Of a stretch of DNA of 62,504 nucleotides, positions 1-62,504 are shown piece after piece. The position numbers and the translations under genes were made by a program. Within the stretch, counting starts at the first letter, position 1; each line of letters opens with the position of its first letter. The notes under the pieces were generated by a model. That model was not told the origin of the DNA. It saw only the letters and a program-made list of their open reading frames with translations, and did not search any database. The DNA comes from Gammaproteobacteria bacterium (GTDB lineage: Bacteria > Pseudomonadota > Gammaproteobacteria > Natronospirales > JAJUFS01), in contig JAJUFS010000003.1 in assembly GCA_029263725.1 (NCBI GenBank), positions 1 through 62,504 on the forward strand, in the 5' to 3' direction.

Positions 1-372
1 CGCATCGCAAGGCGCCTTTCCGAACATCGCCCCGCCGGGCTTCCCCCGCTGGACGTCTGCCTGCAGGTGAACATCGACCGCGAGCCGCAGAAGGCCGGCG
101 TGCTGCCCGAGGACGTCGCAGCGCTGGCGCGCCTGGTCGCCAATCTTCCACGGCTCAGGTTGCGCGGCCTGATGGCGATTCCGCGCGCCGAACCTGCGGA
201 AAGCGCGCGTGATGCCTTCATGCGCCTAAGGGAAATCTTCGAAACGCTGCGCGGCGAGGGCCTGCCGATCGACACGCTTTCCATGGGAATGAGCGGCGAT
301 CTCGATGCCGCCGTCGCCGCGGGCAGCACCATGGTGAGGATAGGCACGGCCATCTTCGGGGAACGCGGCTAG
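1..372 (+). CDS. yggS: YggS-family pyridoxal-phosphate homeostasis protein, C-terminal part (5' end lies outside the window)
   Basis: Frame 1 is open from base 1. C-terminal motifs LSMGMSGDL and RIGTAIFG are typical of YggS/PROSC. Conserved synteny with proC-yggT-yggU. Confidence 0.85.
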   Translation, partial: RIARRLSEHRPAGLPPLDVCLQVNIDREPQKAGVLPEDVAALARLVANLPRLRLRGLMAIPRAEPAESARDAFMRLREIFETLRGEGLPIDTLSMGMSGDLDAAVAAGSTMVRIGTAIFGERG

Positions 373-429
373 CCCCATGCGCAGCCCGCGGAGTATGCTG
401 TTCGCCCACTCGAACCAACGCTTCTTCCC

Positions 430-1266
430 ATGACCATGGAAAACACCACGATTGCATTCATCGGCGGCGGCAACATGGCCCGCAGCCTCATCGGCGGCCT
501 GATCAGCGGCGGCCTGGAAGCGGAACGCATCTGGGTCGCGGATCCTTTCCCGGAAGCGCTGGAAGCGCTGCGCGACAACTTCGGCGTGCACGTCACCGCC
601 GACAACGCCGAGGCCGCCGCGCAGGCGGATGTCATCGTGCTGGCGGTCAAGCCGCAGGTCATGAAGAGCGCGCTGGTGTCGATCAGCAGCGCCGTGGAGA
701 ACAACAACCCGCTGATCATTTCCATCGCCGCCGGTGTGACCGTGCAGCTCATCAATCGCGCCTTCGGCGGCAACGCCGCAGTGGTTCGCAGCATGCCGAA
801 CACGCCGGCGCTGCTGCGCGCCGGCGCCACCGCGCTGTATGCCAACGACAAGGTCAGCGAGGCGCAGCGCGAGAAGGCCGAATCCATCCTGCGTTCCGTG
901 GGCATCGTGCGCTGGGTGGACGACGAGGCCGAACTGAACGCGGTCACCGCCGTTTCCGGCAGCGGCCCGGCGTATTTCTTCCTGCTGATGGAACTGCTGG
1001 AGAAGACCGGCCGCGAACTCGGCCTGCCCGCGGATACCGCGCGACTTCTCAGCCTGCAGACCGCCTACGGTGCCGCGCGCATGGCGCTGGAAAGCACCGA
1101 GGAACCCGCACGATTGCGCGAGCGCGTCACCTCGCCCGGCGGCACCACCGCCGCGGCGCTGGAATCGCTCGCGCAGAACGGATTCGCGGACGTGTTCGCC
1201 GCCGCCGTGCGCGCCGCCTGCGAACGCTCCGCCGAGCTGTCGCGCGAGATCGAGGTGCGCGATTGA
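430..1266 (+). CDS. proC: Pyrroline-5-carboxylate reductase
   Basis: N-terminal IAFIGGGNMA Rossmann motif and the C-terminal VTSPGGTT ProC signature. 278 aa. Confidence 0.9.
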   Translation: MTMENTTIAFIGGGNMARSLIGGLISGGLEAERIWVADPFPEALEALRDNFGVHVTADNAEAAAQADVIVLAVKPQVMKSALVSISSAVENNNPLIISIAAGVTVQLINRAFGGNAAVVRSMPNTPALLRAGATALYANDKVSEAQREKAESILRSVGIVRWVDDEAELNAVTAVSGSGPAYFFLLMELLEKTGRELGLPADTARLLSLQTAYGAARMALESTEEPARLRERVTSPGGTTAAALESLAQNGFADVFAAAVRAACERSAELSREIEVRD

Positions 1267-1820
1267 TGAACGGCAACTTCTCCGGCGCGCTGATCTTTCT
1301 CGTCAACACGCTGCTTGGCCTGTACGCGATGACGATACTGCTGCGCTTCCTGCTGCAGCTGGTGCGTGCCGACTTCTACAACCCGCTGTCGCAGTTCGTG
1401 GTGAAGGTCACCAATCCGCTGCTGCGGCCGCTGCGGCGGATCATCCCTGGCGCGATGGGCCTGGACCTCGCCGCCCTGCTGCTGTTCTACCTGGTGGCGT
1501 TGATCACGGTCGCGCTGCTGGCGCTGATCGCAGGCGCCACCCTGCCGGCGGCGTACCTGCTGTGGTTCGCGCTGCTGAAATGCATCGTGATCGCGATCCA
1601 GCTCTTCTTCTTCACCATCCTCATCCAGGTCATCCTGAGCTGGGTGGCGCAGGGCTGGCACCCGGTGGCGGGCGCACTGCACGCCGTCAACGAGCCCTTG
1701 CTGCGGCCGTTCCGCAGGCTGCTGCCGCCGCTCGGCGGCTTTGACCTGTCGCCGCTGTTCGCCATCATCCTGCTGCAGTTCCTGAGCTTCCTCATCCCGC
1801 TTCCGCCGCTGTTCCGCTGA
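1263..1820 (+). CDS. yggT: YggT-family integral membrane protein
   Basis: ATGA start/stop overlap with proC. Duplicated hydrophobic YGGT-like halves. Conserved position after proC. Confidence 0.85.
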   Translation: MMNGNFSGALIFLVNTLLGLYAMTILLRFLLQLVRADFYNPLSQFVVKVTNPLLRPLRRIIPGAMGLDLAALLLFYLVALITVALLALIAGATLPAAYLLWFALLKCIVIAIQLFFFTILIQVILSWVAQGWHPVAGALHAVNEPLLRPFRRLLPPLGGFDLSPLFAIILLQFLSFLIPLPPLFR

Positions 1821-2119
1821 TGTTCTATCACTGGCGAGACAACACGCTCGTGCTCAACGTGCAGGTGCAGCCGCGCGCGAGCCGCGACGAGATCGTCGGC
1901 GAGCACGGCGATGCGCTGCGCATCCGGATCACCGCGCCGCCGGTGGACGGCGCGGCGAACCAGCACCTCACGCGGCTGCTGGCGGAACAGTTCGGCGTGG
2001 GTCGCGATGACGTGCGCCTCGTTCATGGCAAGAGTGGGCGTCGCAAGACCTTTCACATCACCGCGCCTCGCCGGCTTCCCGCGGGCATTCGCAGCCCGCA
2101 GGAAAATTCGCGCGACTGA
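1820..2119 (+). CDS. yggU: DUF167 (YggU-like) protein
   Basis: Motifs VQPRASRDEIVG and APPVDGAAN typical of DUF167. One-base overlap with the yggT stop codon. Confidence 0.8.
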   Translation: MFYHWRDNTLVLNVQVQPRASRDEIVGEHGDALRIRITAPPVDGAANQHLTRLLAEQFGVGRDDVRLVHGKSGRRKTFHITAPRRLPAGIRSPQENSRD

Positions 2120-2226
2120 ATTCGACGAGATCGTACGAAAACACCGAAAAATACTGGACAACGTCGCAATCGGTTGTGCTATTTTTCGCGCGTCATTTTC
2201 ATTCTTTTTCCGGAAGGAGACGCTGA

Positions 2227-2586
2227 ATGGCCGCCAAGAAGAAGTCCGCTGCCAAGAAGAAGACCGCCGCCGCGAGCGCGGCTATGAAGCCGCCGACCAA
2301 GTCGGAAGTCATGGGCTTCATCGCCGAGGACACCGGCCTCACCAAGAAAGAGGTGAACGCCGTGTTCGAATCGCTGGGCAAGATGATCAAGAAGAACATT
2401 GGCAGCCGTGGTCCGGGGCTTTTCTCGGTGCCTGGTCTGATGAAGATCAAGGTCATCAAGAAGCCCGCCACCAAGGCTCGCAAGGGCATCAACCCGTTCA
2501 CCGGCGAGGAAACCGTCTTCAAGGCGAAGCCGGCACGCAAGGTCGTGAAGGTGCTGCCGCTGAAGGGCCTGAAGGACATGGTTTGA
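2227..2586 (+). CDS. HU/IHF-fold DNA-binding protein with a Lys/Ala-rich N-terminal extension
   Basis: The C-terminal 90 aa align by eye to HU (GINPFTGEE, FKAKPA, LKGLKD). The N-terminus MAAKKKSAAKKKTAAASAA is histone-H1-like. Confidence 0.8.
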   Translation: MAAKKKSAAKKKTAAASAAMKPPTKSEVMGFIAEDTGLTKKEVNAVFESLGKMIKKNIGSRGPGLFSVPGLMKIKVIKKPATKARKGINPFTGEETVFKAKPARKVVKVLPLKGLKDMV

Positions 2587-2605
2587 CCGGACCTTCGTCC
2601 GAACG

Positions 2606-2636
2606 AAAAACCGGGGCGCGAAGCCCCGGTTTTTTT
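2606..2636. terminator. Bidirectional rho-independent terminator
   Basis: AAAAA-CCGGGGC-GCGAA-GCCCCGG-TTTTTTT, located between the convergent HU-like and TerB-like genes. Confidence 0.7.
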
Positions 2637-2652
2637 GTGCCTGCCGATACCG

Positions 2653-3111
2653 TCAGCGCTGCGGCTGCTGCGCCATCAGCTTCTGCTGGATGAACCTGGC
2701 GTGCGGCACGTAGAGGAGGTCCGCGATCCGGCGCACGAGGTGCTCTTCCCAGCGGTCCACGCGGCCATCCGCGTAGATCACCTTCCAGAGCATGCCGACG
2801 ATGGAAGCGCGCTCGTCCTCGTCCAGGGCATCCACCAGCAGCCGCGTGAACTTCTGCAACGCGACCGCGTGATCCGCCTGCTCCTCGGCGCGTTTCACCA
2901 GCGCCGCCGACTCGTGTGGCGGCAGGCCGAAACGTTCCTGCACCAGCCGCTCGACCAGCTGCGTCTCCTGGTCGTGAGCTTCATGGTCGGCGCGCACCGC
3001 CTCGATAAGCAGCACGGCGCTCGCCAGGCGCACGTCATGCTCGAGATCGGCCTCGACCTGGACGGTGTCGCCCAGCGCGTTGCGCAGCAGGCCCTTGAGT
3101 CTTCCCAGCAT
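2653..3111 (-). CDS. TerB-family (tellurite-resistance TerB-like) protein
   Basis: 152-aa helical protein whose layout resembles the TerB/DjlA N-terminal domain. Start taken at the internal ATG (MLGRLKG), which overlaps the stop of the upstream gene (TGATG). Confidence 0.65.
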   Translation of the reverse strand: MLGRLKGLLRNALGDTVQVEADLEHDVRLASAVLLIEAVRADHEAHDQETQLVERLVQERFGLPPHESAALVKRAEEQADHAVALQKFTRLLVDALDEDERASIVGMLWKVIYADGRVDRWEEHLVRRIADLLYVPHARFIQQKLMAQQPQR

Positions 3112-3821
3112 CAGAAGCTGAATCCCAGGTTCGCGGTGTAGCGATCGGCGTCGCCGACGCGCTCGGCCTCGAAGGTGAGCTGCAGCAACAGCAGCGAAAC
3201 CTTCATGCCGGCGAACCAGCGCGTCGCGGTCAGCGATTCGTCGGCAAGGCCGGTGGCGGCGACGGGCTCGGCATCCATCCACAGCCTGCCGATGCCCGCG
3301 TAGGGCGTGAGCATGGCGAAGCCCTTGGAGATGGACAGGTCGACGCCGTTGGTCGCGTAATCGAACTGGTCGGCGCCCTCGATGCGCGTGGTGGCAAAGC
3401 GCAGGCCGACGGCAGGCGTGAGCACGCCGCCTTCATGCAGGGCGTAACGCAGCTGCGCGCCAAGCACGCGGAAGCCCTCGTTGGAGGTGGCAAGGTAGGC
3501 GCCGATATCGAAATTCAGCGGCAGGCCCTTGGTGACGGAAAGATGCGCGAGCGGCACCGAGGAGTCGCGGCTGCCGGAGGCAAGCTCCCAGGCGTCCCGA
3601 TGCTCGATGCCGGTCCACGTGGCGCCGGCGCTGACGTCGAAACCGATGATGCCGTAGGGCTCGGCGGGCTGCGCGGCCTTGTAGCTCGCGATCGCGCCGA
3701 GGTCGCGGGCGAGATCGCGGAACCCGGCCTGGTTCAGTGCATCGAGATTGTCGAGATCGCCGGCCTGGACCGGGGCCGCCAGCACGGCGGCGGCGAGGAA
3801 CATTCCCCTGATGGTTTTCAT
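3111..3821 (-). CDS. Putative outer-membrane beta-barrel protein (hypothetical)
   Basis: Signal peptide MKTIRGMFLAAAVLAAPVQA, alternating beta-strand pattern, and a C-terminal NLGFSF with terminal Phe. Confidence 0.6.
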   Translation of the reverse strand: MKTIRGMFLAAAVLAAPVQAGDLDNLDALNQAGFRDLARDLGAIASYKAAQPAEPYGIIGFDVSAGATWTGIEHRDAWELASGSRDSSVPLAHLSVTKGLPLNFDIGAYLATSNEGFRVLGAQLRYALHEGGVLTPAVGLRFATTRIEGADQFDYATNGVDLSISKGFAMLTPYAGIGRLWMDAEPVAATGLADESLTATRWFAGMKVSLLLLQLTFEAERVGDADRYTANLGFSF

Positions 3822-3840
3822 CCGTTTGCTTCCCTGATGG

Positions 3841-4482
3841 TCATTGATCGCGCGGCGCATTGTGCACGATGCGTTCGCGCAACGCGGTTAGATTACCGTG
3901 AAAGAAATGGCCGACGCCTTCGAACCATTCGAACTGCGGCTTCGGCTCGATGGAATTCGCCCAGTTCGCCACGCCCTGCGGATCGACGACTTCGTCCGCG
4001 CCGCCCTGCAGCAGCAGCCATGGGCACTCGGGGATGCGGATGCGCTCCAGCGGCATGCGCTCCACCGGAGGCGCAACGCTGACCAGCCACTTCACGGGAC
4101 GCTGCGAGGCGGCTTCGATGCTCACACCGGCGCCGAAGGAAAAGCCGCCGAGCCACAGCGCCGCCCGCGGCCAGCGCGCCCGCATCCAGTCAAGCGCGGC
4201 GAAGGCGTCCTCCAGTTCGCCGCGGCCGTGATCGAACTCGCCTTCACTCTTGCCCACGCCGCGGAAATTGAAGCGCAGTGCCGGCGCGCCAAGATCAAGG
4301 AAGCTGCGCGCCAGGGTGTGCGCCACCTTGTTCTTCATGGTGCCGCCGTGCAGCGGGTGCGGATGGCAGACCACCGCGACCGCACGCGGCTCGGTGACAT
4401 CCGCCGGGCGTTCCAGCAGGGCTTCCAGACGGCCCGCCGGACCCTCGATGAACAGCGTCTCGCTTGCAGGTGCCTGCGACAT
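3841..4482 (-). CDS. Alpha/beta hydrolase (COG2945-like)
   Basis: CHPHPLHGGTM motif and nucleophile elbow GFSFG. Start set at MSQAPASE (ATG at 4482). The rest of the 462-aa track ORF is an Arg/Ala-rich artefact. Confidence 0.8.
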   Translation of the reverse strand: MSQAPASETLFIEGPAGRLEALLERPADVTEPRAVAVVCHPHPLHGGTMKNKVAHTLARSFLDLGAPALRFNFRGVGKSEGEFDHGRGELEDAFAALDWMRARWPRAALWLGGFSFGAGVSIEAASQRPVKWLVSVAPPVERMPLERIRIPECPWLLLQGGADEVVDPQGVANWANSIEPKPQFEWFEGVGHFFHGNLTALRERIVHNAPRDQ

Positions 4483-4496
4483 CTCGTGCTCCTCGA

Positions 4497-4856
4497 TCAG
4501 TGCGGCATGGGCATGCGGTCGACGAGCCGGATCAGGCCGCGCACGTGACGGTAGAGCCACCACAGCCACACGCCGATGCCGAGCAGCCACGCCAGCGGAA
4601 TGCCGATGACGGTGATCGCAAGCAGGAAGGTGAGCACGGTCCAGCCCAGCGTCCACCAGAAAGTGCGGATCATCCAGTCGTGGTGGCTGCGCAGCGGCTC
4701 GTCGACGTCCGAGCGCAGCACATAGTTGAAGATGAGCGCGATGATGCTGGGCGCGCCCAGCACCGCGCCCAGAAGGTGAAGGATGTATGCGACGGTGATC
4801 CAGATGCGCTGCTCGGAGCCGTTCTGCTGCACACTTCCATAGGAGCTTTCCTGCAT
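4497..4856 (-). CDS. Small integral membrane protein (DUF4870-like)
   Basis: Three predicted TM helices rich in Trp/Leu. Start at MQESSYG. Confidence 0.6.
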   Translation of the reverse strand: MQESSYGSVQQNGSEQRIWITVAYILHLLGAVLGAPSIIALIFNYVLRSDVDEPLRSHHDWMIRTFWWTLGWTVLTFLLAITVIGIPLAWLLGIGVWLWWLYRHVRGLIRLVDRMPMPH

Positions 4857-4984
4857 GTCTTCTCCGCGATGGGCGTGGGGTCGGAATGGTTGGCAAAGCA
4901 TACCGGAAGGCATGGGCGCTTTCTTGGTTCATGCCCGCCGTTGTTCTAGACTCGGCTTGCCCTCCTTGAACCTGGAGTGACGCC

Positions 4985-5620
4985 ATGAAGCTCGAAATCG
5001 ACGGCATACGGCACGGCGGCGAAATCCCGGAACGCTTCGCCTTCGGCAAGCCCGACTCCGACACGCACGTCGCCTTCGCTGCCAATCGCAATCCCGGCTT
5101 GCGCTGGTCGGGCGTCCCGGAAGGCGCGCGCAGCCTGGTGCTGATCATGGTCGATACCGACGTGCCGACCCGTCCGGATGACGTCAACCGCGAGGGGCGC
5201 GAGGTGCCTGCCAGCCTGCCGCGCACCAACTTCTATCACTGGGTGATGGTCGATATTCCGCCATGGCTCACGGGGATCGAGGAAGGCGCCTGCTCGGACG
5301 GCGTCACGCCGCAGGGCAAGGACGATCCTCCCGGGCCGGAACAGGCGCGCCAGGGCCTGAACGACTACACCGGCTGGTTCACCGGCGACGAGGCGATGGA
5401 AGGCGAGTACTTCGGCTACGACGGTCCGTGCCCGCCGTGGAATGACAGCATTCCGCATCATTACCACTTCCGCCTGTACGCCACCGACCTGGAGCGCTGC
5501 CCGGTCGACGGCCCGTTCACCGGCAAGGACGTGGAACGCGCCATCGAAGGACACGTCATCGCCGAAACCGAGGTCACCGGCATCTACACGCTGAATCCGC
5601 GGCTGCGCGGTTCACTGTGA
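4985..5620 (+). CDS. YbhB/YbcL-family (PEBP, Raf-kinase-inhibitor-like) protein
   Basis: VDTDVP, YHWV and GYDGPCPP...HHYHFRLYA motifs characteristic of bacterial PEBP proteins. Confidence 0.85.
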   Translation: MKLEIDGIRHGGEIPERFAFGKPDSDTHVAFAANRNPGLRWSGVPEGARSLVLIMVDTDVPTRPDDVNREGREVPASLPRTNFYHWVMVDIPPWLTGIEEGACSDGVTPQGKDDPPGPEQARQGLNDYTGWFTGDEAMEGEYFGYDGPCPPWNDSIPHHYHFRLYATDLERCPVDGPFTGKDVERAIEGHVIAETEVTGIYTLNPRLRGSL

Positions 5621-6121
5621 CGAACGCAGCTCGCTCGCCGGCACGCTGAACTCGATGATCTCGGTGGTGCGCCGCGCGACGGGCTCGCCCGCATCGTTGT
5701 ACACGGGCGCATGCATGCGCCGGCTTGCCTCGGCGATGGCGCGCTCCTCGTAGACACCGCTCGGCGCCGCGCCGATCACGCGCACGTTGCTGACCGTGCC
5801 ATCCGGCTCAATGGTGTATTCCAGCTGCACGAAGCCCGTGATCTGCCGCTCCGACAGCGGCGGCGGTTGCGGCAGCTTCTCCTCGGGTTCCTCGTAGCGC
5901 TCGCGCTCGCGGCGGATCGCCTCGGCAAGATCGGGGCGTTCGCGCAGGTCGACGACATCGACCACGAAGGCGTTGGTGACGGCGTCATCACCACGGTCGT
6001 TGCGCTCATCGTAGTAGCGCAGTATCGCACCCAGCACGAACAGCACCGCGAAGGCCGCCACCACGCCGGCCAGCAGCATCCGCACCCAGAAAGTCTCGAA
6101 CAGTTTCATTGGCAATCCCAT
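5612..6121 (-). CDS. TonB C-terminal-domain protein (energy transducer TonB-like)
   Basis: N-terminal TM helix, a Pro/Glu-rich spacer (EEPEEKLPQPPPL), and a C-terminal TonB_C-like fold (GFVQLEYTIEPDGTVSNVRV). An alternative start at 6109 is possible. Confidence 0.65.
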   Translation of the reverse strand: MGLPMKLFETFWVRMLLAGVVAAFAVLFVLGAILRYYDERNDRGDDAVTNAFVVDVVDLRERPDLAEAIRRERERYEEPEEKLPQPPPLSERQITGFVQLEYTIEPDGTVSNVRVIGAAPSGVYEERAIAEASRRMHAPVYNDAGEPVARRTTEIIEFSVPASELRSSQ

Positions 6122-6168
6122 GGCGCGCCTGTGGTCTTTGATGACCGCCTGCCGCCCAAGTTCCTGTT

Positions 6169-7455
6169 TCAGGGAGCGCGGTAGACTACTCCGCCCTTCA
6201 TGACGAAATCGATCTCGCGCAGCAGCGAAATGTCTGCGAGCGGATCGCCCGCGACCGCAACAAGGTCCGCGTAACGCCCCGCCTGCACGCTGCCGAGATC
6301 ATCGCCGGCATCGAGCACTTCCGCCGCCACCGACGTGGCCGAGCGGATCGCCGCCATCGGCGTCATGCCGGCCTCGACCATGTACACGAACTCCTGCGCG
6401 TTTTCGCCGTGTGCCGACACGCCCGTGTCCGTGCCGAAGGCGATCTTCACCCCGGCGCGCAGCGCCCGCGCGAAGGTCTGCTGGATCAGCGGACCGATGG
6501 CCTCGGCCTTGGGCCGCACGATCTCGGGGAAGAAGCCGGGCAGTTTCGCCTTCTCCGCCACCCAGCGGCCCGCGGTGATGGTGGGCACGTAGTAGGTGCC
6601 GTGACGCTTCATCAGCCGCATCAGCTCATCGTCCATGTAGGTGCCGTGCTCGATGCTGCGCACCCCGCCGATGACCGCGCGGCGGATGCCCTCGGCGCCA
6701 TGTGCGTGCGCGGCGACATGGAAACCGTAGTCCTTCGCCGCGGCGACGATGGCCTCGACTTCCTCCAGGGTGAACTGCGGGTTCTGGGCGCTCTTCGCCA
6801 CGCTCAGCACGCCGCCGGTGGCAGTGATCTTGATGAGATCGGCGCCCTCCTTGTACCGCTGCCGCACCGCGCGATACGCATCGGCAACACCGTTGATCAC
6901 GCCTTCCTCCGGGCCGATCGGGAAGCGGTACAGCTCGGCGGTGTGGTTGGTCGGATCCGCATGCCCGCCCGTGGTGGCGATGGCGGTCGCGGCGGTGAAG
7001 ATGCGCGGGCCGTCCACGCTGCCGCGGGCGATGGCGTTGCGCAGCGACACGCTCAGGTTGTAGCTGTCGCCAAGGTCGCGCACCGTGGTGAAACCCGCCT
7101 GCAGGGTGCGACCGGCGTACACCACCATGTCGAAGGCGTAATCGCCGGGATTCCTGCGGAAGCCCTCCGAGTAGGTCTGCGGGCTTTGCTCGCTCACGAG
7201 ATGCGTGTGCAGGTCGATGAGACCGGGCAGCACGGTGTGTTCGCGAAGGTCAATGACCGTGTCGTTTTCGCCCGGCTCGACATAGCCCCGCTCGATGCGC
7301 GCGATGCGCTCGCCTTCGATCACGATCGTCACGCTGGCAGCCACGCGGTCGCTGACACCATCGATCAGCCGGCCGGCGTGCACCAGCGTGGCCGCGGTTG
7401 CGCAGGAAGCATGCAGGAACGCGATCGCGGCGAGGCCGCTGAGGACCTTCTTCAT
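6169..7455 (-). CDS. Secreted amidohydrolase-family metallo-hydrolase
   Basis: Signal peptide starting at [14 protein letters not shown], then DLHTHL metal-binding motif, HAHG, and C-terminal GTD...AD motifs. Confidence 0.85.
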
Positions 7456-7457
7456 GT

Positions 7458-9179
7458 TCACCCCCGAAGGTTTTTTCTGTGATTCTTCTTCCGGCGCGGC
7501 AGCAGCGTGAGCAGCGCCGCAAGCCACAGTGCTTCACCGCCGCCGCCACCGCTTCCTCCTCCACCGTTGCCGGAGGCCTGGCTCGCGCGCACCGTCGCCA
7601 CGGCGCGGTTGTCGGCAGGCGCGGGATCCGCGGCCGCGGCATAGGCCGAGGCGATCATGTCGATGTCGCCGGGCTGGTCCGCGGTGTACTCGAAGGCGAA
7701 CTCGAACTCGCCTTCCGTGACCGCAGCGGCGCGGCATTCGACCACGTGGCGCGGCACCGAGCATTGCCAGCCGGAGGGCGGCGTAACGGCAATGAAACGC
7801 GCCCCGTCCGGCAGGTGGGCGGTCAGCAGCACGTCATCCGCCGCGCCCGCGGCGCCAAGGCGCACGTCCGCCGTGCCGCGCTCGCCGGTGGTGATTGCCG
7901 TGCCCGCCACGGAAAGTTCCACGGAAAGGTCCGCCCCGCCGCTTTCCTCGATACGTGGTCTCACCACGAACAGCCCCGAGTGGATGTCGCTCAGCACGAC
8001 AATGCCGCTGCCGGGAAACCTGTAATTGCTCCAGGTGCCGACGAAGTCCGCCACGTCCATCGGGTGGGTATCGAAGTACGCGGCCTCGACCGGGTGCAGC
8101 GGATCGAGCACGTCCAGCACGCGCAAGCCGGCCGCATAGTTCGTCTGCAGCAGCCAGCGGTCATGCACGTAATTGTTGTGATCGATGGCGAGCGCCGAGG
8201 AAAGGTATTCGGCGGCAAGCTGCGGCGCGCGCAGGCTGCTCACGTCGAGCACGCGCAGCCGGGTGCGGGTGCCGGTGCGCTGCTCGTCCAGCTCGTCGTT
8301 GAAGAAGAAGTAACGCGCGTCCGCGGACAGCCAGCCCTGGTGGACGTAGCCCGCGCCCGCATAGCCGGTGCGCGACAGCATCACCGGGTTCGCCGGATCG
8401 TTCACTTCCCAGATGGTGACGGTGTCCTCGTTGCTGGCGAAGCAGATCTCGTCGCCGAGGAACTCCGCATCCGGGCCGCCGTAGATCACGCATTGCACGT
8501 CGTGGGTGTAGCCGTCGCCGTCCACGTCGGCGAGGACCGCCGGCGCCAGCGGATCGCTGATGTCGAGGACATGCAGGCCGCCATCGTTCGTACTGCGCAC
8601 CGGCCCGTTGCCCACCGCGTAGGCGCGGGCGCTCTCTTCGTTGATGAAGATGTTGTGCGCATGACCGACGCCGCCGTAATGCGCATCCGCCTCGGCCCAG
8701 TGCTCGACCCCGGACACCGCAAGAAGCCGCGTGAGATCGAAGACCTGAACGCCGTGCCGCTCGCCTTCCGAAACGATGAAGGCGTAATTGCCGTAAACCT
8801 TGATGTCGCGCCAGGCGGATGCCTCGCCGCAGGCATCATCGTGACAGGATTTCGCGGAAACCTTCTCGACCGAGGCCTTGCCCTCGCTGTGCGCCAGCCG
8901 GCCGACCAGCTCCGGCGTGCCATCGGCGCCGAGGCGGACGAAGGCGGTGCCGTCAGACATCCCGACCAGCGCGTATTCCTCGCCGTTCGGCGCGGTCCAG
9001 CCCCAGATGTCGTTGAGGCGCTCGCCCGTGCTTCCGCCGAGCTGGGCGACGCTGAGGCGCCCGAGCAGATCGACCCGGTGGCAGGCGAACCCGGCCGCCT
9101 GGCCATTCACGCACTCGGCCGCGGCCTGCGCGCCCGGCAGCCAGGCCCATGCGGCGAGCAGGAGGAACAGCCTTTTCAT
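7458..9179 (-). CDS. Choice-of-anchor-B / LVIVD-repeat beta-propeller protein with GlyGly-CTERM-type tail
   Basis: Signal peptide. N-terminal [12 protein letters not shown]...LNDIWGWT motif typical of the choice-of-anchor B domain. C-terminus is [29 protein letters not shown] (Gly-rich, then TM, then basic). Confidence 0.75.
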
Positions 9180-9586
9180 TCGCCGTCCTCCCGGTGCTGG
9201 AAGTGCAGCGAGGCGGAGTTCACGCAGAAGCGCAGACCGCCCTCGTCGGCGGGGCCATCGGGAAACACATGCCCGAGATGCGCATCGCAGGCCGCGCAGA
9301 GAATTTCCACGCGCCGCATGCCGTGGGAGAGGTCCTCGCGGGCATTGACGTGCCCGGGATCGATGGGCCGGGTGAAGCTGGGCCAGCCTGAGCCAGAGTC
9401 GTACTTGGCCTCGGAGTCGAAAAGTTCCGTGCCGCAGCAGGCACAGCGGTAGACACCCGGCTCATGGTGATCGTGATAGCGACCGGTGAAGGCCCGCTCG
9501 GTGCCGCCCTTGCGGGCCACGGCGAAGGTTTCCGGGTCGAGCAGCTCGCGCCACTCTTCTTCGGATTTTTCCACGCGCTTGATCAT
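9176..9586 (-). CDS. msrB: Peptide-methionine (R)-S-oxide reductase
   Basis: Two CxxC pairs (CACCG, CAACD), GWPSF, and the RFC catalytic-Cys motif. Start at MIKRVEK. ATGA-type overlap with the downstream gene. Confidence 0.9.
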   Translation of the reverse strand: MIKRVEKSEEEWRELLDPETFAVARKGGTERAFTGRYHDHHEPGVYRCACCGTELFDSEAKYDSGSGWPSFTRPIDPGHVNAREDLSHGMRRVEILCAACDAHLGHVFPDGPADEGGLRFCVNSASLHFQHREDGE

Positions 9587-9734
9587 TATCCGGCCCTCCC
9601 GGGACGCCTTGCCCGACTTTACACCAGGCCGCGCCTGCCATTCGGCAGCGCGGCGGTTTTCTGGTATTTTATGCCGCCTTTGCCGCCGCCGCTGATGCGG
9701 CCGCAACCTCTGCACCATTACGGAGAACTGACGG

Positions 9735-10355
9735 ATGAAGAAAGCAGCGCTGATCGCCGGCCTGGCGCTGGCCAGCCTCCTGGCAACGCCTGCCCTTGCC
9801 GCCGAAGGCGACGTGGAAGCGGGTCGCGCGAAGGCGGAAACCTGTCTGGGATGCCACGGCATTCCGAACTACACCAACGTCTATCCGACCTATCGCGTAC
9901 CCAAGCTCGGCGGGCAGCACGCCGACCAGATCTTTGCCGCGCTGCAGGCCTACCGCAGCGGCGAGCGCCAGCACCCGACCATGTCGGCGCAGGCGGCCTC
10001 AATGTCCGACGAGGACATGCGCGACGTCGCCGCGTACTTCGCCCAGGTCAAGCCCGGCAAGAAGGAGCCGCGCACCTACGGCGGTAACCCGCAGGCGGGA
10101 CAGGAGAAGACCCAGGTGTGCGCCACCTGCCACGGCGCCGATGGCAAGAGCCCGAACCCGGCCTTCCCGGTGCTCGCCGGCCAGTACGCCGACTACCTCG
10201 CGCACGCGCTGCGCGCCTACAAGCTGGGCGAGCGCACCAACCCGATCATGGCCGCGCAGGTCGCCACCCTGTCCGAGCAGGACATTCTCGATCTCGCTGC
10301 CTGGTTCGCCGCACAGGACGAGGGCCTCAACCTGCTCAGCACCGAAGCGCGCTGA
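9735..10355 (+). CDS. Dihaem cytochrome c4
   Basis: Signal peptide plus two CxxCH motifs (CLGCH, CATCH), each followed by a distal Met region. Confidence 0.85.
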   Translation: MKKAALIAGLALASLLATPALAAEGDVEAGRAKAETCLGCHGIPNYTNVYPTYRVPKLGGQHADQIFAALQAYRSGERQHPTMSAQAASMSDEDMRDVAAYFAQVKPGKKEPRTYGGNPQAGQEKTQVCATCHGADGKSPNPAFPVLAGQYADYLAHALRAYKLGERTNPIMAAQVATLSEQDILDLAAWFAAQDEGLNLLSTEAR

Positions 10356-10375
10356 ACGGTCACCGCCCCCGAATG

Positions 10376-10406
10376 AAAAAGCCCCGCGATGCGGGGCTTT
10401 TTGTTT
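10376..10406. terminator. Bidirectional rho-independent terminator
   Basis: AAAAA-GCCCCGC-GAT-GCGGGGC-TTTTT between convergent genes. Confidence 0.7.
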
Positions 10407-11098
10407 CAGCGGATGCGAACCGTGACTTCGCCGATGTTCACGCTGGCGTCGATGTCATCGTCGCCATCTTCATCGTGAACCATCTTCGCGCCCAGCCAGC
10501 CGGTGGCCTTGCCCGCCGGCTTGCCGTCCACCTGCAGGCTGACGTCGCCGATGGTGGTGCCAAGCTCCACCGAGCCGAGACTCCTGGTCGCATTCCTGAT
10601 GGTGATGGAGCCGATGTTGAGATCCGCCTCGACGTCGCCCTCCGGCACCGTGATGTTGAGGTCGCCGATGTTCACGTCTGCCGTGACGCCGCCGCTGACG
10701 CCTTCGATCCTCATCGCACCGATGTTGAGATCGGCGTCGAGCGCAAGCGCGGCCGGCATGCGGACCTGCCAGCGCTCCTCGAGGTCGTTGTCACTCAGCA
10801 TGGACCGGCTGTAATCCAGCTTCACGGAGAGCTCGCCGTCGTCGATCTCGTGCACCAGTTTCGCGCGCTCCATGCGCTCGGCGACCTTGGCGCTGGAATT
10901 TTCGGTTTCCAGGATCACCTCGATCTCGATGGCATCCACGTCGGCGGCGACGATGTTCACCTCGCCCACCTGCGCCTGCATGGACACGCGCTCGATGCCG
11001 TCGAGCGGCACCGACAATTCGAAGCGGCGCTCGGCATCGGCCGCCGCAAATGCGAGCACGGGAAGCCCCAGCGCGAGCGTGACAATGATCTTTCTCAT
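10406..11098 (-). CDS. DUF4097-like beta-strand-repeat protein (putative adhesin fold)
   Basis: Signal peptide MRKIIVTLALGLPVLAFA. Repeated (D/N)-hydrophobic-(N/D)-hydrophobic-G strands such as ADLNIGAMRIEG, ADVNIGDLNITV and ADLNIGSITIRN. Confidence 0.65.
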   Translation of the reverse strand: MRKIIVTLALGLPVLAFAAADAERRFELSVPLDGIERVSMQAQVGEVNIVAADVDAIEIEVILETENSSAKVAERMERAKLVHEIDDGELSVKLDYSRSMLSDNDLEERWQVRMPAALALDADLNIGAMRIEGVSGGVTADVNIGDLNITVPEGDVEADLNIGSITIRNATRSLGSVELGTTIGDVSLQVDGKPAGKATGWLGAKMVHDEDGDDDIDASVNIGEVTVRIR

Positions 11099-11386
11099 TT
11101 CCAATTCTCCTGAAATACCGTGCCTCTGTTGGATGCATGAGCGGCAGCAGTGGTTTATGCGCCCGCAGCGCTTGAAATCGAAAACTTGGATGTTAAAGTA
11201 GGCGCCGCACGAAAAGGCAAACCCGTCCGAAAGGCGGGCACGCAAAGTCACCGGTCTAAGGGGTGCAAGCCCTATGACAGCGGGATTACCGAAGCAGCCC
11301 CCTCATGCTGGCGCTTTCCCCCTTTGGCCAGCGCGTTTCGGTTCCCCCGCCCGTTGTCAGAAGCTTGTACCCCTTTTTATTTCCCG

Positions 11387-11779
11387 CTAGCGCCGCTTCA
11401 GGTCCCGCAGCAGCAGGTTGAGCGCGTTCGTCGACAGCTGGATCTCGCGGAACGACAAGCCCAGCGAAACCAGCAGCAGAAGCAGCGAGCAGCCGAAGAT
11501 CAGCTTCGCGCCCTGCTGCCAGCCGACATAAATGATCATCATGCACAGCACGCACAGGAACAGGCTGCTGATGCCCAGCGCCTGCATGTTGCGGATCAGG
11601 CCCACGCGCAGGCGCAGGCCCTCGATCTGGCCTAGCAGGATGTCGGACGGCTGCGTCTCGTAGCGCGAGTGCAGGCCGCGAATGACGTTGGCGATCGCCA
11701 GGAAGCGGTTGGTGTAGGCGAGCAGCAGCAGCGAGATGGTCGGGAAAAGCAGCGCAGGCGTGGTCAGCGTCAGTTCCAT
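11387..11779 (-). CDS. DUF2721-family membrane protein
   Basis: TPALLFPTISLLLLAYTNRFLAIANVIRGLH motif and three TM helices. Confidence 0.7.
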   Translation of the reverse strand: MELTLTTPALLFPTISLLLLAYTNRFLAIANVIRGLHSRYETQPSDILLGQIEGLRLRVGLIRNMQALGISSLFLCVLCMMIIYVGWQQGAKLIFGCSLLLLLVSLGLSFREIQLSTNALNLLLRDLKRR

Positions 11780-11792
11780 GGAAGTTCGCAGG

Positions 11793-11826
11793 CAAAAGAA
11801 AACCGGCATCGATGATGCCGGTTTTC
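11793..11826 (-). terminator. Rho-independent terminator downstream of the M13 peptidase gene
   Basis: Stem CCGGCATC / GATGCCGG with a 3-nt loop. A T-rich run follows on the minus strand (complement of CAAAAGAAAA). Confidence 0.6.
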
Positions 11827-11848
11827 CATTTGCTCCGCGAGAGGCGTG

Positions 11849-13903
11849 TTACCAGATGGTGACGCGCTTCTCCGGCGGCAGGTACATGCCGTCGCCTTCC
11901 TTCACGCCGAAGGCTTCATAGAACTCGGGCATGTTGCGCACCACGCCGGCGCGGTATTCGGCCGGAGCGTGCGGATCGGTCTTCAGGCGGTTGACCAGTT
12001 CCTCTTCGCGGTACTTGCGGCGCCACACCTGCGCCCAGCCCATGAAGAAGCGCTGGTCGGCAGTGAAGCCGTCGATCACCGGCGCCTCCTGGCCGTTCAG
12101 CGAACGCTTGTAGGCGCGATAGGCAACGGTGAGACCAGAGAGGTCGCCGATGTTCTCGCCCAGCGTGAGATCGCCGTTCACGTACATGCCTTCGATCGGG
12201 CTGAACTGGCTGTACTGCTCGGACAGCGCCTTGCCGCGCGCCTGGAACTCGGCCAGATCCTGCTCCGTCCACCAGTTGCGCAGGTTGCCGTCACCGTCGT
12301 AGGTCGCGCCGGAGTCATCGAAACCATGGCTGATCTCGTGGCCGATCACGCCGCCGATGGCACCGTAGTTGACGGCGTCATCCGCTTCCAGGTTGAAGAA
12401 CGGCGGCTGCAGGATGGCGGCCGGGAAGGCGATCTCGTTGGTGGTCGGGTTGTAGTAGGCGTTGACCGTCTGCGGCGTCATGAACCACTCGCTGCGGTCC
12501 ACCGGCTGGCCGATCTTGTCCATCTGCCGCTGGAACTCGAAGCGGGTGGCGCGGATCTCGTTGCCGACCAGGTCATCCGCGGCGACTTCGAGACCGGAGT
12601 AGTCCTTCCACTTGTCGGGATAGCCGATCTTGACGGTGAACTTGGACAGCTTCTCGTGCGCGGCCTTCTTCGTTTCCTCGCCCATCCAGTCGAGCTCGTC
12701 GATGGAGGCATCGAAGGTCTGGAGCAGGTTGTCGACCAGCTCTTCCATGCGCGCCTTGGCTTCCGGCGAGAAGTGACGCTCGACATAGATGTGGCCGAGC
12801 ACTTCGCCCAGCGCGCCCTCGACGGAGGACACGCCGCGCTTCCAGCGCGGCCGGTTTTCCTGGATGCCGCGCAGCGTCTTGCCGTAGAAGTCGAAGTTCG
12901 CGTCGACGAACTCGGACGACAGCAGCGGCGCGAACGAGGACAGGGTCGAGAAGCGCAGGTAGTCCTTCCAGGTCTCCACCGGCGTTTCGGCGAACATCTC
13001 CGCGAACGCCCGGAAGTAGCTCGGCTGCGAGACGATCACGTCGGTTGCCGCGCCGGCGCCGGCCTTCTCCAGGAAGGCGGCCCAGTCGAAGCCCGGGGCG
13101 TAGTCGTTCAGCTCGGCGACGGCGACCTTGTTGTAGGTCTTGTTGTCGTCGCGGTTCTCGACGCGCGTCCAGTGGGCTTCGGCGAACTTCGTCTCCAGCG
13201 CGAGAATGCGCTGCGCCGCTTCCTCCGGGTTCGGGTGGCCGACCTTGCCCAGCATGTCGGCGATGTGCGCGACGTAGGCGTCGCGGAAGCCGGCGAACTT
13301 GGCATCGTCGGAGAGGTAGTAGTCGCGGTCCGGCAGGCCCAGGCCCCCCTGCCACAGCACGAACGCATACTGCGTGGAGTTCTTGGCGTCGGCGCCGACG
13401 TACTGGTACATCGGGATGCGGATGCCGAGGCCCATGTACTCGGCCATCTTTTCCATGACGTCGTCATGGGTCTCGAGCGCGTCGATGGACGCGAGGAAGG
13501 GCTCGACCGGCTTGGCGCCGAGCTTCTCGATCGTCTCCTCGTCCATGAAGGCGCGGTAGTAGTCGCCGATCTTCTGCATGTCGCTGCCCGGCTCGGCATT
13601 GCTCGCCGCGGCTTCCTCGATGATGGCCCGCAGGTCCGCCTCGGCCTTGTCGGCCAGCGCGTTGAACGCGCCATAGTTGGACTTGTCGGCCGGGATCTCG
13701 GTCTTTTCCATCCACGTGCCGTTCACGTAACGGAAAAAGTCGTCCTGCGGACGGACATCGGTCTGCATGCCGCTGGTATCGATGCCCGACACCAGCGCGG
13801 CCTGCTCCGCGTCCTTGTTCTGCTCGCCGCAGGCCGCGAGCAGCGTCATGGCGAGACCCGCCATGCCAAGCGCCTTGGCCAGCGCCCCAGTGGAAATCTT
13901 CAT
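11849..13903 (-). CDS. pepO: M13-family zinc metallopeptidase (PepO / endothelin-converting-enzyme-like) lipoprotein
   Basis: Lipobox LLAAC, HEISHGFD zinc motif and downstream GENIGD. 684 aa from MKISTGALAK. Confidence 0.9.
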   Translation of the reverse strand: MKISTGALAKALGMAGLAMTLLAACGEQNKDAEQAALVSGIDTSGMQTDVRPQDDFFRYVNGTWMEKTEIPADKSNYGAFNALADKAEADLRAIIEEAAASNAEPGSDMQKIGDYYRAFMDEETIEKLGAKPVEPFLASIDALETHDDVMEKMAEYMGLGIRIPMYQYVGADAKNSTQYAFVLWQGGLGLPDRDYYLSDDAKFAGFRDAYVAHIADMLGKVGHPNPEEAAQRILALETKFAEAHWTRVENRDDNKTYNKVAVAELNDYAPGFDWAAFLEKAGAGAATDVIVSQPSYFRAFAEMFAETPVETWKDYLRFSTLSSFAPLLSSEFVDANFDFYGKTLRGIQENRPRWKRGVSSVEGALGEVLGHIYVERHFSPEAKARMEELVDNLLQTFDASIDELDWMGEETKKAAHEKLSKFTVKIGYPDKWKDYSGLEVAADDLVGNEIRATRFEFQRQMDKIGQPVDRSEWFMTPQTVNAYYNPTTNEIAFPAAILQPPFFNLEADDAVNYGAIGGVIGHEISHGFDDSGATYDGDGNLRNWWTEQDLAEFQARGKALSEQYSQFSPIEGMYVNGDLTLGENIGDLSGLTVAYRAYKRSLNGQEAPVIDGFTADQRFFMGWAQVWRRKYREEELVNRLKTDPHAPAEYRAGVVRNMPEFYEAFGVKEGDGMYLPPEKRVTIW

Positions 13904-13995
13904 TCTTGTAATCCTCGTGACAGGAGAAAACGTGGAATGGAACCCGGCCGATACTAAACACAGGCGGGCTTCCGTACCAAATCGAAATCGTTGGA

Positions 13996-14373
13996 CTACT
14001 TCAGGGTGCGAAGGTTCGGCGTCTCGCCGCGCTCGGGCTGCAGGTCGCGGGCGAGATTCAGCACCGCCAGCCGCAGCCGGGGCGGCAGGCGGCGGTACAG
14101 GGCCAGCAGTTCCTGCTGGTCGGGCGGCAGGTCGGGGCTTGTCACCTGGACTTCCGCCGGGGCCTGCTCGCTGCCGCGGCCGGTGGCAAGCCATTCGAAG
14201 CTTACGCCCAGCAAGGTCGCGAGCTGCTCCAGCCGCTCGCGCCGCGGCGCGGTGCCCTGCGGCGACTCCCACTGGCTGCAGGCACTGCGGGTCACGCCCA
14301 GCAGGCGCGCCAGCTCGGTCTGGGAGACGCCCGCCTGTTCACGGGCTTCACGGATGCGGTCGGCGATGGTCAT
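13996..14373 (-). CDS. XRE-family helix-turn-helix transcriptional regulator
   Basis: N-terminal IREAREQAGVSQTELARLLGVTRSACSQWE HTH_3 pattern. Confidence 0.8.
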   Translation of the reverse strand: MTIADRIREAREQAGVSQTELARLLGVTRSACSQWESPQGTAPRRERLEQLATLLGVSFEWLATGRGSEQAPAEVQVTSPDLPPDQQELLALYRRLPPRLRLAVLNLARDLQPERGETPNLRTLK

Positions 14374-14461
14374 GCGGGCAGTTTAGGCGGACTGTCGAGC
14401 ATCGCAAGGCGGCGCGAGGGCGCCTCGGTTATCCTTGGCGCAAATTGAAGGAGGACATCGA

Positions 14462-14848
14462 ATGCGCAAGATCCTGCTGCACGCGCTGGCCGTGCTGATG
14501 GCATCGTGTACCTGGGTGCCGCTGGAGCCCGGTGCGGAAAACGTGCTGGTGCTGCCCGAGTCGCGGCTGACGCCGCAATGCGTTTCGCTGGGCAAGGTGA
14601 CGGTGAGCGTCGCCGACCGCGTCGGCGCGCTGGAGCGCCATGCCGATGAAATCGAGGAAGACCTGCAGGCGCTGGCGCGCAATCACGCCGCCGGCAAGCA
14701 GGCCGACACCGTGGTGCCGCTCGGCCCCGTCGAGAACGGCCGCCAGACCTTCGGCGTGTACCGCTGCGAGAAGCCCGAAGAACTGTCACGCCGCGAACGG
14801 CAGCGTGACGACAGCGACGCGGTGGAAGTGCTGCCCTACGGGGATTGA
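14462..14848 (+). CDS. DUF4156-like lipoprotein
   Basis: GAAGGAGGA RBS lies 6 nt upstream. Lipobox LMASC. Conserved second Cys (PQCVSLGKV). Confidence 0.65.
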   Translation: MRKILLHALAVLMASCTWVPLEPGAENVLVLPESRLTPQCVSLGKVTVSVADRVGALERHADEIEEDLQALARNHAAGKQADTVVPLGPVENGRQTFGVYRCEKPEELSRRERQRDDSDAVEVLPYGD

Positions 14849-15955
14849 TCAGCCGAGCAGGCGGCGCAGCAGCGCCGCGTTCTCGCGGCGCGCGAACTCG
14901 ATCAGGGGTGTGACGCGCGTCAGCAGGTGTTCGAGCTGCGCACTGACCTGCTCGGTACGACCTTCGGCGAGCAGTCTCAGCGCCGTACCCAGATCCAGCG
15001 GCACGTTGCCGCCCGCCTGGTTGAGCGTCGCCTCGCTCACCACCACGCCCTCGCCCTCCTCCGCCTTTCGCGCCGCGGCTTCGAGGTCCGCCATCACGGC
15101 ATCGACGCTCGCCTCGGGGAACAGCGACGGCGTCGAGATGCCGATGCTGAAGCGCAACGGCGTCTGCCAGCCGGCCCGCTTGGAGGCGCCCTCCAGCGTC
15201 AGCTGGATACGGCGGGCCAGGCGCTGCGCACCCTCGGTGGTGCAGACGGGAATGATGATGCCGAAGTTGACCGCGTCCAGGCGCGCGGCGGTGTCTTCCT
15301 TGCGGATGCAGGCACGGATCACCGCGCCCAGTTCGCGCATCCGCCGCAGCAGCAGTTCCTTGCCGCCCTCGCGCGCCACCGCCTTGAGGTTGTCGACATG
15401 CAGGCGCATCAGCGACAGCGGCTGGTTGTGACGGCTCGCGAAGGAGCGCGCCTCGGCCAGCGTGCTCATGAAGTGCTGCTGGTTGCCGAGCCGAGTCAGC
15501 CGGTCGATGGTGGTGAACTTCGCCAGCTCGCGCCGCTCGCGCTGGGCCGTGGCATGCGAGCGCGCCCGTGCCAGCAGGTCGATGCGGTTGAACGGCTTGG
15601 TGATGAAGTCGGTGGCGCCGCGGCGCAGCGCATCCTCGCGCGCCTCGTCGGTCTCGTCGCCGGTGACGACGATCACCGGCAGCGCGTTGATCGCCTCGTC
15701 GGGATGGGAGCGGATCTTTTCCAGCAGCTCGAGGCCGTCCATGTACGGCATGCCGATGTCGGTGAACACGGCGGAGATGTCATCGTGCTGGGTGATCTGC
15801 TCCCAGGCATCCTGGCCGTCGACGGCGAGCAGCACGTCGAACTCCTCGCCAAGGATGCGGGCGGCCGAGGTGCGAATCACCTTGGAATCGTCCGCGAGCA
15901 GGATTCTTGGCCGGGTGTCCTCGGCGATGGGAGTACTGTGGTCGTCAGCGTTCAT
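14849..15955 (-). CDS. Response regulator with receiver domain and degenerate GGDEF domain
   Basis: REC motifs are present (LLADDS, phospho-acceptor in FTDIGMP, KPF). The GGDEF-domain scaffold (DRLTRLGNQQHF) has DAVNF in place of GGDEF and an RKED (RxxD) motif five residues upstream. Confidence 0.8.
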   Translation of the reverse strand: MNADDHSTPIAEDTRPRILLADDSKVIRTSAARILGEEFDVLLAVDGQDAWEQITQHDDISAVFTDIGMPYMDGLELLEKIRSHPDEAINALPVIVVTGDETDEAREDALRRGATDFITKPFNRIDLLARARSHATAQRERRELAKFTTIDRLTRLGNQQHFMSTLAEARSFASRHNQPLSLMRLHVDNLKAVAREGGKELLLRRMRELGAVIRACIRKEDTAARLDAVNFGIIIPVCTTEGAQRLARRIQLTLEGASKRAGWQTPLRFSIGISTPSLFPEASVDAVMADLEAAARKAEEGEGVVVSEATLNQAGGNVPLDLGTALRLLAEGRTEQVSAQLEHLLTRVTPLIEFARRENAALLRRLLG

Positions 15956-16162
15956 GCCGCAAGCATACCGTTTCCGCGTGGCAGTCTCACAGCCGCATGA
16001 CGAGGAAACACGGGAGCGCAGTCACGATATCGCGCGCAACCGTGGTGATGCAGGTACCAAAGCGGCCGTTTCCGGGGCCGTTCATCGGGAAAAATTGACG
16101 CTTCTCCCTGGCTTGCCGATCATGCCGCCCTTTCCGCCTGCCGGCGGCGCCCCTGATTTCCA

Positions 16163-18577
16163 ATGATGTACCAGAGCACCCTTTCCGGCCAGTTCGTCGA
16201 GCTGCACCCCAGGCTTGCCGCCATGCTCGGCTATGCCTCGGCAGAGGAAGCGCGCCGCTCGATCACCGACATCCGCACGCAGCTCTACACGCGGCCCGAG
16301 CAGCGCGACCGCCTGCTGGCCGCGCTCGCCGCCAACGACAGCGTCCATCACCTCGAAGCGGAAATCGTCCGCAAGGACGGTACGCGCCTGTGGGTGGCAG
16401 AGTACGCCCGCGCGCTGCGCGCCGAGGATGGCAGCCTGCGCGGCCTGGAAGGCACGCTGGTGGACATCTCGCCGCTGCGCCGTGCCCAGCAGGGCGCCGC
16501 TGACGCCTACCGCACCTTCTTCGAGCATTCCACCATCGGCATGTATCGCAGCACGCCGGATGGCCGCTTCATCGAGGTCAATGCCGCGCTCGCCAAGCTG
16601 CTCGGCTATCACGATCCCGCCGAGCTGCTGTCCGGCATCGATCATGTCGCTGATATCTACCTGGAAGCCTCGCTGCGCGACGAGTTGCTCGACCAGCTCA
16701 GCAACCAGCCGCATGGCGCGACCCTGGAGTTTGCCCTGCGGCGTACCGACGGCTCGGTGATCTGGGTGCTGGAACGCGGCCGCGCAGTGCGCGGTCCGGA
16801 CGGCCAGGTGCTGTACTTCGAAGGCACCATTCTCGACGTCACCGAGCGGCGCGACACCGAGCTTGCGCTGCGCGCCTCCGAGCAGCGCTACCGGGCGCTG
16901 GTCGACAACAGCCGCGTCGGCGTGTTCATCGCCAACGAAGGCCGGTACACCTACGTGAACGCCGCCTTTGCCGAGATGCTGGGCAGGACGCAGGAAGAGC
17001 TTGCCGGCCTGCATTTCCGCGAGGTGATCGCACCCGAGGCGCTGCGCCGGGCCGCCGAGCTTTACGAGGCGCAGCGTGCCAGCGAGCCCGCGCCCTACAG
17101 TTTCGAAACCCTGCTGCTGCACGCCGATGGCGAGCAGCGCGTGCCGGTGATCGCCACGATCAGCGTGCTCGAGAAGGGCCGCGAGTTCGTCACCACCGGC
17201 ACGCTGGTCGACATCCGCGAGCAGAAGCAGATCGAGCGGCGGCTGCGTCACAACGCAACCCATGACCCGCTCACCGATCTTCCCAACCGCGCGCTGTTCC
17301 TGGAACGGCTGGAGCAGGCGCTGCAGCGCGGCCACGCCACCGGCGTGCATGACTACGCGGTCTGCTTCCTCGATCTCGACGGCTTCAAGATCGTCAATGA
17401 TTCGCTTGGCCACACCGCCGGCGACGAACTGCTGCGCGCGATCGCCGCGCGCATCCGCAAGTGCATCGAGCCCTGGGACCTGGTCAGCCGCCACGGCGGC
17501 GACGAGTTCACGCTGCTGCTCGACCAGATACCGTCCATCGAAGCCGCCGTGGCGGTGGCAAGCCGCATCCACGACGCGCTGGCCACGCCCTTCCTGGTCA
17601 ACGGCACCGAGATCTTCACCAAGGCGAGCATCGGCATTGCCTTCGGCAACGAGGACTATCGCTCGCCCGACGACCTGCTGCGTGACGCCGACACGGCCAT
17701 GTACCAGGCCAAGGCGCGGCAGACCTCGCGCATCGCGGTGTTCGACCGGCGCATGCACGAGACCGCGCGCCGCCGCCTGCAGCTCGAGACCGACCTCAGG
17801 CTGGCGCTGGATCGCGGCGAGTTCACTCTGCATTACCAGCCGGTATGCGAACTCGGCTCGCGCCGCGTACGCGGCTTCGAGGCGCTGGTCCGCTGGCAGC
17901 ACCCGCGCATGGGCCTGCTGCTGCCGCGCGACTTTCTCGCCGTCGCCGAGGAGACCGGCCTGATCGTGCCGCTGGGCGAGTGGGTGCTGCAGGAAGCGCT
18001 GCGCAGGCTTGAGGCCTGGCAGCAGCATGACCCGGGCCTGTTCATGAGCGTGAACATCGCGCACCGCCAGTTCCGCTATCCGCAGCTCGCCGACCAGGTG
18101 GAGCGCGCGCTCGCGCAATCGGGCATCAGCGCCGGCACGCTGCATCTCGAACTTACCGAATCGATCTTCATGGAGAACCCGCGCACCGCCACCATGCGCC
18201 TCGAGAAGCTGCGCGCCATGGGCATCTCGCTGTCGCTGGATGACTTCGGCACCGGCTACTCCTCGTTCGCGCATCTCAACCGCTATCCCATCGACACGCT
18301 GAAGATCGACCGCTCCTTCGTGGTCGAAGCGGGCAAGTCGCGCCGCGGCCACAAGGTGCTGACCGCGATCGTCGAGCTGGGCCAGGCGATCGGCCTGCAG
18401 CTGATCGCGGAAGGCGTGGAGAATGCGGGACAGGTGAAGCGGTTGCGGCGGCTTGGCGTGCGCTACGGCCAGGGCAATCATCTCGGCCGGCCGCTGCCGC
18501 CCGCGGACGTGGAAAGCCTGCTGGAATCCCGGCGCGGCGCCGGCTGGCTGGAACGGCTGCTGCGGCCGGGACGCTGA
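16163..18577 (+). CDS. PAS-PAS-PAS-GGDEF-EAL signalling protein
   Basis: Three PAS-like segments, an intact RHGGDEF motif, and EAL motifs (EALVRW, DDFGTGYSS, KIDRSF, EGVE). Confidence 0.85.
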   Translation: MMYQSTLSGQFVELHPRLAAMLGYASAEEARRSITDIRTQLYTRPEQRDRLLAALAANDSVHHLEAEIVRKDGTRLWVAEYARALRAEDGSLRGLEGTLVDISPLRRAQQGAADAYRTFFEHSTIGMYRSTPDGRFIEVNAALAKLLGYHDPAELLSGIDHVADIYLEASLRDELLDQLSNQPHGATLEFALRRTDGSVIWVLERGRAVRGPDGQVLYFEGTILDVTERRDTELALRASEQRYRALVDNSRVGVFIANEGRYTYVNAAFAEMLGRTQEELAGLHFREVIAPEALRRAAELYEAQRASEPAPYSFETLLLHADGEQRVPVIATISVLEKGREFVTTGTLVDIREQKQIERRLRHNATHDPLTDLPNRALFLERLEQALQRGHATGVHDYAVCFLDLDGFKIVNDSLGHTAGDELLRAIAARIRKCIEPWDLVSRHGGDEFTLLLDQIPSIEAAVAVASRIHDALATPFLVNGTEIFTKASIGIAFGNEDYRSPDDLLRDADTAMYQAKARQTSRIAVFDRRMHETARRRLQLETDLRLALDRGEFTLHYQPVCELGSRRVRGFEALVRWQHPRMGLLLPRDFLAVAEETGLIVPLGEWVLQEALRRLEAWQQHDPGLFMSVNIAHRQFRYPQLADQVERALAQSGISAGTLHLELTESIFMENPRTATMRLEKLRAMGISLSLDDFGTGYSSFAHLNRYPIDTLKIDRSFVVEAGKSRRGHKVLTAIVELGQAIGLQLIAEGVENAGQVKRLRRLGVRYGQGNHLGRPLPPADVESLLESRRGAGWLERLLRPGR

Positions 18578-18578
18578 A

Positions 18579-18977
18579 CTATTCCCAGTCCTCGGCGGAA
18601 CACGAATACCCCATCGCTTCCAGTCCGCCGTTGAGATAGTCCGCCACCAGCGGCGTGCCCAGCAGGTATTCCGCGGTGCGCGGGTTCCATTGCTCGCGCG
18701 CCTGTTCCATGGCGTCGTGCCATTCCGCCGCGTCGAAGTCGCCGCGGCCTATCCACATCAATGCGACGAGATTCTGCTGCTGGCCGGGCTCGAGGTCGTC
18801 GATCAGCGCCTTGACTTCCTGCACGGTGAGATCGCCTTCGTGATCCGCCAGCATCTGGTTCGGCCAGTCGGCGTCGCCGCCGTCCGGGTCGTACGGAAAG
18901 GTCACCCCTTCCTTGGCATGGAACTCCCGGCAGCGTTCGATGATGCGGCACACGGTTCCGGAATCGATCTCGAGCAT
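18579..18977 (-). CDS. DUF3775-family protein
   Basis: The N-terminal TVCRIIERCREFHAKE motif and acidic composition match DUF3775. Confidence 0.7.
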   Translation of the reverse strand: MLEIDSGTVCRIIERCREFHAKEGVTFPYDPDGGDADWPNQMLADHEGDLTVQEVKALIDDLEPGQQQNLVALMWIGRGDFDAAEWHDAMEQAREQWNPRTAEYLLGTPLVADYLNGGLEAMGYSCSAEDWE

Positions 18978-19029
18978 GGCGTTCTCTCCCAGGGTCTCCG
19001 GGAGATTGTGGGAACGCTTGCGGCGGCTT

Positions 19030-19554
19030 TCAAAAAGGGTTTCCCGGTATCTCTGTCACCGCGCGCAGCAATCGCTCCGCGAGCGTCTCCACCGGCAGCG
19101 CGGCATCCAGTCTCATGCCATCGCGCGGCGCCTCGAAGCGCCTCGCCACTTCATCGACGAGACGGACATCGCGATCCGCGGCGGGATGATGGCGGTCGGC
19201 GCTGACCCGCGCGCGGGCAAGTTCAGGCGGGCAATCCAGCCAGGCGAGCAGCCAGCGCGCCTGTGCCCCGCGCGCGATATCGGCGAAGGCCCGGCGGTCC
19301 TGCTCGCGAGCCAGCGTCATGCCATCGAGGATCACGTGCCGACCGGCTTCGAGATGCTGCGCAAGGCGAACGGCCATGTGCGCGTTCAGCGCGGCCTTCG
19401 CCGCCATGGAATAACCGCCCTTGCCGTAAAGCTCGGCACGCAGCCGGTCGCGATCGAGATGCACGGCGGCAAGCACGGCGCTCAAGCGCGCGGCCAGCGT
19501 GGACTTGCCCGCGCCGGGCAGGCCGCATAACGCGATCGCGACGGGTCGCGTCAC
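19030..19554 (-). CDS. P-loop kinase / AAA-family ATPase (small)
   Basis: Walker [10 protein letters not shown] near the N-terminus. A GTG start gives a GTGA overlap with the gloA stop. An alternative ATG lies at 19584. Confidence 0.6.
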
Positions 19555-19991
19555 CAGCTGCCGGTGTTCGGCATCGACTTCCATGGCTCGCGCGGTTCCA
19601 GCGCCTTGCCCTTCTGCAGGAACTCGATGGAAATGCCGTCCGGGGTGCGGATGAAGGCCATGCGGCCGTCGCGGGGCGGACGATTGATGGTGATACCCGC
19701 GTTCATGAGCTTTTCGCACAGCGCGTAGATGTCATCGACTTCGTAGGCGAGATGGCCGAAGTTCCTGCCGCCGGTGTACTCCTCCGGATCCCAGTTCCAG
19801 GTCAGCTCCACCTCCGGAGACTTTTCCGCCTGCGAACGCGCGAGGTCCTCGGGCGCGGCGAGATACACCAGCGTGAAGCGGCCGGCTTCGTTCTCCATGC
19901 GGCGCACTTCCACGAAACCGAGCCTGTCGCAGAAGAAGTCCAGGGATTGTTCGAGATTGCTGACGCGCAGCATGGTATGCAGGTAGCGCAT
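19551..19991 (-). CDS. gloA: Lactoylglutathione lyase (glyoxalase I)
   Basis: [20 protein letters not shown] ... LTWNW ... GFGHLAY ... [13 protein letters not shown], near-canonical GloA. 146 aa. Confidence 0.9.
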
Positions 19992-20174
19992 TTCTTCCTC
20001 CGTGTCGAAAGTGGGACGACGGCACGACAAAACGCGTGCGAAGGGCGAACGATCCGTGTCGGCAGGAATGAGCAGAGCGACACAGCAGCGTGCACCGGTT
20101 TGCCATAAGCATTGTACCCCGCGCTGCCGTGCGGGTAGCATCCGGCGACTGCGTTGCAAACCAGGGAGACAACA

Positions 20175-21617
20175 ATGAAGCTTTTCCGGACCAAGCCCAT
20201 CCTGGGGCACGGAGAATCCGGCTCGGGCCTGAAGAAGGTGCTGGGCCCCGTCGATCTCGTCATGCTCGGCATCGGCGCCATCATCGGCGCGGGCATCTTC
20301 GTGCTCACCGGCATTGCCGCCGCCAACCACGCCGGTCCGGCCGTGGTGCTGTCCTTCGTGGTGGCCGGCCTCGTGGTCAGCTTTGCCGCGCTGTCCTACG
20401 CGGAACTCGCCTCCGCCATCGGCGGTGCGGGCAGCGCGTACAGCTACGGCTACCACGGCCTCGGCGAAATCGTCGCCTGGATCATCGGCTGGATGCTGAT
20501 CCTCGAGTACACCGTCGCGATCTCCGCGGTGTCCGTGGGCTGGTCCGGCTACGTGCACAACGCGCTCGCCGCGATGGGCGTGGGCCTGCCGGAACTGCTC
20601 ACCAAGACACCGGTGGAAGGCGGTCTCGTGAACCTGCCGGCGCTGGCGATCATTCTCGCGCTCGGCGTGCTGCTCGCCAGCGGCGCGAAAGTGAGCGCGC
20701 AGTTCAACGCCATCATGGTGTTCGTCAAGGTCGCGGCCATCCTGCTGTTCATCGCGGTGGCGGCCTTCAACGTCGACCCGCAGAACTGGGTGCCGTTCAT
20801 CCCCGAACGCGGACCGAACCCGCTCGGCGACGTCTCCTACGGCTGGCAGGGCATCATGGCGGCGGCGGCGAGCATCTTCTTCGCCTACATCGGCTTCGAC
20901 GCCGTTTCCACCGCCGCGGAGGAAACCCGCAACCCGAAGCGCGACCTGCCCATCGGCATTCTCGGTTCGCTGGTGGCCTGCACCATCCTGTACATGCTGG
21001 TCGCGCTGCTGCTGACCGGCGTGGTGCCCTACAAGCAGCTGAACGTGCCCTCGCCGGTGTCGTACGCGCTGCTCGAAGTCGGCGCGCGCTGGGCGTCCGG
21101 CATGATCGCGGTAGGCGCGATCGCGGGCCTGACCACCGTCATGCTGGTGCTGTACTTCGCGCTCACGCGCATCCTGTTCGCGATCTCGCGCGACGGCCTG
21201 CTGCCACCGTTCTTCTCGCACATCAACGAGAAGACCGGCAGCCCGGTGCGGGTCATCGTGCTGTCCGGCCTGATCATGGCCAGCATCGCGGGCTTCGCGC
21301 CGCTGCATGACATCGTCGAGCTGACCAACATCGGAACGCTGGGCGCGTTCATGGTGGTGTGCGCCGGTGTCGCCGTGCTGCGCATCACGCGGCCGGAGCT
21401 GGAGCGTCCGTTCCGCACGCCGTTCAGCCCCTTCATCCCGGTGCTCGGCATCATCGGCTGCTTCTACCTGATCCTGAACCTGAGCGAGCACACCTGGGTT
21501 CGCTTCGGCATGTGGATGGCGGCCGGCATCATCATCTACTTCGCCTACTCCTATCGTCACAGCCGCCTGCACGGCGGCGGCGACAACGGCACGCCGGCGC
21601 GCGCGCCGCTGGAGTAA
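20175..21617 (+). CDS. APC-superfamily amino-acid permease (cationic amino-acid transporter-like)
   Basis: About 12 TM segments. [15 protein letters not shown] signature. GGGAGA RBS upstream of MKLFRTKP. Confidence 0.85.
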
Positions 21618-21631
21618 GCGCCAGCGCCACG

Positions 21632-21664
21632 AAAAAGGCCCGCACACGCGGGCCTTTTTCTTTC
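21632..21664 (+). terminator. Rho-independent terminator
   Basis: AAAAA-GGCCCGC-ACAC-GCGGGCC-TTTTTCTTT after the permease stop. Confidence 0.7.
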
Positions 21665-21678
21665 CTGCGAACGCGGGC

Positions 21679-22017
21679 TCATGCCGCCGCGTCATGCGCC
21701 GGCCGTTCCTGGCGCAGCCTGAGCTGCCAGACCAGGCAATCGGCGCGCGCCAGCATGCGCCAGTGCGCACGCGTTGACGCGGGCGCAGTGCTGTCGCGGC
21801 TGCGCTTCACGAGATTCGTGATGCGCTCGAAGCGCGCGCCTTCCTCACGGCCGGCCAGCAGCCGGCGCAATTGCATGAGCCCGTCATCAATGCGCCGCTC
21901 ATGCCGTTCCGCGGCGTGGGGACGTGCATCCACGAAGGCGAGCTGTCCTTCGATGCGCGCCAGCAGGCGGCCCTTCTTCCTCTCGTCCATGTCGATCTCC
22001 ATTGCGGCTCCTGACAT
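21679..22017 (-). CDS. Hypothetical protein
   Basis: ORF only, with no recognisable motif. It is divergent from the 22178 gene. Confidence 0.35.
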
Positions 22018-22177
22018 GGAGGTTGCGATCGCCGCCTGCCGCTTCCATCAGGGGATCGCCTGAATGCTGTGCGTCGTTCCCCGGTACCGGGGTTCATGCG
22101 CGTTGATTCCCTCCGCTTCCCGATAGGGCGACCGCGGCGCTGCTGCAAAGCTGCGCGTCCCCGGAGGGAGAGAGCAC

Positions 22178-23008
22178 ATGAAGGAAACCGACCATTCGAC
22201 CGACACCCTGGACGCCTTGCTGCAGACACTGCTGCAGATCCTGGCGCGCGTGCTGATCCAGCGCGGCATGACGGCCTACGAGGTGATGGAAATCTGCCGC
22301 TGGAGTTTCGTGAAGGCGGCCATCGACAGGAGCTTCGCGCTGCCCGGCAAGCGGCACGTCAGCAAGACGCGCGCCGCGATCCTCACCGGCCTCAGCCGCC
22401 GCGAGGTGGACCGGCTCATCTACCTGCGGGCGCCGACACAGGCGCGGGTGCGCGCCGTCTATCACCGCGGCCACCGCATCCTCAAGGCCTGGCATGAACT
22501 GCCCGGCTACCAGGGCAAGGACGGTGCGCCGCTGGTCATCCCGGTGCGCGGACCGGCGCCAAGCTTCGAGAGCCTGGTGCGCGAGTGCTGCCGCGACATC
22601 ACCGTGCGTGCCATGCTGGATGACCTCGCGATGCGCGGCTGCGTCCTCCTGCTGGACGATGGGCGCGTGCAGGTGCTGCAGCGCGAACATCGCGAACTGC
22701 CGCTGGCGGCGGAACACGCGCAATGGACACGGCAGGCGCTGGAGTCCTTGCGCGGTCTCGCCCGGGAACTCAGCGAGCCGCCAGCGCAGCGCGTACATGA
22801 ACTGCTGTTCGACACCGGGCCGCTCGCCGCTTCCGTCGAACAGCTGGCCCGCCGCCTCGAAGGCACGGCGCGCGAGTTTCTCGACGGGCTGGCGCAATCG
22901 CTGCCATCCGACCGCTCGCAGTCCGGCGACACGGCACGCGCCGCGGTGAGCGTCAGGATCGCGGTGAAGAACGAGGCGCCGCCTTCTCCCGGGCAAGCAG
23001 CGCGCTGA
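22178..23008 (+). CDS. Hypothetical protein (possibly DUF6502-like)
   Basis: 276-aa ORF with coding-like third-position GC. The family assignment is a recollection and has not been verified. Confidence 0.55.
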   Translation: MKETDHSTDTLDALLQTLLQILARVLIQRGMTAYEVMEICRWSFVKAAIDRSFALPGKRHVSKTRAAILTGLSRREVDRLIYLRAPTQARVRAVYHRGHRILKAWHELPGYQGKDGAPLVIPVRGPAPSFESLVRECCRDITVRAMLDDLAMRGCVLLLDDGRVQVLQREHRELPLAAEHAQWTRQALESLRGLARELSEPPAQRVHELLFDTGPLAASVEQLARRLEGTAREFLDGLAQSLPSDRSQSGDTARAAVSVRIAVKNEAPPSPGQAAR

Positions 23009-24386
23009 TGCCGTGCGGCTCGCGCCGCGGCAAGGCGGCGCGCACCGTGAGCGCGTCATCAGCCGCCAGCGCTTCCACCGCGAGGTATGCCGAGCGCACC
23101 GCGCTTTCCATCGATGACGGCAGCTCGGTGCGCAGCCAGTCGCCGGCAAGATAAAGGCCGGGAACGCGCGTGCGGACCTCGGGCCGTCTTGCCTCGAAGC
23201 CGGGATGGGGCGCGCAGATCGCCATGGAGATCCGGTGCACCCGCGCATGCACCAGCCGTGCCGCCCGTGAAGCCGGGGCGAATTCCGCGAGCTCCTCGCG
23301 CGTGCGCGCGATGATGGCCTCGTCATCGAGCTGCGCGGCGCGATCGCTGTAAATGATGTTGCTGCCGATCAGCGATGGCGTGGACAGCGGCTCGCGGCGG
23401 AAATTCGCGAACTCGTAGAAGTCGTAGTTGAGATTGTCCGGCGACCAGATACGCGCCCAGAATTTTTCCTCAGTGAAGCGGCGGTCGAACCACAGCCAGG
23501 TGCTGATGTAGGGGCTGGTCCGGAACCGGTCGAGCTGATAGTCCTGCTCGACAAATGCGGGCAGCAGGCCCTGCAAGGCCTGCGGCGGCAGCGCCAGCAC
23601 GCAGCGGCGCGTTTCGATCGTCTGGCCATCCGAGAGCGCGACCGACTGCACGCCGCGTCCGGAACATTGCACGGCGCGCACGGCGACACCCGTGACCACC
23701 GAACCGCCGCCGCGTTCGATCAGCTTCGTTGCCATGGGCACGAACAGCTCGCCGAGCGGAATGCGCGGGAAGCCGAAGTGGAAATCGCCGCGCGCCGACA
23801 TCATCCACAGGAAACGCATCAGCGAACCGGCGGAACATTCTTCCAGCGGCACGTTCATGATGGCCATGCATACGGTGCGCCAGAACCAGTCGATGAAATT
23901 CTCGCTCACGCCCAGGCCGCGCAGCACCGACTCGGCATCGCGATCATCCATGGCAAGCACGTCCGCCTCGTTCATGCGCATCACGCGGTAGAGCGTCCTG
24001 CGCGCCGAGAGGATATCGCTCGCGGCGAGCTTGCGGACGCGCAGGAAGTTGGGCAGGAAATGCAGCGGCGCCGGCAGGGCGTGATTCTTCATCGGGATCG
24101 CTTCGCCGTCATCGACCAGCGTGATGAAGCGTTGCGGCTGCCAGTCGATTTCCCGCGCCGTGCCGAGGCGGCCGAGCAGCGCCAGCATGTTGCGATGTTC
24201 GCTGGTGAGCACATGCGGACCGATGTCCACGGCATCGCCGCGGGTCTCGTCGTGTAGGCTGAGCGCGCGGCCGCCCGGCATTCTGCCGGCTTCGACGACG
24301 CGCACCCGATAGCCGGCGTCAGTCAGCGCCACCGCTGCCGCCAGGCCCGCGATTCCCCCGCCTGCAATGATGACCTCGTTCCGCAT
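22953..24386 (-). CDS. FAD-dependent oxidoreductase (HpnE / phytoene-desaturase / amine-oxidase-like)
   Basis: N-terminal VIIAGGGIAGLAAA dinucleotide-binding motif, GGR, and C-terminal LYLAGDW motif. Start at MRNEVII (ATG at 24386). Confidence 0.8.
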   Translation of the reverse strand: MRNEVIIAGGGIAGLAAAVALTDAGYRVRVVEAGRMPGGRALSLHDETRGDAVDIGPHVLTSEHRNMLALLGRLGTAREIDWQPQRFITLVDDGEAIPMKNHALPAPLHFLPNFLRVRKLAASDILSARRTLYRVMRMNEADVLAMDDRDAESVLRGLGVSENFIDWFWRTVCMAIMNVPLEECSAGSLMRFLWMMSARGDFHFGFPRIPLGELFVPMATKLIERGGGSVVTGVAVRAVQCSGRGVQSVALSDGQTIETRRCVLALPPQALQGLLPAFVEQDYQLDRFRTSPYISTWLWFDRRFTEEKFWARIWSPDNLNYDFYEFANFRREPLSTPSLIGSNIIYSDRAAQLDDEAIIARTREELAEFAPASRAARLVHARVHRISMAICAPHPGFEARRPEVRTRVPGLYLAGDWLRTELPSSMESAVRSAYLAVEALAADDALTVRAALPRREPHGISALLAREKAAPRSSPRS

Positions 24387-24470
24387 CCCGATCCTGCGCA
24401 CCCGGTTTCTTGTATTTCCGCCGCAGGGTGCCGGTGTTCCAATCGGTGAGAGCCATTGCGGAGCTTCTGC

Positions 24471-25169
24471 ATGCCGGAAGACTGGATACAGATCATCGTG
24501 CCGCTCGGCAGCGCCTGGCTGGCCGGCAGCCTGATCGGCCTCGAACGCAGCTATCACGGACGGCCGGCGGGCTTTCGCACGCATGCGCTGGTGTGCATCG
24601 CCTCGGCGCTGCTGATGCTTGCCACCGTGCATCAGTCCGAGTGGACCGAAGGCCTGCCGGTGGAAGCGATCACCACCGATCCGACCCGCATGGCCCAGGG
24701 CATCATGACCGGCATCGGCTTTCTCGGCGCCGGCGTGATCATCCAGGAAGGGCTCACGGTGCACGGGCTCACCACGGCGGCGTCCATCTGGATCACCTCG
24801 GCGCTGGGCATCATGTTCGGCGTGGGCTATTACCTGCCGGCAATCATCACCACGCTGATCGTCCTGATCGTGCTGTCGTTCTTCCGCTGGGTGGAGGCGA
24901 GGCTGCCCACGCAACTGGTGCTGCAGCACGTGCTGCGCTTCGAGCGCAGCCGCCTGATGAGCGAGCGCGAGGTCCGCGACATGCTGGAGGCGCAGGGCTT
25001 CGAAGTGAGCAAGTTCGGCTTCTCGCTTTCGCCGGACAGGGCGTGCTTCGAGTACAGCATGCTCATCAGCACGCTGAACGGCGACAATGTCGAGCGGCTC
25101 TCCGATGTCCTGCGAGGGACGCCGGGCGTGGTCAGTTTCCGTCTCGTGCCGCTCGGCACGGGCAACTGA
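24471..25169 (+). CDS. MgtC/SapB-family membrane protein
   Basis: GSLIGLER...GFRTH and GIGFLGAG motifs, plus a C-terminal ACT-like soluble domain. Confidence 0.85.
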   Translation: MPEDWIQIIVPLGSAWLAGSLIGLERSYHGRPAGFRTHALVCIASALLMLATVHQSEWTEGLPVEAITTDPTRMAQGIMTGIGFLGAGVIIQEGLTVHGLTTAASIWITSALGIMFGVGYYLPAIITTLIVLIVLSFFRWVEARLPTQLVLQHVLRFERSRLMSEREVRDMLEAQGFEVSKFGFSLSPDRACFEYSMLISTLNGDNVERLSDVLRGTPGVVSFRLVPLGTGN

Positions 25170-25170
25170 G

Positions 25171-25205
25171 AAAAAAGAAAACCCGCCTGGAGGCGGGTTT
25201 TCTTC
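25171..25205. terminator. Bidirectional rho-independent terminator
   Basis: AAAAAAGAAAA-CCCGCC-TGGA-GGCGGG-TTTTCTT between convergent genes. Confidence 0.7.
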
Positions 25206-25219
25206 CTCCGAGGCGTCGT

Positions 25220-26095
25220 TTACTGGCCGCCCTGGCTCGCCGACCGCTGCAGCTCATCCAGGTCGATCTTCGCCTGCTCCACGTCGGCGCGCGCGAGGTC
25301 ATAGCGGATGACGCCTTCCTCCGCGCTGACGTTCTCGAAGTCGGCCGGCAGGGCGTACTGCTCCTCGCTCATGAAGCCGCCTGCATTGACGACCAGCGCC
25401 GAGACTTCACCATCGCTGCTCACCAGCACGTCCTCGACGTTGCCGAAGGAGTCCTCGTCGGACAGCGCGACTTCCATCTCCATCAGCTCGCTCGCCTTGT
25501 GCTTGCCGCTGGCGGACGTGGCGCTGCTCGAGTCTTCCGCGCTTACCGTCTGCATCTGTGAAGACTGCACGGTAATGACGCCGTTCTGCTCGTCGAACTG
25601 CGGCGAGTCCCAGCTGACGCTGGTGAGATCGGCATCGTCCGTCATCGCGGCAGCCGCAACCCGGCTGTCGCCGGCCTGCCCGAGGCTGGCCGCCGCATCG
25701 GCGCCGTCCTCGCCGGTCTGCGTGACGAGCTTGTCACGTTCGGCGCCGGTATTGCGCATGCCGACCTGCGTACGGTCTTCCGCCACCACCTGGCCTGCGC
25801 CGTCGCCGACAGCGCCCCGTTCAACACCTTCCGTGGTGGACACCGAGGCCTGCCGGGTCATGCCGTCATCGGCGCTGACCTGCAACGCCTCGACACGCCC
25901 GTCCTCGCTCAACAGCACGTCCTGCACTTCGCCGACGGTCTGGCCGTCGCTGGACTGGACCTCGCTGCCGATGATCTCGGACAGGCGCCAGTCATCCTTC
26001 AGTTCGTCCGTCTTCACGCCATGCTTGTCGCCGCCGCCGGCGACCGCGAGCAGCGGCGTCATGGCAGCAGCCAGAATGAAAATTCGTGATCTCAT
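25220..26095 (-). CDS. Secreted protein with two PRC-barrel domains
   Basis: Signal peptide MRSRIFILAAAMTPLLAVA. N- and C-terminal PRC-like segments (WRLSEIIGSEVQSSDGQTVGEVQDVLL; ELMEMEVALSDEDSFGNVEDVLV) are joined by an acidic linker. Confidence 0.75.
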   Translation of the reverse strand: MRSRIFILAAAMTPLLAVAGGGDKHGVKTDELKDDWRLSEIIGSEVQSSDGQTVGEVQDVLLSEDGRVEALQVSADDGMTRQASVSTTEGVERGAVGDGAGQVVAEDRTQVGMRNTGAERDKLVTQTGEDGADAAASLGQAGDSRVAAAAMTDDADLTSVSWDSPQFDEQNGVITVQSSQMQTVSAEDSSSATSASGKHKASELMEMEVALSDEDSFGNVEDVLVSSDGEVSALVVNAGGFMSEEQYALPADFENVSAEEGVIRYDLARADVEQAKIDLDELQRSASQGGQ

Positions 26096-26123
26096 GTGAC
26101 CTCCAGGACTATTCGGGATTCGC

Positions 26124-26155
26124 AAAAAAAAATGCGGGCGCCAGGGCGCCCGCAT
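26124..26155 (-). terminator. Rho-independent terminator after the second PRC-barrel gene
   Basis: Stem ATGCGGGCG / CGCCCGCAT followed on the minus strand by a T9 run. Confidence 0.65.
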
Positions 26156-26165
26156 CATGCTTCCA

Positions 26166-26987
26166 TCAGGTGGACTCGGTGAGCTTGTCAGGATCGAACT
26201 CGCCGGACGCCTCCACTTCCTGCGCGGTCATCTGCAGGCTGACCGCTTCCTGCTCGGCGCTGACGTTCTCGAACTCAGCGGGAATCGCGTAGGTCTCGCT
26301 GGAAAAGAATCCGCCGGCCTCGATCACGAACGCCGAGGCGCTGCCATCCTGGCTGACGAGAATGTCCTCTATCTGCCCGTAGCCTTCCTGGTCGGCGAGA
26401 TTGACGTCCATGCCGAGGAGCTCGCTGGCGCGATGCTCGCTTCCCTGCTGCACGGCCTCCTCCTCGCTTTCATAGGTCACGAGCTGCTGGCCCATGCCCG
26501 AGCTCGTGTCGATCCTGAGGACGCCTTCCTCCTGCATGAACGAAGGATTGTTCCATTCGAGCGCCACCAGCTGGCTGCCGCCATCCAGGCGCATCATGCC
26601 GCCGTTCTCGCGGGACGAATCCCGGCTGTCTTCCTCGGTGGTGGTCGCGACCGTGCTGGTCTCCGCGCCGGTATCGGCCACGGTGCTGCCCATGCCGTCA
26701 TCCATGGCGGTGCCGTCCGCACCCATGCGCTGGCCGCCGCCCTGCTCCTGCAGGAATTCGTCGCTTGCTTCCACCAGGACGGAAACGATCTTGCCGTCGG
26801 CGCCGATCACCACATCCTTGAGCTCGCCGACTTCCTTGCCATCATTCGACTCGACGTCGCTGCCGATCATTTCCGAGATGCGCCAGTCGCCTTGCACCTC
26901 CTGCGCGTTGAAGCTGTCCGTCTGCATGTCCTGGGCCGCTGCCGCGAACGGCAGTATCGCCGCCGTCAGCATGACTGCATATTTCAT
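26166..26987 (-). CDS. Secreted protein with two PRC-barrel domains (paralog of 25220-26095)
   Basis: Signal peptide and the same two-domain layout (WRISEMIGSDVESNDGKEVGELKDVVI; ELLGMDVNLADQEGYGQIEDILV). Confidence 0.75.
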   Translation of the reverse strand: MKYAVMLTAAILPFAAAAQDMQTDSFNAQEVQGDWRISEMIGSDVESNDGKEVGELKDVVIGADGKIVSVLVEASDEFLQEQGGGQRMGADGTAMDDGMGSTVADTGAETSTVATTTEEDSRDSSRENGGMMRLDGGSQLVALEWNNPSFMQEEGVLRIDTSSGMGQQLVTYESEEEAVQQGSEHRASELLGMDVNLADQEGYGQIEDILVSQDGSASAFVIEAGGFFSSETYAIPAEFENVSAEQEAVSLQMTAQEVEASGEFDPDKLTEST

Positions 26988-27102
26988 AATTACCTCCTGG
27001 GTCGCTCCTGTTTGACAAACCGCACGCGAAGACAGGCATCTGCTCCGCCTGGTTCGTCAGAGCTGCGGAACGTCCGGGGATTTTTCAACGGAGGGAAAAC
27101 GC

Positions 27103-27393
27103 TCAGGCGTTCTCGTTCAGCTGCTCCCACAGCCTGAGCAGCGAGCGATCGAGCATGTCCCGGTCCTCGTACTGGTACGGTTCGGTGGCGAGCGCATCGA
27201 GCCGGAGGTGGACGTGCGCCAGCCGCGCGCAGGTCAGCGAGTCGAGATCGTCGCTGGCCTCGGCCAGCGGCAGGAGAATGTGGCGTATCGCCTCGGCAAG
27301 CTCGGAGGGGCTGGTGCGGCCGTTCCAGCCGTGCAGCAGCGTCATTGCTTCGGCGACCCGATAGGCGAGCGACTCGCTGGAAATTGAGGCCAT
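27103..27393 (-). CDS. Hypothetical protein
   Basis: Coding-like codon usage, helical, no recognisable family. Start taken at MASISSE. Confidence 0.5.
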   Translation of the reverse strand: MASISSESLAYRVAEAMTLLHGWNGRTSPSELAEAIRHILLPLAEASDDLDSLTCARLAHVHLRLDALATEPYQYEDRDMLDRSLLRLWEQLNENA

Positions 27394-27539
27394 GTCTGCT
27401 GCTTTCTTCCCGAGTGTCATGCGTGAATGCCGCAAGCGTACGGCAAGGTTCAGGACAGTGAATGCTTTTCCTTATGGTCCGTGTTCAAGCATAAAGGTAA
27501 ATGTGCTCCATGCCCACGTCACCCACAGGAGCAATACAC

Positions 27540-27857
27540 ATGAAAGCACATCATCTTCTTTACGCCCTGTTCGCGAGCCTCATCCTTGCGCTGGCCGGCT
27601 GCGCCGGCACCGCGGACCGTGAGAGCACGGGCGAGTACATCGATGACGCCGCGATCACCGCGCGCGTGAAGACGGCGCTCATCCGCCAGGATGAAGTCAA
27701 GGCTCGCAACATCAACGTCGAGACATTCCGCGGCACCGTGCAGCTGAGCGGCTTCGTGGACTCCAGGGAAGAAAGCCGCCGCGCCGAGGAAACGGCCAAG
27801 GGCGTCTCCGGCGTGAAAAAGGTGCAGAACGATCTGCAGATCCGGTCGAAACAATGA
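27540..27857 (+). CDS. BON-domain lipoprotein (OsmY-like)
   Basis: AGGAG RBS, lipobox LAGC, and a single BON domain (DDAAITARVKTAL ... VQLSGFV). Confidence 0.8.
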   Translation: MKAHHLLYALFASLILALAGCAGTADRESTGEYIDDAAITARVKTALIRQDEVKARNINVETFRGTVQLSGFVDSREESRRAEETAKGVSGVKKVQNDLQIRSKQ

Positions 27858-27954
27858 ACTGCCCGGGGACGCACTGCGTCCCCTTCCTTTCCGCCTTGAT
27901 TCGATCCCGCATCGTCCACACAAAGACCTTGCCCCCGACCGGGAACCTCCGCCC

Positions 27955-28584
27955 ATGATCAGAAGCCTGATTTACGACGCGCTGTTCCGCCCATTGACGG
28001 CGCGCTGGTATGCGGAGGTGCTGACGCGCCTCCCCGACCGCTCGCACCTGCTCGATGTCGGTGTCGGCACCGCCGGTGCGCTCACGCACAACGCGGCGCT
28101 GGTCCGTGACAAGCAGCTTCACGTCACCGGCATAGACATCGATGATGAATACATGAAGCGCGCCCGCGAACGCGTCACCAAGGCAGGCCTGCATGACAAC
28201 GTCACGCTCACGCTGGAATCCGTCTACGATCATGTCGGCGGACCGTATGATGCAGTGTACTTTTCCGCGAGCTTCATGCTGCTTCCCGAACCCGAGGAAG
28301 CGCTTCGACACGTCAGCGCACTGCTGAAGCCCGAGGGGCGCATCTTCTTCACGCAGACGTTCAGCGAACGCCGCTCGCGATTGCTCGAGATCGCCAAGCC
28401 GCTGCTCATCAAGATCACCACGATAGATTTCGGCCGTGTGACATATGAAGAGGATTTCGTGCGCTCCCTGCGCGAAAGCGGTCTGCACCTCGAGGAACTC
28501 ACCGTGCTCGACGTCAACGTCGGACAATCGTTTCGTCTCGCGGTTGCAGCACCGGGTGATTCCGCGCGTCTTCACGACTTCTGA
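27955..28584 (+). CDS. Class I SAM-dependent methyltransferase
   Basis: Motif I LLDVGVGTAG and post-I GIDID pattern. Confidence 0.8.
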   Translation: MIRSLIYDALFRPLTARWYAEVLTRLPDRSHLLDVGVGTAGALTHNAALVRDKQLHVTGIDIDDEYMKRARERVTKAGLHDNVTLTLESVYDHVGGPYDAVYFSASFMLLPEPEEALRHVSALLKPEGRIFFTQTFSERRSRLLEIAKPLLIKITTIDFGRVTYEEDFVRSLRESGLHLEELTVLDVNVGQSFRLAVAAPGDSARLHDF

Positions 28585-28750
28585 TTCACATCCCTTCAGT
28601 GTTTTCTTGCACGGTCCGTTGTACGGCTTTCTGATAACGCTGCATCTTGCAAACCAAGGTAAGTGCTTGCGCGGATTCCCCGCCGTGCTGGGTGTGTTTA
28701 CGGTCATCTCCACTGGCTTTGTTTCATAACTCTCGCCATGGAGACGAACT

Positions 28751-30379
28751 ATGTTGAATATCTCGAAACCATTTTCTGGAGGAGCCACGCGCATTCTCGT
28801 CGCCGTGATGTTCGCCATCTCGCTTGCCGCCTGCGGAGGTAGCTCCGGTGGTGGCGGTGGCGGTGGTGGTGGCGGCGGCGGTGGCGGCGGTGGCGGTGGC
28901 GGCGGTGGTGGTGGCGGCGGCGGCAACACGCCGCCGACGGTCACCGTCTCGCCCGAAGGCAGTCTTGGCGCCACGCAGTCCATCGTGCTCACCTTCAGCG
29001 AAGCGATGGATACGGATTCCGTCGAACTCGGCGGGCTCGGCGAGATCGCGTCGCTCTCATGGGATGGCGACACGACGCTTACGCTCGCGCCACAGAACGG
29101 TTACTGGAATCCCGGTTCGCAGTCGTTGACGGTAGATGGCAGCAATGCCGATGGCACGGAAATGGAAACAGCCTCCTTCGACTTTGACGTGCAGGCGCCG
29201 TTCGCCACTTACCAGAACGCATCGCGCGTCATCGGCCAGGTGGATTTCGTCAGCGGCCTGTCGCGCCAGGGCGGTGATGCCGCCAGTGCGACCACGCTCG
29301 ACAATCCGATGGGCGCCGTCGCATATGCCTCCGAGGAGGATGTACTGTTCGTTTCGGATGCTGGCGACTCGCGCGTGCTCGGCTTCCTCGGCCTTCCGGA
29401 GGCGAACAACGCTCCTGCCAACTTCGTCGTCGGCCAGGAGAACTTCTCCCTTACGGCGGCGTCGACTTCCGCGGCAGGCATGAACCGTCCGGAGAGCGTG
29501 TCCACGGAAGGCGGCAACCTGGTCATCACCGATGCATGGAACAATCGAGTGCTGATCTATGACGGCATTCCGATTGCAGGACCGGTCGCCGCTTCGGTGG
29601 TACTGGGCCAGGACGGCTTTGACGCCGCGCCGCAGTCCGGGTGCGCCGCCAATCGCCTGCACAACAACCACGTGCACGGTCACTTCGTCAGCCCGGATGG
29701 CAAGCTGATCGTCGCGGACTCCGGCAACAACCGCGTCCTCATCTGGAACAGCATGCCGACGGAGAACGCACAGGCGCCGGACATGGTGCTCGGCCAGGCG
29801 AGCTTCGACACCTGCGCGCCGAACGATACGGACCAGAACGGCGCGCAGGACATCGACAACCTGCTCGATGGCCGCACCATGTTCCACCCGACCAACGTGT
29901 GGACGGATGACGAGCGGCTGTTCGTTGTCGACCAGGCCAACAACCGCATCCTCGTCTGGAACAGCTTCCCGACCGAGAACTTCGCCGAAGCGGATTATGT
30001 GATCGGCCAGGAGAGCATGAACCGCAACGCGATCAATGACGTCGACCAGGACGGCGTCCAGGATGCGTCAGCGAGCGCCAGCACGCTGAACAACCCCTGG
30101 GACGTGATCGTGCACAACGGCCAGATGATCGTCACCGACATGGAGAACAACCGCGTGCTGATCTGGAACGAGGTGCCGACCGAGAACTTCGCGCCGGCCG
30201 ATGTGGTGATCGGACAGCCCGACTTCGAGAGCATCGCGGAGAACGCGGGCGGTGGCGTCGCCGCGAACACGCTCAACCGTCCCGCCGGCGTGCGTGTCAT
30301 CAACGGCGAGCTCTACGTTACCGACTGGGAGAACTCGCGCATCCTCGTGTTCTCGCCGCAGGAAGCCGGCGCAGAATAG
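28751..30379 (+). CDS. Lipoprotein: poly-Gly linker, SbsA-type Ig-like domain, six-bladed NHL-repeat beta-propeller
   Basis: Lipobox LAAC followed by GGSS and 26 consecutive Gly. Ig-like segment (IVLTFSEAMDTDSV). Six NHL-type blades (DSRVLGF, NNRVLIYDG, NNRVLIWNS, NNRILVWNS, NNRVLIWNE, NSRILVFS). Confidence 0.8.
   Translation: MLNISKPFSGGATRILVAVMFAISLAACGGSSGGGGGGGGGGGGGGGGGGGGGGGGGGNTPPTVTVSPEGSLGATQSIVLTFSEAMDTDSVELGGLGEIASLSWDGDTTLTLAPQNGYWNPGSQSLTVDGSNADGTEMETASFDFDVQAPFATYQNASRVIGQVDFVSGLSRQGGDAASATTLDNPMGAVAYASEEDVLFVSDAGDSRVLGFLGLPEANNAPANFVVGQENFSLTAASTSAAGMNRPESVSTEGGNLVITDAWNNRVLIYDGIPIAGPVAASVVLGQDGFDAAPQSGCAANRLHNNHVHGHFVSPDGKLIVADSGNNRVLIWNSMPTENAQAPDMVLGQASFDTCAPNDTDQNGAQDIDNLLDGRTMFHPTNVWTDDERLFVVDQANNRILVWNSFPTENFAEADYVIGQESMNRNAINDVDQDGVQDASASASTLNNPWDVIVHNGQMIVTDMENNRVLIWNEVPTENFAPADVVIGQPDFESIAENAGGGVAANTLNRPAGVRVINGELYVTDWENSRILVFSPQEAGAE
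28847..28924 (+). repeat. (GGY)26 trinucleotide microsatellite encoding the poly-Gly tract
   Basis: 78 nt of uninterrupted GGT/GGC codons. Confidence 0.95.
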
Positions 30380-30402
30380 GACTCGGTGTTTCAACCTGAA
30401 GG

Positions 30403-30431
30403 AACCGCCCCGCAAGGGGCGGTTTTTCTTT
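30403..30431 (+). terminator. Rho-independent terminator
   Basis: CCGCCCC-GCAA-GGGGCGG followed by TTTTTCTTT. Confidence 0.7.
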
Positions 30432-30550
30432 GTGCGCCTTCCAACCTGGCTGGGGGGATGAACTCAAGCAGCAGAACTGATGTGCGTGTTTCCTGCACAG
30501 CGGTAGGGTGGTGCCACCCTTTCATTAGATGCACTCCCCGGAGGAATCAC

Positions 30551-32143
<1,593 letters not shown>

Positions 32144-32215
32144 TCAAAGGGAAAAGGGAGAAGGAAGAAGGGAAAGACAATCTTCTTCCTTCTCACTTCT
32201 CCCTTCTTGCTCGCC
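32144..32215. repeat. Purine-rich imperfect inverted repeat between convergent genes
   Basis: GGGAAAAGGGAGAAGGAAGAAGGG ... CTTCTTCCTTCTCACTTCTCCCTTC. The GGGAGAA-type motif recurs at 48641-48900. Confidence 0.5.
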
Positions 32216-32620
32216 TCATGTCTCCCCCTCCAACACCCGACACGCCAGCGGCTGCGCGTAGCCGTTGATGGACAACAGGGCATGGAGGTCCTGGGTGTCG
32301 ACCAGGATCGCGCCTTCGGCAGTTTCACCGCTTTCGTTGACGTCAGGCGTCCACTCCAACGCTTCGGCATGCACGCTGAGGTGCCGCCCCGTTTGCAGGA
32401 CCTTGCCCTGGCCTTCCCAGCAGCCGGAGTACATGCAGAAGAAGACGTAGCCTTCGCGGGATACCAGCACGTCCATGGGCGTGAAGGCATCGTCGTTCAC
32501 CGTGCAGCCGTCGGCGGAACAGTGCGCTTCGAAGTCCTGGTTCGTGCAGCGCCACACCTCGGCAGCGGATGACGATCCGCAGGCCAATGCCAGCAGCGGG
32601 ACAAGCAGCATTCTTTTCAT
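32216..32620 (-). CDS. Small secreted Cys-rich hypothetical protein
   Basis: Signal peptide MKRMLLVPLLALACGSSSA. Six further Cys in a 115-aa mature part. Confidence 0.6.
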   Translation of the reverse strand: MKRMLLVPLLALACGSSSAAEVWRCTNQDFEAHCSADGCTVNDDAFTPMDVLVSREGYVFFCMYSGCWEGQGKVLQTGRHLSVHAEALEWTPDVNESGETAEGAILVDTQDLHALLSINGYAQPLACRVLEGET

Positions 32621-32733
32621 GAGAACTCCCTGAGGGGATCCGCCTCGGCAGAATACGGCATTCCGCGTTCGCACGTCTTGAATCGCGCGCCGGCATGCCC
32701 ACTGAACGCAGTAATCCCGGAGGAGGCAAGGCA

Positions 32734-32991
32734 ATGAAAACCGTGAATCTCGTCACCCTGGTGCTGCTCATCGTGGGCGGCATCAACTGGCTGCTCGTCG
32801 GCGCGGCGGACTTCAACCTGGTCGCGGCGCTGTTCGGCGAAGGTTCGGCGATGAGCCGGCTGGTGTATGTGCTGGTCGGTCTTTCGGCGCTGTGGCAGAT
32901 CGCGCCGCTCAGCAAGGCGTTCCGCATCGACGAGCCGCTGGCGGAGCACGGTGCGCATCAGCATCGCACCGAGCGCGTGCGTCACCATTGA
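32734..32991 (+). CDS. DUF378-family small membrane protein
   Basis: AGGAGG RBS. GGINWLLVG...FNLVAALFG motif. Confidence 0.75.
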   Translation: MKTVNLVTLVLLIVGGINWLLVGAADFNLVAALFGEGSAMSRLVYVLVGLSALWQIAPLSKAFRIDEPLAEHGAHQHRTERVRHH

Positions 32992-32995
32992 TGAA

Positions 32996-33856
32996 TCAGG
33001 AAGGCCGGCGCCGCGCCGGCCTTCCTGCCAGCCACACCGACAGCGCAATCACGCTCCCGCCGGCGAGCAGGCGGGCCCAGTCCACGTCGCGGTTCCAGAA
33101 AATGAAGTTCACCAGGATGCCCGCCGGGATGAGCATGTTGTTCATGGTGGCGACTTCCGCGGTGTTCACGCGGCGTATGCCGATGTTCCAGGCGTAGTAC
33201 CCCAGCCCCGACGCGCCCAGGCCGAGCCACGCCAGCACCAGCCATTGCTGCGCGGTCTGCGGCAGCCGCGCCGCATCGCCGAACAGCAGGAAGCCGACAC
33301 CCGAGGCGAGGCTTGCGCCCAGGAAGAAGAACGCCATCACCTGTGCCTGCTGCAGCGCCGAGCCCAGCGGCAGGCGGCGGTAGAACACCTGCCCCGCGGC
33401 GAAGCACAGGTTCGCGGCCTGGATCAGCAGGAAACCCGTCACGGCATCGGCGCTGACGCGGTCGTAGCGGATGATGGCCGCGCCCAGCACCGCCAGCCCC
33501 GCCGCCAGCCACCATTGCAACGGCAGGTGCATGCGCCGTGAAGCCAGCTCATCGATGAGCGTGATCCACAAGGGCGTGAACACGGTGAACAGGAGAAGCT
33601 CGGCTACTTCGAGATAGCGGAAGGCTTCGTACAGGAACAGGTACATGATGCCGAGCTGCACCGCGCCTATGCCGGCGAGCGCAAGCCCCGTCCTGGCCGG
33701 CACCGACCGCCGCCGCAGCAAAGGCAGGAACAGCGCGAGCGCGAGCGCCACGCGCGTGAAAACCGCGAAATAGCCATCCACCTGCCCGGCGAGGTAGACG
33801 TCGATCAGCGAGAAGCTGAACGCCCAGCCGAACGTGACCAGCCACAGCAATGCCAT
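32996..33856 (-). CDS. EamA/DMT-family transporter
   Basis: Ten hydrophobic segments in a duplicated five-TM arrangement. Confidence 0.8.
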   Translation of the reverse strand: MALLWLVTFGWAFSFSLIDVYLAGQVDGYFAVFTRVALALALFLPLLRRRSVPARTGLALAGIGAVQLGIMYLFLYEAFRYLEVAELLLFTVFTPLWITLIDELASRRMHLPLQWWLAAGLAVLGAAIIRYDRVSADAVTGFLLIQAANLCFAAGQVFYRRLPLGSALQQAQVMAFFFLGASLASGVGFLLFGDAARLPQTAQQWLVLAWLGLGASGLGYYAWNIGIRRVNTAEVATMNNMLIPAGILVNFIFWNRDVDWARLLAGGSVIALSVWLAGRPARRRPS

Positions 33857-33868
33857 CGGAATTTCGCC

Positions 33869-34684
33869 TCAGCGCAGGCGGGCGGCGAGCAACAGCGGCG
33901 CGAGCATCAGCAGCACCGTACCGCCTCCGCCGCCCGATCCGCCGCCGGTGACGATGCGGTAATCGTCGGGCCGCTCCCTGACCTTCTGGCGGAAGGCATC
34001 GAGCTCGATCTCGAGGTTGCCGATCATCTGCTGCGCGGCCTGCGTGGTCGCCTCGATGGCATCGAGCCGCAGCTGCTCGCCCTGGTTGATCGGCGTCGAG
34101 CGGCCCTTCACCTCGCTCACGCCGGGCGCGCGCAACAGCATGCGGCGGCTGGCGATGTCGTAGACCACCGTGTCCAGCATCACGGTGGTGGTGTTCTTCT
34201 CACCCGGGACGACGTACGCGCCGATCAGCGTCCAGTAGGTGAACGCGGCCACATCCTGGTCGGTAGTCTGCACCTGGTCGTAGGCCACCAGCGCGATGAT
34301 GTCGATGTCGTACATGGTGGCGAGCTGGTCGAGGTTCGCAAAGCCGCCCTTGGGACGGAGATAGCTGCTCGGGATGATCTCGATGGAATGGATGTACTCG
34401 CGGTCCTTGAAGGCGTCGGCCACCCGGCGCAGCAGCCTGTGCTTTTCGATCTCGGTAATGGTCGTGCTGCGGTACTGGGCGAAGTTGCCGTCACTCTCCG
34501 GCACGAAGGCGATGCCCACGCGCGCCGGCAGCTTGATTTCGGCGATGCCCGGCTGCTCGATCTTCCCTGCCTCGTCGGGATACAGGAAGGCATAGGCGCT
34601 GCTGGCGGTGCGGTGACGGGCGTTGAACGAGGCACAGGCGGAGACGAACGCCACGGCCAGCAACAGGATCAGAAACTTGCGCAT
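33869..34684 (-). CDS. Lipoprotein with GlyGly-CTERM tail (rhombotarget-lipoprotein-like)
   Basis: N-terminal lipobox FVSAC. C-terminus is [26 protein letters not shown], ending exactly at the stop codon. Confidence 0.7.
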   Translation of the reverse strand: MRKFLILLLAVAFVSACASFNARHRTASSAYAFLYPDEAGKIEQPGIAEIKLPARVGIAFVPESDGNFAQYRSTTITEIEKHRLLRRVADAFKDREYIHSIEIIPSSYLRPKGGFANLDQLATMYDIDIIALVAYDQVQTTDQDVAAFTYWTLIGAYVVPGEKNTTTVMLDTVVYDIASRRMLLRAPGVSEVKGRSTPINQGEQLRLDAIEATTQAAQQMIGNLEIELDAFRQKVRERPDDYRIVTGGGSGGGGGTVLLMLAPLLLAARLR

Positions 34685-34751
34685 CCCTACTCTCCTTGCA
34701 TCTAACGCGACGCGGAAGAGTAACGTGCGGCAGCGGTCTCGTCACTCGGAA

Positions 34752-35651
34752 TCAGTCGCCGGCATCGTGCAGGGGGCCGCCGAGACGCTCGCCCTCGGTC
34801 TTCTCGCCCTTGCGCTTGCCCTTGGGGCTGTAGTGTTCGATGAGCGCGTTGATCTCCGAGCCGACCAGGATGACCAGCCCGGCGATGTACAACCAGAACA
34901 TCAGGATGATGACGGCGCCGATGCTGCCGTAGGTGGCGCTGTAGTCGGCAAAGTTGGCCACGTAGATCGCGAAGCCCAGCGAGGCGATGATCAGCAGCAG
35001 CACGCCAATCACGCTGCCCGGCGTGATGAAGCGGAACTTCTGCTCGACGTTGGGCGCGAACTTGTAGATCAGCGCGAAGCCGAGCAGCAGCGCCAGCACG
35101 ATGACGATCCAGCGGAACACGGCGAAGATCGTCAGCAGGAAGTCCGGGATGCCGCGTTGCTCGCCCAGCCAGTCCTCGGCCGCGCCGCCGGCGACGATCA
35201 GCCAGAACGCACCGATCACCAGCAGGCCGAACATGATGCTGAGCGCGAGCGCCACCGCGCGGGCGCGGATGTAGCTGCGCGCCTCGCTGACGTCATAGGT
35301 GATGTTGAGCTGCTGCATGATGGCGTACATGCCCGTGGACGCCGCCCATAGCGTGCCCAGCACGCCGAAGGACAGCAGGCCGCCGCGGCGCTGGCTGGTC
35401 ACTTCCTCGACCACGCGCGACACCATGCTGAAGGCATCCTCGGGCAACGCGGTTTCCAGCACGCTCATGATTTCTTGGTCGATGTTCGCCACCGGCAGGT
35501 AGGGAATGATGGTCATCAGCAGGATGAGCGCCGGGAAGATCGCCAGCGTCAGGTAGTAACCCAGCGCCGCGGCGCCGACGAAGACATTGTCTTCGCTGAT
35601 CTCGCGGTTGAGATCCACAAGGAACTGCCTGAAGGTGATGCCGCGATACAT
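34752..35651 (-). CDS. YihY/BrkB-family membrane protein
   Basis: Six TM segments and the N-terminal FVGAAALGYYLTLAIFPALI pattern. Start at MYRGITF. Confidence 0.8.
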   Translation of the reverse strand: MYRGITFRQFLVDLNREISEDNVFVGAAALGYYLTLAIFPALILLMTIIPYLPVANIDQEIMSVLETALPEDAFSMVSRVVEEVTSQRRGGLLSFGVLGTLWAASTGMYAIMQQLNITYDVSEARSYIRARAVALALSIMFGLLVIGAFWLIVAGGAAEDWLGEQRGIPDFLLTIFAVFRWIVIVLALLLGFALIYKFAPNVEQKFRFITPGSVIGVLLLIIASLGFAIYVANFADYSATYGSIGAVIILMFWLYIAGLVILVGSEINALIEHYSPKGKRKGEKTEGERLGGPLHDAGD

Positions 35652-35763
35652 GGGTGCCCCGCCGCTGGATTCGCGTTCACATTGGGAACGCGGGCGGGAC
35701 AAGTAAATATGGCGATACCACTAGAAGCAAAACGGCGCGGTGAATGCCGCGCCGTTTTACTTT

Positions 35764-36294
35764 TTACTCCGCCGAGTGGACGGGCAATGGACGTCCCGCG
35801 GAAGCGAGCTCGGTGCGCAGGTCCTGCGCCACCGCGTCCGCAAACTTCACGCCCACCAGGCGCCACTGCAGGCCCTCGAAGCGGAACGTGAGCGCGAGAC
35901 GGTGATACTGCACCTCGAAACCGGTCAGCCCCTGCAGGCTTCTCGTCCGCGGGCGCGGCAACTGCACGCGAGCGGTAGCGTTTTCGGCCTCTTCGGGATC
36001 CAGCAGCCTGCCGTTGCGCAGGAAGGCCGCGATGCGTTCGGGCTGGGTGCTGGCGTTGATCATGCTGGTCAGGGCGTTCGCGGACTCGCCCCGAAGACCG
36101 TTGCCCAGCTGGGCGCGGATGGATTCCTGCACCCGCGCGTAATCGATGAGCTTGCCGGCGGCGCGCAGGTCGCCGGCGCGAAACGCGCTTGCCAGGCGAT
36201 CCGCCGTCCAGAACGGCTGGAACACGTAACCGCCCGCCACGAGAAGAATGGCCAACACCGCCAGCAGTGCCGCCTGCACACGTGCGTCCTTCAT
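35764..36294 (-). CDS. DUF2939-like membrane-anchored protein
   Basis: N-terminal TM helix and a soluble domain. The family call is tentative. Confidence 0.55.
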   Translation of the reverse strand: MKDARVQAALLAVLAILLVAGGYVFQPFWTADRLASAFRAGDLRAAGKLIDYARVQESIRAQLGNGLRGESANALTSMINASTQPERIAAFLRNGRLLDPEEAENATARVQLPRPRTRSLQGLTGFEVQYHRLALTFRFEGLQWRLVGVKFADAVAQDLRTELASAGRPLPVHSAE

Positions 36295-36381
36295 TTGCCT
36301 CCCCATTCGCTGTCACGGAAAGGCGCGCACCATGAAGGCGAGGCGGCAGACTGTCAAGGAACTGCGGCGGAAAACGCGGGC

Positions 36382-36717
36382 TCAATCGAGGACGAACCGT
36401 TCCTCGAGAATGGCGAGCACCGCGTCCTCGTGGAGCGCCGTCACGTCCACCTGGCCCAGCAGCTCGTATTGCCCGACGGTGTCCTTCTGGCCGATGCCGA
36501 TGCCGACCGTGCCCGGGATGCGATCCAGCAGGATCAGCACCAGCCGGCGGCCGGAGCGCAGGCAATCGATGTTCACTGCGTCCGCGGCGATGCCCATGGC
36601 GCGAATCGTCGAGCTGATCACGCCCACCTGCGTGGCCGCATGCGGATGCGCTTCCGTGAAGCGGCGGTTCGCCGCCACCGCGATGTCCGCCACGGCATCA
36701 ATGTGTTCGCTTGCCAA
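36382..36717 (-). CDS. Hypothetical protein
   Basis: 111-aa ORF with strong GC3 coding bias and no recognisable motif. Confidence 0.5.
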   Translation of the reverse strand: MASEHIDAVADIAVAANRRFTEAHPHAATQVGVISSTIRAMGIAADAVNIDCLRSGRRLVLILLDRIPGTVGIGIGQKDTVGQYELLGQVDVTALHEDAVLAILEERFVLD

Positions 36718-36938
36718 GAGAATTGCTCATGCATTGGTGAAGCCCGACTTTCTCACAACGGCTGCGTTGGCGCATCCCACCGATTCACACTGCAACGTCG
36801 CCGGAGCGTTGCATCCAGGGCCGGTTGCAGCAGGAATCGGCAGGAACCGGCAAAGGAGTCCCGCATGCTCGCGGCACGTTTGCGCGAATGACATGAAAAA
36901 GCCACGCGCTGCGGGGCTTCTTCATGGCGCGCCGCCTG

Positions 36939-38036
36939 TCACTCCTGCGCGAGCGGCAGGACGCGGTTCACCAGCTCGATCAGCACCTTGCCCGGTTCTT
37001 CCAGCGGCGCGAGATGGGCGGAGTGCTCGAACCATATTCCATGCTTGACCGGCGCCTCGAGCGCGGCAAGCCAGTCGGCGGTCGGCTGCGAGGGCGTGGT
37101 GTAGTCGTGCCTGCCCATGAACATGATCACCGGCACCTGCATCTGCCTGACCTTGCGGAAATCCACCGCTGCCCATTCGTCAAGAATGCGCCCCAGCGTC
37201 AGTTCGCTGCCCGCGTTCAGCGCGGCGCGGTCGGCCGGCGAATACACCGGCGAGAGACGGAAGGACTTGAAGTACTGCTCCGAATCATGGCGGTAGGCGC
37301 TCAGGCCCCAGTAGTACTGCGCCCACTTGCGCTGCTGGCCGACGCGCTCAGGCGTGAACTCCTCGCCCGGGTATGGCGCGAGTGCCTCCAGTTCGCGAAT
37401 CGCTTCCTGGTTGTCGTGCAGCTTCGCCATGCGCAGGGCGTACTCGTAGCCGACGCGCTCGTTCTCTCGCACGCTGATCACCTGGCCGATGCCGACATAG
37501 GCGTGCACCCACTCCGGCCGGCGTCTTGCCGCCTCCAGGCCGATGATGGTGCCCCAGCTGTGGCCAAGCACGATCACCTTGTCCTTGTTGTAGCGCTTGC
37601 GCAGCAGCTCGATCACCTCCAGCGTGTCCGCGACGAACTGCTCAATGTGAATCGTCGGCGCGACCTGTTCCGGGTCATTGGCGTGATAGGTCTTGCCCGC
37701 GCCGCGCTGGTCCCACTGCACGACGGTGAAGAACTCCTCCCAGGGGCGCTGGAAGGTCCATGCCCAGGGCATCACCGGCGCCGCCGGCCCGCCATGCAGG
37801 TACAGCAGCAGCGGATTGTCGCGGTCGCGGCCGCGCACCTGCAGCCACTGGTCGATGCTGCCTATCTTCGCCGTGAACATTTCCTCGACGCCGTTCGGCG
37901 TCACGATGCGCTCGATGTCGGCGATGATCGCCTTCGCATCCGCGAAGGGATCGGCATCGGCGGCCGCGACGGGCGTGATCGACATCGGCAACAGCAAGGC
38001 AAGCAGCGACAGCAGACGTACACGGATTTCTTTCAT
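36939..38036 (-). CDS. Secreted alpha/beta hydrolase (proline-iminopeptidase-like)
   Basis: Signal peptide, HGGP oxyanion motif, and GHSWG nucleophile elbow. Confidence 0.8.
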   Translation of the reverse strand: MKEIRVRLLSLLALLLPMSITPVAAADADPFADAKAIIADIERIVTPNGVEEMFTAKIGSIDQWLQVRGRDRDNPLLLYLHGGPAAPVMPWAWTFQRPWEEFFTVVQWDQRGAGKTYHANDPEQVAPTIHIEQFVADTLEVIELLRKRYNKDKVIVLGHSWGTIIGLEAARRRPEWVHAYVGIGQVISVRENERVGYEYALRMAKLHDNQEAIRELEALAPYPGEEFTPERVGQQRKWAQYYWGLSAYRHDSEQYFKSFRLSPVYSPADRAALNAGSELTLGRILDEWAAVDFRKVRQMQVPVIMFMGRHDYTTPSQPTADWLAALEAPVKHGIWFEHSAHLAPLEEPGKVLIELVNRVLPLAQE

Positions 38037-38223
38037 GGCGGTTCTCGTACTTTTCAGGCCCGGCCTCCTGGCGACTGCGCTCCTTGCAATGCTTGGATGC
38101 TGCAGTGCGTGCTGCGGTTTGAATGCAGGGCAGGCTTCGGGTCACGCAAGGGAAGGTGGAGCGAGGCGGGGAACCGGAGGCCTGCAGCCCCGCCGCTGCC
38201 GAAGCGGCGGGACCGCATGCGTT

Positions 38224-39033
38224 TCATCGCTCGCGGTAATACATCCGCATCGCGATGGGCGCGAACACCACCGTGACCAGCGCCGCCGCGACGAGCACCC
38301 AGAGGATGTCCGTGGTCACGGCGGTTCCATGCATCAGGCCGCGCGCCGCGGTGGTGAGATGCGTCACCGGGTTCAGCGAGACCACGGTCTGCAGCCAGCC
38401 CGGCATGGTGGCCGGATCGACGAAGATGTTGCTGATGAAGGTCATCGGGAACAGCAGCAGGAAGCTCGTGGTCATTACCGACTCCGGCGTGCGCACCAGC
38501 ATGCCGACGATGATCCACAGCCACGAGACCGCCGAGGCGAACACCAGCATCAGCGCGATCGCGAGTATCACGCCAATCACGCCGGCGTCCGGACGGAAGC
38601 CGAGCAGCAGGCCGACGGCCAGCACCACCAGCGCCGCGAGCGCGTAACGCATCAGGTCGCCGATCAGCGCGCCGACGATGGGCGCCGGCTGCCAGATGGG
38701 CAGCGAACGGAAGCGATCGAACAGCCCCTTGGTGATATCCGTGTTGAGCCCCACGCCGGTGTACACCGTGAGGAACACGATGGTCTGCACGACGATGCCC
38801 GGCACCAGGTACTGGAGATAGGCATCCGTCGACCCCGCCAGCGCGCCGCCGAAGAGATAGGTGAACATCACCGTCGACATGATCGGGAAGACCACCACGT
38901 CGAACAGCTGGAACGGCACGTGCTTGATCTTCAGCGCCGCGCGCCAGGCGAGCGTCAGCGCCGCCGAGATCGCGCTCGCCGGCGCGGGACGCAGTTCCGA
39001 TGACAGGACCTTGTGCATGCTGCCGTTGCTCAT
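38224..39033 (-). CDS. ABC-2-type transporter permease (DrrB-like)
   Basis: Six TM segments. 4-nt overlap with the upstream ATPase gene. Confidence 0.8.
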   Translation of the reverse strand: MSNGSMHKVLSSELRPAPASAISAALTLAWRAALKIKHVPFQLFDVVVFPIMSTVMFTYLFGGALAGSTDAYLQYLVPGIVVQTIVFLTVYTGVGLNTDITKGLFDRFRSLPIWQPAPIVGALIGDLMRYALAALVVLAVGLLLGFRPDAGVIGVILAIALMLVFASAVSWLWIIVGMLVRTPESVMTTSFLLLFPMTFISNIFVDPATMPGWLQTVVSLNPVTHLTTAARGLMHGTAVTTDILWVLVAAALVTVVFAPIAMRMYYRER

Positions 39034-39992
39034 GCCGCTTCCTCCTTCTGCGCTTCCTCTTCCGCCGCCCGTCCCGTCAACGCGAAGAACACGTCATCGA
39101 GCGTGGGCTGCGAGAGAGCGAATTCGTTTACCGTGATGCCGGCGGCCGCGAGCGCGCTGAGCGCCTGCGGCGCCAGTTCCTCGCGCGCCACGCGCACCGA
39201 CAGGCGCGCCGCTTCCCTGTCCTCCTGCACCTCGTCGCCGAACACGCCGCGCAGCAGCTGCAGCGCGTCCATGTGCCGGCCGGCATCCGCCACCTGCACG
39301 TGCAGGGTGCTGCCGCCGACGGAACGCTTCAGCTCGCGGCTGCTGCCTTCGGCAATCAGCCTGCCGTGGTCGATCACCGCAAGGCGGTCGGCGAGATGAT
39401 CCGCTTCCTCGAGGTACTGCGTGGTCAGCAGCACGGTCGTGCCCTCGGCGGCAATCGCCCGCACGATGTCCCACACCTGGTTGCGGCTGCGCGGATCGAG
39501 TCCCGTGGTCGGTTCGTCGAGGAACAACAGTTCCGGCGTCACCACCAGGCTCGCGGCGATGTCGAGACGGCGGCGCATGCCGCCGGAAAAGGCGCGCACC
39601 TGGCGGCCGGCGGCCTCCTCGAGCTCGAAGGCCTCCAGCAGTTCCTTCGCGCGGGCGCGCGCGCCGGGCCAGCTGAAGCCCAGCAGGCGCGAGATCATCA
39701 CCAGGTTTTCCTGGCCGGTGAGGTCTTCATCCACGGAGGCGAACTGGCCGGTGAGACTGACCTTGGCGCGCACCTTGTCGGCCTCGCGCACCACGTCATG
39801 ACCGAGCACGCGCGCCGTGCCGCCATCGGGCTTCAACAGGGTGGCCAGCATGCGGATCGTGGTGGTCTTGCCCGCGCCGTTCGGCCCGAGCAGGCCGAAC
39901 ACGCTGCCCGTGGCCACGTTGAGATCGATGCCGTTCACCGCCTTCGTGTCGGCGAAATGCTTCTGTAGAGCGGAGGTTTCGATGGCCAGCAT
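39030..39992 (-). CDS. ABC transporter ATP-binding protein (DrrA-like)
   Basis: Walker A GPNGAGKTT, signature SGGMRRR, and Walker B LLFLDEPT. Start taken at MLAIETS. Confidence 0.85.
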   Translation of the reverse strand: MLAIETSALQKHFADTKAVNGIDLNVATGSVFGLLGPNGAGKTTTIRMLATLLKPDGGTARVLGHDVVREADKVRAKVSLTGQFASVDEDLTGQENLVMISRLLGFSWPGARARAKELLEAFELEEAAGRQVRAFSGGMRRRLDIAASLVVTPELLFLDEPTTGLDPRSRNQVWDIVRAIAAEGTTVLLTTQYLEEADHLADRLAVIDHGRLIAEGSSRELKRSVGGSTLHVQVADAGRHMDALQLLRGVFGDEVQEDREAARLSVRVAREELAPQALSALAAAGITVNEFALSQPTLDDVFFALTGRAAEEEAQKEEAA

Positions 39993-40082
39993 GCCGATTC
40001 CCTTTTGCTGCACACGAAAGCGCACTTATACAGCCGCGCGCTGCCGCTGAAAACTGACGATCTGCTGCCATCGTGGGATTTT

Positions 40083-40535
40083 TCAGACGGGGATATCGAA
40101 GTGCAGCACTTCCTCGCGCACGCCGAGCTTCTCGTACAGTGCGATCGCGGGCGGGTCGACATAATCCGCCTGCACGTAGATCACCCACGCGCCGCGCTCC
40201 CGCGCGATCCCGCGTAGGTATTCGATCAGCGCCGTCGCGATGCCCTGGCGGCGGTGCGCGGCATCGACGGCGAGGTCATAGATGTAGATCTCGCTGCGCG
40301 GCTGCTCGAACTTGTGCAGCTCATACGCCGCAAGCGCGCCCACGACCTTCTCATCCTTCACGGCCGCGAGCGCGATGAAGGAATCGCTGCCGAGCAGCCT
40401 GTTGATGTAGTCATCGCCGGGACGCCGCGTGTTGTACGTCTGCGGGTCTTCGAAAGCCTCTGCGAACACGTCCAGCATCTGGCCGAACAGCCGCCGGTCG
40501 CCCGGCATGATCCTGGTCACGATGAAGGAACTCAT
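40083..40535 (-). CDS. GNAT N-acetyltransferase closely resembling AAC(3)-I aminoglycoside 3-N-acetyltransferases
   Basis: Blocks FIALAA, VVGALAAYELHKFEQPRSEIYIYDLAV, HRRQGIATALI, YVQADY and ALYEKLGVREEVLHFDI match my recollection of AAC(3)-Ia almost residue for residue. Confidence 0.75.
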   Translation of the reverse strand: MSSFIVTRIMPGDRRLFGQMLDVFAEAFEDPQTYNTRRPGDDYINRLLGSDSFIALAAVKDEKVVGALAAYELHKFEQPRSEIYIYDLAVDAAHRRQGIATALIEYLRGIARERGAWVIYVQADYVDPPAIALYEKLGVREEVLHFDIPV

Positions 40536-40602
40536 TCCCGCTCCCCTCCCGAGGTCAAGGAGGGTTCATTCTAGCGGCAGGAAAACCGCCTCCGTGAGAG
40601 CA

Positions 40603-40634
40603 AAGAAAAAACCCCGCCGGAGCGGGGTTTTTTG
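40603..40634. terminator. Bidirectional rho-independent terminator
   Basis: AAAAAAA-CCCCGC-CGGA-GCGGGG-TTTTTT. Confidence 0.7.
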
Positions 40635-40647
40635 ATGAGCGGCTCGC

Positions 40648-42564
40648 TCAGTTCACATACAGCCGATACTTGCCGTGGAACTTGCCGTTGAACAGCAGGG
40701 TGTTGCCGAGCAGGGTCGGCGCCGCCAGCTCGACTTCGGTCCAGATTCTCTGTCCCATCGGGTTGACGGTGACCGTGGCGTCGTCCGGCGCAATGATGCG
40801 CGTGCCCGCCATGGTGCCGTCGGTCTCGAACAGCTGGAAGTCGGTGTTGCTGACGCCGGCGACGAAGTACGCCTTGTTGCCGCGTACCGTCATCACGCCA
40901 CCGTTGACGGTGAAGCTGCCGGTTTCCGGATGGATGTCCTTGAGCATGAAGGTGCCCGCCGTGGTGCCGTCACTCACCCACGGCTCATAGCCATGCACGC
41001 CATCGCTGCCACGGAACACCAGCCTGTTGCCCATCACCGCCATCATGCCGCGCGATCCGTCGGCCGGCTCGACGTCATGCACCTTGTAGGTACCTGCGCT
41101 GCTGCCGTCGGTCACCCACAGGCTGAGCCGGTTGCTGGCGTAGTCGCGGCCCGGGTAGTAGTACCTGCCGTTCATCTTCACCATGACGGTGTCGGCGTAG
41201 TGCGCGCCCTGCGAGATCACCTGGGTGCCGGCCGCGGTTCCATTGGTGGACCACAAGGCCTTGTGCGCACCGCCGTTCACGGCATAGCCGAAGAAAAGCA
41301 GCCGGTCATCGAGCACATGGAACGCCGTCGGCCAGCCGTAGTAACCCGGCACCGTGTATGGCGTGATCACCGCATGCGTGCCGCCCGGCGTGCCGTCGGT
41401 GACCCAGACTTCCTTGCTGTTGCGGCTGACGTCGTGCCAGGTGAAATACAGCTTGTCGTCGAACACCGCCATGTCGTATTCGAGCAGCACCGAACCGGTG
41501 ACGCTGCTGTCGGCCAGCACGACCAGGTTCCCCTGCGTGCCATCGGTGCGATACAGCTTCGGATAGGCGTAGCCGCCCGTCTCGTAGTACCACAGGTATA
41601 CGTAGAAGCCGCCGTTGTAGTAGGTGGCGGCCTGGGGGCGCTCGATGTAGGTATCGCCGTTCGGATTGACGTCACGGATCATGTACGTGCCCGCCGGCGT
41701 GCCATCGCTGGCCCACAGCTCCCTGCCGTGCACGCCGTCGTCGGCCATGAAGTAGAAATGATTGCCGCCGACGCCGATGAAATCGATGTTCTCCGCGGTC
41801 GTCGTGGCCGGATCCTTGATCAGGTAAGTGCCCGCTTCCGTGCCGTCCGAGAACCACAGCCCGCCGGTGACGGTGCCGTCGTAACCCGTGAACACCACGC
41901 CGTTCCTGAACGCGCCGAGGATGTGGATGTAGCCGTTCACGCCATCCTTGCCGAAGTCCGCGATCCTGCGCGTGCCCGCGTGCGTGCCGTCGCTCACCCA
42001 CAGCTGCTCGCGGTCCGGCGAATTGATGCCGGTATCGTCCTCGTCGAACGCGGCAAAGAACGCGCGGCCGTTGGAGACCACGAAGTTTTCCGGCTGAATG
42101 GGTCCGTCATGCAGGACGCCGAAGCCGACCGGCGAACCGCCGCCGCTGCCCGGCGGCGCGACCGTGACCTTCACGGTGTCCGTGTCGTACTTGCCCTCGT
42201 CGTCCATCACCGTGAGGCGGAAGCTGAGTTCCTGCGGCTTGTCGGTCGCCGCGGGCGCGGTGAAGCTCGCCCTGCCGGAGAAGTCATCCTCGAGAACGAC
42301 CTCTGCACCCTTGGTCTGCTCCCAGTACCACATGACGATCACGCCGTCGTCGTCGAAGCTGCTCGTGCCATCCAGGGTCACGCGCGCGCCGCCGCTGACC
42401 ACCTGGTCCTCGCCGGCGATCGCCGTCGGCGCGCCTGGCTCCTTCTTCTCGCCCGACGAGCCGCCGCATCCCGTCACCGAAAATGTGCTGAACAGGCCGA
42501 TGGCCAGCAGCGCGACAAAACGCTCGAAGCTGTTCACGAATAACCCTCGCTTTACATAAGACAA
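40648..42564 (-). CDS. ELWxxDGT-repeat lipoprotein with N-terminal PKD/Ig-like domain
   Basis: Lipobox VTGC. PKD-like segment (GGARVTLDGTSSFDDDG). At least eight repeats of (E/Q/G)LW(V/A/F)SDGT.AGT, for example ELWASDGTPAGT, QLWVSDGTHAGT and EPWVSDGTTAGT. Confidence 0.75.
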   Translation of the reverse strand: MSYVKRGLFVNSFERFVALLAIGLFSTFSVTGCGGSSGEKKEPGAPTAIAGEDQVVSGGARVTLDGTSSFDDDGVIVMWYWEQTKGAEVVLEDDFSGRASFTAPAATDKPQELSFRLTVMDDEGKYDTDTVKVTVAPPGSGGGSPVGFGVLHDGPIQPENFVVSNGRAFFAAFDEDDTGINSPDREQLWVSDGTHAGTRRIADFGKDGVNGYIHILGAFRNGVVFTGYDGTVTGGLWFSDGTEAGTYLIKDPATTTAENIDFIGVGGNHFYFMADDGVHGRELWASDGTPAGTYMIRDVNPNGDTYIERPQAATYYNGGFYVYLWYYETGGYAYPKLYRTDGTQGNLVVLADSSVTGSVLLEYDMAVFDDKLYFTWHDVSRNSKEVWVTDGTPGGTHAVITPYTVPGYYGWPTAFHVLDDRLLFFGYAVNGGAHKALWSTNGTAAGTQVISQGAHYADTVMVKMNGRYYYPGRDYASNRLSLWVTDGSSAGTYKVHDVEPADGSRGMMAVMGNRLVFRGSDGVHGYEPWVSDGTTAGTFMLKDIHPETGSFTVNGGVMTVRGNKAYFVAGVSNTDFQLFETDGTMAGTRIIAPDDATVTVNPMGQRIWTEVELAAPTLLGNTLLFNGKFHGKYRLYVN

Positions 42565-42677
42565 CTACCCGCGCGAAAGCTACCCGTGGCGGCAGAACGG
42601 CGCATCCCTCAAATGGGGTATGCCGAGGAAGGAAGAACGCTGCTGGCTTGCAGCATAGCGACGGGAAATGAAGACAA

Positions 42678-43601
42678 TCAGTGCAGCGCGATGCCGGGAT
42701 GCCAGCCGCTTGCGGCGAGGAAGGCCCTGGCATCGGTCATCTCCAGCATGTCGCGCAGCGCGGCGCGCTTGTCCGGCGCATGTTCGTAGTAGGCCCGCGC
42801 GATGCGGTACCCCACCCAGTAGCCGAGATCGCCCGGCGTCTCCAGCGTGCCGTTGAACAGCCAGTCGGAGACATCCGTCTTGTCCATGTCGCGCGCAAAC
42901 GCTTCCTCGATCTCGCGTTCGCGGCCCGCGGTCAGCGCGCGCAGATGCGAATACGCGACCTCGCCCGCGACCAGCTCGGTGACAAACTCCGCGATGCCCT
43001 CGACCAGCGACAGCTCCAGCACGGTGAGACCCGTGGCTTCCGCAAGCTCCGGCGCCTGCTGCACGTGGATGTACTCGTGCGTGATCACGTAGACGAAGCG
43101 GTCCTCGACATCCGCGTTCAGGTAATCGACCGCGCACAGCGCTTCGAGCCCGATCTGGATACCGGTGTCCGGCGCGCCCACGCCAACCGGCTTGCCCCTG
43201 CCGACGGCGATGGTCACCGGCGGCAGCTTCGCCGCGGGATAAAGCGCCTTCAACCGCCGAAGCGCGTCCTGCAGCCGGTCGCGCACCGCGGGCAGCACGT
43301 CGGCACAGCGTCGTGCGCGCTCGTAAAGCTGCGGGTTGCGCTCGATGCTTGCGGCGATCGCCTCGCCGGTGATGTTCCGCAGGCGCGCAAACGTCTGCAG
43401 GCCGGACGAGCCCTGTTCGAGGTAATCACGCTGCAGGATTTGCGCGGACGGCGCGCCCGTTGCCGCATCGAAGATCGCGTAGAAGCGCTGCACGTCTTCC
43501 ACCTGGATGAGCGGCGCGGTGTTCTCCTGATGAACCAGCGCGCATGCGCCAAGCAGGCTGGCGACGACAAGCAAGCAGGCGGACTGCAGCCGCGCCCACA
43601 T
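42678..43601 (-). CDS. Putative secreted zinc metalloprotease (DUF2268-like, HExxH)
   Basis: Lipobox/signal LLGAC and an HEYIH motif. The family call is tentative. Confidence 0.55.
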   Translation of the reverse strand: MWARLQSACLLVVASLLGACALVHQENTAPLIQVEDVQRFYAIFDAATGAPSAQILQRDYLEQGSSGLQTFARLRNITGEAIAASIERNPQLYERARRCADVLPAVRDRLQDALRRLKALYPAAKLPPVTIAVGRGKPVGVGAPDTGIQIGLEALCAVDYLNADVEDRFVYVITHEYIHVQQAPELAEATGLTVLELSLVEGIAEFVTELVAGEVAYSHLRALTAGREREIEEAFARDMDKTDVSDWLFNGTLETPGDLGYWVGYRIARAYYEHAPDKRAALRDMLEMTDARAFLAASGWHPGIALH

Positions 43602-44647
43602 CAGGCCGTTTCCCCTTGTGGAACGTAAGCCACCGGCTCGCGCTCGAGCATCACCCCGAAACGCTCGTACACGTCGCGCTGGATGCGCGCGGCATACTCG
43701 AGCACGTATTCGCCCTCACGCCGCCCCGGATTCACCAGCACCAGCGCCTGCGCGGCATGCATGCCGACGCCGTCCTGCCGGTGCCCGCGCCAGCCCGCCT
43801 GCTCCAGCAGCCAGCCGGCGGCAAGCTTCACTCTGCCCGCGCCGGCGGGAAAGCTCACCAGCTGCGGGTAGTCGCGCTTCAGCGATTCATGTTTATCCGC
43901 GCTCACGATAGGGTTCTTGAAGAAGCTGCCGGCGTTCGGGATTTCCGCGGGATCGGGCAGCTTGCTGCGGCGGATGGCGATGACGGCATCGCTCACCTGG
44001 CGCGGCGTGAGTTCGTTCGCGGGGATGGCGGACAACGCCTCGTGCAGCGGCGCGTAGGAAGTGTTCAACTCGCCTTTTTTGCGCAGGCGGAAGGTGACGG
44101 CGGTGATCACCACCGCGTCGCGCAGGCGATGCTTGAAGATGCTGTCGCGGTAACTGAACTCGCAGGCCGGTGCGTCGAACGCGAGCGTTTCCAGGCTTTG
44201 CCTGTCGATGGCGGTCAGCGATTCGAACACCGTATCGAGCTCGACGCCATAGGCGCCGATGTTCTGGATGGGCGCGGCGCCGACCGTGCCTGGAATCAGC
44301 GAGAGATTCTCCAGCCCCTGCAGGTTCCGCTGCAGCGTGAACTCGACAAGGTCCTGCCAGACCTCGCCTGCGCCGGCGCGCACGTAAACGAACTCGCCAT
44401 CCTCGGCGACGATCTCGACGCCCTTGATGGTGACCTGGATCGCCAGGCCCTCGAACCGCGCGGGCAGCACCACGTTGCTGCCGCCGCCGAGCACCAGCAC
44501 CGGCATGCCCTCCGCGCGCGCGAACGACAGCGCCTCGCGCAGCGATGCTTCATCGCCCACCTGCGCATAACGCGCGGCACGCGCCGGCACCGCCAGCGTG
44601 TTGAGCGGCTGCAGATCGTGATCGGCAAGGATGCGTGGCGTGTTCAA
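43601..44647 (-). CDS. murB: UDP-N-acetylenolpyruvoylglucosamine reductase
   Basis: FAD-binding domain (VLGGGSNV), and GSFFKNP and C-terminal MurB motifs. One-base overlap with the downstream start codon. Confidence 0.9.
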   Translation of the reverse strand: MNTPRILADHDLQPLNTLAVPARAARYAQVGDEASLREALSFARAEGMPVLVLGGGSNVVLPARFEGLAIQVTIKGVEIVAEDGEFVYVRAGAGEVWQDLVEFTLQRNLQGLENLSLIPGTVGAAPIQNIGAYGVELDTVFESLTAIDRQSLETLAFDAPACEFSYRDSIFKHRLRDAVVITAVTFRLRKKGELNTSYAPLHEALSAIPANELTPRQVSDAVIAIRRSKLPDPAEIPNAGSFFKNPIVSADKHESLKRDYPQLVSFPAGAGRVKLAAGWLLEQAGWRGHRQDGVGMHAAQALVLVNPGRREGEYVLEYAARIQRDVYERFGVMLEREPVAYVPQGETA

Positions 44648-44861
44648 GGCGGTGCTTCGTCGGCTCGATGAGCGCGTTATTTAAGCACGACGGCATGCGC
44701 GTGCGCGACCGAGCGGACTGGAGAATCGATGCGGGAGGATAAACAAGGAAGCGAGGAAAGGGAGCATTCCCCACATCAATAATATATCCCACCCCCGGGC
44801 TTGCGGGAAGACACACCGCCTGGTGCAGCATCGCCGCCCGCTCACAGGAACGGAGGTGGCG

Positions 44862-46310
44862 ATGAACGAGTATCAAGTGGTGATCGCAGGCGGCGGCCCG
44901 ACGGGACTGATGCTGGCCGGCGAACTGGCGCTGGCGGGGATCGATGTCGCGATCGTCGAGCGGCGCAAGGACCAGGAGCTGATTGGCGCCCGTGCGCGCG
45001 GGCTGCATGCGCGCAGCATCGAGGTGCTGGATCAGCGCGGCATCGCCGAGCGCTTTCTCGTGCAGGGCCAGACCTGGCCGATGCTGCATTTTCACGTGCC
45101 GCTGGACATCAGCGATCTTCGCAGCCGTCACAACTACGTGCTCGGGCTGCGGCAAAGCCTGGTCGAACGCACGCTCGCCGAATGGGTCGCGGAGCTTTCG
45201 GTAACCGTGCTTCGCGCTCGCGAGGTCACGGGCTTCATGCAGGACGACGACGGCGTCACCGTCCGGCTTTCCAATGGCGAGTCACTGCGCGCCGAATACC
45301 TGGTCGGCTGCGACGGCGGTCGCAGCACGATACGCAAGTCAGCAGGCATAGAGTTTGCCGGCGACGAGCCGTCAATGAGCTGGCTGATCGTGGAAGCCGA
45401 GACCCGCGACGAACCGCAATGGGGCTTTCACCAGGACGCACACGGCATTCATGCCATCGGCAAGGGCGAGGACGGCGGCGTGGGCATCGTGCTGACCGAG
45501 CGCGAACTGCGGCTCGATGATGCGCCGACGTTACGTGACGTAAGGGAAGCCTTGCTCGTTACCTACGGCAGCGACTTCGGCATTCACAGCCCGACGTGGA
45601 TCTCGCGCTTCACCGACGTGACCCGCCAGGCCGTGAGCTACCGCAAGGGCCGCGTGCTGCTCGCCGGCGACGCCGCGCACATCCATCCGCCGCTTGGCGG
45701 GCAGGGTCTCAACCTCGGCCTGCAGGATGCGGTCAACCTCGGCTGGAAACTTGCGCAGGTGATAAAGCGCTGGTCGCCGGACAGCCTGCTCGACAGCTAT
45801 CATGCCGAACGCCATCCGGTGGCCGCGCGCGTCCTGCGCAACACGCAGGCGCAGGTCGCGCTTCGCCGCACCGACGCGCGCAGCAAGGCACTGGGCGACA
45901 TTTTTTCCGAACTGCTGGCGCTGGACGCGGTGCGTCGCCGGCTCGCCGCGGAAATTTCCGGCCTCGGCATCCGCTACGACCTTGGCGAAGGTCACGTGCT
46001 CGTCGGTCATCGCATGCCCGATCTCGACATCATCACGGCAGAAGGCGCGCGGCGAGTGTTCACGCTGCTGCACGAGGCGCGGCCGTTGCTGCTCGATTTC
46101 AGCTCATCCGGCATCGACATCACTCCATGGGCCGATCGCGTGCGTCACGTGCGTGCGCGCTGCGACGACGCCTGGGAGCTGCCCGTGACGGGAACAATCA
46201 CCGCGCCGGCCGCCGTGCTGGCAAGGCCGGACGGTTACGTGGCCTGGGCGGGAGACCCCGCGCAGGGCGGACTCATCGAGGCATTGCAGGCCTGGTTCGG
46301 AGCCGCATGA
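44862..46310 (+). CDS. Group A FAD-dependent monooxygenase (aromatic hydroxylase, Rox/PgaE-like)
   Basis: GGAGG RBS. VIAGGGPTGLMLAGEL, CDGGRSTIR and LAGDAAHIHPPLGGQGLNLGLQDAVNLGWKLA motifs. Confidence 0.85.
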   Translation: MNEYQVVIAGGGPTGLMLAGELALAGIDVAIVERRKDQELIGARARGLHARSIEVLDQRGIAERFLVQGQTWPMLHFHVPLDISDLRSRHNYVLGLRQSLVERTLAEWVAELSVTVLRAREVTGFMQDDDGVTVRLSNGESLRAEYLVGCDGGRSTIRKSAGIEFAGDEPSMSWLIVEAETRDEPQWGFHQDAHGIHAIGKGEDGGVGIVLTERELRLDDAPTLRDVREALLVTYGSDFGIHSPTWISRFTDVTRQAVSYRKGRVLLAGDAAHIHPPLGGQGLNLGLQDAVNLGWKLAQVIKRWSPDSLLDSYHAERHPVAARVLRNTQAQVALRRTDARSKALGDIFSELLALDAVRRRLAAEISGLGIRYDLGEGHVLVGHRMPDLDIITAEGARRVFTLLHEARPLLLDFSSSGIDITPWADRVRHVRARCDDAWELPVTGTITAPAAVLARPDGYVAWAGDPAQGGLIEALQAWFGAA

Positions 46311-46385
46311 CGAAACTTCATTTGAACCATCGGGCGCCGCCAGGCGTCTCATGCTGGCATGCATGAAAACGATAACGAGGAACGC

Positions 46386-48641
46386 ATGAACCATTCGCGA
46401 AAAACGCAAAAGCCGCGCCGGGCCGGAAAGCAAGGCGTGGCTGTCCTGCTGCTGCTCGCATCCGCGAGCGCGGCTGCGGTGGAAGTCGACGGATTCATCG
46501 ACACAGAGGAATGGCGCGAGGTGCGCTACATCTCCGATTTCCGCAAGACGCAGCCACTGACCCGCGAGCCGGGCTCGCTCAAGACCGAAGCCTGGGTGAT
46601 GGCGACGCCGGAAGGCCTGGCAGTGGCGTTTCGCAACGAACACCCGCCCTCGGTGCCGCGCACGAACCAGCGCGTGCAGCGCGACTTCAACGAGCAGGTG
46701 GATCGCGTCAACCTCATGGTGGACTACGACGGTGATCACCGTACCGGCTACAACTTCACCGTCGCCTCCACCGGCGCCATTTACGACGCCGTCATCACCA
46801 ACGAAGCGAACTTCAACGCCGACTGGGACAGCGTCTGGCAGTACGCCGTGACGGAAGACGAGAATTCCTGGTCGGTGGAGATGCTGATTCCCTGGCATGT
46901 CGCGCCTATGCGCGATGCCGAGGGCGAGACCCGTACGCTGCGCATCTACCTCGATCGCGTCATCGGCGCCACCGGCGAGCGCATGGCCTGGCCGATGGCG
47001 AGCTACGAGCGGCCGCGCTTCCTGTCCGACTTCGCAGCGCTGGAGGTGACGAGCTACAGCCAGTCGCTGCTGGCGATCACGCCGTATGCCTCGGGCCTGT
47101 ACGACAACATCAGCGGCGATACCGATGCCGATGCGGGTGTCGACGTGTTCTGGAAACCGAACGGCCAGGTGCAGCTCACCGCCACCCTGAATCCCGATTT
47201 CGGCCAGGTGGAAAGCGATGACCTCGTGGTCAGCTTCGATGCCATCGAGACCTTCATCAGCGACAAGCGTCCGTTCTTCACCGAGAACCAGGGCCTGTTC
47301 GAGTTCACCACGCCCTCCGACTACAGCCAGCTTCTCTACACCCGCCGCATTGGCGGCCCGGCCGATGACGGCGTTGGCGCGGGCGACATCACGGGCGCGT
47401 TGAAGCTCAACGGCAGCGTCGGCGCCTTCAAGTACGGCCTGTTCAGCGCCGACGAACGCGGCGAGGCCGGGCGCACCTTCTCCGCGGCGCGGCTGGTGCG
47501 CGACTTCAGCAATCACAACATCGGCGTCATGGCCACGCACGTCGACCGTCCCTTCCTGGATCGCGAAGCGCTGGTCTACGGCATCGATCATAACTGGCGG
47601 CCCTCGCCGCGCTGGAACGTGCGCACCCGGCTGATGATGAGCGACATCGAACACGAGGGAGAGGAAACGCGCGATTCCGGCGCGACCCTGTGGGCGGACT
47701 ACGAGATGGATCACGGCTGGCGGCAGCAGTGGATCCTGATGCACTTCGGCGACGAGCTGGAGATCAACGACGCCGGCTATCTCGCGCGCAACAATGAGAA
47801 CTACGCGCACTGGCAAGTGAGCAAGCGTTTCACCGACCTGCCGGCGGATTCGCGCTACTCTTCCAAGGACTGGCGCGTGCGAGTAAGCGGCGAGTACAAC
47901 GATCACGGCGAACGGCTTTCGCAGCAGCTGCGTGTCAGCCGCGAAAGCCGCCTGCGCGACGGCAGCTACGAATACGCGCAGATCAACATCAACAGCGCCG
48001 GCGTCAACGACCTGCTGACGCGCGGCCATGGCGTGCTGGAACTGCCGCCGAACTTCAACGCCTACGTCGAATACCAGCGCCCGCGCAAGGGACGCTGGGG
48101 CTACAACGTCGATGCGGAAGCCTTCACCGGCGGGCTGGAAGGCAACGACAACATCGGCTACAGCATCGGCGTCGAACCAACCTATTTCCTGAGCGAGGCG
48201 TTCAACCTGTACGTAGGCGGGTCGCTGATCCGCCGGCCCGACTGGCTGGTCTGGCAGCAGGAGAACCTCATCGGCAGCTTCGATGGCCGCGAGACGCGTT
48301 TCAACGCCGGCTTCAACTGGCTGGGCGACCGCCACGAGCTGCGTCTCAAGCTGCAGGCCATCGGCATCAATGCGCGCCTGCGGCAGGGCTATCGCGTCGA
48401 GTCTCGCCGGGCGGTGGCAACCGATGAACCGGTCGATGATTTCAGCGTCAGCAACCTCGGCTTCCAGGTCCGCTATCGCTACGAACTCGCGCCGCTTTCC
48501 TACCTGTACGTGGTCTACGGCCGCGGCGGCTACGAGGAAGGCTTCGGCAGCGATGAATCGTTCCGGCTGCTGCAGGACAGCTTCGGCCTGCGCGACGACG
48601 AACAGTGGCTGATCAAGTTCAGCTATCGGTTCGAGCGGTAG
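46386..48641 (+). CDS. CBM9-like / DUF5916 outer-membrane-type protein
   Basis: Signal peptide, an N-terminal DG.IDTEEW CBM9-like module, and a long beta-rich C-terminal region. A start at 46359 is also possible. Confidence 0.6.
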   Translation: MNHSRKTQKPRRAGKQGVAVLLLLASASAAAVEVDGFIDTEEWREVRYISDFRKTQPLTREPGSLKTEAWVMATPEGLAVAFRNEHPPSVPRTNQRVQRDFNEQVDRVNLMVDYDGDHRTGYNFTVASTGAIYDAVITNEANFNADWDSVWQYAVTEDENSWSVEMLIPWHVAPMRDAEGETRTLRIYLDRVIGATGERMAWPMASYERPRFLSDFAALEVTSYSQSLLAITPYASGLYDNISGDTDADAGVDVFWKPNGQVQLTATLNPDFGQVESDDLVVSFDAIETFISDKRPFFTENQGLFEFTTPSDYSQLLYTRRIGGPADDGVGAGDITGALKLNGSVGAFKYGLFSADERGEAGRTFSAARLVRDFSNHNIGVMATHVDRPFLDREALVYGIDHNWRPSPRWNVRTRLMMSDIEHEGEETRDSGATLWADYEMDHGWRQQWILMHFGDELEINDAGYLARNNENYAHWQVSKRFTDLPADSRYSSKDWRVRVSGEYNDHGERLSQQLRVSRESRLRDGSYEYAQININSAGVNDLLTRGHGVLELPPNFNAYVEYQRPRKGRWGYNVDAEAFTGGLEGNDNIGYSIGVEPTYFLSEAFNLYVGGSLIRRPDWLVWQQENLIGSFDGRETRFNAGFNWLGDRHELRLKLQAIGINARLRQGYRVESRRAVATDEPVDDFSVSNLGFQVRYRYELAPLSYLYVVYGRGGYEEGFGSDESFRLLQDSFGLRDDEQWLIKFSYRFER

Positions 48642-48667
48642 GGAGAAGGGAGAAGGGAGAAGGGAGA
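48641..48667. repeat. Tandem heptamer (GGGAGAA) x3.9
   Basis: Direct reading. It starts within the stop codon of the upstream gene. Confidence 0.9.
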
Positions 48668-48677
48668 CCAACCTGTT

Positions 48678-48830
48678 CCCGCCCCCTTTTCCAAGGGGGG
48701 CCGCCGCGCAGCGGCGGGGGGATTTGCATCGCGGAACCCGAATTGAGCGCAGCGAACCCGCCCCCTTTTCCAAAGGGGGCCGCCGCGCAGCGGCGGGGGG
48801 ATTTGTATCGCGAAACCCGGATTGAGCGCA
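48678..48830. repeat. Two tandem copies of a ~74-nt GC-rich unit (79-nt period) with nested hairpins
   Basis: The unit CCCGCCCCCTTTTCCAARGGGGGCCGCCGCGCAGCGGCGGGGGGATTTGYATCGCGRAACCCGRATTGAGCGCA occurs at 48678 and again at 48757. Confidence 0.85.
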
Positions 48831-48851
48831 ACGCAGTCCGGGAAAGAGATT

Positions 48852-48900
48852 CCCCCTCTCCCCCTGCCCCTCTCCCGCAAGGGGAGAGGGGAGAGGGGAG
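48852..48900. repeat. GC-rich hairpin built from CCCCTCT / GGGGAGA heptamer-like repeats
   Basis: CCCCTCTCCC (48867-48876) pairs with GGGAGAGGGG (48882-48891) across a 5-nt loop. It is flanked by further copies of the motif. Confidence 0.8.
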
Positions 48901-48947
48901 AAAGATAATCCTCCCCGACGCTCTCGGTAGACGTCACTGATTCCCCG

Positions 48948-50249
48948 TCACTGCGCCGCGCGGTCCGTCGGCGTCACTCTCCAGATCACGTTGGCAAGAT
49001 CATCCGCAACGATGAGCGCGCCGCGCGGATCCACGCTCACGCCGACCGGCCGGCCGCGTGCATCGCCACCCTCATTGAGAAACCCCGTCACGAAATCGAC
49101 GGGCGCCGCGCCCGTGGGCCGGCCATTGCGGAATGGCACGAAGACCACCTTGAATCCCACCGGCACCTTGCGGTTCCAGCTGCCGTGCTCGCCGACGAAT
49201 ACGCCTTCGGCAAAGCGCTCGCCCATCGCCGGCGTCGAGAAGGCAAGGCCAAGCGCTGCGACGTGCGCGCCCAGGCTGTAATCCGGCGTGATGGCGCGCT
49301 CGACCAGGTCCGGCCGCTGCGGTTGCGCGCGTTCATCGACGTTCCTGCCCCAGTAGCTGTACGGCCAGCCGTAGAAACCGCCGTCGCGCACCGCGGTGAG
49401 ATAATCCGGCACAAGGTTGTCGCCGATCTCGTCACGCTCGTTCACCGCTACCCACAGCTGGTTGGTGTCCGGATCCACGGCGAGTGCGGAAGGATTGCGC
49501 AGGCCCGTGGCGTACCGGCGATGCATGCGCGTCTGCGGATCGATCTGCCAGACCATGGCGCGGTCTTCCTCGACCTCCATGCCGCGCTCGGTGATGTTGC
49601 TGTTGGAGCCGATGCCGACATACAGGTAACGGCCATCGACGCTCGCCGCCATCGCCTTGGTCCAGTGGTGGTTGTAGACGGACGGCAGGTCGACGATCTT
49701 CTCCGGCGGCCCGCTCGCGCGCGTCTGGCCATCCTGATATTCAAAGCGCACCACGGCGTCCTGGTTGGCGACGTACAGCGAATCGCCGATCAACGCCATG
49801 CCATACGGCGCATTGACGTTCTCCGCGAACGTGGTCTTCAACTCGTAGCGGCCATCGCCGTCCGCATCGCGCAGCAGCGTCAGGCGATTGCCGCCCGGGC
49901 GATCGGTCTTGCCCTGCTTCTTCACGTAATTCGCGATCATGTCCTTGGGCCGCATCACCGGCGCGCTGCCGCCGGAACCCTCGGCGACGAGAATGTCGCC
50001 GTTGGGCAGCACCAGCGTCTGCCGTGGCACGGAGAGGTCGTCCGCGATCATTTCGACGCTGTAACCCTGCGGCACGGTGGGTTTCTGGTCACCCCACTCG
50101 GCAGGCATCGAGATCACCATGCTGGGCAGCAGGCCGCGCTCCGGTTCGGGCAGCTCGGGATTGGCGCCGTAGCTCGGCGGCGGCGGCTCGCCGCCACAGG
50201 CGGACAGGAACAGCGCAAGCAGAAAGGCAGGAATGATCTTGTTACGCAT
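48948..50249 (-). CDS. PQQ-dependent sugar (sorbosone-type) dehydrogenase lipoprotein
   Basis: Lipobox LSAC and a six-bladed propeller pattern. Start at MRNKIIP with an ATGA overlap on the upstream DUF2231 gene. Confidence 0.85.
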   Translation of the reverse strand: MRNKIIPAFLLALFLSACGGEPPPPSYGANPELPEPERGLLPSMVISMPAEWGDQKPTVPQGYSVEMIADDLSVPRQTLVLPNGDILVAEGSGGSAPVMRPKDMIANYVKKQGKTDRPGGNRLTLLRDADGDGRYELKTTFAENVNAPYGMALIGDSLYVANQDAVVRFEYQDGQTRASGPPEKIVDLPSVYNHHWTKAMAASVDGRYLYVGIGSNSNITERGMEVEEDRAMVWQIDPQTRMHRRYATGLRNPSALAVDPDTNQLWVAVNERDEIGDNLVPDYLTAVRDGGFYGWPYSYWGRNVDERAQPQRPDLVERAITPDYSLGAHVAALGLAFSTPAMGERFAEGVFVGEHGSWNRKVPVGFKVVFVPFRNGRPTGAAPVDFVTGFLNEGGDARGRPVGVSVDPRGALIVADDLANVIWRVTPTDRAAQ

Positions 50250-50677
50250 CACCGCACCTCCTCGCGCAGGCCCGAGTAACCGACCCAGGTGGCAACCAGT
50301 GCCAGCAAGGTCACGATGAGCGACAACCACATGCCGCCCGGCATGGTCGCGTAGGCATCCTTGGCGTGTTCCAGCGCGTTGATGAAACCGAGAATCCACA
50401 TCGCCAGCAGCGAGAGGAAGTAGATCATGTGCCACACCGTTCGCAGCTCGCGGCTGCGCACCAGCTCGACCAGCGCCCACACCAGCACGAAGGCGCCCAT
50501 CAAGAGCGCGCCCGCAATCAGCCATTGCGCGAAGTTGAGCCACTGGATGAGATAGGTGGAGCGGTAGGCCATGTCCGCCACCAGCGCGGACAGGAACAAG
50601 GGCAAGGGGAAGGCGAGCAGCACGGCATGCAACGGATGGATGGCCAGCCGTGAATACCGGTCATTGAAATCGGCCAT
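50249..50677 (-). CDS. DUF2231-family membrane protein
   Basis: HPLHAVLLAFPLPLF motif and four TM segments. Commonly paired with PQQ sugar dehydrogenases. Confidence 0.75.
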   Translation of the reverse strand: MADFNDRYSRLAIHPLHAVLLAFPLPLFLSALVADMAYRSTYLIQWLNFAQWLIAGALLMGAFVLVWALVELVRSRELRTVWHMIYFLSLLAMWILGFINALEHAKDAYATMPGGMWLSLIVTLLALVATWVGYSGLREEVR

Positions 50678-50825
50678 GGCGAACGCCTTTGATGTGTGAC
50701 CGCGGGAATGACGAGCATAGGCACCACCGTTCCCGTTGCCACCAGTGATTCCACTGTTATCACGTCATTCGACATATTCCCTGCTACCATGCGGGCGCTG
50801 CTCGATGCCGTGAAAGGGGCGGAAA

Positions 50826-51947
50826 ATGAAACGGAAACCATCGCCGGCAGGAAGAGTCCTCGACCTTGCCTTGTGGCTGTTCGCGGGCGCGCTGGTCGCG
50901 ATGTATTTCGATCCTCCCCTGATCGTGATCGTGGAGTTCCTCGCCTGGCTGGTTGCGATCCAGCTCCTCGTCACCGTGGTTCACGAGCTTGGTCACTGGC
51001 TCGCCGGCAGGCTGGCGGGATTCCGCACCATGCGCTTCTCGGTGGGCCCGCTGAACTGGCTCGTGGTCAACGGCCGCATTCGCTTCCGCGCGAGTTGCCG
51101 CCGCGGCATGCCCGCGGGCGCAACGCAGATGTTCTACGACGGCGAGGATGCCGTGGAACGGCGCTACATGGTGTTCATCGCCGGCGGGCCGGTGATGTCA
51201 CTCACCACCGCGGCGCTGGCCGCGGCGCTTGCGCTGTCCCTGTCCGGCGGCGGGCTGCGATTCGTGCTGTTCCTGTATGCCTGGCTTTCCGCCTTCGCCG
51301 GGATCATCAACCTCCTGCCGGTGCGCTTCGGTGCGTTCTCCTCGGATGGCCTGCAGCTGCTCACCCTGCTGCGCGGCGGGCAGGAGGCACGTCACATGCT
51401 CGCCGTGTTCCGGCTTTCCACATTGCTGTACGCGGGCGTGCGGCCGCGCGACTGGCCGCGGGAAATCGTCGCGGTGCTCGACGAGGGCGAGCCTTCCCCC
51501 GCGCAGCGCAACGCGTTGCATGCCATGCAGTTCCTTTGCCTGCGGGACCGGGAGGAGACGGAAACCGCGCGGCGCGTTCTCGAGGCCGAGCTTGAAGCGC
51601 TCCAGCAGGAGAACTCGCAGCTGGAAGCGAACTGGCGCCTGGAAGGGGCGTTTTTCTACGCACAGGTCGACGGCGATGGCGTCAAGGCGCGCGAGCACTT
51701 CACGAGGGGCGCGAACGCCGTCTACGTGGATGAAGTCGTCAGGCACATGATCGAAGCCGAAGTCCTGCTAGCCGAACGCAGGGTGCAGGAAGCGGAGCAG
51801 GCCTTGGTGCGTGCCATCGCCACGCGCGAGAACATCGTCTACACGCCGCCAGGGATTCCGATGGCGGAGGCGTTGCAGGATCTCGAGCAACGCCTGCGGG
51901 AGACCGCCGCGGCCGAAGAACGCAACGTCCTGTCACGGGTGGTGTGA
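50826..51947 (+). CDS. M50-like (site-2-protease-type) membrane metallopeptidase with C-terminal helical-repeat domain
   Basis: HELGHWLAG in a TM helix, a NLLPV...SDG motif, and a soluble helical domain of about 170 aa. Confidence 0.65.
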   Translation: MKRKPSPAGRVLDLALWLFAGALVAMYFDPPLIVIVEFLAWLVAIQLLVTVVHELGHWLAGRLAGFRTMRFSVGPLNWLVVNGRIRFRASCRRGMPAGATQMFYDGEDAVERRYMVFIAGGPVMSLTTAALAAALALSLSGGGLRFVLFLYAWLSAFAGIINLLPVRFGAFSSDGLQLLTLLRGGQEARHMLAVFRLSTLLYAGVRPRDWPREIVAVLDEGEPSPAQRNALHAMQFLCLRDREETETARRVLEAELEALQQENSQLEANWRLEGAFFYAQVDGDGVKAREHFTRGANAVYVDEVVRHMIEAEVLLAERRVQEAEQALVRAIATRENIVYTPPGIPMAEALQDLEQRLRETAAAEERNVLSRVV

Positions 51948-51975
51948 AGGATCGCCGCGCACGCATCCATGCTCT

Positions 51976-52003
51976 TGTCAGCTGACAGCAACTGACATTT
52001 TTT
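51976..52003 (+). terminator. Possible rho-independent terminator
   Basis: TGTCAG-(10 nt)-CTGACA followed by TTTTTT. It also contains the 12-nt perfect palindrome TGTCAGCTGACA. Confidence 0.4.
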
Positions 52004-52417
52004 GCGCCTTGACTTTCACCGGTGCGCTGATTAACTTCCGTCGCGCTTTCACAGCTTCATCATACGAGGTCGTCATGTCGGAGATTGCTCGTTAGCAGGA
52101 TGATTCGCACGCCTTGAAGGCGCGCGCTCCTTTCGAACGACTCGTCGCATCGCAGCCAGCGATGTTCGTAACCACCTCTCACAGGACAGGTGCCGACATG
52201 AAGATTTCCCAGCCCCAGACCACTCTGATCCGAACAGGTTTCGCGTCCGCGCGCATCCGTCATCGCGACGGCGTCGCTCGCGTCGCCTAGCTCGCGCACA
52301 GCGCGCTCAAACCTGACTTTCCGGACAACGACACTCGCCAACAGGGCGCGGCGCAGCCCCGTGGACACGTGCCCGTGTCACGGCCGCCGCCACCGTTGGG
52401 CGATGCGGGGTTTCACG

Positions 52418-52666
52418 ATGAAGAAAGACAAGATCAAGGAACGCATCGCGTTCGTGAACGACGCCATGGCCCTGGAACGCAAGGCCGGTTCGTCGCTGCC
52501 CTCCCGGCAGAACTGGAAGCTCTGCCTCATGGCAGTGGCGCTGGATGAATACGCCGAGGAAAGCGATCTGCAGCTGCTCACCCGCAGCATGGATGAAAAG
52601 ATGCGGGACTCGCTGCTGGCACTGTGGAAGAGCCACGAGCACGCCAGCAACGAGGAAGAAGGATGA
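52418..52666 (+). CDS. Small hypothetical protein (82 aa)
   Basis: ORF only. Helical and acidic at the C-terminus. Confidence 0.4.
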   Translation: MKKDKIKERIAFVNDAMALERKAGSSLPSRQNWKLCLMAVALDEYAEESDLQLLTRSMDEKMRDSLLALWKSHEHASNEEEG

Positions 52667-52706
52667 GCAGGGAGACGGGAGGCTCCGCTCGGGCGGAGCT
52701 TCCCCG

Positions 52707-53681
52707 CTACCGCGATGCGCGCCGGTAGCGCAGCAGTGCGCGCACTCCCCAGCCGAACAAGCCGAGCACGACGAGAACCAGGGCCGCGAGCGCCATCAGG
52801 TTGCGCACGGGGTTGGTGATCACGTAGTTCTCGTGCGAGGCGTAAAAGCCATTGAATGAGGCAAGGTGCCCGGGAAGGGCCAGTACGTCTTCCTTGGCGA
52901 GTTCCAGGCGGCGCTCGTTCGGATGATGACTCGCGCCGCGGGGATACAGGCCGCCTCCGGCATCGAGCTCCACGTGCCCGCCCAGCACATGCGTGATCTC
53001 GCGATCTCTCACGAAGTTCGCCAGCCGCTCGGCGCTGGCGCGGTACGCCGCCGCGTCATCGACCATGAGCCGGCCCGGCAGCAGGAAATCTCCCGTGAAC
53101 AGCAGCCCGGTCTCGCGATCATGGAAGACGAGATGCGCCGGATGATGCCCAGGCGCGAGCAGCACATCGATCACGCGGTTGCCAAGGTCGATCTCCCCCT
53201 CGCCTTCCGGCCAGCGCTCGAAACCGAAATACACCGCCAGCGCATCGAGCTCCACCGGCGGCACTTCCACGCCAGGCAGTGACTCGAACTGCACATCCCC
53301 GCGGCGGTGATCGCGGTGGCCGTGCGTGTGCGCAACCAGCAAGGGCATGGGCTTGTCGTCGATCACCGGCAACAGGCCCATCACCGTTTCCGCCAGGGGC
53401 ATTGCAGCTGCGTCTTCCACATCCCCGCTATCGATGAGCAGCGCGCGCTCCTTGCCGACCAGCAGGTACAGGAAGTTCGCCTCGAAACTCGCGCACGGGT
53501 CCTGCCTAAGGATGTAGGTATCCGCGTTGTAGCCATGCACCTGCAAGGGCGGTGGCGCGGCAGCCGCGCAATCAGGCGCGCCGCTCGTCCATTCGACGTT
53601 CAGCGAGCCAGTGGAAGCGGCAGTCGCAGAAGCAGCCACCATGAGCGGCACGACGGCGAGGAGGCTCGGGAATTTCTTCAT
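52707..53681 (-). CDS. Exported MBL-fold metallo-hydrolase with C-terminal TM anchor
   Basis: Signal peptide, HTHGHRDH motif, and a later GH...H. The C-terminus NLMALAALVLVVLGLFGWGV-RALLRYRR is a TM helix plus basic tail. Confidence 0.8.
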   Translation of the reverse strand: MKKFPSLLAVVPLMVAASATAASTGSLNVEWTSGAPDCAAAAPPPLQVHGYNADTYILRQDPCASFEANFLYLLVGKERALLIDSGDVEDAAAMPLAETVMGLLPVIDDKPMPLLVAHTHGHRDHRRGDVQFESLPGVEVPPVELDALAVYFGFERWPEGEGEIDLGNRVIDVLLAPGHHPAHLVFHDRETGLLFTGDFLLPGRLMVDDAAAYRASAERLANFVRDREITHVLGGHVELDAGGGLYPRGASHHPNERRLELAKEDVLALPGHLASFNGFYASHENYVITNPVRNLMALAALVLVVLGLFGWGVRALLRYRRASR

Positions 53682-53707
53682 GCGACCGCACTTCCTTTCT
53701 TATTGTT

Positions 53708-54511
53708 TTACAGGACCAGTTCGGTCAACGGTTCTTCCTGCGGAGCCGCCGCTTCCTTCTTAGGCCGCTTTCTCAGCGTACGATCAGAAGCTCTTTTCAC
53801 TTGTGCCAGCGCCTTTTTCGCCGCCTCGCCTTCGACGAGGTCACGCTTCAGCACCTCTGTACGGATAAGCTCTTCCACCTCTTCAGTTTCGATGCGCATA
53901 TCCGGGTTCATTCGCCGGATCTCCCGGCGGACGAGGCTTGTCACGGCATCGGATTGCAGGATAGCCGCGACCGTGAACTTGTTCAGCACGCTGGCGCGAT
54001 TCTGATACTCACGGATCAGATTTTTCAGCAGGCCCTCCCGGGACAGCAGGAGCAGGAGGCTCTTGTGCTCCGTGGAGCGAGCGTTCATTTCGAGAATGTT
54101 GAACTTGCAAAGCAGGCTGTAGGAAACCGGCTTCTCGAACTTGAGCGCATAGACCTCCCAGTCGATGCCGTTCGTGAGCACCACCCATTGAATTCCCTCG
54201 CTCACGCCGTAACTGACCGCCTGGCGAAGATGGTTGTCCTTCAGGTTGAGGCCGACGGCCTTCACCTCGATCAGGAGCTTGACCTTGTCGTCGAACTTGA
54301 TGGCAAGATCGCAAAAGGTCTTCCTGATCGCATATTCTCCCGTCACCTCCGCGTACTTGTCGAAGCCGAAAAGCTCGGCAAGCATGTCGGTCACGATGGT
54401 GACCGTATCCGCCTCGTTGACGTCCCTGCGCCTGGCATCCTCGAGAACCTTCTGGAACACCGGAAGGGCCTTGGCAAAGCGCTGTTCCGCCTTCTTTGGA
54501 ATCTTGGACAT
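53708..54511 (-). CDS. Standalone HsdR_N-type PD-(D/E)xK nuclease-fold protein with helical C-terminal domain
   Basis: EADTVTIVTDMLAELFGF, CDLAIKF-(x9)-LLIEVK (D...ExK) and QAVSYG...WVVLTNGIDWEVY match the type I restriction HsdR N-terminal domain pattern. No helicase or methylase gene is adjacent. Confidence 0.7.
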   Translation of the reverse strand: MSKIPKKAEQRFAKALPVFQKVLEDARRRDVNEADTVTIVTDMLAELFGFDKYAEVTGEYAIRKTFCDLAIKFDDKVKLLIEVKAVGLNLKDNHLRQAVSYGVSEGIQWVVLTNGIDWEVYALKFEKPVSYSLLCKFNILEMNARSTEHKSLLLLLSREGLLKNLIREYQNRASVLNKFTVAAILQSDAVTSLVRREIRRMNPDMRIETEEVEELIRTEVLKRDLVEGEAAKKALAQVKRASDRTLRKRPKKEAAAPQEEPLTELVL

Positions 54512-54693
54512 GACTGCTCCCCTGGCATGACTGCCTGATCGAACACTTGCTCCAGCATGGAAGGCATCAAACGGCGCCGCCTTGAAAAGCGGTCTATTGG
54601 CAGGACTCAACCCTCAAGGAAGTATAGAAGAGGAAAGGGAAAGCTCAATGATGGAGAGCGCCTCGGTGGCTGAGACTCATGCGGGCTAGTGGA

Positions 54694-55188
54694 TCAATCG
54701 CCATTCTGCACGGAACGGGCGAAGTCCGGGCGGATGACGAAAACATGCAGCAGTGCGCCGTCCGGCTCACTTTGCACCCTAGTGAACCTGGCATCCTGCG
54801 CGGTAAGCGCGTTACCAACGGTGTCGGCCACCGCGTCCGGATTGGCTAGGTAAGCCGCGTCCATTACCAGCTCACACAGCGAGCGCGTACACTCCAGGGA
54901 CTTCAGCTCCGTCAGAACCACGGGCTCGATGAGCTCATCGTCCTTCGCCTTGCGCAACGCCTCCAGCACCACGCTTGTGAAGGCGTGATCGTTCCCCAGC
55001 GCTTCGCGCTCCTCCCGGAGAAACGACTGCATCATCCCGATCACGCTTCTACCCGCTCTTGGCGGCACCCGCTGCAGCGTTGCGGTCTGCTCCTGGCCCA
55101 GGCGTTCCTTGAATTCTTCAGGCATGTCAGCGCCGACCAGGACCGGCATCGAACAGACGAGCAACGGAAAAAAACGGCGCATCAGCAT
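54694..55188 (-). CDS. Exported hypothetical protein, family P1 (copy a)
   Basis: Signal peptide MLMRRFFPLLVCSMPVLVGA. C-terminal LKSLECTRSLCELVMD ... FVIRPDF is shared with 60637-61323. Confidence 0.55.
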   Translation of the reverse strand: MLMRRFFPLLVCSMPVLVGADMPEEFKERLGQEQTATLQRVPPRAGRSVIGMMQSFLREEREALGNDHAFTSVVLEALRKAKDDELIEPVVLTELKSLECTRSLCELVMDAAYLANPDAVADTVGNALTAQDARFTRVQSEPDGALLHVFVIRPDFARSVQNGD

Positions 55189-55337
55189 GTGTTTTCTGGG
55201 CTCCCCCGGGATTTTCAGCGCTGCGCGACACATGACAACATTGGCGGCCTGCATGGTCAACGGCTGAAAGGATCAGCGGCCGTCGGAACAGGGGCGCTGG
55301 ATTCCTATGCTGAACACATGGACACAAGGAGGCACGG

Positions 55338-55922
55338 ATGCCGTTTCTCGCCGTTCTTATTGCCGCGAACCTGGCCACCCATGACCCGGCCCAGGCGGCA
55401 CCTGTGTACATCACCAACGAGCGGGGCAGCGCGATTCTCTTCGCACCGCCGCCCGGCAGGACCGCGGAATATGTAAGGAACAGGCACGCGCTTCTTGAGG
55501 ATCTCGCGAATCGACAGCCGGCGGATGTCATCGAGGCGCAGGTGTCGCTGGCCGGCCTTCTTCCAGTCACAGAGCTGCCGGAGTTCGTGAAAGGCATCGA
55601 TCTGACCTTCCTCGTTCTCAACCTTGGCGGCGACCATCCTGGCGGGTTCCACTTTCGAGAGGGAGAGTCGTTGAATGAGGGAGTGTCCCGCTTGCTGGGA
55701 TACCACGACGATTTTCTGGAGTTCCGCGAGGAACCGCCGGCAATCCCGCAGGTGTTTGGCTTCCGTGTTCTTTCGACTGCCGAAGACCTCGTTGCCTTGC
55801 GGGACAATGAGCACGTGGGGTTGGTGGACCCTTTGTGGGACGAGTTTTCGGATGCCGCTGGAACAGACGTAAGGAAACTCGCGGCCCCGCTTCCTCTCCG
55901 TGATCAGGACGTCAATCGCTGA
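55338..55922 (+). CDS. Exported hypothetical protein, family P2 (copy a)
   Basis: Signal peptide. The blocks ITNERGSAILFAPPPG, YVRNRHALL and LVDPLWDEFSDAAGTDVRKLAAPLP are shared with 57797-58516. Confidence 0.6.
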   Translation: MPFLAVLIAANLATHDPAQAAPVYITNERGSAILFAPPPGRTAEYVRNRHALLEDLANRQPADVIEAQVSLAGLLPVTELPEFVKGIDLTFLVLNLGGDHPGGFHFREGESLNEGVSRLLGYHDDFLEFREEPPAIPQVFGFRVLSTAEDLVALRDNEHVGLVDPLWDEFSDAAGTDVRKLAAPLPLRDQDVNR

Positions 55923-55941
55923 CCTACAGCCGGTTCCATTT

Positions 55942-56667
55942 CTAGGGTGCGCGCTTGTATTGGGCCATCTGTTGCGCGATATCAGCTGAGAGCGCATGCA
56001 GATACTCGACGGCATTCTTCCCAATCTGCGCCGCATTTTCCTCGATGGCCTTTCGCGCTTGCGTCAGGTCCTGATCTCCGTCGTTCGAGTAGTCGATGCA
56101 GGTTTTGTATCGGGCCAGAACAAGTTGATCGATGATAGTCTCCACGCCGACATCACGTTGTCCGAGACCGCTCTCCATCAAGGCGATGGATTCTCGACGG
56201 GACTCGTTCGCGATTTCCTCTAGCAGCACGGCGCGTATGCGGCTGTATCGCGCACGCCAAGCGTCGTCCTTGTTGCGCAGGGCATAGATCCTGTCAGCCA
56301 GCCACAAGCGGGTTACGAGGTCGATCTCGTCAGAAAGCGTGGGTTTAATCGCGGTCAGGAACTCTGAGATCTTCGCTTTCTCGGCATCGGTGATGTCAGC
56401 AAAGTCATCACCAAAGGAGACATAGCCGCTTGTTGGGCAGTACCAAAGCCATCCAAACACAGCATGCGGCCAGAAAACGCCGTCGTACTTCGTCGGCCAG
56501 TTATAGATGTAACTGCCCCAGCTCGCCGGCGTTGGCACGTCGCACTCTGCGCCGGAAATCGGATCCACCACGGTGGTCTGATGCCAGGTCGTTGCTGAAG
56601 CCGTTGCGCCGGCGAACGCCAGAATCGCCAGACCGGTAACCAGGATGAATAGCCGCATGGTCTGCAT
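55942..56667 (-). CDS. Exported hypothetical protein (P3), Trp-rich N-terminal part and helical C-terminal part
   Basis: Signal peptide MQTMRLFILVTGLAILAFAGATASA. No recognisable family. Confidence 0.55.
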   Translation of the reverse strand: MQTMRLFILVTGLAILAFAGATASATTWHQTTVVDPISGAECDVPTPASWGSYIYNWPTKYDGVFWPHAVFGWLWYCPTSGYVSFGDDFADITDAEKAKISEFLTAIKPTLSDEIDLVTRLWLADRIYALRNKDDAWRARYSRIRAVLLEEIANESRRESIALMESGLGQRDVGVETIIDQLVLARYKTCIDYSNDGDQDLTQARKAIEENAAQIGKNAVEYLHALSADIAQQMAQYKRAP

Positions 56668-56950
56668 TCGCTCCCCCTCTTCTGTCATCGTGAGGCCCCG
56701 CCTGCGGCGCGTTGGCGCGGCATCGGCAGAGAATCGGAAACATCGCGGGCGCGAGACATCGCACCTCAGATGCAGCGTACGTCTCACAAAGCTTTTGCCG
56801 AGCGCTGTTTTCGGTGATTATTTAACACACGTAAGGTTGAAGGCCAGTGACCCGACGCCTTGGATACTGAACAACGAACGATAGGGGCTCAGGAAACGTC
56901 ACCGCTACAAAAGTGTGTCCCTGCGGCTTTCCTCTCCAGGAACGAGCAAG

Positions 56951-57514
56951 ATGAATGTGAAGCAACTCGCCTGGCTGGTCACCTCCATCATCCTTGCTGG
57001 CTGTTCCTACGTCGGCGTCGTCGCCACGGCTGATCCGCTCAAGATGCTTCATCAAGGTGAATCGATGCAGCAGGCGGGGCGTCACATTCCCGCGGAACAG
57101 CTGGGATTGAGAGCGCTCGAAAGGGGTGTCGAGCTTGGTGACAAACGAGCTCAGGCCAACGCGCATCGATACCTTGGCAACTTCTACAAAAGCAGGCTCT
57201 ACTTCGAGCGCGCGGACTGGTTCAGGAGCGTGGACCGGTTTGATCCAAGCTACGAATTGTCGAAGTCGCACTTCCAGCAGGCTGCTGCACTCTGGGAAGA
57301 GATCGGCGACGACTGGGGCGTTGCCGCAGAGTATTTCAACCTCGGAAACGTGGCCTCGCTCCAGGAGAACAGCGACGGCGCCTGCGATCTCTATAGCCGC
57401 TCGCTGGCGGCGTATGGCACGGCAACCTTCCAGGGCACGATCCATCCCTGGAGCCCCGGCCTATCCAGACTTCCCTTCAATGGTGCGAGCCTTCACCGAG
57501 CACGAAGGTTGTGA
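56951..57514 (+). CDS. TPR-like lipoprotein (P4); C-terminal ~20 aa probably altered by a +1 C frameshift
   Basis: Lipobox LAGC and TPR-like helices (AHRYLGNFYKS, AEYFNLGNVA). Relative to the duplicate at 61879, the run at 57454-57457 has 4 C rather than 3. Confidence 0.6.
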   Translation: MNVKQLAWLVTSIILAGCSYVGVVATADPLKMLHQGESMQQAGRHIPAEQLGLRALERGVELGDKRAQANAHRYLGNFYKSRLYFERADWFRSVDRFDPSYELSKSHFQQAAALWEEIGDDWGVAAEYFNLGNVASLQENSDGACDLYSRSLAAYGTATFQGTIHPWSPGLSRLPFNGASLHRARRL

Positions 57515-57693
57515 GGACTTCGACTAGCCACCCGACGGCTTGAGCCCGCTCGCCGCATTGACGAACCGCTGGCCGAGATCCGCCAGCCTTCCCGCAAGCT
57601 CCGCCTTCGCCGCTTCCTGGCCCATCCGGTTCATGGACAGCGGCGAGCTCAACGACTCCAACCGCTGCTCCAACGCAGCCAGCTCCTCCTTCG
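57420..57693. repeat. Direct repeat copy 1 (274 nt), about 97 percent identical to 61879-62151
   Basis: Aligned by eye. The differences are one C indel and a few substitutions until the last ~20 nt. Confidence 0.9.
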
Positions 57694-57700
57694 TTACTCT
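57524..57700 (-). pseudogene. 3' remnant (about 58 codons) of a paralog of the 61982-62350 gene
   Basis: Minus-strand translation gives RVTKEELAALEQRLESLSSPLSMNRMGQEAAKAELAGRLADLGQRFVNAASGLKPSGG. An in-frame TGA lies immediately upstream and there is no start codon. Confidence 0.7.
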
Positions 57701-57796
57701 TCAGGCCCAGAAGAGTTCGAAACCCGGGATAAGAGCGTTTCCTCGTCGGCGAAATCATTCCATACAGGCGTCAGTATTTCATCAAAGGAGATCGAA

Positions 57797-58516
57797 ATGC
57801 TGATCGCTACATTCCTTATAGGAGCTGCTCTGGCAGCCGAACCATCCGCTTTGAATGCCTCTCCCTCAAAAATTACAAATCCACGCGGTACTGCCATCCT
57901 ATTTACTCCTCCGAAGGGGCAAGTAGAGGCGTACATCAAGAACCGGCACGCCCTTATTGGCCACTTATCTCGCGAATACCCTCGCCAGAGGTTCGAAGCC
58001 CAGGTCTCTTTCTGGAGATACCTCCCGGCTTTTCAGCTTCCGCAGTTATTGGAGGAGATGGAAGTACGGGTTATATCGCTAGACTTCGGATGGGACGGAC
58101 AAGGCGGAGGGTTCGCCGTCGAAGGCAACGAGCCATTGGAGGAGTCTCTGGAAACACTTCATAGATATCACGGAGAGTTCCTCGGCCATCTCCATGAAAC
58201 GGTCTCTTTGATTGAGGAAGAGACCAGCCGCCCGGATAAACGGCCGGGCGACGAGCAGCGCCTGGCTGAGCATCTTGATCATATCCACTCACTTTCTGCC
58301 GCGTACCAGGAACATGGGGTCCTCCTGGTAGGAATGAAGGTTACTGGCAGGCCCGAAGACCTGGTAGCGCTTATCAACAAAGAACCCGTGCGGCTTGTTG
58401 ATCCTTTGTGGGACGAGTTCTCGGATGCGTCAGGGGCCGAAGTGAAAAAGCTTTCTGCCCCTATTCCTCCGGAACAAGGACCAATCTCTGCAAGGGAAGG
58501 AGCCCCCGATGACTAA
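57797..58516 (+). CDS. Exported hypothetical protein, family P2 (copy b)
   Basis: AAAGGAG RBS and a signal peptide. Shares the ITNPRGTAILFTPPKG, YIKNRHALI and LVDPLWDEFSDASGAEVKKLSAPIP blocks with copy a and carries an internal ~45-aa insertion. Confidence 0.65.
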   Translation: MLIATFLIGAALAAEPSALNASPSKITNPRGTAILFTPPKGQVEAYIKNRHALIGHLSREYPRQRFEAQVSFWRYLPAFQLPQLLEEMEVRVISLDFGWDGQGGGFAVEGNEPLEESLETLHRYHGEFLGHLHETVSLIEEETSRPDKRPGDEQRLAEHLDHIHSLSAAYQEHGVLLVGMKVTGRPEDLVALINKEPVRLVDPLWDEFSDASGAEVKKLSAPIPPEQGPISAREGAPDD

Positions 58517-58567
58517 CAGACCTGACAGCGCGCTGGGAACGGTTTTTACTTGCAAGTGCCTTCAGAG

Positions 58568-58607
58568 TCAGGTCTTGCAACATAGCATGCTGCAATTCAA
58601 GATCTGA
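58568..58607. repeat. Palindromic element, copy 1 (40 nt)
   Basis: TCAGGTCTTGCA-ACATAGCATGCTGCAA-TTCAAGATCTGA, with 10 of 12 arm positions complementary. Confidence 0.85.
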
Positions 58608-60232
58608 CCCCAAGGCCGGCGCTCGTTCTCAACCTGACTAAATCTACGCCGAGCGCCAAGAAGAGACATCAAGAACGTCAGCAGCCAGGCGAGCGCGCCA
58701 CCACCGGAACCACCACCTGCCGCATCGGCCTGCTCCGCATTCCCGCTGGCGTCACCCGTTCCGCCGGTATCGTCATCGCCGTCGCCAGCACCCGCATCAT
58801 CAGAGCCTTCGTCCGCGCCGTCACTGGCAGCGTCGTTGTCCGCTTCCGTAACACCAGGATCGTTTCCTCCATCCCCGGGGTTCGTGTCGTCGTCTTCGTT
58901 CGCGTCATCCGAGCCATTACTATCGTCACCCTCGTTCTCGTCCTCGTCGCCGGCGGGATCGTCGAAATTTTCATCGTTCTCAAGGCCTGCCTCGGCTATC
59001 AACGCCGACGTTTCGTACCACAGCACACGCGCTGGAGCGCCTTCCGAGAAACTCATCGCCAGCGCCTGGGCGGAGATCGCGGAGTCCCAATAGACGTACG
59101 ACAAGTTTCCTTCCACATGCTGTGCAAATTGCGTCCATTCGCCAGCTTCGTCTTTCAAGAACGCGTAGATCGCACCGGTTTCGTGATTCTCGCCCGCAAG
59201 CACCAAGCCATCCTCGATATCGACCGTCACGCCGAAATTGGCGTGTGCATTGCCATCGTTCGGCGCATTCAAGCGCGCACGCTGCACCCAAGCATCGGGA
59301 TCGCGCTCGAAAAAGTAAGCAACGCCTTCGGCGCGCGGTCGGTCGCCGATGTTCTCGCCCGGCGCACCCAGTACCAGCACGTCGCCTTCAATCGCCACAG
59401 TCGCCGCCCCGCCAAGTTCGACCGTATCGGCAAGTAGCCAACCGGAAGCGCCGTACTCGTAGATATAGCCGTTGCCGTTTGCCGTGAACGCAATACGGTC
59501 GTCATCAATGGCGCTGTCGATCACATCTAGGCCGCTGCCATCTTCGCCCATGAAGGTGCGCGTCCACGTCCAGTTGCCCGTGCCATCCCGTTCGTAAAGA
59601 TACGCACGTCGAACGTCGGCAGCGGAGGATGTCACCAGTATGCGGTCACCACTGACAGCCACTTCTGTGCCGAAGTAGCCTTCCTCGAGCGGTGTTGGCG
59701 CATGGAGAACGGCGCTGTGCCGCCAATCGCCATCGGATCTATCGCGCTCGAAAACATGCACAAGGCCGGCCTCATAGAGGCCGTCGACACCAGCCCGCCT
59801 GTCCGCGACCGCAATGACGTTACCATCGATACTTACCGGCTCGCCGAACCTGCCGGTTTCGTACGCGGGTGGCCTCAGTGTCGCGAGATGATCAAGATCG
59901 CCATCCGCGAGCCGGAACACATAGACTGCCGGTTCGTCGGACGTAACGGCGAGCAGGCTTCCATCGAGATCAATCGCGCGACCGAAATGCATGTCGTCGT
60001 CCTGGTTGTTTGCATCGCTACCGGGACGATAAAGTGTGTTGAGCTCCGCCGCGGTCGCGGATGCACTGGCGAAGGTGGCTATTGCGGTGACCACCACGAG
60101 CATGACAAGAAAGAAGACGTGCGCCACGTCACGACAACCGATCGAGACGTGAAAGCTCCTTTGCACCTCGTCAAGTTCGTGAATTGCCGCCGCAGTGGGA
60201 ATGATCGAAGAAGAACTGGAATGAATGCGCAT
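58568..60232 (-). CDS. FG-GAP-like beta-propeller protein with acidic low-complexity linker and GlyGly-CTERM-type tail
   Basis: Repeated (F/Y)FG...V.(I/L)DG...(L/I)(A/V)V blades (HFGRAIDLDGSLLAV, RFGEPVSIDGNVIAV, YFGTEVAVSGDRILV, NFGVTVDIEDGLVLA). A D/E/N/G-rich tract of about 100 aa. Then GGGSGGG-ALAWLLTFLMSLLGA-RRR, followed by 24 extra codons. Start is uncertain (ATG at 60232, or GTG at 60127 just before the signal-like helix). Confidence 0.7.
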   Translation of the reverse strand: MRIHSSSSSIIPTAAAIHELDEVQRSFHVSIGCRDVAHVFFLVMLVVVTAIATFASASATAAELNTLYRPGSDANNQDDDMHFGRAIDLDGSLLAVTSDEPAVYVFRLADGDLDHLATLRPPAYETGRFGEPVSIDGNVIAVADRRAGVDGLYEAGLVHVFERDRSDGDWRHSAVLHAPTPLEEGYFGTEVAVSGDRILVTSSAADVRRAYLYERDGTGNWTWTRTFMGEDGSGLDVIDSAIDDDRIAFTANGNGYIYEYGASGWLLADTVELGGAATVAIEGDVLVLGAPGENIGDRPRAEGVAYFFERDPDAWVQRARLNAPNDGNAHANFGVTVDIEDGLVLAGENHETGAIYAFLKDEAGEWTQFAQHVEGNLSYVYWDSAISAQALAMSFSEGAPARVLWYETSALIAEAGLENDENFDDPAGDEDENEGDDSNGSDDANEDDDTNPGDGGNDPGVTEADNDAASDGADEGSDDAGAGDGDDDTGGTGDASGNAEQADAAGGGSGGGALAWLLTFLMSLLGARRRFSQVENERRPWGQILNCSMLCCKT

Positions 60233-60365
60233 CTGCCATCCTCCCCTGTGTAACATCAGGCCGCGCAGTCGAAAACCCGGAAAGGAAAGCACGTCGCGCC
60301 GCTGGTGCCGTGGCTTGATCTTGAAATCGACGCTAGGGACGCGGCAAACACGCTACAAGACGTGA

Positions 60366-60545
60366 ATGCCCGTGAAGAAATACACCTATCCGAGACAAGC
60401 GTTCCCTCGCACACCCAGCTCTAGGAATGAGTTCGGGAAGAGACTTAAGGAAATTCGCGAGGAACGGCCCTACAGGCACGAAGGATTGGCAGAGGCGGCG
60501 GAATGCATGTGTGACGCTATCCGTGCCTATATGGTCAGGTCCTGA
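60366..60545 (+). pseudogene. 59-codon remnant resembling the N-terminus of an XRE-family HTH protein, ending inside palindrome copy 2
   Basis: EFGKRLKEIREER...GLAEAA resembles the HTH_3 helix 1-2 consensus, but the recognition helix is missing. The stop codon (60543-60545) lies in the left arm of the palindrome. Confidence 0.4.
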
Positions 60546-60574
60546 AACATAACATGCTGCAATTCAAGACCTGA
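60535..60574. repeat. Palindromic element, copy 2 (40 nt)
   Basis: TCAGGTCCTGAA-ACATAACATGCTGCAA-TTCAAGACCTGA, with 11 of 12 arm positions complementary. Confidence 0.85.
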
Positions 60575-60636
60575 GCCCGAATCGCCGCTCGTCAGGCCGC
60601 CAAGACCGCCAGACTGCAGTCGAAGTATCGGGCGTA

Positions 60637-61323
60637 TCACTCGAAAAAATCTCGTCTGATAAGGTACCAACTCCATAACCTGGGGTCGTTAGGATTGGCG
60701 GCGTTCAAGGTCATTACGTAGTCGTCGTCAGCCGCTCGTATCTCTCGACTAAGCACTGAAATGGTGACAGCGAGATCGGCGACCATCTCCTTGTCGATCA
60801 GAACTTCGCATAAAGTCTCTGAGCATCGCAGGCCGCGTATAGCGTGCGCTATCGCCGGATCAACCATGCTGCCCTCGACGATTCGCTCTATATGGCGAAC
60901 GAGCGCAACCGGCAGTTCAGCATCTTGGCTCCTTTGCTCGATGTCCCTGCTTATTCTTTCTTCGAGCTGAAGCATGGTCTCTCGCGGCCGATTACCAACC
61001 TGGAGGCCAAGTTGCTCCGCCGTGAGACGGGGCACATCGAGCGCAGGATAATCAGCGACACCATCAGAAGAGCGTCTTCCTATCCCGCTTACGCTGTCGC
61101 CATTTTTCCGCGTTACAGCTGCCCCAGAAGGAGTAAAACTATACGGTTGCTCTTCCCGTACAGCGACGGAATTAAGCTCTCGTCGAGCCGGCGGGTTCGC
61201 AGTTCCAACCTCTTCTGCCCCCCTCAATTCAGGTCCAGCATCCCGAAACGAGAACGACTTTAGAAGAGTAAGAGTCAGAATGCCTGCGAGCAGGACAACG
61301 GGGACTAGCAGCTTGGCTTTCAC
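60637..61323 (-). CDS. Exported hypothetical protein, family P1 (copy b)
   Basis: A GTG start gives a GTGA overlap with the stop of the upstream 115-aa gene. N-terminal TM/signal KLLVPVVLLAGILTLTLL. C-terminal IRGLRCSETLCEVLID ... YLIRRDFF is homologous to 54694-55188. Confidence 0.55.
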   Translation of the reverse strand: MKAKLLVPVVLLAGILTLTLLKSFSFRDAGPELRGAEEVGTANPPARRELNSVAVREEQPYSFTPSGAAVTRKNGDSVSGIGRRSSDGVADYPALDVPRLTAEQLGLQVGNRPRETMLQLEERISRDIEQRSQDAELPVALVRHIERIVEGSMVDPAIAHAIRGLRCSETLCEVLIDKEMVADLAVTISVLSREIRAADDDYVMTLNAANPNDPRLWSWYLIRRDFFE

Positions 61324-61667
61324 TGTTGAGACTGAGGTGGGCAAACGTCGATATTGTTGCAGGCATTCCCGCCGCCGAATCCGAAAGTACTTTGATGCCA
61401 CGTCCCGAAGCTTGTGGGCGCCAGAGAACCGCCACCTATATATGCGCCAGTACTGGAGTTGAACACGCTGTAATCAACCACATAGCCGCCACTATTTATC
61501 CAAGCGACGACGGTTTCTGTTCCACTACGTCCTTCTCGCCAGTTAGTGTAGGTCCCGTAGCCATAACTTTCGCCCGTCGAACGGTAGGCGTCCCATCCGG
61601 CGATCACTATGGCTGAGAATCCAAGAAGGGTTATCCAGAGCAAGATTCGAGAAGATACCGCTTTCAT
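61320..61667 (-). CDS. Small exported Gly/Tyr/Thr-rich protein (115 aa), candidate secreted toxin or bacteriocin-like peptide
   Basis: Signal/TM MKAVSSRILLWITLLGFSAIVIAGW. The mature ~90 aa are rich in G, Y, T, S and W, with a C-terminal GGGNACNNIDVCPP Cys pair. Confidence 0.55.
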   Translation of the reverse strand: MKAVSSRILLWITLLGFSAIVIAGWDAYRSTGESYGYGTYTNWREGRSGTETVVAWINSGGYVVDYSVFNSSTGAYIGGGSLAPTSFGTWHQSTFGFGGGNACNNIDVCPPQSQQ

Positions 61668-61829
61668 CCACCGCCCCCCCTGTCATAAGCTTTTGTAGAA
61701 ATATAGCCCATATTCCGGGTATTTCCACTCTTCACTGCTTATCCGTCTACTCGCCTTCCGCATATCGCAAGGCCGCTCAGGGGGGCTCTGACCTTCGCGT
61801 CATGTCCAGCTCAATGGAGCCTTCGGGGG

Positions 61830-61867
61830 TCAGGTTTTGAAACAACATGCTGCAATTCAAGACCTGA
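61830..61867. repeat. Palindromic element, copy 3 (38 nt)
   Basis: TCAGGTTTTGAA-ACAACATGCTGCAA-TTCAAGACCTGA, with 11 of 12 arm positions complementary. Shares the 3' flank CCCCAAG with copy 1. Confidence 0.85.
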
Positions 61868-61878
61868 CCCCAAGTCCC

Positions 61879-61985
61879 CGGCAACCTTCCAGGGCACGAT
61901 CCATCCCTGGAGCCCGGCCTATCCAGACTTCCCTTCAATGGTGCGAGCCTTCGCCGAGCACGAAGGTTGTGAGGAATTCGACTAG
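61879..61985 (+). pseudogene. 3' fragment (about 34 codons) of a P4-type lipoprotein gene
   Basis: Reads TFQGTIHPWSPAYPDFPSMVRAFAEHEGCEEFD-stop in one frame. There is no upstream coding sequence because the fragment abuts the palindrome. Confidence 0.6.
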
Positions 61986-62151
61986 CCACCCGACGGCTTG
62001 AGCCCGCTCGCCGCATTGACGAACCGCTGGCCGAGATCCGCCAGCCTTCCCGCAAGCTCCACCTTCGCCGCTTCCTGGCCCATCCGGTTCATGGACAGCG
62101 GCGAGCTCAACGACTCCAACCGCTGCTCCAACCCCGCCAGCGCCTCCTTCG
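61879..62151. repeat. Direct repeat copy 2 (273 nt)
   Basis: See 57420-57693. It begins 11 nt after palindrome copy 3. Confidence 0.9.
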
Positions 62152-62350
62152 AACCCTGTGGATACCGCTCCACCCAGGACCGTAACAGGTCCAGGTACTC
62201 TCGCGTGGTGTTCAGGGTTTCCGCGAAATCCGGCCCCGGGTCGCCGACTCGCAGCACGCGCATCGCGTCCGAAATCAGGAGAACGGGGATCCAGAGTTGA
62301 TCGACGTAGGCGTAGTGGGCTGGGAGCTGGCTCTTCCTTGAACCTGTCAT
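61982..62350 (-). CDS. Hypothetical helical protein (122 aa)
   Basis: ATG preceded by an AGGAG RBS. Its stop overlaps the plus-strand TAG within a shared CTAG. No recognisable family. Confidence 0.6.
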   Translation of the reverse strand: MTGSRKSQLPAHYAYVDQLWIPVLLISDAMRVLRVGDPGPDFAETLNTTREYLDLLRSWVERYPQGSKEALAGLEQRLESLSSPLSMNRMGQEAAKVELAGRLADLGQRFVNAASGLKPSGG

Positions 62351-62364
62351 TTGCAACTCCTAAT

Positions 62365-62504
62365 TGACCTTTCCCCCGCTTTTCGGTCCATTCGCGATGT
62401 GGGGTTTCCCTTTAGACTAGCGCCTTAGGGAGGTCCCGATGAAGCGCAAACGATTCACAGAAGAACAGATCATCAATGTCCTGAAGGAGTACGAGGCCGG
62501 CGCC
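62365..62504 (+). mobile_element. Left end of an IS3-family (IS407-group) insertion sequence, continuing beyond the window
   Basis: A terminal TGACCTTTCCCCC resembles IS407-group inverted repeats (TGACCTGCCCCC). An orfA start follows 74 nt downstream. Confidence 0.75.
62439..62504 (+). CDS. IS3-family transposase OrfA, N-terminal 22 codons (3' end lies outside the window)
   Basis: GGGAGG RBS. MKRKRFTEEQIINVLKEYEAGA matches the IS3/IS407 OrfA N-terminal HTH consensus. Confidence 0.8.
   Translation, partial: MKRKRFTEEQIINVLKEYEAGA

What the first reader, a model, noticed from the sequence alone, without database searches (positions are those of the whole stretch)
51948..62504. Mosaic, AT-richer accessory island encoding almost only exported proteins of unknown family
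After the M50-like peptidase gene the sequence changes character. It is visibly less GC-rich than the preceding 52 kb, especially from about 53.7 kb onward. Coding density drops, and almost nothing matches a family I recognise. Nearly every product has a signal peptide, lipobox or membrane anchor: the MBL hydrolase, P1a, P2a, P3, P4, P2b, the FG-GAP/GlyGly-CTERM protein, the 115-aa peptide and P1b. Two protein families occur twice. There are three gene remnants, three copies of a palindromic element, a 273-bp direct repeat, and an IS3/IS407 element at the right edge. This pattern of paralogous exported modules with orphan fragments resembles polymorphic toxin/immunity or surface-variation loci, but none of the proteins matches a known toxin, immunity or secretion family by eye. 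I consider it the best candidate in the window for an undescribed system.
Basis: partly seen in the sequence, partly recalled or inferred. Interest (0 to 1): 0.78.

Follow-up and report, generated by a model that had tools for sequence, protein, structure and literature searches.

The report
Decaying acquired island of envelope genes
The AT-richer block at the end of this window is a real, horizontally acquired and partly decayed patchwork of rare envelope-protein genes and mobile-element leftovers in an uncultured gammaproteobacterium, and nothing in it supports a toxin/immunity or otherwise new "system".

Summary
Nearly all the observations hold. GC drops from 0.656 to 0.579, with tetranucleotide z = 6-8 and GC3 falling from 0.80-0.87 to 0.53-0.76. 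Also confirmed are two paralogous families, three gene remnants, three hairpin copies, a 273-bp direct repeat and an IS3-family end.

The boundaries are wrong. The composition step is at 53.69 kb, so the MBL hydrolase lies in host-like DNA. The IS does not bound the island. It is a polymorphic insertion, and island-type DNA continues at least 2.1 kb further in sister contigs.

I found no toxin, immunity, secretion or defence family. P2 is a rare branch of the Pfam Sigma_reg_C superfamily, and its confident fold has no PDB match. The first island gene is a phage/plasmid-type HsdR-N-like nuclease. P3 has two relatives, and the P1b search found none. P2 and P3 relatives elsewhere have unrelated neighbours.

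The hairpin belongs to a repeat family found in unrelated high-GC bacteria, usually just after stop codons. Exported proteins are not significantly enriched (8/10 vs 28/51, p = 0.18).

Many genes are frameshifted, truncated or polymorphic. The best reading is an ordinary mosaic flexible islet under relaxed selection. Interest is low, with two minor new items: the P2 fold and the hairpin family.

The parts
51948..53681 (.). Inside the finding's coordinates but NOT part of the island. It holds a non-coding spacer, an 87-aa ORF (52403-52666 +) and a signal-peptide MBL-fold hydrolase with a C-terminal TM segment (52707-53681 -). Composition is host-like.
   Evidence: GC 0.638. GC3 is 0.81 for the 87-aa ORF and 0.80 for the MBL gene. 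Lactamase_B matches at E = 3.5e-11.
53682..53707 (.). Left junction of the island. GC steps sharply from 0.65 to 0.57 within the 26-bp spacer between the MBL start and the stop of the HsdR_N-like gene.
   Evidence: 400-bp GC profile.
53708..54511 (-). Stand-alone HsdR-N-terminal-like (PD-(D/E)XK-type) nuclease-like protein, 267 aa, cytoplasmic, of a kind carried by mobile elements.
   Evidence: Pfam HSDR_N_2 at E = 2.8e-7. Full-length match to phrog_17239 at E = 1e-85. 37% identical to a 'restriction endonuclease' of Thermus phage Riverbug. 44% identical to genes on Leptospira weilii plasmids.
54694..55254 (-). P1a, 186 aa. It has a signal-peptide-like N-terminus (MLMRRFFPLLVCSMPVLVG). Its C-terminal ~75-aa CxxxxC domain is shared with P1b.
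   Evidence: No family hit.
55338..55922 (+). P2a, 194 aa. A shortened paralog of P2b that lacks most of the central helical hairpin (36 alignment columns are gaps, P2b residues ~130-176). An 11-bp deletion in its signal-peptide region occurs in some strains.
55942..56688 (-). P3, 241-248 aa, exported. It has a conserved N-terminal TTW...DPISG...GSYIYxWP...FGDDFA domain and a helical C-terminus. A 7%-divergent allele with a W97* stop exists in part of the population.
   Evidence: Only two distant relatives among 5.8e9 proteins. Allele described.
56951..57514 (+). P4, a TPR lipoprotein with an LAGC lipobox. In this window it carries a +1 frameshift at about 57454, relative to contig L006 and to repeat copy 2.
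   Evidence: TPR_12 at E = 1.2e-9. One-base difference at 57454.
57420..57693 (.). Direct repeat copy 1 (GC 0.65). It consists of the 3' end of P4 plus the convergent 3' remnant of the 122-aa gene (57527-57694, -).
57797..58516 (+). P2b, 239 aa, with a signal peptide. It is a full-length member of a rare periplasmic family in the Sigma_reg_C superfamily.
   Evidence: 63 relatives among 1.84e9 representative proteins. 15 of 56 relatives hit PF13791. P0042 scores 33.1 bits against a cutoff of 25. hhalign gives 99.9%. AF2 model pLDDT 89, pTM 0.84. No PDB or BFVD fold match.
58556..58611 (.). Hairpin element copy 1, between the convergent P2b and FG-GAP genes. In some strains a 13-bp tandem duplication at its right edge changes the FG-GAP product from 554 to 594 aa.
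58568..60232 (-). FG-GAP repeat protein of 554 aa (beta-propeller by family type, inferred). It has an N-terminal anchor, an acidic linker and a GG+TM+RRR C-terminal sorting-type tag, followed by a 24-aa extension read from hairpin 1.
   Evidence: FG-GAP_2 at E = 2.5e-12. Tag at borderline scores.
60366..60545 (+). Truncated XRE-type HTH gene fragment that ends inside hairpin 2.
   Evidence: HTH_31 at E = 0.023. 33% identity over 33 aa to the intact XRE gene of L042.
60523..60578 (.). Hairpin element copy 2.
60637..61323 (-). P1b, 228 aa, with an N-terminal membrane anchor. Its GTG start overlaps the stop of the 115-aa ORF.
   Evidence: No relative found. Gene calls. Similarity to P1a.
61320..61667 (-). 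115-aa ORF with an N-terminal TM segment and a G/S/T/Y-rich body. Its coding status is uncertain. Its length varies between strains (53, 115, 119 (cut at a contig end) and 130 aa).
   Evidence: GC1/2/3 are 0.48/0.55/0.53. Gene calls. No family hit.
61816..61871 (.). Hairpin element copy 3, the best preserved: a 16-bp stem with a 14-nt loop. It abuts repeat copy 2.
   Evidence: Folding energy -17.8 kcal/mol, z = -3.4. Arm analysis.
61879..62151 (.). Direct repeat copy 2. It consists of a P4-like 3' remnant (61879-61977, +) and the 3' part of the intact 122-aa gene.
61982..62350 (-). 122-aa cytoplasmic protein (124 aa from TTG at 62356) with host-like GC3 of 0.81. In sister contigs it is paired divergently with an XRE repressor. 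The population carries three copies: intact, 3' remnant and frameshifted.
   Evidence: No family hit.
62366..62504 (+). Left end of an IS3-family element (TGACCT... terminus, orfA start at 62440), cut off by the window end. It is inserted about 10-15 bp upstream of the 122-aa gene. It is absent at this site in contigs L041-L044.
   Evidence: (ISRle4-like IS3 transposase).

Best explanation
This is an ordinary flexible-genome islet in an uncultured gammaproteobacterium. It covers at least 8.7 kb in the window (53.69-62.36 kb) and at least about 11 kb with its continuation in sister contigs.

**Origin (inferred).** The DNA was acquired horizontally in more than one step and is now decaying. The outer part (segment A, GC 0.584) carries a phage/plasmid-type HsdR-N-like nuclease gene, P1a, P2a, P3 and the TPR lipoprotein P4. 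A still AT-richer 4.2-kb segment X (GC 0.564) carries P2b, the FG-GAP protein, P1b and the 115-aa ORF. Segment X lies between two 273-bp direct repeats, each made of the convergent 3' ends of a [P4 -> <- 122-aa gene] module. This is the footprint expected from either of two events: homologous (Campbell-type) insertion of a circle carrying a copy of that module, or duplication followed by deletion. An IS3-family element later landed just upstream of the 122-aa gene in this strain.

**The hairpins (partly shown).** They are degenerate copies of a dispersed intergenic hairpin repeat with 26-nt arms. They lie just downstream of stop codons. I infer a REP-like or terminator-like role.

**The proteins (inferred).** They do not form one machine. 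They are a collection of periplasmic, lipoprotein and membrane-anchored envelope proteins from very rare families. The two P2 proteins are stand-alone periplasmic copies of the extracytoplasmic domain that Pfam calls Sigma_reg_C. They most likely act as ligand- or protein-binding envelope modules.

**State of the genes (shown).** There are frameshifts, truncations, in-frame losses and strain-specific stop codons. I take this as a sign that much of the region is under relaxed selection.
For: **Composition**
- The island differs strongly from the upstream 52 kb.

**Mobile-element signatures**
- IS3-family end.
- phrog_17239 / HSDR_N_2 gene with relatives in a Thermus phage and on Leptospira and Arthrobacter plasmids.
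- XRE fragment in the window, and an intact XRE gene just beyond it.

**Mosaic structure**
- The 273-bp repeats flank segment X, and both repeats are GC-rich patches.
- Metagenome contigs break exactly at the repeats.

**Decay and polymorphism**
- P4 carries a +1 frameshift relative to L006 and to repeat copy 2.
- P3 has a W97* allele that is 7% divergent.
- P2a has an 11-bp deletion in some strains and lacks the helical hairpin.
- There are three remnants.
- A 13-bp duplication changes the FG-GAP C-terminus.
- A third, frameshifted copy of the 122-aa gene lies beyond the window.
- The IS is absent in L041-L044.

**No system**
- No toxin, immunity, secretion or defence family was found.
- No island family co-occurs next to P2 or P3 relatives elsewhere.

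**P2 identity**
-.

**Hairpin family**
- It occurs in eight unrelated contigs, mostly just downstream of stop codons. One copy lies next to a gene I read by eye as katG.
Against: - No integrase, tRNA or att site was found. The right boundary lies outside the window, so the mode of acquisition is inferred rather than shown.
- Every contig that carries the flanking M50 gene also carries the island as far as the contig reaches. All come from one population (99.2-100% identity), so presence/absence among relatives is untested.
- Neither genome scan found a related locus in 185,579 species genomes. The M50 scan found nothing, and the P2 pattern scan found only one partial P2 hit in a Thermodesulfovibrionia MAG.
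- Two families occurring twice, plus the near-universal export signals, could still reflect a shared function that these tools cannot see.
- SNP density in the island is no higher than in the flank, apart from the P3 patch.
- dN/dS of the P3 allele is not clearly neutral: 18 nonsynonymous against 14 synonymous codon changes.
Confidence: 0.7

Rival explanations
1. Remnant of a specific integrated mobile element (a prophage, ICE/IME or integrated plasmid). The envelope genes would be its cargo or 'moron' genes.
For: The first island gene matches phrog_17239 over its full length and has phage- and plasmid-borne relatives. XRE repressor genes and fragments are present. The left junction is sharp.
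Against: There are no integrase, capsid, tail, replication, relaxase or conjugation genes in 53.7-62.5 kb or in the 2.1 kb beyond. None of the other nine products scanned against PHROGs (P1a, P1b, P2b, P3, 115-aa, 122-aa and three L042 ORFs) gave an informative match apart from the XRE repressor, and P2a, P4 and FG-GAP were not scanned. Neither the gene relatives nor the hairpin occur in IMG/VR contigs. No tRNA or att repeat was found.
Confidence: 0.15
2. Orphan immunity-gene array or polymorphic toxin/immunity locus. In this reading the exported paralogs protect the envelope against periplasm-acting effectors.
For: The products are small exported proteins or lipoproteins of rare families. There are paralogous pairs and gene fragments in a mobile, AT-richer context. 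A TPR lipoprotein is present.
Against: No toxin domain, Rhs/CdiA/MAFB-type carrier, or T6SS/T7SS/CDI gene was found, and no known immunity family. P2 belongs to the Sigma_reg_C superfamily. P2 relatives elsewhere are single genes next to lipid A acyltransferase, epimerase or GGDEF genes. The P2 fold matches no effector/immunity structure above noise.
Confidence: 0.07
3. Surface or envelope variation locus. The repeats, the hairpins and the 13-bp duplication would serve to switch or diversify exposed proteins.
For: A 13-bp tandem duplication toggles the FG-GAP C-terminus between 554 and 594 aa across samples. A divergent P3 allele exists. An 11-bp indel lies in the P2a signal peptide. The 273-bp direct repeats could excise segment X.
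Against: The changes produce a stop codon, a frameshift or a tag extension rather than alternative functional variants. There is no invertase, recombinase, DGR reverse transcriptase or silent-cassette archive. No contig lacking segment X was recovered. SNP density is otherwise as in the flank.
Confidence: 0.05
4. Envelope-stress signalling module. The P2 proteins (Sigma_reg_C-like) would work with the adjacent M50 site-2-type protease in regulated proteolysis.
For: The P2 family is homologous to a domain named for sigma-factor regulators. Some long-form relatives give sub-threshold FecR_C and STN hits, which I place by eye in their N-terminal domain. An M50 peptidase gene lies 1.8 kb upstream of the island.
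Against: There is no sigma factor gene. There is also no anti-sigma N-terminal domain or TM segment, because P2a and P2b have only signal peptides. The M50 gene lies in host-composition DNA, separated from the island by the MBL gene. The function of Sigma_reg_C is itself uncharacterised, and no paper was found.
Confidence: 0.04
5. Hairpin-delimited cassette array. The conserved hairpin would be a recombination site, analogous to attC, that captures and shuffles genes.
For: Hairpins sit at junctions with truncated genes: HTH fragment | hairpin 2, hairpin 3 | P4 remnant, and the FG-GAP ORF running into hairpin 1. There are at least five copies in about 11 kb of island against none in 53 kb upstream. 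Identical 26-nt arms occur in unrelated bacteria.
Against: There is no integrase or other recombinase. No R''/R' (GTTRRRY) core sites are visible in the hairpin sequence, read by eye. The genes lie on both strands. In other organisms the hairpin lies singly in ordinary intergenic spacers, beside a gene I read by eye as katG and beside what look like kinase genes. That is typical of REP or terminator-like repeats.
Confidence: 0.04

Closest known systems
Genomic islets / flexible genomic islands of Gram-negative bacteria (compositionally deviant, IS-associated, ORFan-rich)
   Same: Lower GC and deviant tetranucleotide and codon usage. An IS element, phage/plasmid-type genes, pseudogenes and remnants, strain-level polymorphism, and mostly lineage-restricted genes.
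   Different: No integrase, tRNA or att boundaries are visible. Presence/absence among relatives could not be shown. The right end lies outside the window.
Pfam Sigma_reg_C (PF13791), the C-terminal extracytoplasmic domain of putative sigma-factor regulators
   Same: The core of the P2 family (P2b residues ~42-204) aligns with relatives that pass the PF13791 threshold (33.1 bits against a cutoff of 25). The two sub-alignments match at 99.9% hhalign probability.
   Different: P2a and P2b themselves do not hit the Pfam model at E <= 0.1. They carry a cleavable-type signal peptide instead of an N-terminal regulator domain plus TM segment. P2a has lost most of the helical hairpin. No sigma factor gene is adjacent.
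REP/BIME-type intergenic palindromic repeats (e.g. E. coli REP) and hairpin terminators
   Same: Imperfect palindromes of 45-100 nt that lie in intergenic spacers, usually just after stop codons and in several cases between convergent genes. They are multi-copy and have conserved arms with a variable loop.
   Different: The 26-nt arm sequence GGGGTCAGGTCTTGAATTGCAGCATG matches no Rfam family, plasmid or paper in the collections searched. It is shared at 100% identity by unrelated contigs. Within this window it is confined to the island. No RAYT transposase is known for it.
Orphan immunity arrays / polymorphic toxin-immunity loci (CDI, Rhs, T6SS effector-immunity islands)
   Same: A cluster of small exported proteins or lipoproteins with paralogs and gene fragments in a mobile context.
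   Different: No toxin, carrier, secretion or known immunity family was found. The relatives do not lie in such loci elsewhere.
IS3 family insertion sequences (ISRle4-like; IS407-group terminus by recollection)
   Same: The terminus begins TGACCT. orfA starts MKRKRFTEEQIINVLKEYEAGA and is 83-86% identical at DNA level to annotated IS3-family transposase genes.
   Different: Only 139 bp lie in the window. Subgroup, completeness and target duplication cannot be assessed.

Membership tests
Horizontally acquired genomic island | Base composition and oligonucleotide usage differ from the host chromosome | tested here: met
   GC 0.579 vs 0.656. GC z = -5 to -6, tetranucleotide z = 6.3-7.9. GC3 0.53-0.76 vs 0.80-0.87.
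Horizontally acquired genomic island | Mobility genes (integrase, transposase) or phage/plasmid-type genes | tested here: met
   IS3-family end. phrog_17239 / HsdR_N-like gene with phage and plasmid relatives. No integrase was found.
Horizontally acquired genomic island | Insertion at a tRNA/tmRNA gene with flanking att direct repeats | tested here: not met
   No tRNA or tmRNA in the window. The only long direct repeat flanks the inner 4.2-kb segment, not the whole island. The right end lies outside the window.
Horizontally acquired genomic island | Present in some close relatives and absent in others | not testable with these tools
   All contigs carrying the flank are from the same population (99.2-100% identity). 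No relative of the flank (M50 gene) was found in the GTDB species genomes. A separate scan with a P2 peptide pattern found only one partial P2 relative.
Polymorphic toxin / immunity locus | A toxin domain fused to a trafficking or carrier region (Rhs, CdiA, PAAR, LXG, MAFB etc.) | tested here: not met
   No such Pfam or NCBIfam hit in any ORF of 50.8-62.5 kb.
Polymorphic toxin / immunity locus | Products belong to known immunity families or co-occur with toxins in other genomes | tested here: not met
   No family hits. Neighbours of P2 and P3 relatives are unrelated genes, although those contigs are short.
Polymorphic toxin / immunity locus | A linked secretion system (T5/T6/T7SS) | tested here: inconclusive
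   None in the island, and none among the ten largest upstream ORFs scanned. The rest of the genome is unknown.
Integron cassette array | attC sites with R''/L''-L'/R' cores (RYYYAAC...GTTRRRY) and an intI gene | tested here: not met
   Reading the hairpin sequence by eye (no pattern search was run), I see no GTTRRRY core. No integrase was found. The genes lie on both strands.
Pfam Sigma_reg_C (PF13791), for P2a/P2b | Score at or above the gathering threshold of the Pfam model | tested here: not met
   P2a and P2b give no hit at E <= 0.1. 15 of 56 relatives hit at E <= 0.01, and at least one is above threshold (P0042, 33.1 bits against 25).
Pfam Sigma_reg_C (PF13791), for P2a/P2b | Homology to bona fide members shown by profile methods | tested here: met
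   The P2 profile finds P0042 at E = 8e-8. hhalign of the close P2 subfamily against the distant subfamily led by P0042 gives 99.9%, E = 8.7e-37 over 159 columns.
Pfam Sigma_reg_C (PF13791), for P2a/P2b | Architecture of a membrane-spanning regulator (N-terminal regulator domain plus TM segment) next to a sigma factor gene | tested here: not met
   Only a signal peptide precedes the domain. There is no sigma factor gene in the island.
REP-like intergenic hairpin repeats | Imperfect palindrome, multi-copy, lying in intergenic spacers near the 3' ends of genes | tested here: met
REP-like intergenic hairpin repeats | Genome-wide dispersal in the host, and association with a RAYT-type transposase | not testable with these tools
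   Only 62.5 kb of this genome is available, and there are no copies in the 53 kb outside the island.
GlyGly-CTERM / MYXO-CTERM-type sorting signal (FG-GAP protein) | Match to the sorting-domain HMM at the curated cutoff | tested here: inconclusive
   GlyGly_CTERM scores 15.2-15.8 bits against a cutoff of 15.5. GC_trans_RRR scores 16.8-18.4 against 15.85. MYXO-CTERM scores 13.6 against 20.
GlyGly-CTERM / MYXO-CTERM-type sorting signal (FG-GAP protein) | The tag lies at the extreme C-terminus, and the cognate rhombosortase is present | tested here: not met
   The ORF continues 24 aa past RRR in this window, and 64 aa in strains with the 13-bp duplication. I did not search for a rhombosortase.
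IS3 family insertion sequence | TG... terminal inverted repeat and an orfA with an N-terminal HTH, similar to known IS3 transposases | tested here: met
   Full length, orfB and the target duplication cannot be tested, because the element is cut off by the window end.

The most novel reading that the evidence does not exclude
The island's repeated content is a previously undescribed envelope module. It would be built around a new periplasmic fold, the P2 / Sigma_reg_C-like family. That family has 63 representatives among 1.84 billion clusters, a confident model and no solved structural relative. P2 would act together with P1 and P3 partners. The conserved 26-nt-arm hairpin, shared by unrelated bacteria, would act as the recombination or mobility site that moves such genes between lineages.
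Probability: 0.07. Interest if true: 0.6.

Novelty: new member of a known kind. Interest (0 to 1): 0.25.

Why it matters
The main value is as a corrected annotation. The block should be recorded as an acquired, decaying islet whose true limits are 53.69 kb and a point beyond the window. It should not be flagged as a candidate new system.

Two by-products may be useful.
- The P2 family links about 60 orphan periplasmic proteins to Sigma_reg_C, a Pfam family on which my paper search found nothing and for which I found no solved structure. The family now has a confident predicted fold, so it is a reasonable target for structure determination and for asking what these 'sigma regulator' ectodomains bind.
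- The hairpin with arms GGGGTCAGGTCTTGAATTGCAGCATG is a conserved intergenic repeat shared by unrelated high-GC environmental bacteria. It matches no Rfam family. It could be catalogued as a REP-like family or used as a marker in metagenome binning.

Neither item changes current understanding.

Tried and rejected
- **Synteny in relatives.** A scan of GTDB species genomes with the M50 flank found nothing. A P2 profile scan gave one partial hit in a Thermodesulfovibrionia MAG. Two earlier attempts failed because the alignment was too divergent. All exact-protein look-ups returned the same population.
- **Homolog searches.** Word-index searches for P2b and P1b found only the queries themselves. 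The P3 search found two relatives.
- **PDB sequence searches.** P2b, P3, P1b, the P2 and P3 profiles, the 122-aa protein and the FG-GAP protein gave nothing significant. The NepR hits at E = 0.07-0.1 are noise.
- **Fold searches.** The shallow P2b model (pLDDT 60) gave only noise against the PDB. The deep model (pLDDT 89) also gave no match against PDB or BFVD.
- **Defence and phage libraries.** PADLOC gave only sub-threshold hits. PHROGs was informative only for the HsdR_N-like gene and the XRE gene.
- **Hairpin.** It matches no Rfam family, and the miRNA hits are spurious. It is absent from plasmids and from IMG/VR, and no paper cites the sequence. I rejected a MITE derived from the neighbouring IS3 element, because the hairpin reads GGTCA...TGACC, the opposite polarity to TGACC...GGTCA IS ends. 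I rejected attC, because I see no core sites by eye.
- **Viral contigs.** Relatives of HsdR_N, P2 and P3 were not found.
- **Sample accessions.** A literature search to identify the habitat found nothing relevant.
- **P0025.** This 5404-aa hit to the P2 profile looks by eye like a repetitive, eukaryote-type protein (FN3-like; no family scan was run). I treat the hit as spurious, and it was not included in the alignment.
- **DGR-type mutagenesis of P3.** Rejected. The substitutions are of all types and there is no reverse transcriptase.

Full report

Largely yes. GC is 0.656 over 1-51947 and 0.579 over 53682-62363. I compared 4-kb windows against the 24 windows upstream of the M50 gene. Island windows have GC z-scores of -5 to -6 and tetranucleotide-distance z-scores of 6.3-7.9. 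Third-position GC falls from 0.80-0.87 in the upstream genes sampled (0.77 in one of them) to 0.53-0.76 in island genes.

The step is sharp and lies at about 53.69 kb. That is the 26-bp spacer between the start of the MBL-hydrolase gene and the stop of the next gene. The finding placed it at 51.95 kb. The 87-aa ORF and the MBL gene (GC3 0.81 and 0.80) therefore belong compositionally to the host.

By the same crude ORF method, coding coverage is 0.81 in the island and 0.91 upstream.

The repeated features are all present:
- P2a and P2b are clear paralogs (38% identity, E = 7e-41).
- P1a and P1b share only a C-terminal domain of about 74 aa with a CxxxxC motif, at 24% identity. The match exceeds all 2000 shuffles.
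- The 273-bp direct repeat (57420-57693 and 61879-62151) is 97-98% identical.
- The palindromic element occurs three times in the island and nowhere else in the window, where 0 are expected by chance.
- The three remnants are real.
- The last 139 bp are the left end of an IS3-family element.

**2. Source and population**

A MurB protein in the same 90%-identity cluster as the window's is annotated as coming from a Gammaproteobacteria MAG. The window has no tRNA gene.

The flanking M50 protein and the island proteins occur in dozens of metagenome assemblies. All these contigs are 99.2-100% identical to the window and have the same gene order. They sample one population and not a set of relatives.

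No relative of the flank (M50 gene) was found in 185,579 GTDB species genomes. A second scan with a P2 peptide pattern found one partial P2 relative in a Thermodesulfovibrionia MAG.

**3. What the genes are**

- **HsdR-N-like protein (53708-54511, -).** This first island gene is a cytoplasmic, stand-alone nuclease-like protein (Pfam HSDR_N_2). It matches phrog_17239 over its full length at E = 1e-85. Its relatives lie in a Thermus phage, where the gene is annotated as a restriction endonuclease, and on Leptospira and Arthrobacter plasmids. It is a mobile-element gene.
- **P4.** A TPR lipoprotein.
- **FG-GAP protein.** A 554-aa FG-GAP repeat protein (a beta-propeller by family type, which is my inference). 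It has an acidic linker and a GG+TM+RRR C-terminal tag that scores at the borderline of both the GlyGly-CTERM and GC_trans_RRR models. Its reading frame runs 24 aa past the tag into hairpin 1.
- **P1a, P1b, P3, the 115-aa and the 122-aa products.** None matches Pfam, NCBIfam, PADLOC, PHROGs or PDB sequences. P3 has two distant relatives among 5.8 billion clustered proteins, sharing a conserved N-terminal domain. P1b has none.

**4. The P2 family**

A word-index search found nothing. An exhaustive profile search found 63 relatives among 1.84 billion representatives.

Fifteen of 56 relatives hit Pfam Sigma_reg_C (PF13791), and three hit FecR_C. One relative, P0042, passes the curated threshold with 33.1 bits against a cutoff of 25. 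The close P2 subfamily aligns with the distant subfamily that contains P0042 at 99.9% hhalign probability.

P2 is therefore a divergent, stand-alone periplasmic branch of the Sigma_reg_C superfamily. It has a signal peptide only, with no regulator N-domain and no TM segment. Some longer relatives carry an extra N-terminal domain of about 130 aa. A few of them give sub-threshold FecR_C or STN hits, and I place those hits in that domain by eye.

With the 56-sequence alignment, AlphaFold gives a confident model (pLDDT 89, pTM 0.84). It is an alpha/beta core with a long helical hairpin. Foldseek finds no match in the PDB or BFVD. P2a lacks most of the helical hairpin.

I found no paper on Sigma_reg_C, so 'binding or sensing ectodomain' is an inference from the Pfam name and the architecture.

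**5. No evidence for a system**

Seven contigs carry P2 or P3 relatives from elsewhere. Their neighbours are lipid A acyltransferases, an epimerase, a GGDEF protein, what looks by eye like a transporter fragment, and small ORFs with no family hit. No relative of any other island protein lies beside them. These contigs are short, so the test is weak.

There is no toxin domain, carrier, secretion component or known immunity or defence family in the island.

Export signals are not distinctive. Eight of ten island products have them, but so do about 55% of crude upstream ORFs. The upstream region is full of lipoproteins and of NHL, LVIVD and PKD repeat proteins. Fisher p is 0.18.

**6. Mosaic structure and decay**

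Each 273-bp repeat is a GC-rich (0.65) patch. It is made of the convergent 3' ends of a [P4 -> <- 122-aa gene] module. Copy 1 keeps the whole of P4 and a remnant of the 122-aa gene. Copy 2 keeps a remnant of P4 and the whole 122-aa gene.

Between the copies lies a 4.2-kb segment X with the lowest GC (0.564). It carries P2b, the FG-GAP gene, the HTH fragment, P1b and the 115-aa ORF. I infer that X arose either by homologous insertion of a circle carrying a copy of the module or by duplication followed by deletion. Metagenome assemblies break exactly at these repeats.

Damage and polymorphism are frequent:
- P4 has a +1 frameshift in this window, relative both to contig L006 and to repeat copy 2.
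- One subpopulation carries a P3 allele that is 7% divergent over about 530 bp, has a W97* stop and lies within flanks that are at most 0.3% divergent.
- The same strains have an 11-bp deletion in the P2a signal peptide.
- A 13-bp tandem duplication at hairpin 1 changes the FG-GAP product from 554 to 594 aa.
- The 115-aa ORF varies in length between strains.

**7. The right edge**

Contigs L041-L044 come partly from the same samples. They match the window at 100% up to position 62363 and then continue without the IS.

The continuation has GC 0.57. It holds a divergent intact XRE repressor gene, a Zn-ribbon membrane protein, two further hairpin copies, a third and frameshifted copy of the 122-aa gene (89.5% identical) and a small lipoprotein.

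The IS is therefore a strain-specific insertion about 10-15 bp upstream of the 122-aa gene. The island extends beyond the window.

**8. The palindromic element**

The three window copies are degenerate versions of a hairpin with 26-nt arms, GGGGTCAGGTCTTGAATTGCAGCATG and its reverse complement. The best copy has a 16-bp stem, -17.8 kcal/mol and z = -3.4.

An exact-pattern scan of JGI metagenomes found the same arms in eight unrelated high-GC contigs with variable loops of about 0-50 nt. One copy has a double change matched in both arms.

In those contigs the hairpin lies in ordinary intergenic spacers, usually within about 50 bp of a stop codon. Both L039 copies and the L036 copy lie between convergent genes. 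The L036 copy sits beside a gene I read by eye as katG, and the L037 copy sits between what look like sensor-kinase-type genes.

The hairpin matches no Rfam family and is absent from plasmids, IMG/VR and the searchable literature. I read it as a REP-like or terminator-like repeat. It is not an attC site, because I see no core sites by eye, there is no integrase and the genes lie on both strands. It is not a MITE of the neighbouring IS, because its polarity is the opposite.

Its confinement to the island within this window remains unexplained. It would fit either a donor lineage rich in this repeat or preferential insertion into dispensable DNA.

**9. Verdict**

The block is a real, horizontally acquired, mosaic and partly decayed flexible islet. 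It carries mobile-element leftovers and envelope proteins of very rare families.

The toxin/immunity and surface-variation readings are not supported, and nothing indicates a coherent new system. I put the ordinary-islet reading at about 0.7. Most of the remainder goes to 'remnant of a specific integrated element'.

Novelty is 'new member of a known kind' and interest is low at 0.25. Two modest by-products are the Sigma_reg_C-like P2 fold and the conserved hairpin family.

Noticed in passing
window 11206-11293 (+): A c-di-GMP-I riboswitch aptamer (RF01051) at 80.1 bits against a gathering score of 35, E = 3.8e-14. I did not identify the downstream gene it controls.
   Followed up: no
L032-L039 (JGI metagenome contigs); e.g. 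L036:1597-1660, L039:1562-1657 and 9225-9320: A hairpin repeat with identical 26-nt arms (GGGGTCAGGTCTTGAATTGCAGCATG and its reverse complement) occurs in eight otherwise unrelated high-GC contigs. It usually lies just after stop codons. It matches no Rfam family, is absent from plasmids and IMG/VR, and no paper cites the sequence.
   Followed up: partly
L041:1-2090 and L042:1-2170 (continuation to the right of window 62363): The island continues beyond the window without the IS. The continuation holds an intact XRE repressor divergent from the 122-aa gene, a Zn-ribbon membrane protein, two more hairpin copies, a frameshifted third copy of the 122-aa gene (89.5% identical), a small lipoprotein and a 64-bp local repeat.
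   Followed up: partly
window 56110-56636 (P3), compared with L010, L011 and L013: A patch 7% divergent over about 530 bp lies within flanks at most 0.3% divergent. It has 18 nonsynonymous and 14 synonymous codon changes, including W97*. This looks like a recombined allele from a more distant lineage that is a pseudogene in that subpopulation.
   Followed up: yes
window 58606 (right edge of hairpin 1), compared with L001, L020, L021, L028 and L029: A 13-bp tandem duplication (GACCCCAAGGCCG) is polymorphic across samples. It lengthens the FG-GAP ORF from 554 to 594 aa.
   Followed up: yes
window 1-50000: The 50 kb upstream of the island is itself rich in exported proteins and lipoproteins with NHL, LVIVD, K319L-like PKD and DUF5916 domains. 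The envelope-protein bias is therefore a property of the whole region and not only of the island.
   Followed up: partly
P0009, P0017, P0022, P0027 (long-form P2 relatives, 350-360 aa): These relatives have a signal peptide and then an extra N-terminal domain of about 130 aa ahead of the Sigma_reg_C-like domain. A few long-form relatives give sub-threshold FecR_C or STN hits, which I place in that domain by eye. This hints at a link to TonB-transducer or secretin-type interactions.
   Followed up: partly
window 50826-51947 (+): The M50 peptidase is atypical. It has an HExxH membrane domain followed by a C-terminal region of about 170 aa that looks soluble and helical by eye. It gives only weak hits to RseP and to the daptide protease. 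It lies in host-composition DNA, and variants down to 96% identity occur in the population.
   Followed up: no

Follow-up and report, generated by a model that had tools for sequence, protein, structure and literature searches.

Three partly decayed hairpin units in a gammaproteobacterial contig as probable miniature derivatives of TIRtron elements

TIRYT elements received their name in 2013 and a classification in 2018. According to Di Nocera, De Gregorio & Rocco (2013, PMC3733652), the terminal inverted repeats (TIRs) of TIRYT elements, or TIRtrons, have GGGGWSAS in common and occur as single, dimeric or clustered repeats, and REPs are described as lying mostly downstream of coding regions. 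Quentin et al. (2018, PMC6006769) ascribe C-terminal Bac_DnaA_C/HTH domains to TnpA_Y1 subclass 2.1. These two papers alone dealt with TIRYT in the literature searched, and their passages on it report no transposition, cleavage or binding experiment. The three hairpin units analysed here are a fresh example of this already known kind of element.

The window, that is, the whole stretch of 62,504 nucleotides that was analysed, contains three copies of the element, all within 3.3 kb and all in one orientation (Table 1), where dinucleotide-preserving shuffles give 0 expected matches. A preliminary description of this DNA had reported the three copies, which we find on the same strand, and had seen the element nowhere else in the 62 kb; this is borne out by a profile of 84 family arms, which at E<1 detects just six arms in the whole 62.5-kb window, those of the three copies. 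The units it had placed at 58568-58607, 60535-60574 and 61830-61867 are present, but comparison with relatives shows that the element ends are GGGG...CCCC, and the true ends therefore lie 4 nt further out. Likewise, in the flank CCCCAAG said to be common to copies 1 and 3, only AAG is flank and CCCC consists of element bases. Its judgement that a plain terminator is unlikely, as no T-tract follows, agrees with our scan of 57500-62400, in which none of the 6 terminator-like sites overlaps a copy; the intrinsic terminator reading is rejected.

Table 1. Positions of the hairpin units, the direct repeat and the neighbouring reading frames in the window
Feature	Positions	Strand	Remarks
Direct repeat R1	57420..57693	+	3' end of TPR lipoprotein gene and 3' part of 124-aa gene
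Copy 1	58564..58611	+	48-nt TIR dimer; degenerate 16-nt left arm AGAGTCAGGTCTTGCA, spacer ACATAG, 26-nt right arm CATGCTGCAATTCAAGATCTGACCCC
FG-GAP repeat gene	58568..60292	-	likely start at the MRIHSSS codon at 60232, as in P0121
59-codon ORF	60366..60545	+	weak XRE-like similarity; stop inside copy 2
Copy 2	60531..60578	+	48-nt TIR dimer; ATGG... and ...GCCC are degenerate outer ends
Copy 3	61826..61871	+	46 nt, best preserved of the three; GGGGTCAGGTTTTGAA-ACAA-CATGCTGCAATTCAAGACCTGACCCC
Direct repeat R2	61879..62151	+	~97% identical to R1

The copies share the general form GGGGTCAGGTCTTGAA...TTCAAGACCTGACCCC and are asymmetric, with a right arm of 26 nt (CATGCTGCAATTCAAGAYCTGACCCC) and a left arm of just 16 nt. 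In copy 3 both arms carry a start of the GGGGWSAS type, GGGGTCAG, the right arm as its reverse complement, as also does the right arm of copy 1; degenerate versions of it occur in copy 2 (GGGCTCAG) and in the left arm of copy 1 (AGAGTCAG). Copies 1 and 2 have degenerate outer ends, AGAG or ATGG replacing GGGG and GCCC replacing CCCC; scored against the family arm profile, copy 1 reaches 25.0 bits with its right arm and 13.9 bits with its left. The 16-bp stem of copy 3 is 94% complementary and folds as DNA at -14.7 kcal/mol (z = -4.7), and the stems of copies 1 and 2 are weakened. A single arm has no fold of its own, since TCAGGTCTTGA would give a 1-nt loop, and the hairpin needs both arms.

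A GTDB scan located the same ends at 5 loci in 3 MAGs (Betaproteobacteria, Acidobacteriota and Vicinamibacterales), with 1-2 exact 22-mer matches in each MAG and no match from the source genome of the window. These ends are also present in at least 120 metagenome contigs. They form the 20-30 bp terminal inverted repeats of elements of 0.94-1.06 kb and also delimit short hairpin units of 33-260 nt (n=83, 79 of them unique). Positions 1-8 are conserved at 96% or more among the 84 family arms, and the outer 16 nt hardly vary from phylum to phylum or among elements whose transposases are only 39-60% identical. In 62 units the two arms are 88.6% complementary, against at most 49% in slid controls, and they co-vary, with 93 cells altered on both sides versus 40 in shuffles, none of 500 shuffles reaching 93. 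A target-site duplication is absent in 78 of the 83 units, which have no direct repeat of at least 2 nt beside them. A search of the flanks for a target motif gave no strong consensus; CTAG is over-represented some 3 nt beyond the ends, being present in 18 of 151 flanks versus 0.9 expected, and the flanks show a mild excess of complementarity. BLAST of plasmids with a 178-nt family member and a scan of viral contigs for the element gave no match, and a full-text literature search with the arm sequences found no paper.

Beyond the short units, these ends flank, in inverted orientation, a RAYT-like Y1 transposase gene in 9 independent full-length elements. Five of these (L059, L071, L075, L096 and L119) are units of 936-1062 nt with one ORF each, which matches Y1_Tnp; the other four (L130, L131, L133 and L134) were picked by protein alone. 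This selection provides an independent test, in which four transposases chosen by protein sequence only (P0021, P0024, P0099 and P0062, 60-64% identical to the query transposase) were all found to be flanked by arms (4/4), with compensatory changes in two of the four elements (TCTGGAA/TTCCAGA and CTTGCC/GGCAAG). A small mobile, REP/RAYT-like hairpin with a linked Y1 transposase had been one option of the preliminary description, and the 9 loci support it. Within the 62.5-kb window, neither tblastn nor a profile search of six-frame ORFs detected a TIRYT gene.

The transposases score 25.6-40.5 bits with Pfam Y1_Tnp (cut-off 23) and 76.6, 78.8 and 54.5 bits with NCBIfam REP_Tyr_transpos (NF047646), short of its cut-off of 80. 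Invariant among them are NHYHL as HUH motif, RYVVLNPV as Tyr motif, and WSS, and a C-terminal HTH is indicated by weak matches to HTH_38, HTH_23 and HTH_28 at residues ~245-272. A single-sequence search of the PDB returned no match for the transposase and a profile was required, with which the best match is E. coli TnpA_REP (4ER8). An AlphaFold2 model (pLDDT 77) likewise matches 4er8_A best (E 2.5e-8, TM 0.77), the ISDra2 and IS608 TnpA structures ranking behind it. The family is large, with at least 8000 database matches at E<=1e-10.

From these observations it is very probable that each of the three units is a non-autonomous TIR dimer, partly decayed, and a miniature derivative of a TIRtron. 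TIRtrons are IS-like elements of ~1 kb in which TIRs of 20-30 bp (GGGGTCAGGTCTTGAATTGC...) flank a single TIRYT gene, TIRYT being a tyrosine transposase of the RAYT-like HUH/Y1 type that bears a helix-turn-helix at its C-terminus and is placed in TnpA_Y1 subclass 2.1. The loss of 8-10 nt from the left arm is derived and common to all three copies, which points to one founder that multiplied either in the lineage of the window or in that from which the low-GC island came. On single-stranded DNA both arms would pair to give a hairpin with a GGGG/CCCC foot, where TIRYT acting in trans would nick and rejoin the strand via an HUH-bound metal and the catalytic Tyr, so that the unit would move without a target-site duplication. 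The observations themselves establish that the units belong to the family, that the family is tied to the transposase, that its arms co-vary and that target duplications are lacking; mobilisation on single-stranded DNA by an HUH transposase, its strand-transfer chemistry and its supply in trans we infer by analogy with TnpA_REP and IS608. The copies come to lie in short intergenic gaps just past gene ends, and as a result neighbouring ORFs run into the TGA codons of the element.

Activity of the copies in the window is doubtful, given the mutated outer ends of copies 1 and 2 and the shortened left arm, and copies 1 and 2 are probably immobile now because their ends are mutated. Since three copies lie within 3.3 kb and have short flank motifs in common, some of them could be products of a local duplication and not of transposition. 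A bolder proposal, which we consider improbable, is that the GGGGTCAGGTCTTGAA-ended TIRtrons constitute a pan-phylum IS family, not described in the literature searched, with a hybrid mechanism, in which the C-terminal HTH would read the near-invariant outer 16 bp as duplex and the HUH/Tyr centre would cut the hairpin foot, and that their 33-260 nt derivatives, including the three in the window, would provide the breakpoints by which variable islands have their small gene modules shuffled.

According to the preliminary description every copy coincides with a gene truncation, and this reading is mostly over-read: the copies sit in gaps between genes and functional genes are not truncated. Copy 1 lies between the FG-GAP gene and a convergent 239-aa gene (stop at 58516). 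It does supply the final 13-14 codons (13 as first described) and the stop of the FG-GAP ORF, which ends inside it. However, the C-terminal anchor of the protein (Gly-rich/hydrophobic/RRR) is intact and a 59% identical homologue that lacks the element ends 7 residues past the Arg cluster, so that copy 1 extends the ORF and does not cut it; the FG-GAP gene is complete and runs into copy 1. Copy 2 is found downstream of a 254-aa minus-strand gene, 59 nt beyond its stop, and ~300 nt upstream of the FG-GAP start. The 59-codon ORF does stop in copy 2, but the XRE-like gene that it was thought to cut is unsupported: the ORF scores 15.5 bits with Pfam HTH_31 (cut-off 27), has no homologue among 5.8 billion proteins and received no gene call in five related contigs. 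Joining the frame across copy 2 raises the Pfam score from 15.5 to 19.8 bits, still under the cut-off of 27, and the joined frame too has no homologue in our searches; the 59-codon ORF is probably a gene relic or a spurious ORF. The ending of ORFs inside the elements is largely a mechanical effect of a TGA in each arm and of location in short intergenic gaps. The claim stands for copy 3, which is at a real junction, the sole genuine discontinuity among the three copies; the 11 nt given as its distance from the 273-bp repeat was right and becomes 7 nt from the corrected end.

R1 and R2 flank a 4.2-kb segment that contains all three copies, and all three lie inside a segment of 55-59% GC. Across the right end of copy 1 runs a 13-nt tandem duplication, GACCCCAAGGCCG, that is polymorphic among samples, and the flanks of the copies show short likenesses (GTGCCT, GCCTTC, AAG and CGCTCGT). 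Module shuffling, if it took place, may have left its traces in the junction beside copy 3, 7 nt away, and in this 13-nt duplication. Empty sites were sought for each copy and none was found, the element being present in 10 of 10 related contigs; Logan, ENA and JGI contigs of the locus all carry the elements, and BLAST of the junctions among 137 loci returned self matches plus one untidy paralogue in L061, again with no empty site. Exact-protein look-ups for the TPR and 124-aa neighbours found no record. A circular 4.46-kb element, considered because contigs end within the repeats, was rejected: of the two ends of each contig one matches R2 and the other R1, which is the chromosomal arrangement.

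These surroundings bear on whether the hairpins were active breakpoints in building the low-GC island, through hairpin-induced slippage or through one-ended or aberrant TIRYT events, the coincidence with a junction then being causal. The repeat edge near copy 3 that brackets the 4.2-kb segment, the variable duplication at copy 1, the common flank motifs and the confinement of all copies to the 55-59% GC segment are what such a history might leave. However, only one junction is at an element, the other repeat edge (57693/62151) being without one, ordinary intergenic gaps house copies 1 and 2, the metagenome elements are mostly at gene ends with no sign of rearrangement, and the window is a single case with no control; we therefore regard a causal role as unlikely.

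That the hairpins now serve the host as RNA structures at 3' ends (mRNA stabilisers, or barriers to transcription or translation), as reported for REPs, seems to us quite unlikely. Each copy is just 3' of a minus-strand gene (110 nt past the 124-aa gene, 59 nt past the 254-aa gene and overlapping the FG-GAP stop), in keeping with the position of REPs as given in PMC3733652; stems are stable, and at the orthologous loci L089 and L101 the element is the same at 52 of 54 positions where the flanks are ~88% identical with indels. Yet copies 1 and 2 have weak stems, a U-tract is absent, and Rfam gave no match for the copies at the gathering threshold and, at E<=1, a chance miRNA-hairpin match alone (21.7 bits versus 79), and outer 16 nt that are near-invariant across phyla suit recognition by a protein better than a generic RNA stem. 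It is extremely improbable that the units mark gene-cassette boundaries as sites of site-specific recombination, resembling integron attC or dif, although imperfect palindromes with a variable centre, set in a low-GC segment among small genes without known function, might suggest this and the preliminary description had listed recombination sites and cassette boundaries among its options. The ends read GGGGTCAG...CTGACCCC and have no RYYYAAC/GTTRRRY cores, the genes between the copies lack a uniform orientation relative to them, every coding partner found with these ends is a Y1 transposase gene, and a Pfam scan of 17 window ORFs, a minority of those in the window, showed no integrase or other tyrosine or serine recombinase; the dif and attC readings are accordingly rejected. 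The copies in the window are ordinary mobile-element debris in a horizontally acquired segment.

A concrete and easily searched end sequence is now tied to a very large transposase family, and many miniature hairpin derivatives are revealed in soil and sediment metagenomes. Hairpins of 46-54 nt together with matched transposases, such as P0021, are defined substrates for a first biochemistry. For annotation, the element accounts for odd C-terminal extensions, frameshift variants and short orphan ORFs beside such hairpins.

In comparison with known systems, the units resemble classical, DDE-derived MITEs in being short and non-coding, with the two TIRs of an autonomous element and most of the interior lost, but they lack a target-site duplication and their partner is a tyrosine HUH nuclease, not a DDE transposase. 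With IS200/IS605 (IS608, ISDra2) the family shares an HUH/Y1 catalytic domain, these being the second-best structural matches, and a small single-gene element that makes no target-site duplication. IS200/IS605 elements, however, have a distinct subterminal hairpin at each end and no TIRs, whereas the ends here are inverted copies of one another over 20-30 bp, which argues against the IS200/IS605-type target that had also been suggested. Closer are REP/REPIN-RAYT systems (E. coli TnpA_REP 4ER8; Pseudomonas REPINs), to whose TnpA_REP the transposase is nearest by fold and sequence, and which likewise have inverted repeat copies around the gene, intergenic hairpins that are inverted doublets near gene 3' ends, and no target duplication. 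In contrast to them, a single arm is not palindromic here and GTAG and CGTC tags are absent from both ends, matches to the NCBIfam RAYT model reach 55-79 bits, under its cut-off of 80, the transposase carries an additional HTH at its C-terminus, copy number seems low where visible (REPs exceed 100 per genome), and the ends are common to several phyla, REP sequences being lineage-specific. From the TIRtron/TIRYT elements described so far the family differs in its TIR, GGGGTCAGGTCTTGAATTGC, which was not found in the literature searched, in outer 16 nt that are near-invariant across phyla with transposases 39-60% identical, in its rich series of 33-260 nt hairpins, and in the asymmetric, decayed copies of the window, which have no transposase gene nearby. 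With the subclass set by architecture alone, the family nevertheless matches the published TIRtron/TIRYT class, TnpA_Y1 subclass 2.1, sharing with it a RAYT-like Y1 transposase (~280-320 aa) whose C-terminal part is an HTH, long TIRs with a GGGGWSAS start (here GGGGTCAG), TIR copies scattered as singles, dimers or clusters, and a distribution that includes Acidobacteria and other phyla.

The three palindromic hairpin units in the window (copies 1–3, each two inverted arms around a variable core) belong to a wider family of such units, and this family is linked to a transposase. Exact and mismatch-tolerant scans recovered all three at the positions first described, in the same orientation, and, as also claimed in the preliminary description, no further copy in the window; shuffled sequence gave none. 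A profile of 84 family arms likewise recovered, at E < 1, only the six arms of copies 1–3. The stems fold as single-stranded DNA at −8.2 to −14.7 kcal/mol (z −2.0 to −4.7), the best being that of copy 3 (16 bp). The unit ends have been redrawn outward because the units of GTDB relatives are longer at both ends; by the same ends, the CCCCAAG first read as a flank is indeed there but is partly element.

Coordinates of the hairpin units and of other features of the window
Feature	Position	Remarks
Copy 1	58564–58611	ends from longer units in GTDB relatives
Copy 2	60531–60578	ends from longer units in GTDB relatives
Copy 3	61826–61871	ends from longer units in GTDB relatives
Direct repeat R1	57420–57693	273 bp, ~97% identical to R2
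Direct repeat R2	61879–62151	273 bp, ~97% identical to R1
Site of 13-nt tandem duplication in related contigs	58605–58618	GACCCCAAGGCCG; spans right end of copy 1
FG-GAP C-terminus	58612–58690 (−)	Gly-rich stretch, hydrophobic helix, RRR cluster (GGGSGGGALAWLLTFLMSLLGARRR)
GC fall	54000–62400	from ~65% to 55–59%; small genes, several N-termini secretion-signal-like, almost no Pfam matches
HsdR_N-like gene	53708–54610	left edge of low-GC segment
Paralogous pair	55338–55922 and 57797–58516	within low-GC segment
IS3-family element start	62365–62504	orfA from 62441 (MKRKRFTEEQIINVLKEYEAGA...) past window end (by eye)
c-di-GMP-I riboswitch aptamer	11206–11293 (+)	full length, 80.1 bits (gathering score 35)

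Scanning GTDB, with one genome per species and a conserved 22-mer as query, returned five loci in MAGs of Betaproteobacteria, Acidobacteriota and Vicinamibacterales, in which the unit reads GGGGTCAGGTCTTGAA, variable core, CATGCTGCAATTCAAGAYCTGACCCC; searching metagenomes for the outer 20-mer gave at least 120 contigs, sampled from numerous soils and sediments. Among all loci collected there are 83 short units (79 unique) of 33–260 nt, and 78 of the 83 lack a target-site duplication. Arm positions 1–16 are almost invariant and positions 17–26 vary, yet complementarity between the two arms is kept: across 62 units, 88.6% of cells are paired (slid controls at most 49%), and 93 double changes are observed against 40 in shuffles, none of 500 reaching 93. 

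Several further observations were made on these loci. CTAG is rare in the contigs L006–L125. Of 151 flanks, 18 carry it no more than 14 nt beyond the element end, where 0.9 would be expected, most commonly as CCCCnnnCTAG; the excess could mean that certain targets are preferred or that the element reaches further out in a weakly conserved form. At two orthologous loci (L089 2027–2080 and L101 1832–1885; ~88% identity, indels beside the element) the 54-nt unit is identical at 52/54 positions and is therefore better conserved than its flanks. A 178-nt unit (L005 4100–4277) has 45-nt TIRs, each with two AGAyCTTGAAT sub-repeats, and two or three right arms are arrayed in tandem elsewhere (L058 7316–7418, L029 6063–6108).

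At seven loci the arms lie 570–1062 nt apart; five enclose one intact ORF (286–323 aa) and two are deleted versions. The ORF product matches Pfam Y1_Tnp over cut-off and the NCBIfam 'REP-associated tyrosine transposase' just under that model's own, with weak HTH matches at its C-terminus. HUH, catalytic Tyr and WSS motifs are invariant in the transposase family, whose profile has E. coli TnpA_REP (4ER8) as its best PDB match; an AlphaFold2 model (pLDDT 77) also finds 4er8_A first (E 2.5e-8, TM 0.77), the ISDra2 and IS608 transposases coming next. A protein search gave at least 8000 homologues, named, where named at all, RayT, REP-associated tyrosine transposase or putative transposase. In an independent test, four homologues were picked on protein sequence alone (60–64% identity to the query), and arms flank all four genes, one lying ~80–115 nt ahead of the start codon and the other at the stop codon or shortly beyond it, with compensatory arm changes at two of these loci and a 67-nt mini-unit 3 kb away at one. 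The initial suggestion of a small mobile hairpin of REP/RAYT-like type is thus upheld, since the arms flank RAYT-like Y1 transposase genes. By analogy with TnpA_REP and IS608, we infer that TIRYTs (RAYT-like HUH/Y1 transposases with a C-terminal HTH) may act in trans to mobilise the units, cutting single-stranded DNA at the foot of the hairpin. No TIRYT gene was found within the window.

Copies 1–3 all lie in the 55–59% GC segment, the rest of the window being ~65%. They share a derived form in which a left arm of only 16 nt is followed by ACA(TA)R. This form occurs in no other locus collected, so all three go back to one founder. The outer ends of copies 1 and 2 are mutated; judged from their sequence, these two are probably inert.

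A gene truncation had been proposed at every copy. Only copy 3 lies at a true junction: R2 begins 7 nt past its end. Next to each of R1 and R2, one gene is intact and another is cut, and the 4.2-kb low-GC segment between them (239-aa, FG-GAP, 254-aa and 115-aa genes) recurs at 99.5% identity in contigs of at least six other samples, which end inside the repeats. The other repeat edge has no element, and a causal role of the hairpins in rearrangements is possible but weakly supported. Copy 1 does not truncate the FG-GAP gene: an element-free homologue (59% identical) ends 7 residues past its RRRR cluster, before an ordinary terminator. In the window, the anchor of the protein is complete and is followed by 24 more codons, of which copy 1 supplies 13–14. 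Excising exactly the 48 nt of copy 1 gives ...ENERRP and a stop. The tail is not conserved coding sequence, because the 13-nt duplication frameshifts it in other samples (594 aa); the duplication is present in most related contigs (L126, L128, and L139–L144 through the FG-GAP relative P0121), but the window, L127 and L129 lack it. The FG-GAP C-terminus itself looks like a sorting or anchor signal, and the protein has no NCBIfam match at E ≤ 0.01. Copy 2 lies between two minus-strand genes and probably cuts no XRE gene; HTH_31 matches the supposed ORF at 15.5 bits (cut-off 27), or at 19.8 bits with copy 2 removed in frame, and the ORF has no homologue found and no gene call in related contigs.

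Among the metagenome loci, a long ORF stops within 30 nt of 49/53 units against 37% of random sites, a figure inflated because each arm contains a TGA, and long ORFs span 30% of units against 88% of random sites. These statistics fit intergenic placement near gene ends. A secondary role as RNA 3'-end structure is likewise possible on weak support; the units lack the defining features of intrinsic terminators, in line with the earlier view that they are not plain terminators.

Other known systems agree less well with the element. It has no GTAG tag and its single arm is not self-palindromic, unlike classical REPs, and it makes no target duplications, unlike classical MITEs; both readings were rejected, as was attC, whose defining features it lacks. 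The IS200/IS605 assignment once considered fails since that family has no TIRs and the element does. The exact arm sequence is in no paper of the literature searched, where TIRYTs appear only in PMC3733652 and PMC6006769. In the passages cited, Quentin et al. (PMC6006769) equate TIRYTs with TnpA_Y1 subclass 2.1, with C-terminal Bac_DnaA_C/HTH domains, and report no REP-like sequences adjoining subclass 2.1 genes. The element is of the 'TIRtron/TIRYT' kind of Di Nocera et al. (PMC3733652), who describe, in the part drawn on here, RAYT-like genes between long TIRs sharing GGGGWSAS, the TIR repeats occurring as singles, dimers or clusters. Overall, copies 1–3 are a real feature of this known but obscure kind, of modest general interest.
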